Shown here piece after piece: positions 1-64,000 of a stretch of DNA of 64,000 nt (the stretch's first letter is position 1; every line of letters starts with the position of its first letter). This DNA is from Girardia tigrina. Lineage: Eukaryota. The stretch lies in contig MQRK01249795.1 of NCBI GenBank assembly GCA_001938485.1, positions 4,672-68,671 on the forward strand, in the 5' to 3' direction. A model generated the notes under the pieces. That model saw nothing but the letters and a program-made list of their open reading frames with translations, was not told where the DNA came from and made no database searches. A program made the translations under genes and the position numbers.

Positions 1-603
1 ATGTTCTATATACGAGCGAACAAACTGTTGCCGAACACAAACAAAGAGACGTAAAAATCTCGGAAGAAATAAACCAATTAATGGGCGCAAGAAATACGGT
101 CCTCTTAAGGACCATAATTAACGATTGTGAGCTGGATTTTTGGGGCGCGTTCTTATGGGCCCGAACGTCGCTCAACAAAAATAATTCTCAAGTGAATAAT
201 TTTACAGATTTTTTAAGTTGGCAATATCGTAATTTAATAAAAAATAAGGATATTTATAAATAATTATAATTCATTACAATAACTATTTTAATTTAATTGT
301 AATGTTTTAGTCTCTACCAGATTTTTGGTCGATGTTGGCCCAAAGGATTTATCGAAAAATATCGAAATCCAAATTCAGGTAATTATTCTTTGACAAATAA
401 TTTTCTATTATTTCTCTGTAACATACATAAAAGACTTTGTTTTTTAAAGTTTTAATTTTTTTGATGCGGTGAATTTTATAATGACGATTTATTGATATGA
501 AATCAGAATTGTTGATGGGAATATAAATTCGTAAACAAAATTTCGCTTTATTCTCCACAAATTTAACTTTATTTCATAATTTTGAATTACAATCATATTT
601 CAG

Positions 604-733
604 AATAAAAGTAACTTTCCAATAAAAGCTGTCAGACCCACAAATGTGCTCGACCCGATCTCGGCATCAAGAGTTCCAAGTGCAAGTTATGAACCTTTGA
701 CAAGGCAAAGATACGAAAAACACACGTTTACAT
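604..733 (+). CDS. abLIM/UNC-115-like gene, internal exon A (5' part of gene lies outside the window)
   Basis: ttttcag acceptor, gtaaat donor. Translates NKSNFPIKAVRPTNVLDPISASRVPSASYEPLTRQRYEKHTFT, resembling the DPxxASRxPSAxxEP..RYE motif of invertebrate abLIM/UNC-115. Confidence 0.85.
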
Positions 734-789
734 GTAAATCTAAAGAAATTACTTTGTAGTTTTATTAATCTAGAATAATTTTTATTTAG

Positions 790-867
790 CTCCCTCAAGG
801 AACCTTACTCCCCAAGAAATTATAGAACCTATTTCTTCATCATTTAAAAGTATTACTACTGATAAAA
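790..867 (+). CDS. abLIM/UNC-115-like gene, exon B
   Basis: Follows a 56-nt GT-AG intron. The phase-1 join gives SPSRNLTPQEIIEPISSSFKSITTDK, completing the RYE..SPSR motif. Donor is gtaagc. Confidence 0.85.
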
Positions 868-1167
868 GTAAGCATTTTCTAGATTTCCCTTTAAGATAAT
901 TAATAGACCTTCTTTAAAAATAGATTTTTTATCTATACTTAGAAGTCCCATTTTGTCTTTTTAGAATAAATCTACAAAAGCTTCATTTTAAATAGCAAAT
1001 TAAGTCGCATCTAATTAAGTAGGCAACTGAATATTATTTACAAAAACAATTAAAATATGTATCAAATGATATGTTAAATTATTATTTATTTAATTAAAAC
1101 AACGATACATTATTTATATTTATTTCAGTGTTATTGTTAGGACGTCAGAGCTCTCATAATTATTTAA

Positions 1168-1408
1168 CCCTACAATGCGCCGTGATTCATATTTGAATCA
1201 ACCATATTTTACCTCAATATCTTTTAATCACGTGATATTCTTTGAGTGTTTACATACTGTGAACCAAAAACATTGTCTATGGAATGATAATTGCCCATAA
1301 AGTCATAGATGCAATATATTTTGTCAACAAAAATGACAGTTCAGTTTGTAATACTGGCCGGGTTAGGGTTGTAATACTGGATAATTAAAAAAAATGCGCA
1401 TTGTAGGG
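1168..1408. mobile_element. piggyBac-type MITE
   Basis: TTAA on both sides; 13-bp perfect TIR CCCTACAATGCGC / GCGCATTGTAGGG. Confidence 0.9.
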
Positions 1409-1912
1409 TTAAATATAATTAAAACTTGTGAAGTGCAAATAAAAATGTTATTTTAAAAAAATGTAAAATGCAAACTTTAAAAAGTAAGAAAACAAAATCG
1501 AATCTTACAAATATAAAACCTAAATTATTAAAAAAAAATTTAAAAACATAAAGTGCAAATATAAAATTAGAATTTCTGGGAAAACGAATTTTAAAATATT
1601 CATGATTATATTACAGTATATTTATTTATAAGGGTCTGTGTAAAGAAAATATGATCCTTTATACTTTGTTGGATAAAAGCAGATTTTGTGAAAGAAATAA
1701 TTTTTCGTAGTTATGGCAATTTATAATTTGAATTTAAACTTAAATATGGTCTTAGGGGTCATTATTCATTGTTATCAAGATTAAATATTAGATAAAGGAT
1801 AAAGATAAAGATATGGTATAGTGGAAGACTTAACTAAGACTTTTGCTTCAAAATTTTAGTTATAACAAAATTTTAGTCAGAAATTATACTCTCTAAATTA
1901 ATTACAATAATA

Positions 1913-3580
1913 ATAGGTCGTCAAATATCTTATTTGTAGAACTAAAGTAAAAAATTATTGATAATTTACCGATACAAATATTTATGTAATTCATGAAAAT
2001 ATTTACCCTTATTATCGACTCACTTTTAAGCAGTAGCTTGTGTAGGCAATTTGAATAAAAATTATTTTGGCGGGAATCTATAAATTCCTGTATTATGAAC
2101 ACTAATTTGACTTTCAATATTTTTATTAGTATTACAAGTTAGATTGTCCTTAGGAGAAGGCTTTCATATGTTTAGATCTTCTAAATAACTAGTGACTTTA
2201 ATTATATTATCTAAGTAAAGGGAAATTAAATAGCCTGTAAAAATAGTTCCTACAAATTTTATAAGTTTAAATTAAAATAACTATTATTTATTTAAAAAAT
2301 ATTATTTCAATTTATTGATGTAATAATTGTAAATTAAATTAATAAACAATTTGAAATTATAAAGTCATTTCAAATTAGAAATACATTTAAACATTATATT
2401 CTTTCAGATAACAATAATTAAAATATTAATCAGCCATCTAGGTAGTAGAGACAATTTCAAATCAACAAACAACAATTAAGCACAAAACATCAAACATTCC
2501 GAATAATCCTCATATCCTGGAAGGCCATATTTACAACATCTTTGAAATTGAATTTTTTCCATTAAAATGTAGTTCAAATTAAGGAAGAAATGATAATCAG
2601 TTGGTGTTAAGTATTGAAAATATGAATAATGATGCATAAGTTTCAATTCAAGTTCCTGTAGTTTTGTCACTGTCCTAAGGTTAGCATTGGGTTTTGCATT
2701 GTCGTCGAACAATATGGGACTCGACCTGTTTACCAAACGCAACTGTTTTTCTTTAAGTTTCTGCAATTTATCTTCCAATCTGTTGCAGTAGAAATCTGAT
2801 GTGATTAGAAAAACAACAATTAAGCACAAAACATCAAACATTCCGAATAATCCTCATATCCTGGAAGGCCATATTNNNNNNNNNNNNNNNNNNNNNNNNN
2901 NNNNNNNNNNNNNNNNNNNNNNNNNGCATTGTCGTCGAACAATATGGGACTCGACCTGTTTACCAAACGCAACTGTTTTTCTTTATGTTTCTGCAATTTA
3001 TCTTCCAATCTGTTGCAGTAGAAATCTGATGTGATTAGAAAAACCAAGTTTCATGAAGTCATAATGGATTTCATCTGCGGCAGACAATTAAACAATCACC
3101 TTCAGCTTCTTTTGATGAATGTTGTGCTTTGAACTGTAATTTAGTTCTTCATTTGTGTCCACTCAGCTTGGTAAACGTTTGCAATTATCATATTGAATCA
3201 ACTTTTCATCACAAGTGACCATTCGATTCAAAAGATGATCACACTTATAATGAAAAAAGCATTTAAACGTTTATGTTTCTTACTTCTTTTAATTCAACTC
3301 ATGTGGAATCCATTTATCCAAATGTTTCACTTAACTAATTTAAGACAGATGATTCAATATTATTTGTTTTGTTACTACGAACGTTGGCGAAAAAGGATGA
3401 GTACTTTGTGATGCATACGACTCCAAGGTTACTTTCAGTTCGTCATTGACTCTCTGCATTTCTGGGCGAGCTTGAGACTCATTGTTGAGGTAAGAACTAC
3501 CTTTTTTTAATTTTCTGAACCAATTTGAAACAGTCTGCTGCGTATTAGCATTGTATCTGAATACAATATTGATGTTTTAA
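1913..3580 (-). mobile_element. Degenerate mariner transposon, interrupted by a solo LTR and an assembly gap
   Basis: Minus-strand remnants WIPHEL, VTCDEK, DDNAKP, PTDYHFF and QEFIDSR. The 3' TIR at ~1913-1945 matches the TIR of the 12715-13960 element. Confidence 0.85.
2091..2514 (-). mobile_element. Solo LTR (short TGTGAGG family)
   Basis: 5-bp TSD TCCTG (2086-2090 / 2515-2519). It splits the mariner coding sequence, starts TATGAGG on the minus strand and carries the family core box. Confidence 0.8.
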
Positions 3581-4964
3581 TATGATATTGTAAATAATTA
3601 TTAAAAAATGAATTTTTTATGACTTTTTTTAATGGTGAATTCTATTAACATTGAACAGTTTAACTCACCATTTAATATTCCTTTTTGTAAATGTAATATT
3701 TAAATGTTTCCCAATCAACTTTCTTTACATTCAAATGCTTTAAAATTTAAAATGTTACTAAAATAATTTTAGGAAATAATAATGAAATAAAACATTTTTA
3801 TAAAAGTTATTAAAAATCATAGCAAATCAAATTTGATAATTGTAGACAATTTAAAATATTTAAAAATTATTTTATTCCTTTTATTCTCTATAAAATTTTA
3901 GAAACAAATTTTTCATTATTAAAATTAAAAATTATTTCTTTTCAATTTGAAAAAAAATAAATAAAGATATTCTTTGCTTATTTATTATTTATCAAAGCAA
4001 ATATTGAGTATCAAATCGACCATTGTTAGAAATTCTTCTTTTCAACAGTCTCCCTTAGATGATCATTACAACATGAAATAATTTATCAAAATTTCTGAAT
4101 AATTAATTGCAACACTAATTTTTATTTTAGAAAATAAATTTCGATAAAATTTTATTTTTTAGAAATTCTACAAAAACAAAAAATAATATTGTTATTAAAA
4201 TATTATAATATATAATAATATAATAATATATAAATATTATAATATAATAATATATAAATTATAATTTAGAATGTTAATATGATTGAAATTTGTGAAAGGT
4301 TTTAAATAATGATTAAAATTATTTTAAAAAATTGTTAAATTAAAAAAAATACATTAAACATGCTGTTAAAAAAACTTTTTAGAAAAAAAGAATGTATTAG
4401 GTGTATATCAGTTTTTTTATGATTATGCCAGAGGTGACATAAATTGTGCATTAAACATTCCTCTACAATGAACATACAGTAGTCTAAAGTGTGGAAATTC
4501 CTCATTAAAATTTTATATGTCATTCATAATTAAATCTAGAAATAAATTAAATAATCGTGAAAACGTAAACAACTTTTAAAGTGCTAGTCGATAGTGCACA
4601 TTGTACCGTACATTTCTAATGTGCTAGCACAGTGCTTTTCAAGCTGCACATGTGCAAAAGTGTCAAAATCAATACATAACATTTTTTGAAAGTGCCAGTG
4701 CCAAAATTCGATAACAAGTTTTTGATGCATATTTTAATTCTCTATCTGAATATGCAAATAAAAATTTCATATATTGATTACTTTTCCCTATAATTAGCAT
4801 AATATGTAAATTTACACAGAAAACACATCGTTTTTAGAGGTAAAAGGAAGCAGAATTTTAAAAAAAAGTGCTGATGCACTTGAATAGTAACCAATATACG
4901 TAAATTCAGATTACATATCAATATTTTCAAAAAAGTTCTTAAAAATCGTGTGGCAAAATTTCGA

Positions 4965-5210
4965 TCCCTTGTCTTGTTGTAGAAGAACTCTGTTGCAATT
5001 GACCAATACCGGGTAACACTCTTAAAGAATGACGTCGACTCTGTCCAGCTGCTGAGTATAGAAGTTAGCATTATATACTTTACATAAAAAAAGAATACAT
5101 AACTTTTTACATAATTCAAAATATATCCTGTAAATAAACTCCAATTTCCTTGAGTTTACACTCGAATCTCGTTTACTGTCTTTCTACATATATTGAAGAG
5201 AACTGACAAA
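4965..5210 (-). mobile_element. Mariner transposase fragment
   Basis: Minus strand FYTQQLDRVDVIL*ECYPVLVNCNRVLLQQD aligns to LYCTQLDRIYAALVEKYPALINRKRVLLQQ of the 36993 transposase. Confidence 0.7.
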
Positions 5211-6759
5211 AAGGTAAAGATAAAAATGTTTCTGAAGATATAAAGGTATAGATAAAAATTATCGGGAATATGCTTCATAATCAATTTATATCCAAACAAG
5301 TCTTTTTTTTCATTTTGTTGAGATTATATATATATATATATTCTACAAATATTGAGAATATAATCCATATTTTAAAAAATAACACAATAATTATTGATAC
5401 CCCAAAGTATACCGCGACAAATTTAATTAATTTTGAATGTTTTATTTACATTGATGAATTTAATTTAGATTATTATTATTATTTTGTGTAATTTAAACTA
5501 TTTTGCCTTTAAATATATAATCATTATTTTTCATGCTAGTCGTTCACTCCCCACGGATTTAAATATATATATGTTTAAAATTTAGCTAAACAAAAGTCAT
5601 TAAATTTTTGTTCTGCTTTTGATATGTATTTGTCTGATTTTTCCTAAGAGATCATTCATTATAAAATATTTAAACCAAACCAATAAACTTTAGGGTTTAG
5701 AAACAAAATATTAAGATTAAACAAAATTATTTTAATATTATTTTTAAATTATTTATTTTCATCGAATTTGTATGATTCAACTATTAAAATAATATTTATT
5801 AATTGTAATTATACGTAAATTAATATAATTATTTTTGTGTAAAAATTATTGTACATCTCATTGTTCAATTTCGTTTGAATTAATTAACCAAAAACTTTAC
5901 ATTTTTCAAATTATATTTTTCCCAATTGTTTTAAGCCAATTGTTTTAGATTTATTTTAGGTAAATTTTAATTATAAATGCATTTCTTTTCACTATTAACT
6001 AATTCATTTATTAAAATTGATTGTATAAATATTTTATTTTAATATAAAAATTAATTTTAACACAAAAAATATTTACAATATTAAACCCTTTTTGAAGATC
6101 TTCCGATAGCATTCTGATGAAACATTGATTTTGTCTGTTTAAATAAATTGTGAAAAAGAAACAAAAGAAATTACAAAGGTATTTTATTTTAAATCAATTT
6201 ATATTTTTTAATTAAGCGGGAAATATATATATATATAATTTTTTTTTCGTGTTAATAGGATATCAATATTCATTAAAAGGAATTTCATTTTTTATCAAAT
6301 TTTATTATACATTTTGCATCGAAATTCTGTTTAACAGTTTTGATATTGAGATCATAATTAAAATAAGTTTTTGAGTATACTAAACACAATGTTTTGTGAG
6401 TGGATTATATGTATGATTGTTTTATATTATTTTATATTTATTAAGAACACCAATATGACTTAATATTTTATTAATACAAAAAGTTTGATTGTCCTGAGGA
6501 CAATCATTGTCAAAACCTTCGTACAATTGCACCCGTCTAATTAATTAATGACTTAAATCTTATTAACTGAGCAAATGGAGATTTATATAAATTGTTAAAA
6601 TATTTTCTCCAAATTTTATTTGTTAAAAATTAAAACGATTATTTGTTATTTTAAAAATATTAATTTAATTTATTTATTTATTTATTGTAAATAAAATTAA
6701 TAACCGTATTTTAAAGTTTACAATTATTTTAAATTAGAAATAAATTTAAACATAATATA

Positions 6760-6876
6760 TTTTCAGATAATAAGAATTAAAATATTAAGCATCTATCTGG
6801 GTAGGAGAGTCACAATTCCAAAATCAACATACAATATTCACTCATAAAACATCAAACATTTAAAATATTCCTCACA
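6760..6876 (-). mobile_element. 5' end of a short-family LTR (other boundary unresolved)
   Basis: TGTGAGGAATATT terminus at 6876 and core box CTCTCCTACCCAGATAG. No matching TSD found. Confidence 0.65.
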
Positions 6877-7591
6877 ATATCATTTTAATATTATTTCAAA
6901 AATTTTCAGTAACATTTCTGAATTCCTAACAATAATCTTTAAAATTATTATTTAAACGAGAATATAAAATAGGAATATTTAAATATTTATTAATTGCCAA
7001 CTTTATCAACGAAATTTTTCAGACTATTTAAAAAGCCATATTTTCAAAGAAGGATAATTTAATATTATATTTAATTATAAATTTATAGATCAAATTTATT
7101 CTCAATATTTTCCACAAGAATGATAATGATACTTAAATATATTATCTGGATTAATCAAAATAAGAACGGTTACAAATATCCATCAATCAGGCTTTCATGA
7201 GTTTGGGAGTTTCTGATACTTTACTCAATTAGAAAATTAGAAACGAAAATAATATTTCAATTTATTTATTTGTCAAAATTTTGAAGTTATCTTTTTATGA
7301 AATAACGAAATTACAAATACGAATAATGAAACTGAAATCTTTTTTTTTATAATTCTTGGGATATTCCTTCTTTCAAAATGCCCTTCAGAATTATTTATAT
7401 ATTTCCTTTTATAATACAAATTTCTGAGAATTTAGATTGTCATATTTAATTTTATTTTGATTTCTAAATTTTTCTACTGTTGAATTTTGTAAGAAATATA
7501 AAATAAATTTTAGAAATTTTTCCTCTTGGGAATAAAGAATTTTCAATAAAATATTTATTCTGGTTTTATGACAATAATTGAATATATTTAG

Positions 7592-7773
7592 GTAAAGAAA
7601 ATTCCAGTGTTTTGAGTCTAAGACCTCAGTTGATAACGACCTATAAACCCAATGTTGCCGTTACCAGATCTCAAGTTATCGGAAGTAAATCTCAAGATCA
7701 AGATTACATATCAGTTCAAAGTTTTCTTAGAAGTTTTTCAAAAGAAAAACTCTCTGAAGATCGAAAGGCAAAG
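7592..7773 (+). CDS. abLIM/UNC-115-like gene, exon C
   Basis: tttag acceptor, gtaaaa donor. 182 nt open in the phase (1 to 0) needed to join exons B and D: SKENSSVLSLRPQLITTYKPN...SEDRKAK. Confidence 0.7.
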
Positions 7774-8259
7774 GTAAAAAAATGATAATTTACCAAATTT
7801 AATTTTCTTCACAAAACTATGAAAAGGTTTTCTCAGTAATTTATATTGCTTTGCGGTTTAATATGGGTATAGTAAAGAACATCTGACGTAAAGAATAAAC
7901 GTGCTAATACCGACTGACCTCAACAAGCTATATATTTTTATAGCGTTATTCCGAACTAGAAAACTTGTGATTACAGAATATAAAACTTTGATTATAAAAT
8001 ATTTAACTTTTTATAAATACCGGTGTTTCACGATAAATTTCTGAACGTTAGTGTTCATAAAATCTAAATTATATTATATAAAAAAGTTTATTTATTTTTA
8101 AAGAAAATGTTTTATTTTTTGGATGAAATAATGAAAAATGTTTTTGCTTTAATGTTTTTAAATGCGGTGAAAAGTTTTGATTTGAAATTAAAAATTAAAT
8201 TGTTTTTTTAAACAATTTTAACCGAGATAAATAGGAAAAAAGGCATAAATTGAAACACA

Positions 8260-8572
8260 AGAGAAATTGTTCATTTGCTAGCTAGTCAATGTGGCGATCA
8301 AATTGGATCAGAATTTTGGGAAGTGATGTCGGGCGAAAGTGGGATCGATCCAACTGACATGTATCACGGAGATCCCGATCAGCAATTGGAGCGATCAATG
8401 TTTGCTGCAATGAAGCCACTAGGAGAGAGTGTGTTCTACAAGCATTATTAGTGGATTTAGAGCCGGGCAAGATGGGACCATTCGGACAGATATTTCGACC
8501 ATACATTTTCATTTTCGGACAAAGTAGAGCAGGAAACAAATGGGCGAAGGGTCACTACAACGAAGGCGCCGA
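8260..8572 (+). pseudogene. Beta-tubulin 5' fragment (probable processed pseudogene) inside an abLIM intron
   Basis: [34 protein letters not shown] [frameshift] [12 protein letters not shown] [deletion] [28 protein letters not shown]. No start codon and no introns. Confidence 0.92.
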
Positions 8573-9309
8573 CGATGATCTAGTCTCGTGTGAGTTGGCC
8601 ATGTATGAGATAAAATTAAATTATTTATCCCAACCCCGAGATCGCCCCACTACTACTGGTGTCATGACCGTGCTGCGCTCAACCGGATATATATTACATT
8701 AAAAGATTTACACACAAAAATTTGTAATTAAATAAATATTTTATCAGGTATTTATAACAAAAAGTAAGAGGTTTTATGATCAAATGTTATATATTTCGTA
8801 ATCAAAAGTTTTATATAATGGAATAAAACTATCATTGTTTATAGAAAAGTTTTAAACAATAAATAATAATAAAAATCTTTTTCTGAATGTAAAATCAAAA
8901 TGGGATGAATATTTCATCGACTGTAGTAAATTCAATAAAAACTGTTTTGTATTGTCATGTCTAATAAACATTTATAAACAAATGAACCTCGTATGACGTT
9001 GTCCAGATGTACGTAGTTTCGATCAAACATCTTCCAGAAAACCGATTTTTTCCATATTATTATTGTTTAATAAAATCAGTTTGTTTTTAAATTAAAATCT
9101 TTTTAATTTAAAATTATTCAAACTTCAACATACTTAACGTTTTCGAAATTATATTTTGTTCTTACTCAGGCATCTGCAACAAGTCGAATTCGGAATGTGT
9201 TACTTCTGTTATAATGTTGCATCAGATATAACAATAAGTTTCTGCATACGTTTACTAGAGTGACCAGATCTCCGGTTTGGCCCGGAGCTTTTTTTATACA
9301 AAAATGGTT

Positions 9310-9560
9310 GTATATTTGAATATCGATCCGGCTCTTAGACACAAACCATTTAGCTTCGCGATCCATTTTGATTTTCAAAATTGGCTTTTCTGTTAGCAGA
9401 GCATACCTGACAATATGTGCAACTGCGTTATGTCTTGCTTGTATCAGAGTGCAGTTGCTTTTCCAGTAAGTCTACCATGTTTATACTCTCCGCTTTAACG
9501 ACAGTGGCAACTGCAGTAGATTGACGTTTAATTTGACTTAAAAGGATGCCACAACAGTGT
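9310..9560 (-). mobile_element. Fragment of a non-LTR retrotransposon with a restriction-like endonuclease (R2/R4/NeSL-type)
   Basis: Cys/His remnant followed by CTLIQARHNAVAHIVRYALL..SRIDIQI, matching the RHN and R(P)D motifs of the RLE domain. It abuts a hAT-like end TAGAGTGACCAGA at ~9256. Confidence 0.55.
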
Positions 9561-9772
9561 CACTAACAAAAATTACGTGTTCGACTCATCCAATGAGGGA
9601 AAGCGCGAAAGTCAACCTAGACGATGTGCAAGGCATAGGTCATCGTTCCGAGACGCAGACCCACATGACTAATTTATTCTTATATTTTGTAATTATATTT
9701 TTTAATAAAGTTTAGGACTGCATTAATTTATAAAAAATATTTAAAATAATAAAAAATATGAGGTTTATAACT

Positions 9773-9774
<2 letters not shown>

Positions 9775-9817
<43 letters not shown>
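9775..9817. repeat. (AAT)n microsatellite
   Basis: Direct reading. Confidence 0.95.
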
Positions 9818-9821
<4 letters not shown>

Positions 9822-11872
9822 TAATACCAGATGGTACATTTAATTATCGACCTATTGGTTTTGCGTGAGAAACAGGATCTATAGCCGAAAACGTATTTCC
9901 TAAAACTCTGTGAATAGTAGCATTTGCATCCTTTGTCATTTTCGAAGTGTTTCGGCGTTTTATTTGAGGAACTACTAACACAGTGTTTCAGCACATCATA
10001 ATATTCTCCATGAGACGATCTCCTCAGAAGTAATGAATTTCCGGCTAATAGATCAATCAGCAAAAGGAAACTTCAAATGTGCCTTCGCTGGGTGCTCCAA
10101 GTCCACAGGATCAGTCAAATTTACAAAAACTGCCAGCATACGGGCCCATGAGGATGCGGTACCCATTTGTTGCTATGCGAAAACAAATCGATTATTCTTG
10201 CCCTAACGAGGGCGTTTTACGAGCCAATTATTGTATTAGTTTCACAAATTTTAGAGATCTCCTGTATGGTTTCGAAACAAGAACGTGTCGGATAAATTGA
10301 ACCAAGAGATGAGGGGAACGATTTATTCAATCTTGACATTATTTTAACGCTTACGTATAATACAGTTACAGTAATTCCAAGAAGATCTTCAAAATCATTT
10401 TTACTGATTTAAGACATAAAATTTCTTGGTTACAATTATTATAGCGTCAAAAGATATTTTATTCAAATTTTAAAATTACATTTTCTTTTTTTAAAAATAT
10501 ATTAATAAATCAATTTTAGTTATTGATACACCGAGTTTTTTAACATTTTCCTCTTGAATATTGTTAAATTTGAGTTTCAAGAAACAAATCTTTTTTTATA
10601 ATCTCAAATATTAATAAATAATCGATAAATCAATAAATATAAATAATTTAATTAATCAAAATTTTCAAAATTGTAACTCTTTTTGGAAATATAAATTTAA
10701 TGAAATATGAAATGAAATTATAAACTTTCTTGAAATATTTATGAAATTTATTTTTAACTTATTTTGAAAAATAATTAAAAATTTGAAGTACTTCATAGCA
10801 ATGTCGATTTAGGTTATAATGAATGTTACGTTCCTAAATTATGCTTCCTTACAGTTTTAGAAGGACAAATTGTTTTAAAAAAATAATAAATATGTAATTA
10901 TAAGTTTTTAAGTAAATGAAAATCATTTTTAAGAATAATTCGAGTTTATTTGGTAAAAAATAGTTCTGACGATCCATCTGAGGACTCTTCGGTATAATCA
11001 TCCTTCAAAAATTAATTGAACCGACTGTCGACATCAATAATGAAAATACTGACAATAAATTGTCGAAACACTTGCTAAATTCAGACGGGTATTAGCACCA
11101 CTCACACTGAATTGGAATTTTTCCTAGGAAAGGTCGTTCATTCAAAACTCCCGCGTTACCGTTGGTAAAACCAGCAAATTATTATCGAGTAAATTCATTC
11201 GAAAAGCTCAAAGTCAATCAACCCTACAGAATAACGAACATATATTCCAATAGTGATATAAATAATTCTTCGAATAATTATATTATCGAACATCATAAAA
11301 ACGTTATAAGAAATCTGTTTTTACAATTCTGTTTCAATTATTGCTAAACGCTATTGCTAAGCTTGAAGTTTTGATCAAAGAAGGTCAAATCGAGAAGGTT
11401 TAGTTTAAATCAAGAAGGTCTAATACTATTCTTAAATTAATTTAGATATTGTGTATAAACATTAATTAATCTTCGTTTAATTATAAAATGGATCAATTTC
11501 ATCAATAAAATAATTAATTAATAAGTCCTTTTAGACGATTAAACAAAGAAATAAAACTAATTGCGAATTGATTGTTTAATATTTAATATATGAACTTATA
11601 TGACTATACCAATACAATAACTAGTTAAATGTTGGAATGTCAATGGGTAAATATTGGTCATTTAAGTTCATTGGGAATAAAATTATGGTTCTTTCCCGTG
11701 CCTTTGGTTTTCACTGTCCGATAATTATTCAGGGATAACAACTTATTTCAAATATTAGAATAATTACTTTCATTATACCACAGAAGAATTTTTTATGTAT
11801 TGCAAGATTCTAAAAAACAAATAATGCAGATTGTAAGACAATTTTAGAGATAAATTTACTAAATTGGGTTAA

Positions 11873-12094
11873 CCCATTAACGCCGAACGGGAACATTCGT
11901 GCCCAGCTAATAAAAATGGCTGTAAAAGTAAAGACATTGCATTTAGCTATGTTTCGTTGATAAGGTGTGTACTCTGAAGGTTCAGAACACATACGGAACA
12001 TGTTTTGTTTCTCTGTCACCAGGCATGCATGCGCAGTAACCGACTGACCTTGACCAAGAAAGGAGTGTATTACATAATTCTCGGCATTAATGGG
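11873..12094. mobile_element. piggyBac-type MITE
   Basis: TTAA flanks; TIR CCCATTAACGCCGA / TCGGCATTAATGGG (1 mismatch). Confidence 0.88.
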
Positions 12095-12714
12095 TTAAGT
12101 AGTATCATACATTAAAAACCTTATATATATATATATATAAGCTGTTTGTTCGAAGTTTTTTGTCTTTGAAAAAATAAACGTTTTCAAAAAAATGTTTTAG
12201 GTTTTGTTTTCGTAGATAATAAAAGATTAATTGTTTACTAGAATGAGAAGTAATGTATAGTATTTGTATCTTATACATAAACCCGCAAGATAAAAGCCGC
12301 CTAGAACAAAACCAAGTAAGACAATATTTAATAAATATTATCATTTTATTATTAATAGTATTATAAATATACATATTATCTAGAGAAAAAATACAACAAA
12401 CCAACCCACTGGGCAATCTCTAGTTTTATAAAATCTATTTTTATACAAAGTACTTTCCCCTAAATTGGCATAACTCTCTTATTGTCATAAGCCAGTTAAC
12501 TGGCTCTGTGTTTCCGTGCGCGCGAGTTAAAATTAGCGAGTTAACTCGCTTTACTTAAGCATTTTTTGCTAGCTAAGATTGAATGTATAACAAAAATAGT
12601 TTAAATCGATTTTTTCTTGAAAATTCACGACCTATAGTACACGACCATACTAAAATCTCGCCTCTTCTAAAAGGTTAAATGTGTTTTTATTTTGTGAGAA
12701 ATTGTAAATTATTT

Positions 12715-13960
12715 ATAAGTTGTCAAGTATGAAATTTGTAGGCATGATTCAAATAGTTTTAATTTGACAATGACTTAGCATTTTGTTGCTCAGTTTTTTT
12801 TGTTTGATTGCTATATGTGTTGGCTATTAAACACAGCAACAAAAATTAATAAAAACTATTGATAACTTGTTCTTTCAAACTATTAAAATAATTATGAAGT
12901 ACGAGTTCCTATGTGAAACCTCAGAATCAGAAACCAAGTGAAATAGCATTATTGTATGTGGATACCATTCTACTATGTAAAGTGTTTAAAAAAATCGTGA
13001 TAGGTAATTTTAAGCTCAACCTCAGGGTCAGCGAGAACATAGGTAGACAATTAGAGACTAAAGGTAACCAAAAAATCGCATCCATTACAAATACTCATGA
13101 TTTATTGCTAACGTTTATTGTTACAAAGCAAGCAATATTGATTCACTTGCCTGTAATCGATGAAGTGAAACTGTTGGATAAGTGTTTTGCACATGAGTTG
13201 AATAAAAAGCAGAAAAAAAGCGTTTGAATACTTGCTTGATGATGCTTACTCGTTATAAATTTTATCACTTTTCGAATAGAATTTTTACTTGTGATGAAAG
13301 TTTAGTAAGGAAGGTCAACACGAATAAAAAATACCAAAACACAATCCAAAGCACAACACTCATCAAAAAAACTGATAGTGAGTGTTGTGTGGTCTGTCGC
13401 AGATGTAATTCTTTATTACTTCATGAAACCTGATTTGTAGATCACAGCATATGTATACTGAAATCATTTGGAAGATATGATACGAAAGCAGAAAGAAAAA
13501 CAACCACTTTTACTAAATATTACGACTCCCATGTTGCTATAAATCACATATACACTTAAAAACGTCTGCATCATCCTCTATACTCACCACACCTAGCCCC
13601 TAACTAGCATTTCTTTCTCAATTTTAATTAATTTTTGATAGGAAAAAGTTCGATTCTGAAGTAACCTTAAAAATGGCTTTCCAGGAATTTAGAGATTCTT
13701 GTTTATCAAATTTTTATTCAAATGACCTATAAAAGGTGCATCTCACATGCAAAATTGTGTCGATAATATGGATGCATACTTTGATGAATGACGTACATGT
13801 ATGTAAAATTTTAAATTGTAATAAATGTTATTTTTCTGTTGTATATTCATTTTTTGAACTTTATGTCATTTTGTTCTCAAATAGCTGCCGCACCCTGTAT
13901 TTATTTTGGTAAATTAAACTTTTGACTTTAGTTCTACAAATTTCATACTTGGCGACCTAA
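12715..13960 (+). mobile_element. Degenerate full-length mariner transposon
   Basis: Imperfect ~28-bp TIRs (..CAAGTATGAAATTTGTAG / CTACAAATTTCATACTTG..). Remnants CFAHEL, FTCDE and HHPLYSPHLAP, with many stops and frameshifts. Confidence 0.85.
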
Positions 13961-14197
13961 TAGAAAAGAATTTGATTTTTCTGATCCTTTTTCGGAATGA
14001 AACCAGCTCTATTATTCTTTTTCGATCATTCAATTTACTCAAGTTATAATCATTGCAAACTCTAAATTATTTCATAGATTTATTACTAAATATTGACTAC
14101 ATCACATTTCCATTTGGTCACGGTTCATTCCAATTATTTTCCTGAAAATAGGCATATTCTGCATTAACAGTGAGATATTTGATAGTTATTTCTTTTA

Positions 14198-15883
14198 CTA
14201 CCCAAATTCATATGTATTCGGACACGTAAAATAATTCTTATTAAAAATTTTAAATTATAAATAATATGTACTTATTTGTATTATAGATGAATTAATTTCA
14301 TATTTTACGATGATCTAAATACAATTCTAAAATAATTTGAAGAAATCAAATAAAAAAGTTAACTAATAAAAATTGTATTCGCATTTAAAAATTTGTTCTC
14401 AAATTCAAAAGAATTCGGATACTTAATAAAAATTATAATATAAATGTAGGATATGAATTATTTTAAATTCAATATGGATTATTAGTAAAAACATATATTG
14501 TTATTATTGTTTAAATATTTCAGTCGATTAAATTTTCGTTATTTTTAAAATATGGTGCGTGGAAAAAAGATGCATACGGAAATGCGTAAGAAAATATTTG
14601 CCATGAATGTTAAAGGAAAATCAGTAACGGAAATTTCAAAAATTTTTCGAGATAAATAAATCGACGGTGTTCGATAACATTAAAACAGCTAAATACCGTC
14701 AGAATAACTCATCGCCAAAGAAATCTGGACGACCACAGTTGACTTCCGCTACTGATAACCGGTGTTTGAAGAGGTTAATTCCTCAATATCGTCGTGCTAC
14801 TGTTCAAGAAATCAACGAGAAATGGAGTATGCAAACAGGCATTTCTTCTTCTCCGTCCACTTGTCTACGTCGAATACATCAATTCAATTGTTCATTCTAC
14901 AAGGTGAGATTTTCTTAATGAAATATAAGCATTGCGTAACACTTTTTTAAGGCTAAAAAAACCGTTTCTGTCACCTATTCAAAAGAAAAAGAGACTTGAA
15001 TGGGCTCTTAATCATAGTAAATGGAGCCAAAAGGATTGGAATAAAGTTATTTTTTCAGACGAATCTCGTTTTGAATTGTGTATGGGCGAAAATGGAAAAT
15101 CGGTCTTAAGACTTAGTACCAAGTCATTATTATCGGAATGTTTAAACCGAACTTTGAAATTTCCAGAAAGTGTAATGATTTGGGGTTGTATGACAAGCAA
15201 AGGATTTGGGAGTCTTCACTTTATAGAGGGAACAATGAACTCTATAAAGTATACCAAGATATTAAGGGAAAGTCTCATCCCATCTATTACGCAATATTCT
15301 GACAATGGAGATTTCATTTTTCAACAAGTTTGAGCATCTTGTCATACTTCTAAATTTACAAAAACTTGGATGATTAAAAATAATATGTCCTTCTGGACAT
15401 GGCCTTCAGGAAGCCCATATTTAAGTCCCATAGAGAATGTTTGGGCAATTATGAAAAATGAATTACAAAAAAAACGTCCTAAAAATAAAATTGATTTGAA
15501 GAATAAAATTTTAGCAACATGTAATAGTTTTCCCATTGATAAATGTCAGGATTTATACAATTCAATGAATAGAAGAATGGAAGATGTCATAAAAGCAAAG
15601 GGCGATGGTACAAGATTTTAAATAGTAGGTGTACGAATTCTTTTGAATTAAAAAGCAGATGTCCGAATTCTTTTGAATTTGAGAACAAATTTTTAAATGC
15701 GAATAAAATTTTTATTAGTTAACTTTTTTATTTGATTTCTTCAAATTATTTTACAATTGTATTTAGATTATCGTAAAATATCAAATTAATTCATCTATAA
15801 TACAAATAAGTACATATTATTTATAATTTAAAATTTTTAATAAGAATTATTTTACGTGTCCGAATACATATGAATTTGGGTAG
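14198..15883 (+). mobile_element. Tc1-like (DD34E) transposon with ~225-bp TIRs; disrupted transposase 14552-15621
   Basis: TA TSDs and near-identical long TIRs. Motifs GRP, FSDESRF, VMIWG and WPSGSPYLSPIENVW. Frameshifts and a stop near the second catalytic Asp. Candidate intron 14904-14951. Confidence 0.95.
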
Positions 15884-16813
15884 TACAAACATTTCCCGTG
15901 CGGGGATACATTGATCTTCGTGGTTACTTTCAGTTTCGTTATTAATAAATATTATAAATCAAATTTTTATTTTTATGCATAGAATTAACTAAGGAATTTC
16001 AAAGACATTCAGTTAGTATTTTAGCTTTCTTACAATAATAATGTATAATATTTTCTTTACTGTTCTGCTTCATAATCATGAGATTAGATCTGTTAATTAT
16101 TTTTAATTGTCTTTTTTGGTTGCATTTTATCGGCTCTCTTTTAAAAACTTTAAACATTATATTCTAAATTATCCAAATGTTGGAAATAGCATCTAATCAA
16201 GCATTTATTATGAATAAAACTGGTATTTCCTTTTCATCTTTTTATTATCCTTTTCCTGTGAATTTTTAAACAACATTTAAGCTATTTCGGACTAGTCTAA
16301 ATATACGTCAAGGGCATTATATGATATAATATAAATCATACACATTTCTATTTATTTATACAACTAATAAATCACATTCGTTTTGTGATTCGTTTTCTTC
16401 TAGCATTTACCAAAATTAAATTATTTTATGGTAAAATGATGTGGAAAAAAATCATTTTTTAAAACCTTCAGAAATAAAAGTTGTTTTATAAACTTTTTAA
16501 ACAATATTTTCTGTGAATGAGTGCTTGGGTAAAGTCGAGAGTTCATGTTTTACCACATTTCTTTCACCTATTCTCTCATGATTAACTCTTGATTTATCCT
16601 CGTGTCGCAATCACGAAAATATGTTTATTCAATAAAATATATTATATTTGCAAAGGATGCCGTTAATATAAAAATTATTTTTTAATAATCATGCATATAT
16701 CATGTTTATTTCCGTTAATACTATTGTATATATTATGATAATAATAATGAAAATTTAAAGTTAATTTATATATTTATATCAATATCAACAATGAAATATT
16801 TTCTCTCCCTTAG

Positions 16814-16885
16814 ACATACCCATATGAAGCTTTAAAAATATCAAATTTCAGTCTTCCAAAGGGTGTGGACCGATCAAATTTAGAA
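16814..16885 (+). CDS. abLIM/UNC-115-like gene, exon D (N-terminal half of villin headpiece)
   Basis: Pyrimidine tract plus tag acceptor, gtaag donor. Encodes TYPYEALKISNFSLPKGVDRSNLE, the headpiece YPYExL..LPxGVDRxxLE motif. Confidence 0.92.
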
Positions 16886-17144
16886 GTAAGATGACTGTTT
16901 AAATTAAATTAATTTGTTAACAATGAAAAGAAATTGCATATATTACCATTTATATTTCAATATAATCTATAAAATATTAAAAGTTTGGATTTTTTTGCTT
17001 ATTTTTCACTGGTAGTAATTGAAATTCTCTGAAATAAATTTTGTTTTATTCATTGGAAATTTATTATTTTAAAAACATGATGTTATTCATCTTTCGCACG
17101 TCTAAATAATATTAAAATATAATTATTTTTATGATAACAATTAT

Positions 17145-17654
17145 TGTGAGGGATAATATGGAATGTTGTAAGTTTGTTGTTTGTATGCTGTTTAGATTTG
17201 TGACTCTCCTACTCAGATGGGATTGATATGTTATTGATTGATTGTTTGAATCTAATAATATTAATTATAAGTACTAATTAATTAAAGTTTAATAATTATG
17301 AATTTTAATAATATTTTTAGTAAACGATTTTAACTTATTAAATTTATTTTATTTTAAAAATTAATGTTCATTTAAAAAATTACATAATGCCTTTTTATCC
17401 AATAAAATTTAAGAAATTAAAAAATAATATTAAAAAGTTTCCCATTCATTGTTTTTTCATATTTGAATACATAAACAAAAACTATATCAATCAAAGAAAG
17501 ATGTTCTCTGAAAATTGTTGTGAAGAATCTGTTTGTGTTGTCAATAAATGTTTACATTCAAATTGTGATGTTGTTAATAATAATAATAATAATAATTATT
17601 CTTTCATATTTCCCGAAATCAATGATTGTATTTTGAAATACAGCTGTGACCACA
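17145..17654 (+). mobile_element. Solo LTR (short TGTGAGG family)
   Basis: TG...CA termini, 5-bp TSD ATTAT, core box CTCTCCTACTCAGATGG, internal AATAAA. Confidence 0.85.
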
Positions 17655-18199
17655 ATTATTTTTAAAACAAACAAACTTCTAAATGGCAGTTTGCTCAAAT
17701 GTTATGTGGTAACTACTGAAGTTTTTAATAACCCAGAGATGTGTTTACTATTCTTTTTGGACTTCATCTCCTTAAGAGTCGGATTGCATTGATAAAATTG
17801 CATTTTAAAATATTGTAACTCATTGTGGCTAGAAATAAGCAAATATCACAAAGGTTACATGTTTCTATACAAATGATGGATTGCTGCATTGAGAAACTGC
17901 AAAAAGGTTGAATCTTCAAAAGTACCTAGATGAACATATTGATAAATTGTTAAAGTTAACAGAGTAATTCTGTAAAGTGACAAGAATTATGAAAAAGTGT
18001 CAAGATCACTTGATTAAGAAAAGAGCAACCAAACATACAACATATTCAAGTCTAGAAATAAAAAACGAAATATCCTGGGGGCAAATAAAAGAATAAGTAA
18101 AAGACTGGTAATTAGTTTTGGATGCTTTTCTCCAATTAATCGACATATTGTCAATTTGATTCATTCGCCAACTTTGTTAAATGCCTAAAATATCAAAGA

Positions 18200-18480
18200 T
18201 TCCATCACCATTACACAATTCCAGAAAAAATTCCACATATTTCCAAAAAGTAATGGTATGGGAAGTTCCTCATCCTCATGACTAGGATCTCTGTACTTTT
18301 TACCAAGTGAAATTACTGTCAACGGTATAGTTTTACTCGACATCATGAAAAGTAAATTGCAAATGAGAATGGCTCTCCGCAATTATATTGTGTATATATT
18401 TTTTGAAGGACTGGTTCACTTCTAAAGGGAAATAAATCACATGGAAATCTTATGAAAAATGGTTTTAAAAGTGGTTAGAT
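18200..18480 (+). mobile_element. Highly decayed Tc1-like transposase fragment
   Basis: KVMVWEV.. followed by LGSLYFLPSEITVNG..LDIMKSKL resembles the Tc1 catalytic region. Confidence 0.4.
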
Positions 18481-19136
18481 ACTATCATCCTAATGGTCTA
18501 CAAAGATTTAATCTACTTCAAGTGTCTTTAGTGTCTGCAAAGGTGTCAGGAGATCTGTGCAAGAAACATGTTTATTTAAAATCAAACATTAAACTGTTCT
18601 AAAATGTTATGGATATGTATCCAAAAATACTAATAATGTTTCATATTTGTTTTATGATAGTGTTTTATGTTCACATTTGGATCGAATATAAAAGTTTGTT
18701 AAATTTTAAAAGATTTGTTCTTTGCTCCCATCACTTTACCCTATCTGTTAAAAGATGCATAAATTCGTTTTCTGCTTTCGTTTATTATTGTAATAATAAG
18801 TTTTGATTGCTTTTATAGTAAATTGGAATTGGATTTATGGTAATAAAGACAATGAAAAATTAAAAAAAAGCAAATAGAATTATTTATATATAAATGAATT
18901 TTCGTATTGTTTTTATAGATGCTAAAGATATTATACTAATATCTTTAATTTATTAATTTCGGTTGTCTGTAGCCTAAATAAAATAATATTTAACTTTTAA
19001 AAGACATTTTTGGCTTTAAGATTTTGTGTTGTTGGGCTTTACTTAAGATTTTCAAATGTTTTGGATTTATAATTATAAAAAACTTAGTTCATGGAAACAT
19101 TCAATGTCATTATTTTTTCTGTTTATATATCTGTTT

Positions 19137-19580
19137 TGTTAAGAGAACACTCACACATTTGACAGAATATTTATTACATTCACATTTCTTATCATCTTTA
19201 TGATGATCAATATTATTGCTTTCACTTAGATCCATCAATCAATTTTCAATATCTCCCATTATTTTATTTTATTTAAAAATATTTAATTTAAATTTTATTG
19301 GCTGAAATAAAATATTTTTATAGTCATTTTTAAACATTAATTTGGTTTTAATTATTTAAAAATTTACAAAAATAAAGTCAATAAACTTATTTAAAAGTTG
19401 AAATAATAAAAATTAAAAATTTGAATATTAAATCTAAATTTAAATAAATTAGTTTCAGATTATAAGAAATTAAATATTGATAATCCGTCTGGTTAGAAGA
19501 GGCACAATCCCAAATCGACATACAACATTTAAACATGCAAACACTACAAAAAAACATCAACACACCAAATATTCCTCACA
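19137..19580 (-). mobile_element. Solo LTR (short TGTGAGG family)
   Basis: TG...CA termini, 5-bp TSD TGTTT, starts TGTGAGGAATATT on the minus strand, core box present. Confidence 0.85.
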
Positions 19581-19918
19581 TGTTTGTTGGTATATTATTT
19601 TATTATATTAACATTTATTATATTAACATTTATTTATTATATTTTTATTCAATTATATTAGTTGTTAAAAGAGTTCACATAAACATACGTTTCAGTAAGC
19701 TCTTTTCCAGTAAAAATTGATTGTGTAATCGATTGCATGAAATCACGCTAATCAAAAGGGTAATTAAATAATTATTTAATTAAAATCAATCAGTAACCTG
19801 AAAATGACGGCTCATCTGTCGAAATATACTGTTTTTAATAATATTTTCCAATGGATGGATTTTGTTTTTATACTATTATTAATTTTTAATTTAATAATAA
19901 ATATTGACTATTTTGTAG

Positions 19919-20032
19919 ATTTATTTGTCAGACGAAGAATTCGAGAATATCTTTAAACTAAGTCGAGTGGCATTTAATCGTCTTCCGGAATGGAAACGGA
20001 ATGATCTCAAGAAACGCGTCGATCTCTTTTAA
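19919..20032 (+). CDS. abLIM/UNC-115-like gene, terminal exon (villin headpiece HP35)
   Basis: ttttgtag acceptor. Encodes IYLSDEEFENIFKLSRVAFNRLPEWKRNDLKKRVDLF*, a canonical villin headpiece C-terminus. Confidence 0.95.
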   Translation: MYLSDEEFENIFKLSRVAFNRLPEWKRNDLKKRVDLF

Positions 20033-21544
20033 GATGGAATTTTATTTCTTCATTGTGATATTGATAGAGCCTTTATTATCTTTGAAAGAATTGTTGAAAT
20101 AATTCAGCAATGCGAGTTTCAGTTGGTCTCTGAAAGCATAGTGAATTTATTTTGATTTTTAGGGAATTTATTTTTAAAATTGCTAAATTGGGAATTATTT
20201 TTCTACAAATATTGTGCACCGATTTTAGCAGTGTTAGAACGTTTTTTTTGTTTTCTTTATTCGATTCAGTTTTGTTATCTAAAAATATATACTCAAACAA
20301 ATGATCATTTCACAAAATACTTTAATATTTTGAGAATTATTTTTTAGGTAAAAACTGTTTTATATTTAAACAAGTTGGATAATTTTTTAACAAAATTCGT
20401 TTATTTAAGTACTTTTTTGTTTAAATATTATTTTGAAAACAAATTACGATTTCCTTTTTTATATTTGTTTGTTTAAATGTTACAGAAAATTAAAATATTT
20501 ATTATAATTTCTTTAAAATTTCTTTTCAACGCAGTTCTGATTTTAGGACTGTAAGCGCTACTTTCTGATCTGAAAATGAATACTTTTAATTTAATATTTG
20601 GGAAATTTTGTATCAAATGGAGAAAAATAAGAAGTTTCATTTTTGGTATAAATTATTTAAAAAATACATATTATCTTTTATTTACTTTGGAAAATCTGAT
20701 TCTAAATAATATTTTACAAAATTCTCACTTATCAATCAATTATTCTTAAAATTATACATAAAATACTATGATGAGAAAAATAATTTATACATATAATTTT
20801 AAACAATAAATACTTTTTTTAGTGATCAATGTTTCAATAAAATTTATTTTGTGATGAAGACACAGGATTTATTTTTTTATGGTTTAAATAAAATTTTAAA
20901 TCAAAAACGTATAAAGTACCGAATACATGTACAAAAAAATAGATAAATGTTCATGAAAAAAGAAAATAAAAGAAAAATTATTAACACTTGTAATAAATAA
21001 AATATTTTTTGTTGAAATTTAATGGTGTTAGAGAAGACTGAATTATATTAAAAAACGAAAATATATATTCAAATATATCAAGAAACATCAGAACTTTTGT
21101 AAGTAGAAAATACGCTTCGTTCTTAAATTCATATGAAGAATGAAAGAGAAGTATAAACCAATAACACTAAACAGATCTATACAATCGTGCAGGTACATAA
21201 TGCATATACATTATGTATATAATCACTTTTTACGATTACGTTTCACGATTAAAATAATCAAATTTGCGATTTACAATTTTGAATTACGATTTTAGGAATT
21301 CATATTTAACGATTGTGTATAAAAAATAAAATCGACTGTTTGTTTGAGAAAACAAATTTATATTTTTAATTTTTGATCATGAATTGTACTATAAAAGATT
21401 CGACGTGAAATAATCTGAAACTTATTTTTTTGCAAAGTTCCTGGGAATTTTGTTTTGTTTTTTTTATCAAAAATTGAAAAACAATAAAGGTTTATTAAAA
21501 TTCAAATTCTTCAAGTCAGTGTCTCTTATCTGGGAACACCCTAT

Positions 21545-21915
21545 TTGTTACCTTTCCTTGATTTAATCTATTCTCTTCGTATTCGCTGTCGTCATTGCAT
21601 TCATCGATTTCCGAAAATGGGTGTCGTCGATTTTGAGGTCCATTACGGTATCCAGCATTATTTGCTTTCTTCCAATCGCTGTTTCTACTGTACTATTCTC
21701 TGTCATTAATTCTATTCTTGTTGAGAAAACATTGAGTTCTATAATGGTCATTTCTTTTGCAGTTAGTACACTTCACATTCAAGCAATCTCTTCTCATGTG
21801 GCCTTCTTCTTGACATGCATAACATTTTACAGTTTTGTAATAATTGTTTTTCGGTTTGAATCCATTATTTCCTTGGTTCATATTGTTCCGTTCGAAATGT
21901 CTCTGCGGGATTCTT
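21545..21915 (-). mobile_element. Ty3/gypsy gag C-terminal fragment, inverted relative to the adjacent pol
   Basis: Two CCHC knuckles (CYACQEEGHMRRDC, CTNCKRNDHYRTQC). The RHPFSEIDE tail is homologous to RHPMTGIDE of the 25836 gag. Confidence 0.85.
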
Positions 21916-21929
21916 TCTGATTCAATCTG

Positions 21930-24080
21930 ATGTCTTTTGGAATAGCAGCAGCACCTGTGACGATCCAGAAACTGATGACAATAGTTCTTGGTGATATGCA
22001 TTCAAACGAGGCAATTGTTTATCTAGACGATATTTTGATTTTTTCAAAAACATTGGAGGAACATTTTCAACGTTTAGATAAAATTTTTCAGAAAATAGGA
22101 AATGCGGGATTAAGAATAAATCCAGAAAAATGTCATTTTATTAATGAAGAAACAAAATTTCTTGGACATATTATAAGCTCAAAAGGTATAAAGGTATATG
22201 AAAGTAAGATTGAATAAATAATTAATTTTGAGAAACCGAAATGTTTAAAAAACTTAAGAAGTTTTCTAGGATTATGCAATTATTATCGTAAGTTTATCAA
22301 GGATTATTCTAAATATTCAAAGAATTTAGAAAGTTTATGTGGGCTTAACAAGGACAAACTGATATGGACAGAAACACGCAATGATGCGTTTATGAAAATG
22401 AAAGAAGCGTTATCGAAGACACTAGTCCTAGCTTATCCTAATTTCGAGAAGGAATTTATTTTAGATACTAATGGAAGTTTTGATTCCATTGGAGCTGTTC
22501 TATCGCAAGAAGATGCTTTTGGAAATGAAAGAGTAATTGTCTATGGTTCACATTCAATGAGCAAACATAAGATAGGATACTGTTTAACTAGGAAAGAGTT
22601 ATTGGCTATTTATTATTTTACTCAACATTTCAAGCACTATTTATATGGTAAGAGATTTACTCTTAGGACGGATCATAAAGCAATAACATTCATGCTTACA
22701 ACTAAGAAACCGATTACATCTCAATTCCAAACATGGATCAATTATTTAAGCAGTTTGGACATCAATATGCAGTACAGAAAAGGAATCAATCATACCAATG
22801 CAGATTCATTATCACGTAGCAAATGGGAAAATTGCTCGCAATGCAAAATGAATCACGATGAAGCACAAAAGGTAAGTTAAAGACTAAAATATTAGCTCTG
22901 ATGACAGAATTCAATGGTGAGAAATGGCAACGAAATGATGAAAAAATCGAAAAAAATCAAAGAAGATGTGGAAAACAAAATACGAGAAATTTTTGGATAG
23001 AAAACGATGTTATTCTCACAAATGAGGGCAAAATATGGATACCATGTAACAAACGGAGTCTGTTCATTATTGAAACCCATAAATTATTATGCCATGCTGG
23101 ATTTAAAAAAGTTTATGATTATATTCGACTTAATTTTGATATGATGAAAATATATGAATTTACAAAACAAATTGTAGAATCTTGTGAGGCCTGTAAAAAA
23201 CGTAAAGTAATGACTACGAGAACAAAAGAAACTGTAATTAAGCAAAGCACTAACTTTCCATTTGAATCAATATTTCTCGATTTTTGTGGACCATTCAAAC
23301 AGACATTTCAAGGAAAAAAGTACATTTTAGCTATTATAGATCAATTTAGTCGATATATTTCTTTAAATGCTGTGGCCAAACCCGATGAAAAGGCAACTGC
23401 TGATATACTTTTGAATCGATGGATATTAAAATATGGTGCACCTCGAGTAATGTATTTTGATTGTGGAAAATCCTTCCAATCCAAAGTTATGAAGGACCTA
23501 GTAGAACGTTATAAAATTCAGATTCAGTATTCAAGCCCATATCATCACTACACCAATGGGATAATCGAAAGACAATTTAGGACTATTCGAAATTTTATAT
23601 CTTCTTCTTTAAAAGATAAAAATGGAAAAACTTGGGTCGACTTATTGCCAGAATTTCAATATTGTTTAAATGCCACAACACAAAAGTCAATCTGGATGAG
23701 TTCAGCAGAAGTCGTATTCGGTTTCCCGATAAATAGGCAATGAAATAATAATAAAGAGATAGGAAGAAATCGTAAAGATATTTTAAATACTGTTAGACGG
23801 AATCAAAGTAAAATTGCATATGATAATAGTAAAAGGGGAAATAGAGAATTTAATGTGGGAGAACATGTTCTAGTAAAAGTTGAAACCAGAAGTAATAAAG
23901 ATGATAACCGTTACGAGGGGCCGATGAAAATTCATAAAAAGCGACATGACAGAAGCTATGTATTACAAGATAAAAACGGAAAATTGTTGGTGAGGAATAT
24001 AGAGTGGTTGAAACGTTTTAAAACGAGGGGGATGTGAGATATTATAGAATTAAATTTAAATTAATTAAATAAAATATTAT
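21930..24080 (+). mobile_element. Ty3/gypsy pol remnant (RT-RNase H-integrase) with PPT and start of the 3' LTR
   Basis: YLDD; RNase H (RKELLA, TDHKA); HHCC and DDE integrase motifs; YEGPM C-terminus. PPT GAGGGGGA is followed by TGTGAGAT at 24033. Confidence 0.95.
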
Positions 24081-24699
24081 GCAATCAACTGCCTTCAACG
24101 ATTTCATCGCTTCCAGAAAGCCGGAATTTTATGCAACCAAAATAAATAAACTTAATGAAATTATTGAAATTATTAAACGTATTGAAATGTTAGGGGCAAT
24201 GATAAATGCTTATGGATACTGAGACTCGACTAACAATTGTTTGATTGAGATTTTGCATAATCATAACAATCAACTCCGCATATCTCAAATTCTTGGGGAC
24301 CATAAAAAATTGAGATATGCAAAATTTGAAACAAACGATTTCGAACAAAATGAAAAATTTTAAAGTTTATTGTTACAAGTATTTATCTATATCCTTTCTT
24401 TAATTTTAATTCATATTTCAGTTACATCAATATTCAGCTTTACAAAATCTAAATACCGATGCTTAATATTAACCCTACGATTACCAAGAGTGGAAAAATT
24501 GACCACAACTATTTTTTTCTTTGTAATCAATGCGTTAATTATTAGAAATATGGCAAACATTAACAAACAAACAAGAGACTGTAGAAGCTTTATATTTTAA
24601 AATTAGCAATTGTGAAAAACAGTCAGTTATCAATCGTTGAAACCCTTCGTTGAACTTTTGACTAAGGATCCATCTTTAACGGCACTGATATGATCAAGA

Positions 24700-24960
24700 A
24701 TTTGGTTTGATTTGGCTTATTGTAATGCAAAAAATTCTAGACCATGAATTGATTTTACTGTGATCGACAATGACACTATCGGACGATCAGTACCTGACTC
24801 TTCGTCACTTGATTGAGTTGCATTTTCCTTCCTGTCTTCTTGATTACTGTTGACGATGTCATTTTCAGATAAAGTTGCAACCGAAACAACATTTTTACTA
24901 ACATCAACGTAGTCCATAAATATGGTATTTTCGACAACCAAATTTGAAAATCCAAAAGAA
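24700..24960 (-). mobile_element. Possible pogo/Tigger transposase C-terminal remnant
   Basis: FMDYVDVSKNVVSVATLSENDIV plus an acidic tract resembles CENP-B/Tigger C-termini. Confidence 0.4.
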
Positions 24961-25144
24961 TCAAAAAAGATTCCTTCAACTAGATCAATCAGAATACTTC
25001 CAAATCTGAGCGTTCGTTGGTTACCTAGAAGGTTAGGTCCTACTGTCCAGGTTTTTTCATTTTTAAAAGAGTGAGGGTTTCTGTTTTTTTGATGACGAGT
25101 TGTAAATTTAACTGCCTTTGTTAAATGAAAATTTTAAATAGTTT

Positions 25145-28100
25145 TGTGAGAATAATTAATAACTATATATTTATAAATTAAAATACATATAATTATTTAT
25201 ATCAATATCATATTATATCAATGGATCCTGAATATATAAAAACTCCTGAGATTGTTTAAATCAATCAGTGTAATTAATTTTAGACGCGCATTATTTGATT
25301 GTGTCATAAAAATAAACGTTATCTATTTTTTTGGACTTTTATTATGAAAATTCTTATATGGCTACCACGCCAAATGTTATCAACAATTTGGCGCCAACAA
25401 TATTCGATGGACACAATGATCAGTTCATTACCGACTGCAACAGGTTCTTTCAAGTTTCGCAAATTCAGGAAGGAATTCGATCGTTATTTGTCAAAGCATT
25501 CATCAATAAAGATTTAATATCTACTTATGAAGCAGTAGATGAGAAAATCATGAATTTCGCGGATCGGATACGGAAGGCATTCAAACGTCAAACATTATTA
25601 ATTCAAGATTTGCAGGAGCTCATGAATTACAGAAAAGGAACCGAAACAGCAAATTCATATGTCAACAAAATTGAGAAGATGGTAGATAAAGTTTTACGCC
25701 ACAAATGGAATAAACAAGAGCTAATGACATATTTTTAACACTGTAACTCACTGTATAGAAGATGTCAGTGTCAAAACTAAAATTTATCTTCAAGAAGCTA
25801 AATCTCAAGATTCAATCAAAGAAGAAGAAGAGAAGATGGATATTATTAAAACAGAAATTCAAGCAGTTGAAGTCGCCAATATCTACAGACGAAAAACATA
25901 TGCCGATACATTGAAAGAACGAACGGCATTCACAAATAATTTTCAACAACAACATCAACGAAGAAATATTCAAACCAATGACTATAACAGACGGACAATG
26001 ACGGGATATTCGAGACAACAAACAGGAAACATGGATTCAAATGTGATGTGTTATGGATGCAAAAAGTTGGGACATATTCGTCGTACATGTCCGGAAAATT
26101 TGAAAAGTTGTTTTGGATGTAGAGGGTCTGGACACGTTAGAAGTGAGTGTCCATATTTAAAATGTTCAGTACGTGGAGCTCAAGATCACCTTGGATATCA
26201 ATACTTCAAGAAAGACGAAAAACGACAACCCAGTCACCAAAACAAGATCCAGTATAACCGATTAGAAAATCAATATCGACATCCAATGACCGGAATTGAC
26301 GAAACTGATGAAACACGATCGACGGGATATGATGCAGAGAAGGTGTCAAACTTCGAGGCTCCGTCAGGTCAGCAGATGATTGGGGCCATACATTAAAAGG
26401 TAATAATATTCAGGATCCTTATATTTGTAATATATATAATTGTAAATGTAGTAATAATAATTTTAATAATCATATATATAATAATAATCATGTTAATAAT
26501 AATATTAATTATCAAAATAATATTTGTAGTGTAAATAGTAGTCATCATATAAATTCAAGAGTATGTAGGTAATAGAACACAGAATAAATATTATATTGAG
26601 GAGACAATGGAATTTGTTATGGATGCAGAAGGTAAAATAGACAATGAGATTTTTAATGGAAGACCGAGTATATTGACAGTTATAGGGGGTATCAAAATGA
26701 ATTGTTTATAGGACACCGGGGCCCGTATTAATGTAATAGATGAAAAGACTATTAAACAATTACAAGTATCGATGAGTAAGCACACCGTAACATCAGTTGT
26801 ATGTGCAAATGGCAGTGGGATGGAGATGAGTGATACATGTCAAATTAAGGTAAAATTTAAAAATTTAACACTATATCCAGTCTTTTATATTGCGAAAACA
26901 GTTTTTCCATCTATAATCTTCGGAATTGAATTAATTCGATCTTTAGGTCTCGATTTAAGGTGGCAATTTGATGCCAAAAATATAAAACAAGAATCATTTA
27001 CACCTGATATAGTGTGTGCGGATATATATGCTTTAGATCCATATATCGATAAACTTATTTATACGGACAAAGACAGATTTTTGAAATTCAAAGAAACATT
27101 AAATCTACGTGATGGTACAAATTTATATAGATGTATAGATAAGTACAAGAACATTTTTATGGCTGGAAAATGGGATATCGGGAAAACTAAATTAACCAGA
27201 CATGAAATAAAAACATTTAGTGAGCCAATTTTACAGAAGCCTCGTAGACAGCCGGCACATTTGGAACATCACATCGAAAAAGCAATATTGAATTTAGAAG
27301 GACATGGAATAATAGAAAAATGTTCTTCGCCTTGGAACACACCAATGGTTTGTGTGTGGAAAAAGGAGAAAAAGGAAATCCGTTTGTGTTTAGATTTTCG
27401 GCTCCTAAATCAAGTAACTGAGAGACCAGCTTTTCATATTCCAAATGTTGATGAGATGTTGGATTCTTTAATTGGAATGAAGTGGTTTAGTTCCATAGAT
27501 CTGGGTAATGCATATTACCAGGTCGAGTTGGAAAAATCGTCAAAGATGAAAACGGCTTTTTCTACATGGACCGGACAATTTTGTTTTACAAGAATGCCAT
27601 TCGGTATAGCAGCAGCACCGGCTACTTTCCAAAAATTGATGAATGAAATATTGAAGGAAAGAGGCAGTGTTGATCTCAATGACGTGTTGATTTTTTTCAG
27701 AAACAGAAGACGAGCATTTAAAAAGATTGGACCGGTTATTTTCGAGAATTCAATCAGCAAGCCAAAGAATTAACCCAGAAAAATGTAAATTTTTCCAGTA
27801 GAAGATGCGTTTTCTTGGACATATTGTAAATCGAGAAGGAATCAAAATGGATCCGTAGAAAATCCAGACAATAGTAGATTTTGAACAACCAAAATGTGTT
27901 AAAAAATTGCGCAGTTTTTTTGGACTGTGTAATTATTATAGGAAGTTCATTGTAGATTATTCAAAACTAGCAAAAGCGTTGGAAGCAATGTGTGGAAGTT
28001 CTAAATATAGACTTTATTTAAACGTATCTCATTCAGAGGCTTCTAAAATGTTAAAAACAGCCATAACAACTGCCCCTGTATTATGCTAAAAGTATTATTT

Positions 28101-29945
28101 TAAAAAGCAGTTTATTTTAGATACAGATGCATCTTTCGATACAATTGGCGCGGTTCTTTCTCAGTTAGATGACAAAGGTGAAGAGCGAGTCATCGCGTAT
28201 GGATCAAGGTCGATGTCAAAACATGAAACAGGTTATTGTATAACAAGGAAAGAATTGTTATCAATATTTCATTTTACTCAACATTTTAAACATTATCTTT
28301 ATGGTGCACATTTTAAACTGAGAATGTATCACTGAGAATGTTTTTATGATGACAACAAAAAAACCAATTACTCTGCAATTTCAAAACTGGATGAATTATT
28401 TAAGCAGTCTAGATATGAAATTAGAATATAGAAAAGGAAAAATACATCAAAATACAGATGCGTTGTCACGGAATGAATGTACCGTATGTTCACAGTGTAT
28501 GATTCAACACGAGCAGCAAAAATTATCAAAACAGAAAGTGAGAATAATAGCAATAGATGAAGAGATATCTCCCATACCATGGCAACAGAAGAACATATAA
28601 ATTATGGAAATTATTGGACAAATAAAGAAAAATACTTGTTGTAAGTAGCGTTTATTATCACTTTCATTATTATCACATTCTAAAGCCATAATTAACACCA
28701 ACAAAAATTTATTAATATTTACAATTCATATACTTAAACAAATTTCTTGTTAATTCAATTATTTCGCCCAAAATTAGTTCATTAAATTTTTCGATTAAAT
28801 TTTGAAAATATACAAAAATTTAAATCTAAAATAATCTTACATTTTTTTTACAAAAATTTTACAATATTAAATCTTAATTAATCATATATTTTTTTACAAA
28901 GAATTTTACAATATATAATCTTATATGTTTTACAAAAATTTTACAATATTAAATCTTAATTAATTTTATATTTTTTTATAAAGAATTTTACAATATATAA
29001 TCTTATATTTTTTACAAAAATTTTACCCTTAAATAATTTACATTTTCTTACAAAAATTTACAAATTTTTAATGTAACCAAATTTTACATTCTTACGAAAC
29101 TTAATCATAAAACTAATTAATTTAAATTTACAATAACCATTTTATTAAAAATTATTTCTGAAAATATTAATCCGTTAATTAAAATTTATATAGCTTATTC
29201 TATAACTTTTATTAAAATATGTTAATTGTTATTACTGTAAACATATTTTAAATAAATATTTATTATCATATTTTTACTTACATTGTAATTGTTAATTTAT
29301 TTCTTTTAAATTTTCAAATTAAAAAAAATAATAAACTATTTTGGCGAAACTTAAAAGTAACCCCTCATACTTGTCAAACATTCAAATTATCCAAAGGATG
29401 TGTCAGAACCCTAAATGACAAGATTTGGATTCCAAAGAGTGAACGACATGCTTGTATAATCTTTTTCTATAGATACTTATGTCATGCTGGATTTATGAAA
29501 ACGTATTCATTTATGCGAAATGAATATGATATGGAAGATTTCATGGAACAAGTTAAAATAGAAACAGAAAGCTGCATTGCTTGTCAGATAGCAAAAACTT
29601 ACACAGGAATAACTAAAGAAGAAACAAAGACTCTTACATCGAAAAGACCGTTTGATGACATTTATATTGATTTTTGCGGATAGATGCCGATAATAAAAAG
29701 AAAGAAATATATCTTAAGAATCATAGATAAATTTAGTAGATATATTAGTTTAATGGCTGTCAGTAATCAAGATGAGACTTCAACGATACAGACAATATTA
29801 TGACAATGGATATTTAGGTTCGGAGCTCCGGCTTGCATTCATGTAGACTGAGGAAAGGTTTTCCAGTCGCGCTTATTTCTTGAATTTACAAAATCCATGT
29901 TAATTGACATACAATATTCAAGTCCTTACCATCACAATACAATCT
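25145..29945 (+). mobile_element. Ty3/gypsy LTR retrotransposon, 3'-truncated and disrupted (5' LTR, gag, PR, RT, RH, IN)
   Basis: LTR ~25145-25358 (TGTGAGAAT, TATA box, AATAAA). Gag with CCHC knuckles, protease DTGA, RT (RLCLDFR, RMPFG), RNase H (LDTDAS), and integrase up to SPYHHN. Confidence 0.95.
28640..29369 (-). mobile_element. Solo LTR inserted in gypsy pol, containing ~80-bp tandem repeats
   Basis: 5-bp TSD CTTGT. Removing it restores the pol frame GQIKKNTCQTFKLSKGCVRTLNDKIWIP..LCHAGF. Tandem units at ~28840-29030. Confidence 0.9.
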
Positions 29946-31480
29946 GTCATTCAATCTGTCCTAAAATATTGTATTACTTTGAAAAAATATATTAATGTAA
30001 AATGAATTTAAGGAAGATCCCTGACACCACAGGTGTATATGTTGTAAATGACTTCAAATGATCAAAAGATCATTTTCATAAAAGAAAAATTTAAGAAGAT
30101 TATAATTACTATTATAATGGAAAATATTTAAAGTGTTTATGATATTTTTTGGGATATTGATGAACTACAATACTATTTAGGAGCCACGTTTTATGTTTTA
30201 TTGTGAGATGGAATTATAGTTGGTCATGCATACGATCTTGTCATTGAACATCAAAAATTACCGACGAAAAACGAAGTCTATATTAATTTCGGTAAAAAAA
30301 GTTTTCTGTTTGAAACACAAATTGTTACAAATCAGGAATTGATATTTTTTATTATTTATTTTAAAAATATAAATTTATTTAATAAAGAGAAATTCTTTAA
30401 AACGAAGAATGAAAGGAAAGAAAAGAATGAACATGAGATCTTTTTGATTATTAAAAGGTTTAAAAAATAATTGGGATAAAAAACTTTGACAGTTTTAACA
30501 TAAGAAAGAGAAGTGTAGATCAGAAGGTTCCACATATGGTTAACGGTGATGTGAGGTGTAGGAAGGTCTGGCAGAAACGAAAAGCGATCTAGGGACTGGT
30601 GTTAGAACTCTGGTGATTGATATGATGAACTAGCCGAAGGGACGGGCTCGAATCTTGTTAATAACAGTTATACACTTTATATGGAAATGGATAATATGAT
30701 TTTTGTTTTATGGAAACAAATACTTCGACATCTTTATGATAAGAATCTTTTTCTATTGACAAAAATAATTGAAATTTTTCAATTATTGTGCTTTTTTATT
30801 TAAAAATAATATCTTAATTTTTGTTTTGATTATTCAGACAATTTTTGAAATCTGTTTTATTGTCGGGATGGGTCATTAATCCTATTTTCATGAAAATCAT
30901 ACACGAATTAGTTGTTAACATCAATAAAATCGCTATTTTAATAAGTCTCATATACAACCTCTTCCAAAATCAGTATCTAAGTAAACTGTAAAAGTGAGCT
31001 AACTGAAGAAGATAGTAATTCGATCAACTCACTTTCAGCAATAAATAAAAATAATCCAATAATTATTACTATAATTCTATTAACTTCTAAACAAGCTCAC
31101 TGAAGGACAAAAAGGTTAAATGTATATTACAAGAAAAAAATAAGTTTTGTAGGGAGAGTCACTTTGAATTTTTGAAGGATTCGATTGTTGGGATATTCAA
31201 TAGATTAACGGAAAGAATTTTCGATATTCATATTTAGTAGATAGTAAAGGTTTTCCTGAAACTTTTTATAACATTTGTGATCTAAAATCCGTTGATCTAA
31301 TAATTGATAATTAAGATAGGAACAAAAAAATAGAACACATATCAATAAAATACATAAATAAAAAACATATTTTTGTATAACAAACATTTTCTTATTTCAA
31401 ATTGCTCAATGACTTTATTTAAAAAATATTTAACAAATTTAATAGTATTTAATTTAGAATTATTTTGTTTTTTCAAACAG

Positions 31481-31644
31481 TTAATTGTCATATTGAATAA
31501 CTTTTTCTAGTGGAACAATTGGCGATATTTGGTCTTTCCAGAAAAACCTTTTACCAAGATATGAACGTTTTCCAAGATACGAACGTTTTCCATCAACGTA
31601 TTCGTTTTCAAGTCCAAACCGTTTTCCATTGTACGGTCGCTTAT
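31481..31644 (-). CDS. Neuropeptide precursor, last coding exon (GKR-flanked amidated peptides)
   Basis: ttcttttag acceptor, phase 1. Encodes (N)KRPYNGKRFGLENEYVDGKRSYLGKRSYLGKRFFWKDQISPIVPLEKVIQYDN*. The two SYLG copies use synonymous codons. AATAAA lies ~60 nt after the stop (31414-31419). Confidence 0.85.
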
Positions 31645-33479
31645 CTAAAAGAAATTGAACAAATAATATAGGTAAATATAATCGTTTAAAATGCAAATAA
31701 ATTGAAAAATCTGAATTCCGGAAATTGTTTAATTAATCTTTGAAGAAATTTATTCAATGCCAAAATATTTAGAAAATTAAAAATTAAATTTGAAGGAAAT
31801 TGATGAGAAAAGTCATTTGGTATTATTGCATTAATAATAATATTTTCTTTTGAAAAAAAAATAAAATTTCTCCAACTTTTATTTGTTTTGATGTTTAAAC
31901 GTTTAAATTAATTTTTTTAATAAGTTAAAGAAATACAACTTTTGAATTATTTAGTTTTGAAAAACAAATAATTTTTTCTTATATATAATTCATTAAAGAA
32001 AATATTTAATAAATAATAAAAGTTTTATATATAATATGTTTTGATAATATTTTTAAAATTACATAAAAGTAAATCCTTTATTTTTAAAAATATTTTATAA
32101 AATAAATTTAATTATATTGTATTAATTTAATTATCATAGAAAATTAAATTAGGAGATAAAATTTGATCATAACAGAAAATAAAAAGAATAAATTAATCAA
32201 TAATAATTATTAAAAAAAATTAATTAGAAATGAATTTACAGTTTTTTTTTATAAATTCAGTAATATTGAATCAAGCTTCCCTAGAACTATTTTGATCATT
32301 ATAAGATGTTCCTCCTGTAGCGATTATTTTGACGTAGATACGCGCGCATCCTCGTGAACCCAGATTGCGTATGGACGTTTTCATGTTTGGTAATAGTTTG
32401 CAGATTTATTTATTAAAAACGAAATGAAAATTCAAATAGTAATAAAAGGAGAATTTACTATCTTAATTCTTAAATGGGTGACTGAATATTAACAATGACA
32501 CAAATAATTCGACCTGTATGAGTCTCACAGAATAGCTTCTCAAAATGAAGGGATCATTTGGAATTTTAAACAAATCAATCGAGATTTTTAAGAAAGTTTC
32601 AATTATGAGGAATAAAATCGATTTGAAGGTATAAAAAGGTTACAAGATTAAGAAAAATAAATAAAATCTTAAAATTATATAATGTAATGTATAGAAATTA
32701 TAATATCCTTTAGGGATATTTATTTATTAGTATTATGTATTCTTAAATTTGAATTATCTTTTGGTGCGGCCCCTCTAAAATTAAAATTTGAAAACCTTTT
32801 TTTTGGTTTTTGCTAAAGAATAAATCTACTGAATTTAATTCCTAAAAATTCTATCTGTCGCCACTTTTTTTCCGGAATATAAGACATCATATTCCCGCTA
32901 TAATATTTTGATTATTACATTTGATTACTTCCGTCTCTTTGACCGTTCTTCATAAAATAAGTATTTTTTCATATATTTTTAATATTTCTTTGTGAGCGAT
33001 GAAGTTTATAATATTAGCGTCATCCTTGTTTGGTTTAATGATTCCTTTTTAAACTTTCTTTATAAAACAGATGTTTATTTATCAAAATTAATTAAAGTGT
33101 CTTTCAGTTACCTTCTTTATTTTGTTTCTCAACCTTCAACCAAATCTATCAAGCATTTTTGGTTTCTGTCTAACTTCTATTCTCGCTTTGAGTTATTCGA
33201 ACAAGCGGTTGAAGTTCCAAAAATAACATAAATTTCAAAATTAGGATCTCGATTTTTCTTCTAACTTTAGTTACCGTATAACTTTGTTTTTTATTATTCT
33301 TGGATATCAAACAGAATAAATCTATAAATGTTGTAAATTCTTACAACATCAATACATTCACACTTTCAAGCAATTTGAAATATTCCCCACAAAAGTTAAC
33401 AGATTTGGACGCAAAAGAGCAAAAGAATGATGAAATAACCAAATTAATGATGAAAAAGGCGGAGAGAAGCTCAAACGAG

Positions 33480-33900
33480 TAAAATGTGATGAATGTTAGG
33501 GAATAAAGGATAGAATCTCAAAGGAAGCTAAATTTGCTAAAAAGGTTGGCTATTCATATATTCAAGGAACACTCAAGTGAATATATTGACTAGACAGAAA
33601 TAATTTGAGTGTCGGATCACTGCAAAACAAGATGCTTTATTTGAAAGGTTATCTTTCTGGAGAAGCCTTGAAATAATTCGTACTCTAGAATAAAGATCCG
33701 TATCTTTCTGTGACGCATTTGACAAGTTTCGTTATGGAAGAGCTATATGAATTTACTCAAAATTAATGAATGATTTGAACAGTCTGAAGATCATTCAAGA
33801 TGACAATGTAACCAATTTAGTCAAAGTTGAAAGAAAAATAGCGGAGATCGTGATTAAATTTACAATGATGGGCAAAACGGAAAAACTAAACTCAGCTACA
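33480..33900 (+). mobile_element. Decayed LTR-retrotransposon gag-like fragment
   Basis: QNKMLYLKGYLSGEALK* resembles the KxxYLxxxLxGxA gag motif. Confidence 0.35.
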
Positions 33901-36805
33901 AAAGAAAAACCAAAAGCTGAACAAAACTCTTCTGATAAAATGGGAACGGTAAGTAATGGAAAATGATATGTTGAATTTTGTATGTTGAGTTTAGTATTTG
34001 GAAATGTGTTTCTCCCACCCAGATGGAAAATTGATAATTTGGATGTTCACGATTGAAAAAGGAAACAATCCCAAAAATTCATAATTATTGAAAGTGCTTT
34101 CTTTAACAAATATATTGATAATTCATAACTATAACGGAAAGATATCCAAGAAAAGAAATTTTTCTCGATCACAACAACTAGAATCAGGTCGATTGGTTTT
34201 TTAAAGAAATACACGTTACTTGCTTTATTTTTCGTTAGAACTGAATTGTTAGGTTATTGCCTTTCTCAGATCATCTTGATTATTAACGTCTTCAAATAGA
34301 GATTTGGTTTTTTTATTATGGACTGGTTGTAAATTGAAGGAATTGGTTGAGGAAAGACGGAATAGTTATAGTTTACAATTATTATTTAATTTTCGTTTTT
34401 TTTGGAAAAAAGGAATTATTTAATTATTATCTCTTTCGGATCTCCTTGTTTTTCTTCGGAACTTTCTTTTACTGATTGGAAATTGAGGGAATTGGTTAAG
34501 GAAATGGTAAAGTGATGATGGTTTCTAGGAAACTTCTTATTCTATCAATATGTCTTGTCTATCAATATTTTTATTGATTTTTTTATTATTATTAATAGTT
34601 CAATCCAAATTTATTTAAACAGAAAAGAAAATTAAAATGTACATTTACAACGATGAATTATTCGAGTATAATTTGCATTTTAAATTACAGTAAAAGATAT
34701 TTAAAAAACTTTAAAAATATTAAATCGTTTCAAATTTTAATATTAAAAATTTAAATGAAGTAAATAACATTTAACTAAGTTTTTAATTAAATAAATGTTT
34801 TTTCTTTAAATAAAATCATTTTTAAATAAAATTAATATGTAGATAAAATTATTACTAAAATTACAAAATTAAAACTTTAAAAACAAAATCTGAAAGTAAT
34901 GAAAAATTTGTTCGAATAATTGTTTATTAAAAAACATTAACTAAAATTTATCAATTTAGAACGAAGTCGAATTACGAAAGCTTTGCTGAGAGTTGTCCAA
35001 AAGACAATTCTGATTGTATTGAAAATAAAAGTTTGAAAACCGATGTTGATGTTCTTAATAGAGGAAAAATATTTAAACTTAGAAAATAATTTAAAGTAAA
35101 AATTTTAAAAGGTGTCTTTTGACACCTTTGGTTGAAATAGTGTTAATATTAATAATAAATTATAAAACAGTGCCTATGGCCAGTGGGTTGCTTTAACTTC
35201 CAGTAGCATTTTATTTGTTATATGAACTTCATCTTCGGTGTTTTTTGTAATATTTTGATTTGCTTATAAATAATTTATTTAAAACAATATATATTTTTCT
35301 AATTAATTTTGTAAAAAAAAATTTTTCTTTTAAAACTCGTAAAGATTTCGGATTTTTTAAAAGTAGTATAAATAAATTGGAGTTTAAATTTTCATTAAAA
35401 TGAATTAAACTTTTTATTTTTTTGATAATTTTAATTGAATTTTTACATATTTTCCTATTAATTTCATTCATTAAAATAAAAAACTATTAAATAAATCAAT
35501 CTAACCATTAAAATATTAAATTACAATGAAATTCAAGTTATTCAAAAAATAATTTATAAAAGACACAAATACATTTTATTTAAACCACATAATTGTCAAA
35601 TTTATAAATAAATCAAATTATATTATTTTACAATTGTTTAAAATAAAAATAATAATTATTTAATTATTTTATTAATGAATTTTTGACTAATCCCTATTCA
35701 TAAATAGAACTAACTTCCTTAATCTTATAATTAATCAAAGAATATTTTTATAGAATTATTTTTTTGCCAAAAAATATAAATAATTTTCATTTTTTATTTT
35801 ATTGTAATATTTAAAACTTTTATTTATATATTTATCAAAATTAAATCAATTTATTAATAATTAAAATTTTTATCATTAGCTACGATTTTTTGTTCGAACT
35901 TATAATAATTGCTGCCGTTAATATATAAAATATGCATTAAAATTATATTTTCAAACGACCTTTGGTAAATTATAATATAACAATGCCAAATAAGCATTCA
36001 AAATGTACATACAAATTTTCATCAAATTTTAAGTCAAATTATTCCGCAAAAAATCTTTTTTTTATTTTATAAATGTTTTTTTATAATTTGAAAACCCGAA
36101 AGTTATCGAAGCCAAATCCTGTCATTATGAGACATAAGTTTCCAGTTTACGAAGCCAAATTGTTGACTTTTTATTAAGCACTTCGAAAAGATAAAACGAA
36201 ATTTTGTCGTGTAAAATGATTATTCACTTATTGTTCCCTCGGGCTGAACTTTTTATTTCTGACACAAAACTGCTGAGAGAAAAGTTTGATAATAAAACCG
36301 AATAGCGCAAAATAAATTATCCCACACAAAATCTACAAGTTAATTAGCATAATATATAATTTAAAATAAATTAATTTATAATTTAAGAACGAATCGAGAC
36401 AATTATCATTTATATGAAGTTGTGAAACCTTTTATTTACATCGGTTTGAATACCATAAAGCAAAAAACTAAAGTTTGATGTTCTAAAGTTTCCGAAATCT
36501 GAAAAAAATCGATACTTCTAAAAAAATACTTTTCTTGTATAAAAAACGTAAAAGAAGTTGTTTTAAAATTTTTTGGTAATGTTTGATTTAAAATTCTATT
36601 GTAAAATTCCTTAACATCGCTTGTCGTCATTATTCTTCATATATGGATCAAACATGCTTTAAAAAAATTAAAAAAAGATAAAAAATAGTTTGATAAATAT
36701 ATAAAGTATTTTTTAATTCCCCGATAAAATAGCGATAATATTTATTAATTATTCAATTTCGGGCTTTTGATATTTTTTAGTAAACTATGAGATATTTTGA
36801 AAATA

Positions 36806-38040
36806 TTAGAGTGAACCAAAAGTCTTTTCGTATTTTCTACGTCTTTCTGTTCAATTGTTTCTTATTACCAAATAAAGATATTTTATATACATGTTTTATA
36901 TGTTTTTAGAGCTCTTAAACTGCTCTATCACAATATATATTAAAACTTCTAATTAGTCGTTAATATAATTTTTATGGTCTTTTAGAAAAATCATGGAAAA
37001 TTTTGAAATTCGTGTTATTTCACGCCATTACTGGAAACAGGGCTTAGACGCAACTGCAGCAACAAAAAAGATATGCAAAGTTGAAGGCGATAATGTGGTC
37101 TCAAATCGTACTGCACAAAATTGGTTCAAAAGGTTCAACGAAGGCGACATTTACCTCGGAGACAATGCACGTTCAAGCCGACCTATCACCATAGATTCCG
37201 GAGCAATTCATGAAGCCGTCGAGACAAATCCGTCAATAAGTACTCGCAGATTGTCGGCCAAACTCGATATTCCTCAAACATCTATTGTACGACACCTTCA
37301 CGCTCTTGGCAAGGTCAATAGACGATGTCGAGAAGTGCCTCATGAATTGACACAAAATCCGTGCTATGACCGTTTCATCCGTCGAATTGTAATTTGCGAT
37401 GAAAAGTGGGTTTCCTTCAGTAATTCAGACCAACAAAATCAATCGTTGGACTCCGGACAAATGGCGAAACCGGTAGCGAAACGAGATCGTTTCTCAAGGA
37501 AGGCACTTTTGTGTGTTTGGTGGAATTTCGAAGGCGTGGTTCACTTCGAGCTGGTTCCAAATGGTCGTACTATCGACGCTGACCTTTACTGCACCCAACT
37601 TGATCGAATTTATGCGGCACTTGTTGAGAAATACCCCGCTTTGATCAATCGAAAGCGAGTTCTTCTACAACAGAACAATGCAAAACCGCACACCGCCAAA
37701 CAAACAAAGGAAAAAATCAAAAATCTCGACGCCTTTGAACTTCTTCCACACCCAGCGTATAGTACGGATCTTGCGCCATTCGACTATCACATTTTCCGCT
37801 CACACTTTCTTCGCGGTCGCAGCTTCAATAATCTGGCCGAGGTCGAAAACTGGTGTCACCAGTTCTTCGTTTCTAAGAACAAGGATTGGTACCGCAGCGG
37901 GATCGCACAACTTGCCCATAGATGGGTTAAGCTATAGATTCAAATGCCTTTTACTTTGAAACTTAAATGTTTTTTATTTGTTGTAAAATTATGTTTAAAT
38001 TTTTATTAAAAAATACGAAAAGACTTTTGGTTCACCCTAC
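36806..38040 (+). mobile_element. Mariner transposon (DD34D type), nearly intact
   Basis: TA TSDs and ~31-bp TIRs (GTGAACCAAAAGTCTTTTCGTATTTT); single 314-aa ORF. Confidence 0.96.
36993..37937 (+). CDS. Mariner transposase, probably inactive
   Basis: HTH region plus EVPHEL, CDEKW and HPAYSTDLAPFDYHIF. The second catalytic D reads N (QQNNAKPH), and there is an in-frame deletion after PHELT. Confidence 0.9.
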   Translation: MENFEIRVISRHYWKQGLDATAATKKICKVEGDNVVSNRTAQNWFKRFNEGDIYLGDNARSSRPITIDSGAIHEAVETNPSISTRRLSAKLDIPQTSIVRHLHALGKVNRRCREVPHELTQNPCYDRFIRRIVICDEKWVSFSNSDQQNQSLDSGQMAKPVAKRDRFSRKALLCVWWNFEGVVHFELVPNGRTIDADLYCTQLDRIYAALVEKYPALINRKRVLLQQNNAKPHTAKQTKEKIKNLDAFELLPHPAYSTDLAPFDYHIFRSHFLRGRSFNNLAEVENWCHQFFVSKNKDWYRSGIAQLAHRWVKL

Positions 38041-38189
38041 TAAATATCTAAATAAACAAATAACTAATAAAATCAATATATTTTATATATTTTTATAAGT
38101 AAAATTATTAAAGTTATAAACTTTTTATTTAAAAACACAAAATAAAATTATTTTACTCAATGTATTGTAATCTCAGAGTCAAATTGGAA

Positions 38190-38560
38190 GCTATACCACG
38201 TAGACATTTTATCAGTAGTATGTTGCCATACGTTGAAAACAAAGTGCAAGACGTACGTTCAGTTGAACATAATTTACCTTGCTTGCTGTTTTGCTTCGTT
38301 CTCCTCTATTGTATTTTTATTTTCTGTTCTCAGTGTACTCTTGTTCTCTAAGAAAATTATTGAAATACTTGTAGAAATCAGCTGGTGTCCACCAAAAGAC
38401 ATCTGAAAAGTATGGTGCCATTCCTCCACTGAATTGTTTGTTCGTGGTAGATGTCTAGTACTCGATCTCGAACGATCGACAATGTTACTAGCAATCTCGG
38501 ACTAACTCTGCGGTTTCATCTTTAGCGACTAGTATATTTTTCATCCCACTAGTCATACAA
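38190..38560 (-). mobile_element. Mutator/MULE transposase C-terminal remnant
   Basis: LPRTNNSVEEWHHTFQ..GGH matches the MULE RTNNxxEGWH motif. Confidence 0.65.
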
Positions 38561-41500
38561 ATTCTCAACAACATCATTTAATTCTTCAAAGGCAGTTATT
38601 TATCATTTCTTTTCATAATTTTACAATCATATCGCTGATGTGTATTATTTAAATGAGTTTTATATGAAAATAAAAAAATAATGATCAGCGCTATTTTGAC
38701 ATGAAATTTGGTGCTATTTTTCGTTCACTTTTTTATCTATATATTAATATATTAATATACTTGACAAAATATATTATTAAGTATTTCTTTGATATTTGTA
38801 ATCAGGAAATTTTTTTAAAATATTATCTCTTCAGTATAAATTGATTATTATTAATTTGAATTGTTTAAATTTTCATCATTCAACTTATCACATATTTTTA
38901 ACGATTTTTCTAGTAGCACCAAATATTACAAATTTTTCATGTCTGGGATTGATCGACTTAGTACAATCTTCTTTCAACGGCTTTCACAAAAACCAACCCA
39001 TAATTTATATATTGGCAATAAATAAAATCTCGTACATCACAACAGATCAAAGATCTTATAAACATTTTACCCTTAACTTTAATATAAAACTATATAAATG
39101 TCTTATAAAATTGGGTGAGAACGCCTATCAGACTCTGTGGAGTTAATTTTTGATTGGAAAGTTCACGAAAAGAATCAGCTGATACAATCTTGCCGTGATG
39201 TTTGTCGAGCGGTTCATTCGATCAATTATTACTATATCTGATCAATTCAGCCAAGTCACTCGACGATATCCAAATAGTTGGCAGCTATATATTAGGGAAA
39301 CAGAACTTATCAGATTGTCGGTTCAACAATTGAAATCTCATTAAATTCTTTCTCTAATCTGTGTAAGAATATAAATACATGTTTCACAAATGAATCAATA
39401 AAGGAAATATTTTCATCTTTGTTATAGTCATACAAATCGTTGACATAAGACGTCTTCACTAATTGAAACAGAAAAGACAAGAACATAGCTAAGCATTCAA
39501 CTTACTCAGCAAAAGTTTTGAATTTACACATAAATTATCAACAATCAAATATCATAAAATGTAAAAAATATCAAAACAGAAACAAAGTAATAAACATTTA
39601 TTTTAATTTTGAGCATATAAATAATAATAATAATTATCGTGTTTTTGATGGGCGAGGCGGCTGGATCAAGCGCGCTGGAGTAGAGATCGAGTCTGTTCTG
39701 GAGATAGTGGAGTCCGAGCGGCGTCGGCGCATTCTGTCTCAGTCCTTCAAACAATGCGGATGTGTTGTTGATCTGATGTCGACACGGTGACGAGTTTTGA
39801 AAGAATTTCATGTGGTCCGGTTGATCGAATAGATTCTTGATCTAGATCGATTGATTCGCGTATTGTTGGGAAGTGAAGACGGCGATTATCGGGTTCCGAT
39901 TTGTCATGAGATCGTTCGAAAATTGTTGGGCGGTTAAATAGGTGACTTTTTGTTGCAAAATAAGTTGATTGTAGTTCGTTAATTATAATAAATAATTGTA
40001 GTTCAATGATTGTAGTTCAATAATTATAATAAATAATTGCACAAAAAATGCGCGGTAAATAAATATTGTATTTAATTTTATCGTTATTAGTTTGTTAATT
40101 ATTTTAAACAAACTAATTTCTTTAAACTTACAATTATAAATAACACTAAAATAACAAAAAATAATACATACAAGTTTTTACATTTTGCTTACTTAAATTA
40201 TAAAAATTTTGTTTTTATAATTATAAAATACATTAATATTTATATAAAAAATAGTTTCAATTAAAATTAAACCTAATTACATGGAACTTTCTTAAATCAC
40301 ACAATTCTAAAAACACACAACAATAATCATTTATTTTTTACTTTAAATTATTAGAATAAAGTTTCAAAGATTTAAATAAGAAACATTGGGAAAAATCGTA
40401 AAAAAATTTCTAATCTCCTGAAGATTATTTAGAATTTGGTATGTTGAAATAAAAATGTTGAATTGGGTATTTGAAAATGATTAAAAATTATTTTGGGTGT
40501 TCTTGGTGAAAGATTGTTGCAACATAATTAGCATTTTAAATTACAACATAAAATATTTAAAATGAAATTATTTTTTAGTAATGTAAAAAACTTTAAACTA
40601 AAATTTTGAAAAACGAATAAATAATTTTTTTTAAAATAAAAGTCAATGAAATAATTTTTCAGTCAATTGAAAGTTTTTTTTAAAAACAATATTAAATAGT
40701 AAAATTTCTATTTGAAAATATTAAAATATTAAATTTCTAAAAATGTATAAAATAATCATGACACTGTAAAATTAATTTAATCTAGTTTTATTTCAAACGA
40801 TAACCGTTTTGTTGACTGTGGTCCTTTTGACAATAAGAATTTTGAAAATAATAATAAAGATTTGGAAAACCATATTAGTGTTCTTAATATACATATTTTG
40901 TAATTCTTAAAAAAAAGTATTTTTAAACTGGTTAGATATCTGAACGTATGAAACAACTGAATTCTACTCAGTTTTACTGAAACAAAAATTTTATTAAACT
41001 AGAACAGGAACATTAGTAGTAAACTATAATTTTCTATTGTAATCAAGGATTTCACAAATTTTATTTTAGAGTGACTTTGTAAGGTGACACTCAATTTTGT
41101 TGGGAGAGTCATTCGACCGTATTTATTCTTTTAAATGAATAGTTTGTCTGAAGGATAATTCATCCTCCGTATATGTTGACAATTTCAGACAACTTTTCTA
41201 TTTTGGGAATAAATTTCTGTCAACAGTTGACAATTCGAACAAATCTGCTCTGTTTTATATTAAAAGAATACCTTATTGATTGTATTCTAGATTTGTAAAG
41301 ATGATATTGAGAAATAATAAGAGTATTTATATTTATAATATAATCACTTCAATAATAATATTACTGAAAAAATAGGATTATTTTAGGAAATAAAAGTTTG
41401 TATTAATTTATATTTTGTATGGGTTTTTATTATCTATTAATTAAAGCGAAGATTAGTATCTGTTCTTAAATGAATGTTGATTGTGGTTTTGTTAAAAAAG

Positions 41501-41749
41501 AATCAATAGTTTCAACTAGTGAGTGTTCGGGATTCACATCTTATTATGACTATTATATGATATTAATATCGGTATTTATATTCACTTTGAATTTTTTGTT
41601 ATTTGTTTACATAATGTAATTATTGATCTTGAAAAGAAGGATTGATGTGCACAATTTAAAAGATTTGCTGAGTAGTAAAATTATTTGAAGATCGTTCTTT
41701 TTTTTAATTAAAATTGCAAATGTTCATCTAAATACTACGAAACTAAATA

Positions 41750-41988
41750 CAGTAGATTTCGCTTATAGAGAACTTGCTTAAAGAGAATAAAATCGGGTAA
41801 AGAGAACTTTTTGGTTTTTTTTAACTTTTTGAACTTTTTTTTTAAAATAAATGTGTTGATTAGTAAAGTTTTTTTTGATATTTTTTTAAAAATTATCCTT
41901 ATAAAAAAGTATCTGTTAAAGAGAAATATCGGTTATAGAGAACATTTTTTCAAGTCCCAAAATTATTCTCTTTAAGCGGTATCTACTG
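41750..41988. mobile_element. pogo/Tigger-type MITE
   Basis: TA flanks; TIR CAGTAGATTTCGCTTATAGAGAA / TTCTCTTTAAGCGGTATCTACTG; internal AGAGAA subrepeats. Confidence 0.85.
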
Positions 41989-42025
41989 TACTACGTAACT
42001 AAACTGAACCATTGAAAAATGTATT

Positions 42026-43964
42026 TATGAGGAATATTTTTAAATTGATTTTTTTGTGTGTTGTTTTAGGATTTCTTTCTCCCACCCAGAAGGAGGATTG
42101 ATATTTTAAATGAAGGAAGAGTGTTATTATTCTATCAAACAATGTCTATTTCTACAGCTAAAATTATTTTGTAATTTAAATTGTAAATTATTTTGTAATT
42201 GATATTGTAAATTAAACTGTTATTTAAATATAAAAAAAATATATCAATCAAAAAAGATGCTTACCGAATATGGCGTTACTCAAAATTGTAGTAATGATGA
42301 GTGTATTTCTGTTGTTAATAAATGTTTTCACACAAATTGTGATATTGTTAATAGTTACTTGCTATATAATGGTATGTATAAATGTAAATACTTAGGCTGT
42401 CCCAAAAGTCCTCAGGTGGCCTTTAAAAACACACTAATATTTTACCAAATTTAACCAAATTTGGACTGAATATTATTCAGACTGTCATAAATACTGTGTT
42501 AAAATTTCAAAGCATAAAATTTGAAACTTACCAAAAAAATAATATTATTAACCAACAAAAAAAAATAGATGCAGTGAATTTAAAAATTTATTTAAAAAAA
42601 TATTTTAAAAATTTCTTAAGCAACAACATATTCACCATTGTTGTCAATAACCAACTGACAATAGTTGAAAAGTTTATCTAGTTGATTTTTTAATGTTTCT
42701 GTTGATAAAGAATTAAAAAGGAATTTACAAGCTTCTTCAATTTCTTCATGTGATTTGAAAATATGATTTTTAAAACTTTTCTTCATTTTTGAAAACAAGA
42801 ATCTGTCTCACAGATTAAAATCTGACTATAGGGCGATTGATAAATTTTTTCAATTTATCTTCTTTCAAAAAAAGAGTTGCTTCTTTGATAGAATGAGGTC
42901 TTGCATTATCATGCCACCACTTAAGTTCCTTTGGCTTGATGCTGTTAGATCTAAGTTTCCGCCATTTTTCACCGGTGTCATGAACAAAGTTCACATACGC
43001 CTCGGAATCAATCTTAGTAACATATGGCAGTGCTTTTACATTAAAACGTTTGTTGCAGGTAAAGGTTACGAAAACAAGAGATTTTTTATCAGTCATTGGT
43101 GATACCTTCATCACTTTTGGTGGAACAGCATTAGAAGGAATCCAAACTTTGTGATCCTCTTTCTTTCCTCTACCTTGGAAAAAGACCCATGTCTCATCCT
43201 CGATCACTATGTTGGAATATGCTTCATCACCCATCTGTGAAATTACATGGCGTATATGCTTTGCAGTGTTAATGCGTTGTTGTTTATTAGCAGCAGAAAG
43301 TTCATAAGGGACCCAAACAGAGCAAACTTTTTTGTAATGAAGTTTTTCACGCAAAATTTTGTGGACTGTATTTTTACCGAAAGAAAGTTCATTTTCAATA
43401 TAACGCAAAGACGCATTTGGAGCTTCATCAATCACTTCTTTGACTGCTTTAATCTTTTCATCGTCTATTAATGATGGCCTGCCACTTCTTGATGAATCGT
43501 CGAAGGACGTCCGCTTTTCTTTTTTAAAATCAGTCAACCATTGTTGAATAGTTTTCAATGCTGAGTGATTTGCGTCTTCCCATGCCTGCTGAAGTTGCTG
43601 AAGAATTTCTGAAGCAGAGAATCCTCTTTTACTTTGAGTTAGAACAAAAAAACGTTGGCAACATTTATTTGGTTCCATTGTTAAAAACTGCTTGATTTGA
43701 ATTCGCTACACTTTTAAAATTTCAATACTTTAATAAAACAAAATTTTACTTTTTTTTAATTTTATGCTTTGAAATTTTAACACAGTATTTATGACATCCT
43801 GAATAATATTCAGTCCAAATTTGGTTAAATTTGGTAAAATATTAGTGTGTTTTTAAAGGCCCCCTGAGTACTTTTTGGACAGCCTAAATATATATAAGAA
43901 ATATGAAAAGATATAAATAAAAAAAGATTTAAAATAATGAAAAGGAAAAAATGGTTCAAATCCA
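42026..43964 (+). mobile_element. Solo LTR (short family) hosting a nested mariner
   Basis: Starts TATGAGGAATATT, ends CA, 5-bp TSD GTATT, core box TCTCCCACCCAGAAGG; homologous to 17145-17654. Confidence 0.8.
42391..43888 (-). mobile_element. Mariner-like DD34D transposon with ~130-bp TIRs; transposase 43678-~42617 with 3' frameshifts
   Basis: TA TSDs; TIRs 42391-42521 and 43758-43888. Motifs WVPYEL, IEDETW, HDNARPH and reconstructed SPYS(P)DFNL(C)DRFLF, with 34 residues between the second and third Asp. Confidence 0.95.
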
Positions 43965-44524
43965 GTATTTTTATATTATCAAATTATTATTATTATTATT
44001 GTTAATCTTATGATGTTCGAATATTTACTGAAGTTTTTAAATTAAAAATTTTTCAATAAAAATCATACAACATTATTATTTATAATAAAATAGATGTTAT
44101 TATTTTCGGAAAAAATATTTATTTCAATAATTAATTTATCAAAAAAAAGTTATTTGATCATAAAAATAATTGTAATAATCAAATCAGCACGACAGTCGGG
44201 TTGTTATTATTTTTTAACTATTATTCTATTATTGCTATTACTATTACACCTTGACAATTATATTCTTGGAGAGTCTACATGAAAGAAATAATATTATTTA
44301 ATATAAAATATCCGTTAATAAAACAACTTTCTAATTTTATGTTTAAAGGATATAATTATTCTTACTTTGAAAATAATTATCCATTTGATTTTTTTAAAAA
44401 TAAAAATAATTTGCTATTTAAAATGAGCAAAATGCTTAGACTTTTAAAGAGTCGTTTTTGACTTACTTTAAGTTGCGAAATTAAAATAAATCAGATAAAT
44501 AAATGAAATTAAGAATAAATTTAT

Positions 44525-45105
44525 TTACTTGTTTATTTACCTCGTTTATTTCGAACGTCTAATTAAACTTTTTATTCAAGAAATAATTTAACTATTTTTA
44601 CATTTTGATCTGGACTTTCTTTTCTGATCGTTTTTTGCGAGTTTTATTTTGAAAATCTAGTGAACAATTGCATCCAAGAAATAATTTAGCTATTTCTACA
44701 ATTGGATTTTGACTTTCGATAAATCCGATCCTCGCGAGTTCCTTTTGAACATCCAGTTTACAATTCTATCTAAGAAGTAATTTAGCTATTTTTACATTTT
44801 TTTCGACAAACGATAAGAATATGTATTTGGTGTCATTTATTTTAAACATCTAGTTTACACATTTTTTCAAGAAGTAATTTTGCTATTTCTGCATTTTTAT
44901 TTTGGCTTTCGATAATTATTGTTCCATGCGTGTTCTTTTTTGGAACATCTATTTTAAAATTCCATTTTAGAAGTAATTTAACTATTTCTACATTTTGATC
45001 TTTTTAAGGATTATTAAGAACATTGAGACAAGTCTCGTTTGAATCTTTATTGCAATCACATTTAGAGTCATTACAACTCACAGAAGGTCTTTCATCGTTT
45101 GTCAT
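44525..45105 (-). pseudogene. Decayed ankyrin-repeat coding sequence (~5 repeats, ~98-bp period)
   Basis: Minus strand NVEIVKLLLKWNFKIDV, NAEIAKLLLEKMCKLDV, VKIAKLLL, VEIAKLFL..LDFQNK and LDVRNKRG, with stops and frameshifts. Confidence 0.8.
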
Positions 45106-46469
45106 AATTCTAATTGGTTTTCTAATTTCTATTTTTAATCATGATTATTCGAACAATTTTTCTAAGTTATTTTTTTAAAATATTAATTAAAAAAATAATA
45201 ATTTTTACATTTCTCAATAAATCCCAAAATAATAAAAATGTCATCAAATTATTTAAAATGCATTTAATTTAAATTTTACTAAAAATTATTAAACTTAATT
45301 TTAATTGTTAAATTAATTCGTACTCTTCTAAAGGCAAAAGGAGGATATACAAATTACTAAATCCCAATTACTGTAATTGAGTATCTGTGCGATCATAATT
45401 GTATACTTTTAATACATTTTTTGTTTAAACGCCTATTTGTTATTAATAATGTTAAACTTTTTTATATACATATCATCTTGTAGAGCTTAAAATTATCTTT
45501 CAGGCAAATATCTAAAAGTTGTGAACCGATTTATACTCCCTAAGTAATTCACGATTTAGTAAAAAATAGAAAAAAAGTATACAATTATGGAAGTCAGTGT
45601 ATATTAATTGTATTTTTATTTAATGTATATTTTATAATAAATGTATGTTGTTTAAATATTTCAAATTAACTTGTAAAATAAGCGCAAAATTTGAAATTGA
45701 AAAACTGTGGATTATAAAATAAATTTTTATTAATGAAAACGCTTTTTGATTTCGGATTTATTAATAAAACCGGAAAAGAAAATAATTGTCAATTTTCGAC
45801 AATTAACAATCTTGACTTCCGATAATTATCGGAGTTTGACATTCAAACAATATTCAACTCTTTGAAAACAAAAATGTTTGGAAATCAACAATAGAATGTT
45901 CAATAAGTTTAGATGAAACTAAATTTGTCCATAGATTCAATGTTTCAGATCAATACATAAGATGATGTTTAAAAAAATGTAGTTTTTTTCATATTTTGAC
46001 TTTAAAAAATAAAAGTTATTTAAACAATTATCAAGTTTCATTAATAACATATATAAATTACAATACACAATATCAAACTTCTTTATTGAATTTCGATATC
46101 GAAATTAATTTTACCGGAAATTTTCTAAAATAAATCAAGTGAATCATATTTTTGTTTACAGAAATTAAAAATTTCCGGTATTTTATTAATAATTCATATT
46201 TACAACGTTGGAAACAGTAAAATGCGTCTCGTATTTTCCTTATTATACATTTTCATATAAGCTTAATCTGTCTGTTGGTCTAGTACAAATTTTGTAATTG
46301 ATTTTTCAACCATTTCAAAATGCTCAAGTAAGCTTAAATTTTGTATACTTGCTCAATTCCAATCATAATACATGAATCAATTAACAAGTATTTTCGTGCA
46401 CGTATAAAAGTGTGTTTATTTTTGAAAACTTTTTTTCTAAATATTCTTCTTCTTTCTTCATTTTTACCT

Positions 46470-46950
46470 TATTTGTTGGGTCGTTGGTGCACCCAATTAT
46501 TCACAAGCCTTCGCAACATATCTCTATTTGTAGCCTCTTTACTCAGACATTCCATGTTCAATCCACTCCATTTTTAAATCGTCTGCCCATTGTGTCTTTG
46601 GTATTCCTTTTGGTCTTTCTCAACCCACTCTTCCTTCAATCATAACCTTTGCAAGTGCCTGTTTTATTATCTGATGTTCATAGAATTTCAGCTTTCTTCT
46701 CTTGATAGTCTCTTCTTTTGATTCTGGTTTTTTACCTATTATTTCTTTCACTCTCATCCAGATAAATTCGTTTATCTTCTTTTCTTCCCACGTGATTTTC
46801 ATTATTCTCATGTAACACTTCATTTCAAACGCTTTAAGTCTATCCATGATCTTCTGATTTATTGTCCAACTCTCACATCCATAGAGGATTGTTGCCCAGA
46901 CATTATTCCTTGTGATCCTTATTTTGCTCTTGAGAAGGATTTCTTTGAGG
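46470..46950 (-). mobile_element. RTE-like LINE 3' fragment
   Basis: ILYGCESWT..DRLKAFEMKCYMRIMKITWEEK..IKRRKLKFY..MIEGRV, the typical post-RT region of RTE-clade LINEs. Confidence 0.85.
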
Positions 46951-49900
46951 TTAAGTTACTTGTTTAATATTAATGTATACTTTTGGTGTATTCTATCTTA
47001 AATTTTGTCTAAATCACTATTTTATGAAATCACTATAAAAAGTGTGACTTTGTATGTCTCTTGTTAAGGGTTTCACAAAATAAGCGCTGGACATTTGTGT
47101 ATTGTAATTTATCCTCATCAATACATTAATTTTGCTTAATAAGAAACTAAAGATTCTCAAAACCTACTGATAAAGAAATATGTATGTACATGATACAGAT
47201 TTTAATGGTTTTATTTAAATTTAACCGTATCATTTAACTAAAAGAGTAGGATTATAAAAAGATAATATTTACTTGGTTCTCTCAATCATGAAAGATTTTT
47301 TTGATGTAGGTAAGTTAATAAAAAGTTATTTAATCTCCTAATTAGAACTTAGAGCCTTAAATTATGTCCTTGAAACATTCCAATACTTGCCACGGAAGCA
47401 TTGCTCCAATAATTGCAAAGATAGTATTGAAGAATTATTTTGATGCTTTTGAAGATATGGAGACCCTTTGACTCAATGTCGTTAAATTACTACATAAGTT
47501 TACTTTATTTGAGGTAAAATATGTCTCGAAGCTCTTTTCCTCAAGAATCATCTTTACTTTCTCTCTGAGAAAATCTAGGAACGGTCTCTGATAAACACAG
47601 TTCAAGGTTTCTTCTTACAATAGACTTTTTACGAATCACTTCCGAGATTGGACATACTCAAGATTTGCTACTAAATATTAACTCTAGAAACTGTTGATTA
47701 TGATTTTTGACTAAAGGTACTAGCGAGAAATATTTACAGTTTTGTCTTTGTTAATTATCTCTGATTGTTTTAAATGCAAGATTAAATTCTGTTGATTTTA
47801 TTATACTCAGTTTTGTAGAAAAGTGGTTGTGATGAATAAATTTATATTTTGAAAGCAGCACGTCAAAATACCCTACATAAGCCTCTACATAGGTCAAATG
47901 TAAATAAGTTTTGCATGATCATGTAATTTTTGTTTAATTTCATGATAAAAATTAGATTGAAACGTAACAACAATTAGATTAAACGTGTCGGGCTTGGCGG
48001 AGACGTTCATCCAAGTGATGGGTGCGGGGAAAGGCCGCTAGTGAAAGAACCCCTGTGGAAACCAGGGCCAGTGTAAAGGACGCCATCGGGCCGATAACTG
48101 CGGCGAATTTATTTATGTACAAACGGGGCACTTTTGCTCACAGACAAAAAAAAAGAAATCAGATAGATGAGACGCAAATTTTGAGCAAGCTAAAGGGAAA
48201 ATTAAAGATGAGTATCTAGATTCCAGAACACGAATGATAAAGATAGGCAACTGCGATATCAATATAATGTTATAAAAATATTTCTTACTCAGAACAAATG
48301 ATAGGGTGACCTATGATGAACACAATGAAATATGAAGGATTTTAAGCATGAGACTATGATCTTTGTATTATGCTCATTGGAGGCCGAAAATCTTGAAAAT
48401 TATGTTTTAGACTCATTTTACTTATTTGATTTGAATTAGGTATTATGGAGGATCTACCTAAAATATTATTATTATTAATATAAATAAATTAATATTAATA
48501 AATTATAAAAGTTTAACTTAAATATCCACGATGTAATTTAATGATTAAAACATTTAAAAAATAAAGAATTATTTTTTTTAAGAACAGTTGTATTTTTTCA
48601 TTTTTAATTAAATTTGAAAACATATTTTAGAAATTAAAAAATAATAATTCTTTGATAAAAATTTTTTTCCCAAGAATTGACTTTTATATTTTTCTTTTTG
48701 ATATTTAATCTATTATATTAATTTTCTCAAATTTCTCTTTTTTTTGTTTTCAAATACATGAAAAAATTAAAAAAAGATTTCCAATTCCAATACTTAAAAA
48801 TAAAAAAATATTTATAATAAAAAAATAATATTGATCAGCATATATTGATTTTAAAATGGATAATAGAAGAGACTTAATATTGGATTAAAATAATAATCCA
48901 TAAAAGATATAAATAAAAATAAAATAAACAATAATTTAAAACAGATAATATAATAAAATATCGAGAAAATATAAAATAAATTCTGTTTAAAAATTGTCTT
49001 TGTTCCTCAAAAATTACAAAATATGTGTTAAATGAAACAAATTAATTACAATTGTTGTGTGCCACCACATTTCGTTGTTTTTTATTGTTTGTTGTACAGG
49101 AGAATTTGGAAATCTTGTAGTTGTGTTTGCGTTGTGTTTGTGTTCATTTTTTTTATGTGTTTCGTTGTGTGTAAGTGCCGTTTCCTGTCCTGTTTTTGTG
49201 GATCGAAGTAATTTTAGATTTGGTGTAAAAAAATTAATTTAAAAGTGGTAATATTAATCATGTTTTCAATGCGTCGATTTGTAGCCTAATTAAATCANNN
49301 NNNNNNNNNNNNNNNNNNNNNNNNNNNNNNAATATTTTCACAAAAAATAAAAACAGAAATTCCCACTCATCTAAATCAAATTCTCAATTTCCAAGATTCA
49401 GAAAAATCCTAAAAACTATTTTTATTTGTATTTAAATCAAATTTTCTAATTGTCAATTTTATTCATTAGAGTGTTTTGTTTTGTCGTATTAATGATTTTT
49501 TTTTGCATGCAAAACTTTCGCCATATACGAAATAAAGATTAAAAACAGACTTAATCGTTTTTATTTACCAAGATTGTTTTATCGGGATTTTTGAAAACAA
49601 ACCGAATCTGTCTTACCGAACAACAGAATGACAACAACAATTAATTAAAAAAAATAATATTTCCTTTTTTAAAAGTATTAAAATTTTTCTTTGATAAAAA
49701 ACATCTATAAATATTTCAAATGAAAAAAAATAAAAGAAAATTAAAAACATTCAAAATTATTCATGTATAACGATAAAAATAAAAAAAAAGAATCTTGGAT
49801 TACTACGTAAAAAAAGAAATTATTTTTTCAAATAAATTATTTTTTTTATATATTTTTTACAAAAATATTTTTGTTTTCTTAAATAAGAAACAATAATAAT

Positions 49901-49999
49901 CAGAAAATTTTTAATTAATAAAAAATAATGAAAATTCAAAATAAATTAAAGTTTATTTTACTTATTTAAATATTAGTTTAAATAATAATTAATTATATT

Positions 50000-50135
50000 T
50001 GTAGTGATACTACTTTTTAATTAATGCATATATATGTATGTCTAGATATATATATTAATATGCGTATATATATATATATATATATNNNNNNNNNNNNNNN
50101 NNNNNNNNNNNNNNNNNNNNNNNNNNNNNNNNNNN

Positions 50136-50170
<35 letters not shown>

Positions 50171-51173
50171 TATTGAATAATTCAATCAATAAAATTAAAT
50201 TCCCTGGATTGTTAATTAAATTCGACGTGTTGTTATCCGAAATTCAACGTTGGAGACCCTCAGATTCGGAATGTATTGGTTGCAGTATTCGAGGAAATTG
50301 GTTCGTATATCGGGACACAATCCGCCAGAACTCGTCTAATTCAAAGAAGAAATTCTAATTTATCTCGACATTTCTATCAGCGGAATTTATAGTGATAACA
50401 TCCAGTTATAGTATAACAATCAATGAAGCGTTTGTCTATCTCCCAAATATCATAAGCTATGGTTTATTATGATTATTTTTAACTATCATACTGATAATTC
50501 GAACTTTTATGTCTAACTTTTATCTATAATTTGATTTAATTGATCCGTCTTTTAATTCTGTAACCAGTGAGTATGTTTTGTTTAAAGCACGACAATGTCA
50601 ATTTTATGTATGCTGTTACGGGTATCACAATGTGACCACATAATAGATTTCTATCGTCCCAAACTAGTAAGTTGGTATACGTACCAGTCAATGTCAGTGG
50701 ATCTTTATCGCATGGAGAAAATCAACAAATCGATTTCCATATCATTAACCGCGACGCATCCAACCGCAGCACTAATCATTTATCGGGTTTTCAGGTTTAA
50801 TCGGTACTGGAAATTCGTCACACATGGCACTCGCGCCGACGAATCTTCATCAATCTACCGACATCTAAACAACTCGCATAGTGATTTTCACCCGATGAAT
50901 GTTTAGTAGCAATCTAAACATGGAATCAACATTTGTTCAGCAAATCTCATGTTGATGATTTCAGTTGACACATTTTTACTGGTACAGAAATATACTTAAT
51001 ACTGATTTGGGACTTCAGAAAACAATCTATTTATTTCATAACTAATATCAATAATCCTGAAACAACCGTATGTTGATCATTCTAAACAATAAATTTTCCA
51101 GATTATTTTTGTGTTTATTATTTTATTTAGTTAATGGAAAATAGAGATCCACTCGCTCTCAATTTCCATTACA
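50000..51173 (-). mobile_element. Solo LTR (long TGTAATGGAA family)
   Basis: TG...CA termini, 5-bp TSD ATATT, (TA)n near the 3' end spanning a gap; homologous to 52876-53820. Confidence 0.85.
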
Positions 51174-52246
51174 ATATTTACTAATAATAAAAAATATTGT
51201 TTTATTTTATTTAGATTTTGATTCATGAAATTATAATATATCTATTTAGCCTCATTGTCAAAAGTTTTTATTTATAAATTTCATTTATTTATGATATTTA
51301 ATTTATAAACATTAAATTTATTTTTAAAAAAATAATTAATGACTTTTTGTAAAAATCAACTCAATGTAATATTATTATTAAAGTTTTGTTAATTTAATTA
51401 AATTTTTGATATAATAATAACTTTAAATAGGTTATAACTCTTAAAAAAGACATTTCTTTTGATTAGAAATTAGAAAAAAACTTTTATTAAAATTTTATAT
51501 TATATAAACATATGTTTAATTAATTAATAAGTTATTTTAGAACTTCAGATTTAATAACTAAAAAAAATTGTAAGGATTTTAATCAGATTTCTTTATTTTT
51601 ATATGCATTAAAAATAATTATTATTAGATTAATTTATTTAATACAGATAATACAATTTTTTAATTATATGAATATCGAATATAATTATAATAATCCCACT
51701 ATCATAACAATAACAAAATTATTCAGAATTGTAAATCTGTTAACGTAACTCAATTAATTAAAATTATTTTTAATTGAAACAAATGACTTTTAAAAAATAT
51801 TATAAATTAAAAATTATTCCTATAATTACTCTTTTCAAATTTAAATTTTAAATAAAAAATTACAAAAGGCCAAAAACTTGTATAATTTATGAAATTTAAA
51901 ATAAATAAATAAATAAATATAATGTAAAAATATTTATTTTTTTATAATTCCATAAAAATAATTAAAATACAAAAATCCCTAAGTTTTTGTCTCTAAATAT
52001 AAAATACAGGAGAACTTCGTTAGTATGGACTTCACGGAATATTAAAGAAAGAGTTAAAAATATTTAAAAATATTATTTATAAAAATAATTTTATTTATAT
52101 TTAAAATATTTATAATATAACTTATATTATTTATAATTTCAAATGTAAAAATAAAAAAGAATTAACATAAAAAACGTTCTTTTGATTCAGTAATTTACAA
52201 TTATAAATTCAATTTTAAAAATTAAATAAAAATAAAAATAACGAAC

Positions 52247-52331
52247 TCCAATTTCTGTACTCGTAATCGTAAGCTCTGCAGATCGCGATCAAGCAAAGGA
52301 TCAGCAAACAATATTTGTATTTGGGATTCAT
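52247..52331 (-). CDS. Neuropeptide precursor, exon 1 (signal peptide)
   Basis: ATG at 52331. MNPKYKYCLLILCLIAICRA-YDYEYRNW has a basic n-region, hydrophobic h-region and C-x-A cleavage site. Phase-1 donor GTTCGT is followed by a T-rich intron. Confidence 0.75.
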
Positions 52332-52875
52332 GCTTTATTTTATTGTAAAATTCGCAAAATAATATTCCATATTTATTGAAATTTTGACCAATTAAATTTC
52401 GTTAATTTATTTAATGATAAGGAAGTAAAAATAAAAAAATTAAAACTTATTTTGCATGGAATTGTAATAATTCAGGAAATTTTATTTTATATGATAAATT
52501 AAACTTCTGCATGCTATTTGGGTTGAAGTAAGAATATTTATTGCATTTTTAGAAGTTATGTGTAGATGAGTGGTTGAAATTTATCATAGGTAAATGTTTT
52601 CCTAATATTTTTTATAAATAAATTTGAGCAATTTTACTTTTTATCTTTTGGTTAATGATAAAAATAAATGTGTCCATGAAAGATATGAAATTAAATAAGA
52701 TACAATGTATTACTTATAATGTCTCTTACGTTGACTTTTATTTTCTTAATATTTTTTGCATGTTTAAACAAGCTTTTTTTGTATTTAAATTTGTAGAAAA
52801 CCTTTTCTTCATCGTTTAAAATTGCGTTACTTAGATAACAGTCAAATTTTAAAACCCTTTCATAGCAATCCACTT

Positions 52876-53820
52876 TGTAATGGAAGAGAATTTCTTAATG
52901 TAATTTCCTCTTCTATTATCGTTATAGAATAATTAGATAAATGAGATGAATAATATTTATTATGAACACAATAGACACCAGATTCTCTTGAATACAATTA
53001 ATTGTCAAATTATTTGGCGACAATAAGTACTTTATGGCCATGTCCAAATGAGTGTTGCCGAAATCGTCTAATTGAATTTGTTGTAGAGAACGCTGATTTT
53101 CCCCGTTTAGTCTGTTACTAAATATCAGTCTGATGAACTCGCAATGCAAGTGGTTTAGGTGCTGGTTGTTTGGTGGAAATTCGTCGGTGAAAGTACCATG
53201 TGAGACAAATTTCCAGTTCCGGCTAAACCAGAAAACCCGACAAATGAATAGTGGTCCGGTTGGATGTGTCACAGAAAAACAATGGGGAAATCAGCTTGTA
53301 GATTTTTCCAATGCGACAAAAATCAGCGGACTTCGACTGAACCAGAATACTTAGTCACTGAATAGGAATAATTGAATTGTATTATTTGTGTATGATATCA
53401 CATTCAAAGTGGTACAATGAAGAACTATAGTTGAAGTTGTCTTTCACTTTCGAATCTTGTGAGTTAAAAAGGTTAATAGAAATATTACTAGGATATTTGC
53501 GAAAGCGTGCCACCATAAATTAAATCCAAGCTTGATAAAACTACATCTTAATCAGTATTAATAAAACTGCCAATACAGATATAGCAAGTATCGCGACACA
53601 GTTCTAGAATCTGGATAATTTTAATTTGAATTGCTGTTATCCGAATAGATGGAGGTAAATTGTCTGTAAATGTTATTTCCATTGTCATGCGGATCACGAA
53701 GAATGTGTTGAAACATAATCCGAAATAAAACCCAGTCATCTAACTATTTCATTTTAAATTATCGATTGAATCGATAATCATAATAATTTTTTATTATATA
53801 GTAGTAGCAAAGCTACTACT
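52876..53820 (+). mobile_element. Solo LTR (long TGTAATGGAA family)
   Basis: Starts TGTAATGGAA, 5-bp TSD CACTT; central core aligns with 50700-50960. Confidence 0.85.
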
Positions 53821-54047
53821 CACTTAATGTTACATTGCTCCATCGAAACATGCAAGTAAAGGCTGCACTAGTTTCCTTAAAAAACTAATCGACTATGTTG
53901 ATGAGGAATGTTAATCATTGAGGCGGCATTAACGACAACACATTCGTGATCTTTCTGAACGGATGCCTGTGGATTGACTTTCAATCGAGTGATGTTAATA
54001 TTAGTGTTGAATACGTGTTTATAACATTGGGGTAGCAATCAATAAAC

Positions 54048-54946
54048 TGAATATTATGAATGAGACATTTAAAATTCAAAACAGTTAAAGCAACGAAAAT
54101 TTGAAGATGATAAATTAAATAGAATTCATTTCAAATCAAAACACACGAACTTTGATTAATGTTTATTTATTGTTACCACAAATCCACTTTCAAAACAAAA
54201 TAAACCAGAAACGGATTATAGCGTATTCAAAACGATCATTTTTACACAATTCAAATTTTTGCAAATTTCTAAATTATTAAGGATACTAACAGCCGATGTC
54301 TTCTTACAAAATTTATTACGACTAAAATGGTCTGTAATCAGCATCTGGGGCATGACTTGTTTCTTCAATTGATTATTCAAAAATTTGACAAAATCTGCAA
54401 TGATTAAAACAATTGTATTTTTATTAATTGTTAAATAACAATTAATTTATTATACAATTAGTAATATAAATTTTTAAATTCGACAATAATTGACTTCAAT
54501 TGTCTAGGGCAGTGGTTCTTAACCGGTGGTACACGCACCCCTTAGGGGTGCGAGCTAGAATGTCTGGGGGTGCGAAACTATAATTATACAAATTCAAGTA
54601 TAAAAATAATTGAGGAAAAGCAACAACAAAAAAGCCATTAATATAAATTTTGATCATTTATAATTGGTTATTTCAGCTAACAATTAAAATTTATAAAAAA
54701 ATTGTTATGCACATAAAATTAATAAAAAATATGTTATGAATAATGTTTGTTTTTCAATTTTTATAATTCAATAATTTCGGGTAAGGGGTGAGAGAATATT
54801 GTTTGAAAATTTTAAGGGTGCCTGTAGCTAAAAAGGTTAAGAACCACTGGTCTAGGGAGAGATGTCATGTTTCAAACACCAACCAGTCTCAAACATACTA
54901 TAAAACTCATTAAAAATGACTCAACATCATTCCAATATTCCTCACA
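54048..54946 (-). mobile_element. Solo LTR (short family) hosting a hAT MITE
   Basis: TG...CA termini, 5-bp TSD TAAAC, starts TGTGAGGAATATT on the minus strand. Confidence 0.8.
54510..54849. mobile_element. hAT (Charlie-like) MITE
   Basis: Perfect 15-bp TIR CAGTGGTTCTTAACC and perfect 8-bp TSD GTCTAGGG. Confidence 0.95.
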
Positions 54947-55053
54947 TAAACAATGTCCAACGCGTTTAAACAACGCAAATTTTTATACATTTTTTACAAA
55001 AATCTTTTTTCTATTTTATAAAAATACATAGTTTTATTTAATTCTTTTTTTAA

Positions 55054-55251
55054 CCCTTTACTGACTATTGATGCCATATGGAATCATAATATATATCAGA
55101 CTTGTATAGCCATCTATGAATGAATAGGGATAACATTTTTTATTTAGATCGATAAGAAGATATATTTGTTGTCAATTAAATTTTTACTCTAATTACTTTA
55201 CTGCTTTCGCATATATTTTACTATATTTCAGTGTATATATATGTATAAGAA

Positions 55252-55295
<44 letters not shown>

Positions 55296-55411
55296 GTATA
55301 TTTTATGTATAAGAAAAAAAACTAAAAATTATTTTTTGGTACCCTATATGTACTCAAAAAACATACTTTTGGTGTGTTTAAATTGATATTCTTAATTCAG
55401 CCAGGAAAGGG
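55054..55411. mobile_element. piggyBac-type MITE with internal (TA)n
   Basis: TTAA flanks; TIR CCCTTTACTGACT / AGCCAGGAAAGGG. Confidence 0.8.
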
Positions 55412-56029
55412 TTAATTACATATATATTTTTATACTTATATGAGCAATCCCATTCCACTATTGATGCTACAACTACATCATTCGCATTAAACAATCCTTT
55501 TTTCAAGATATCCGTGGCTTTGAGCAATTATTCTTTATTCATATCTTGATTCCCTTCTAAGATTCAATACTTGTCAGGCCTTCATATATCCAAACTGACC
55601 TGTAATTTATGTTTCTTTCAAAAAGCTCTTAATATTATCATTTCTGAATGTGCAATAGTTATCCAAAAACTAATAAATCTTATATTATTTTTTCTCGTAT
55701 TTGATGTCCATAGAAATTTAGCTTCCTTCCCTTGATGGACCATTATAGATTTTGGATTTTCAAATAGTATAACTCAGGAAAATTAAATGTTCTTGCCTTT
55801 CATATTAAAACAATTCTTTTAATTTTTAATTATTTTAATTTTCAAAATTCGGGCATAATACATTTTGACTATATATATATATATTCATTATTTTTTAATA
55901 TTTATTTAATTTTTTAGCCCATAATATAAGACTTTAAATAATATTTCTTTGAAAAATAATTATAATTTTAAAATCATTCTTCAAAAAAATTAATTATTTG
56001 GTATCAAAATGTCTCATTAAGCTTTAACA

Positions 56030-56330
56030 TATGTTCTTCTTTATTTTCTTTTCGTCCTTAGCTCCTTAGTTGTTTGGTTATTTGTGTATCAAAATACACA
56101 CAAGTTTTTATCTATTTGGAGCTATTTTTTGCTAAACTTCCATCTGCCTTCCTTTGCTCTTTTTCTTTTTTATCTCTTTCAACTCTTCCTTCAATCATGA
56201 TTTTATTATTTCTTATTTGATGTTCTTATAATTTTAGCTTTTGTTTCTTGATAGGCTCTTTCAAATTTCGGTCTTTCACTCTCTTCTAGACAACTCGTTT
56301 ATTCTGTTTTCTTTCCATGTTATTTACAGA
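56030..56330 (-). mobile_element. Decayed RTE-like LINE 3' fragment
   Basis: Nucleotide similarity to 46480-46800 (shared ACTCTTCCTTCAATCAT, GATGTTC..AATTT.AGCTTT). Confidence 0.65.
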
Positions 56331-57264
56331 AATAGAGGCTGCAATAAAATGTTTGAAAATTGATAATAGAAAAGGAAGAGACTACATCTGTGTGAAACTA
56401 GGCCACAATTGAGTGATGGCAATTGTTTGTACAATATACAACAAACAGTGAATCTTCATCCTCACATGGACTCAGTCTATCCTCATTACTATTAAAGCAA
56501 ATGCAAAACGTGTAGCGACTTTAGAACAATTAGTTTGATAATAACAATTAATTTGATAAGTCACTCATCAAAGCTTATCTTGAAAGTAATACAAAGAAGA
56601 ATCATAAATGCTCGGAGCTTTGGTGAGTTCATAAAATTTTTGAATTTAAAATCTAATTAATTTAATAAAGAAATAATAAAATTTTGAAAAGTTAATAAAT
56701 AGATTATGTTTAAATAAGATTTTCATAAAATAGCAAAAAAAATTAATTTATATAATCATAAATTTTAAAGAAGACTTTTAAGGTTTTAACACAAAATCCA
56801 TAAACAGATTTATTAATAAAGTCAATTTTTAATTTTATATAAAACATCATATTTAAATTTTGAAATGATAACACACTAAATTTTATCTTAATATAAAGCA
56901 AATTAAATATCCTATGAATTCATAAATTTTAGAATTAAAATATAATTGTTTTGAGACAAAATCAAAATTTAACTTTCATTAAAAAACAAAAATGTTAAAG
57001 TTGAAATAAATGAAAATGTAAATTTTATTTTATTTTTTGGAAATGTAATTTTATTGAATTGAAAATGTACGTTACAATGTTAATCAAAAAGGTGATTGTG
57101 TTAAAATGAAAATGTAAAATACAATGGAAATTTAATAAAATATGAAATAAAATCTTTTTGGCAAAATTTTAATAAGAATTTTATAATTTTAAAGACGATT
57201 ATAAATTAAAATTTGTAATTAAGAAAATAACAATATGTGAATTTTTATTTATTTTTATTTATAA

Positions 57265-58256
57265 CTAGCTCACTCGGCCCGCTTCGCGGCCCTCTCTTGC
57301 CGGGGGTTCAATTTTTTTATATTATAAAAGCCCAAGTCACTCACTGCCTGCCTCACTGCCTCACTAACGCTGTAAGGTAAATTTTTGAANNNNNNNNNNN
57401 NNNNNNNNNNNNNNNNNNNNNNNNNNNNNNNNNNNNNNNNNNNNNNNNNNNNNNNNNNNNNNNNNNNNNNNNNNNNNNNNNNNNNNNNNNNNNNNNNNNN
57501 NNNNNNNNNNNNNNNNNNNNNNNNNNNNNNNNNNNNNNNNNNNNNNNNNNNNNNNNNNNNNNNNNNNNNNNNNNNNNNNNNNNNNNNNNNNNNNNNNNNN
57601 NNNNNNNNNNNNNNNNNNNNNNNNNNNNNNNNNNNNNNNNNNNNNNNNNNNNNNNNNNNNNNNNNNNNNNNNNNNNNNNNNNNNNNNNNNNNNNNNNNNN
57701 NNNNNNNNNNNNNNNNNNNNNNNNNNNNNNNNNNNNNNNNNNNNNNNNNNNNNNNNNNNNNNNNNNNNNNNNNNNNNNNNNNNNNNNNNNNNNNNNNNNN
57801 NNNNNNNNNNNNNNNNNNNNNNNNNNNNNNNNNNNNNNNNNNNNNNNNNNNNNNNNNNNNNNNNNNNNNNNNNNNNNNNNNNNNNNNNNNNNNNNNNNNN
57901 NNNNNNNNNNNNNNNNNNNNNNNNNNNNNNNNNNNNNNNNNNNNNNNNNNNNNNNNNNNNNNNNNNNNNNNNNNNNNNNNNNNNNNNNNNNNNNNNNNNN
58001 NNNNNNNNNNNNNNNNNNNNNNNNNNNNNNNNNNNNNNNNNNNNNNNNNNNNNNNNNNNNNNNNNNNNNNNNNNNNNNNNNNNNNNNNNNNNNNNNNNNN
58101 NNNNNNNNNNNNNNNNNNNNNNNNNNNNNNNNNNNNNNNTATTAATCGATTTGAGGTTCGAATAATTATTTTGAGTTTTTTATTGCCAAATTACGTCAGC
58201 GTTATTACGTCAGCGTTAGTGAAGCAGTGAGTGACTTGGGCTTTTATAATATATAT
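57265..58256 (-). mobile_element. Helitron-like non-autonomous element spanning a gap
   Basis: Minus-strand GC hairpin (GGCCGCGAAGCGGGCC) then CTAG|T at 57265. ~55-bp inverted repeats TATTATAAAAGCCCAAGTCACTCACTGC flank the N-run. Confidence 0.55.
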
Positions 58257-58639
58257 GGTTTGGATAAAGAAAATAAAGTACTTATGTTCCTAAAAAAATT
58301 TGTTTGAAAAATCGTTATTGTGATAAAAATAAAATTTTGTGTCATGAACTTGAATTCTAAATTTGAACACCAAAAAAGGAGAAAGTTTTAAGTAAGGTTT
58401 TGACTGCAGCACTAGGAAACAGAAAAGCAACCTGAGTTTGATTTGTGAGAAGAAATAATAATTTATAACATATTTTTAGACTTTTAAAATGTTTTTGACA
58501 TGATGTAGTACGAAGAATTATGATACATTATAAATAAGAGCAAAAGCATTTATGAAGATACAAAGATAAACGTTTGACAAGCTATATATTTATCAGTGAA
58601 ATTTATTTAGGAACTAGTTCAAATCGTCAGTAAGAGTAA

Positions 58640-59190
58640 GAAAATGTTGTATTCCATCATCAAAGCTGTTGTATCTTGAGAAAATTGTTATGGAAGCAAT
58701 TAATGACCTAAACTATGTTAACATGAGCTACTAAAAACAAGAGTAACAAACCTACCTTTACTGACGACAAACATCTAATTTCTAAAGACAAGGTAGAGAT
58801 TTAGGAACTTACAAACTGACTGCATCCAGTGTCCAAAAAATTTAAAATTGAAATCAACAAAGAAAAACGCAAAATAATAGTCTCAAGAAACCGTAACAAC
58901 ATAATCAAACTGAAGATTGAAATTAAATGAAGAAAAGAAGGAGAGTTAAAAGTTTAAAATGCCTAGGCTCTACTATCGGAGAGAATGGTAAACGAAAGAA
59001 GAAATCCATTGAACGATTGGTATTGAAATATGTGCAATGATTTAACCTCACAGTTTTTAACCTCAAAGAAATCAACCACAAGAGCCAAATGCAGATCACT
59101 GGGATTCACTTCTCTATGATACGAGAGTTGGACACTAAATCAGAAGAGCATTGGCAAACATAAAGCGTTTTAAAGGAAGTGATAAAGGGC
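58640..59190 (+). mobile_element. Heavily decayed RTE-like LINE RT remnant
   Basis: Remnants YLEKIVMEAIND, NLPFTDD, KFKI EINKEK, FKMPR/LGSTI and ESWTLNQK, colinear with the RTE RT. Confidence 0.55.
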
Positions 59191-60183
59191 ACAAATTATA
59201 ATTATATTCTAAGTTATTATTTTATTTAAATTATTAAATTATTTTATAAAATATTATTTTATTATAGCACTTCACTAATGAAACTGCTCAATGAAATAAA
59301 TCTTTCACCATAAAAAATTTAAATATTTTAAGAGTTATAACACATTTTATATTTAGCGAAAATTGGATAAGTTTATTAATGGATTACTGAATCTCGAAGG
59401 ACATATTTTACTGTTGAGGGAAAATTTCGTTGTCATTCTTGATAACCAATATTTAATTGAAAATACTTTAGTTTCTCCTTTTTAATATTATGTTTCGTAT
59501 CAATTTAAATAGAATATTCTCTTTATTATATATAATAAAAATAAAAATCAAGAAATTGACATATCCTAAATTTTATTGAAATAATTATTAATTATGATTA
59601 TATTATCTTTCATAATTAAAATTTAAATTTCAAAGAAATATAAATAAAATTTTATCTGTAGAAAATTTTTTAAAATTTTTGATTTTCATTTTCACTTCAC
59701 TGTTATCAAAATTCATATAATTCTTGTACAAATTTTATATGCTTTGATTATTTAATAAATCTTCTTTCGTTTAAATAATTTTAATAAATTTTTCTTTAAT
59801 TTTACTAACGATTTAAAACTTTAAAAAATTATTAATTCCATCAGTTATTGGCAATAATTAAACGTTGCTATCTTACTAATTGTTTTAAGTACTTCACAAA
59901 GGTTGAAGTTCGCTTTAAGTACCAAGATATTAACATCTTGCACTTTATTCTGTTTCCAATCTACTAAAAAAGGGTTTAGGAAGAATTAAATTTGAGACGA
60001 TTTCGTTAAACGATTCTCTCAAAATTAATTTTTTTGACACAAATTATAAGTAAATTAATGTTTGGGTAATATTTTCTAGTAAACCAACTTGACAAAATTA
60101 ATTAATTTAGTTAATTTTTTGACACTAAAAATGTAAAGAGAAACATTGTTTAAAAGTTTGTGTAAAAGAGCTAACTGAAAACG

Positions 60184-61014
60184 TGTTTCAGTGAACTCCT
60201 TTAACGTGAAAAAATAAAGATAAATATGTATAAAACTTTTATTTTTATACAATATAAATAAACATATATAACAAAAAAATCACATATGAGAGAGAGAACG
60301 GCACAGATAAATCTCGATTTCGATTTGTGTTTATTGTTCAAAAGTTCCAAATGAACGATCTTTTGTTGTAACAATATCGATGGAAACGTCAGAGAATCAT
60401 TCGGTTGCACAACGAGATTTTGAGAAAATAAATCACATGAAGAGAAGCACTTTCAGGGGAATATTGATAAATTGGTTTGCAGAAAATTCCTTTACGAACC
60501 GATTTTACAAGAAAACGCCCCGGAGGCAATATAGTATAATTGTAAACAGTAATATTAATGATTGTTTTTATCGATTGTTTTTATATATATATAATTTTAT
60601 ATATATATATATANNNNNNNNNNNNNNNNNNNNNNNNNNNNNNNNNNNNNNNNNNNNNNNNNNTATATATATATATATATATATAATTTTATATATAATT
60701 TACAATATATAATTTATATATAATAATTGACTGGGTCACTACACTAGCCCCCTATTGTAAGTGGAACGTAAAGATGTTTGAAAGAAAAATGGATGAAATT
60801 TGGGTTTTATTTTGCTTTTTATATCCCTATCTAAAAAATCAAAGTTTATTTCATTTTGTGGCTTTGTCGAACAGAAAGTAATCCTTTTTTGATTGATTGT
60901 CATTGCTTTGCCTTCTTCGGTTAAAATAAAAGATTTCTTTAATTGGTCCATTATTTGATAGGTTCCTTCGAAAGTATCGTTAACATTGTTTTTAACCAAT
61001 ATAGTTTTTATCAT
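60184..61014 (-). mobile_element. 3' end of a Ty3/gypsy element: integrase tail, PPT and LTR
   Basis: ORF with FEGTYQI (GPY/F-like). PPT AGGGGGCTAG is followed by TGTAGTGACCC at 60743. The far LTR boundary (~60184) is tentative. Confidence 0.65.
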
Positions 61015-62036
61015 AAGTATAATTTAATATTATTCCGCAAAAATCACATTTGATAGTTCAGAAAAGAATAATAGAATAAATGTCTGATTTTCACTAGATA
61101 TTTTATCACTTAATCGTTTAATCATAAAAACAATTACACATTTAAATTTATTCATTAAGGTAAATAAAGTAGCAGAAGACATTTGCGAAAATTTTAAAAG
61201 AATTTTAAGAAATAAGTGAAAAATTAAGTTTTAGGTAATGAGAAAAAAACAATGTATGTTTGAAAAACAAAATAAATTATAAAAGCACTTGTGTAAGCCC
61301 AAAATATTTACAGTAGAAGAACAACTAACGCAAATAACTTTTACCAAGGTCAAAAAGTTAACAAACCAAAGATATAGTGTAGTGAAAAAGTTATATACAC
61401 ATACGTTTTAGCAATAATCAAGACTTGCGAAGGGTTTTTTTTGTAATATTAAGTCACATAATATCCCATTTCTTCTTTCTTCAATGACATTTAAAACTGC
61501 TGATAAGATTTAGATTGACAGTATACAAAATAATAGATGTTGATGGCAGAGTTTTCGCAGTTGCGTGGATGCGGTGCTGAAACGATAGTAGACGGGAACC
61601 TGATGATCTGAATTATCTCGGAAGAAGATGTCATCAGAGAATCAGGCACATCCAGTCACACTAATATTTAGTCGGAAACAAAATTGAGATAGAATTCGAT
61701 AAACGCACATATAAATCGACAAATTAGCACTCCAATTCCAATAGGAGTCACCGTCTCGAGAATTGATGTTGTTTAAAATTACAAAATATTGTTCTCAAGA
61801 TTTCACTCAAAAAATCATTTACAATGAGAAATTTTAAATTCTCTTTCACTCAAAACATCAATCATTATACATTCACAAAACCAATAATTGTCAATCAACA
61901 CAAAATACAAATAAAAAAAGTGATAAAATGATTTATTTTCTGGTTGCATTAATCAAGAGACGTATTCCAGTTGGAAGAAACTGTTACGAGTCAGATCTTT
62001 GATGAATCAATTTTTAAAAATTTGTCGAAGAAAATG

Positions 62037-62071
<35 letters not shown>

Positions 62072-62818
62072 TTATATGACGATGTCATTTTAATTTGATA
62101 CAGTAATAAATAATAATTAAAATATATTCATATAAAAACAACCAACGAATTAATTATTCACAGATGTCTTTAACAAGAATAAAACAGAACAAATATACAT
62201 CCTTCAAAAAAGATTCCCATTATGGTTTGACATTTATATTTTGATTTATAATACCGTATTTGAATCTACTGACAAATATTAAATAAAATTATATTATAAG
62301 TTTATTATACAATTAAATATTTATATATTCAAATAACCTTTTTTATAATATTTTCAATAAAATAGTAAAAATAAATGAAAGTAATAATAAATAATCAACT
62401 TATTTTTCAGATATTGCTGTAAAGTGTCTTGTTCCAATTTTTAACAGAAGTTTTATTCTCCCAATATTTTATACTGAACATTAAAATGTTTTATTTTTTT
62501 ATGTTCGTGTTAGTCACGTTAATATTATCAGTCAAAAATAGCACAATTAATTACAAATAAATTGTCATCTTCCCTAATAATCGATTCCCCAATTTTTATT
62601 TTTTTTAATTTTAATCTTTTAATTTTTAACTCCTGATTATTTTTTTTCAAAAACTCAAAATTAAAAAGCAATATATTTAATTCAATTTTTTCATTAAATC
62701 TTATTTATTCCAAAATAATATTTCTTTGTAACTATAAAAGTATTTTAATCTAAAACATTAAAAAACTTCTAATTTCAAGTCAATTTAAACATTAAAAATT
62801 ATTTCAAGTTCCAAATTA

Positions 62819-63180
62819 TTAGGTTGATGCATAAGTTTTTTAGTCTATTTTGAATAATTTTATCAAAGAATTTCTAAAGGAACTACAAAATATTAATCGG
62901 TGAAGTATTCGCCGTTACAATCAATTACGTTTTGTCATCTTTCCGGTAATTTTCTAATTCCATCAGTGAAAATTTTTTTGGTTTCGATGCCATGAATTCA
63001 TCGATGCAATTTCGAACATCACTTTCTTGTTTGAATCGCTTACCAACCAGATTATGTTATAGAGAGTGAAACAAATGAAAACCGGATGGAGAAATGTCCG
63101 GAGAATATGCCGGATGCGGTAAAACCTCCCATCCAGTTCCAAAATTTTATTTTTTGTCGCTTTCGCAACATGTTATGTAG
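62819..63180 (-). mobile_element. Mariner 3' fragment with TIR
   Basis: HPAYSPDISPSGFHLFHSL..GIRKLPER*QNVIDCNGEYFTD*, followed by a TIR ending at TTAGGTTGATGCATAAG. Confidence 0.85.
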
Positions 63181-63199
63181 CTTTATCAGTAAATATAGA

Positions 63200-64000
63200 G
63201 GTTTGTACAGAGCATGAAAATGAAAAAAATGCGAAAAAGGATCGATGAAAAGTAAATTTAGAGAGAAAAGTATTTACGAAAACCTTCAAATAACGGAGAA
63301 AGTAGTACAAGGGAGGAAGTGTTCATCAGTAGAGATACAAATAGTTGATGCAAAGATGATTATGTCTTTAGAAGATAAACAGGGGAAGGTTTCGTGTGAC
63401 AGTCTTCAAGGACGTCCGAGCATAGCAGTAATAATAGAAGAAGAAGAAATGGAACGTTTGCTTGATACAGTAGTTACTATCAATGTGATAACAGCAAAAT
63501 TAGCTAGAAATTTTAAGGCAGCAAGGATATACAACACTAATCAGAGATTGACAACAGCAAACAGCGCACAGATGAATGTCGTGGGAGATTCGGAAATTAT
63601 ATGTAGAGTAGTACAGATAAAAAAAGATGAATTTTCTAGTGGTAGAACAACTAAGACCTCAAATGATAGGAGATGTACCTTTACAGCAGTGTTTCGGTAT
63701 AGGATTTCGTTGGCTAACGGCAATAGAAAGAGAAAAGGATGTGCTTCAGAGAATACACCTTATTTATGAACTAGAAGCAAAATTTAAGATAAAAGAACAA
63801 ATGGAAAGAGACAAAATGAAGCATAGAAACATAACGATATGAACAAAGCAAGGAATTAAAAGGGTTAATCATAAAATTCAAGAAAATATTCATAGCAAAT
63901 GACTGGGACATTGACAGAAAAAATTTATTAAAATATAAATCAAGACAAAAGGTAAACCGATAAATATTAAACCATGTATATATTGACCTCGTATATACAG
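63200..64000 (+). mobile_element. Decayed Ty3/gypsy protease and RT-start fragment
   Basis: GRPSIAVII..LLDTVVTINVI parallels GRPSILTVI..DTGARINVI of the element at 26.7 kb; IKTKGKPINIKP lies near the window end. Confidence 0.75.

Follow-up and report, generated by a model that had tools for sequence, protein, structure and literature searches.

The window analysed here, a 64,000-nucleotide stretch of the Girardia tigrina contig MQRK01249795.1 (assembly GCA_001938485.1, positions 4,672 to 68,671 of the forward strand), carries on its minus strand a small two-exon gene for a predicted neuropeptide prohormone. The coding part of exon 1 (52247-52331, minus strand, 85 nt) begins with an ATG, two codons downstream of an in-frame TAA (52335-52337, minus strand), encodes a predicted signal peptide and the first eight residues of a peptide that starts with YDY and ends with N, and stops in phase 1 at a GT donor (next bases GTTCGT). 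The coding part of exon 2 (31481-31644, minus strand, 164 nt), which is preceded by a polypyrimidine tract and an AG acceptor, contains every dibasic site as well as the stop codon. A candidate poly(A) signal, AATAAA, follows at 31414-31419 (minus strand); one contig assembled from sequencing reads, X7, aligns as far as 31421 and then continues for 22 more diverged letters. The coordinates, phase and translations that the initial annotation assigned to both exons were found in the sequence exactly as given.

Exon 2 is the sole open stretch in the window with at least two G-K-R sites, and it carries four, which exceeds the maximum of three seen in any one open stretch across 100 shuffles of the window, a value reached once; the proposed pattern of dibasic and amidation sites was thus borne out. 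When each exon was searched separately against the 1.43-Gb assembly, one match was obtained per exon, and no second copy of exon 1 or exon 2, intronless copies included, was found in the genome assembly. Exon 1 also gave a second, weak match (L003), which was dismissed since only AT-rich upstream sequence aligned.

The predicted signal peptide comprises 20 residues (52272-52331, minus strand), with a basic n-region, a hydrophobic core at residues 8-18 (hydropathy peak of 3.67 over residues 9-17) and C-R-A before the cut. Both the hydropathy and the residues at -3 and -1 agree with the N-terminal signal peptide claimed originally; the cut site itself is placed by the -3/-1 rule and by the position of YDY directly after the signal in a Schmidtea precursor, Smed-SPP-14, discussed below. 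In the prohormone pathway, PC2 first cleaves at K-R sites, the basic residues left behind are removed by carboxypeptidase E, and the glycine thus exposed is converted to an amide by PHM/PAL. Exon 2 encodes candidate substrates for these steps on the minus strand, in the order PYN-G (31625-31636, predicted PYNamide), an acidic nine-residue peptide followed by glycine (FGL...VD-G, 31589-31618), an 18-nt tandem of SYLG-KR units (31547-31582), and a C-terminal peptide of 21 residues that would not be amidated (31484-31546). Taken together, the signal peptide and the dibasic and amidation sites support the identification of the precursor as a neuropeptide prohormone whose peptide processing is predicted.

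The amidated tripeptides had been described as falling below the usual mass range of peptidomics. However, the MH+ values we computed for SYLamide (381.21) and PYNamide (392.19), as well as for the related TYLamide (395.23), lie within the m/z 300-1,800 scanned by Collins et al. 2010 (PMC2953531), although none of these peptides was reported there. SPP-14 peptides have no row in the mass spectrometry tables of that study, and processing of the precursor is thus a prediction in both species.

Whether the two exons belong together was addressed by aligning contigs from four sequencing runs (four studies, three organism labels) to positions 31000-31900. These contigs covered exon 2 alone, with no coverage of the intron side of this interval in any of the four runs, and in all four the alignment broke off exactly at 31644, beyond which the unaligned letters reverse-complement to the final 30 bases of exon 1. 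The evidence on the exon 1 side consists of these 30 nt, with the ATG and the 5' end lying beyond them, and the RNA status of the runs is presumed, the contigs themselves being intronless. Since the contigs join 31644 straight to the end of exon 1, the junction is real, includes no intermediate exon and spans both gaps in the assembly. As searches of the genome turned up no intronless copy, spliced mRNA is the simple reading of these contigs. Exon 1 and exon 2 are therefore parts of one spliced transcript, and the pairing of 52247 with 31644, which had been proposed from the sequence, was exactly right. Intermediate exons, which the initial annotation had allowed for, are ruled out by the direct join in the contigs of all four runs.

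The GT-AG intron (31645-52246, minus strand) measures an estimated 20,602 nt as assembled and includes two N gaps, at 49298-49330 and at 50086-50135, the second of which sits in an (AT)n tract. As both gaps are within the intron, the reading frame is unaffected. The description of this intron as filled with transposable elements was partly substantiated, in that it holds one clear mariner-type transposase ORF (Mos1-type, 36993-37937, plus strand; Pfam Transposase_1, E 3.6e-19, and HTH_48, E 1e-13), which lies outside the prohormone coding sequence, and one weaker mariner-like ORF (42815-43678, minus strand; HTH_32, E 4.4e-7, under the curated cut-off).

Other repeats were observed in and around the gene. 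The intron contains a degenerate tandem of ~97-nt units in 3.7 copies (44637-44999). Two ORFs flanking exon 1, at 50595-50906 (plus strand, no Pfam match) and 52922-53272 (minus strand), have similar translated stretches, which suggests that they are two inverted copies of one repeat. Downstream of the gene, a 42-nt stretch (31029-31071) was matched by unrelated contigs with different flanks in three runs and is probably a short dispersed repeat, while Ty3/gypsy-type retrotransposon fragments matching a zinc knuckle, reverse transcriptase and integrase in Pfam extend over several broken ORFs at 21693-27773. A region at 63245-63769 resembles these fragments by eye and has no Pfam match. A transposase remnant with a weak Tc3-type Pfam match lies at 14932-15333, and a further stretch at 2476-2841 appears mariner-like by eye, also with no Pfam match. 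No Rfam match was obtained within the window.

The same contigs altered the count of the repeated peptide. The initial annotation described an 82-residue ORF with two SYLamide copies, and this holds for the window. In contrast, the tandem is longer by 18 nt, in frame, in each of the four contigs; this insertion constitutes a third SYLG-KR unit and gives a precursor of 88 residues. The two units in the window differ at synonymous positions only (TCG/TCA and GGA/GGT), exactly as had been claimed. For run X1 no letter differences from the window are listed, and the third unit of its contig falls within a perfect 18-nt tandem that is 44 nt long as measured by hand; hence the two-unit form in the window corresponds to the X1 form minus one perfect unit, which points either to collapse during assembly or to an allele that arose by slippage. 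Differences among the runs in the amidated units were all synonymous. Two amino-acid changes were observed, both in flanking peptides: at 31542, the second residue of the C-terminal peptide, three runs have S where the window and X1 have F, and run X6 has D in place of E at a position in exon 1.

The initial annotation recognised no family for this precursor and proposed that it might encode an undescribed signalling peptide. We found a match in the planarian prohormone catalogue of Collins et al. 2010 (PMC2953531), namely secreted peptide prohormone-14 of Schmidtea mediterranea (Smed-spp-14, GenBank BK007030), whose PYNamide and three copies of TYLamide were predicted in that study. There the precursor is predicted to yield first a peptide with YDY...N, then PYNamide, an acidic amide that starts with NGL, three copies of TYLamide and lastly a C-terminal peptide; in the supplement the precursor string has an extra Y before PYN, while the peptide list gives PYNamide (PMC2953531). 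Compared by eye rather than by alignment score, the Girardia precursor matches Smed-SPP-14 peptide by peptide, in order and in number. Both consist of a signal peptide, YDY...N, KR, PYNG, KR, an acidic xGL...G, KR, xYLG-KR x3 and a non-amidated C-terminal peptide, with all six K-R sites in register and with a first peptide that spans nine residues, starts with YDY and ends with N. Three repeats are present in both when the Girardia expressed contigs are counted, whereas the assembled Girardia genome shows two. The precursors differ in the repeated tripeptide (SYL in Girardia, TYL in Smed-SPP-14), in the middle peptide, which is diverged and one residue shorter in Girardia than its NGL...FM-amide counterpart, in the C-terminal peptide (21 residues versus 24, with little identity) and in the signal peptide, which has also diverged.

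In the 2010 prohormone file, PYN-G and xYL-G peptides were seen in spp-14 only (PMC2953531). In our pattern search of the Girardia genome, KR-PYNG-KR was found once and a YLG-KR tandem once, and KR-TYLG-KR gave no match, which makes this locus the only spp-14 candidate found, as judged in a draft assembly of 255,254 contigs. On this comparison of sequences, we are highly confident that the locus is the single Girardia orthologue of Smed-spp-14. The gene is thus the correct annotation of a further member of a prohormone family catalogued in 2010, and its peptides are not new.

We considered whether the precursor might instead represent an undescribed prohormone family that resembles spp-14 only through short, low-complexity G-K-R repeats. 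Database searches, with proteins queried exon by exon, returned nothing that would identify it: no homologous protein was found for exon 2 or for an 83-residue open frame scored on residues 31-83, neither exon had a Pfam match, and phmmer against 1.8 billion representatives gave two matches only, both unrelated (E about 3.5e-4), and did not return SPP-14. These results, together with the divergent C-terminal peptide, would fit a new family. However, the first word search left out proteins of more than 92 residues, and SPP-14 as printed is longer; moreover, five different peptides match in the same order, which goes beyond what the repeat alone would give, and the genome searches yielded no better candidate for spp-14. 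A separate family is accordingly very improbable. Text searches of the literature for SYLG, SYLamide, TYLamide and PYNamide gave nothing relevant, no SPP-14 motif occurred in the main text of Ong 2016 or in the Fasciola 2022 supplements, and no schistosome counterpart is listed in Table 3 of Collins 2010. We found no report of an spp-14 orthologue in a second species in a literature whose coverage here was incomplete.

A paralogue within the spp-14 family, or a relative of NPP-12, could also resemble Smed-spp-14 without being its one-to-one orthologue. Smed-NPP-12 was predicted to yield three copies of NYFamide (2010 prohormone file, PMC2953531), and SYLamide, TYLamide and NYFamide share an x-Y-hydrophobic-amide form. 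Like the Girardia gene, Smed-npp-12 is built of tandem six-residue units with such a predicted tripeptide; unlike it, Smed-npp-12 is a separate gene lacking PYNG or any second type of amidated peptide, and it has its own Girardia counterpart. NYFG-KR repeats, as in Smed-npp-12, were present on two other Girardia contigs, where L005:1-140 (G000:C84338) and L006:65-200 (G000:C226560) encode the final exon of a precursor resembling NPP-12, and they were absent from the spp-14-like gene itself. Their presence identifies the genome as that of a planarian. Although another copy could be missing from an assembly in this many pieces, both exons are single-copy; with npp-12 represented at loci of its own and no second copy detected, we consider a paralogue or NPP-12 relative very unlikely.

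The two NPP-12-like contigs carry five NYFG units in one case and three in the other, and their ends differ, which could reflect haplotypes, paralogues or an assembly variant. They display the same kind of 18-nt difference in unit number as the spp-14 locus.

Finally, the two N gaps between the exons and the presumed RNA nature of the runs would allow the exon pairing to be a scaffolding artefact, or the spliced contigs to derive from a DNA retrocopy, but with the same GT-AG join recovered in four studies with no intron coverage and with no intronless copy detected in the genome, we regard the chance of this as negligible.

Amidated tripeptides cut from multi-copy precursors include TRH and molluscan NdWFamide. 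The Girardia gene has no sequence resemblance to either of these systems and contains no pyroglutamate site. The initial annotation called amidated tripeptides rare, but predicted ones are not exceptional in planarians, as NPP-12 with its three copies of NYFamide illustrates, so that those of spp-14 have a prior planarian precedent.

In S. mediterranea, spp-14 is expressed in the cephalic ganglia and, along the ventral nerve cords, in cells that form a single line (Collins 2010, PMC2953531). A recent preprint on another genus ranked spp-14 in its top six for brain regeneration and reported that spp-14 RNAi lowers stem-cell number and the number of cells per colony after sublethal irradiation; pc2, CPE and PHM-1 also regulate planarian regeneration in that study, and the RNAi data do not tell which peptide acts (bioRxiv 10.64898/2026.10.10.758126). 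By analogy with the orthologue, the Girardia precursor would be made in neurons of the brain and ventral nerve cord, and its signal peptide would route it into the neuronal secretory pathway. Following the established pathway, cleavage at K-R by PC2, trimming by carboxypeptidase E and amidation of the exposed glycines by PHM/PAL would then release PYNamide, one acidic amide, SYLamide (three copies from the expressed alleles) and two non-amidated flanking peptides. These products would act, most likely via a GPCR, as neuromodulators or neurohormones, and they may contribute to stem-cell maintenance and brain regeneration as reported for the orthologue; no receptor for SPP-14 peptides was found in the literature examined.

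Among these predicted products, the repeated and conserved [S/T]YLamide is most likely the main ligand, with PYNamide second. It is possible, though we hold this only tentatively, that [S/T]YLamide and PYNamide are the conserved products of spp-14 and true three-residue ligands, perhaps forming one family with the NYFamide of npp-12, and that, acting through a GPCR, they take part in the control of planarian stem cells by the nervous system.

The finding is of modest importance in itself: a small gene of a kind that gene finders can miss is now correctly annotated, and a probable repeat collapse or allele is flagged in the assembly at the SYLG-KR tandem. The comparison between genera indicates that PYNamide and the three xYLamide copies have been kept while the flanking peptides drift. 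This conservation makes PYNamide and xYLamide the peptides to synthesise for receptor screens following the 2026 spp-14 RNAi result.
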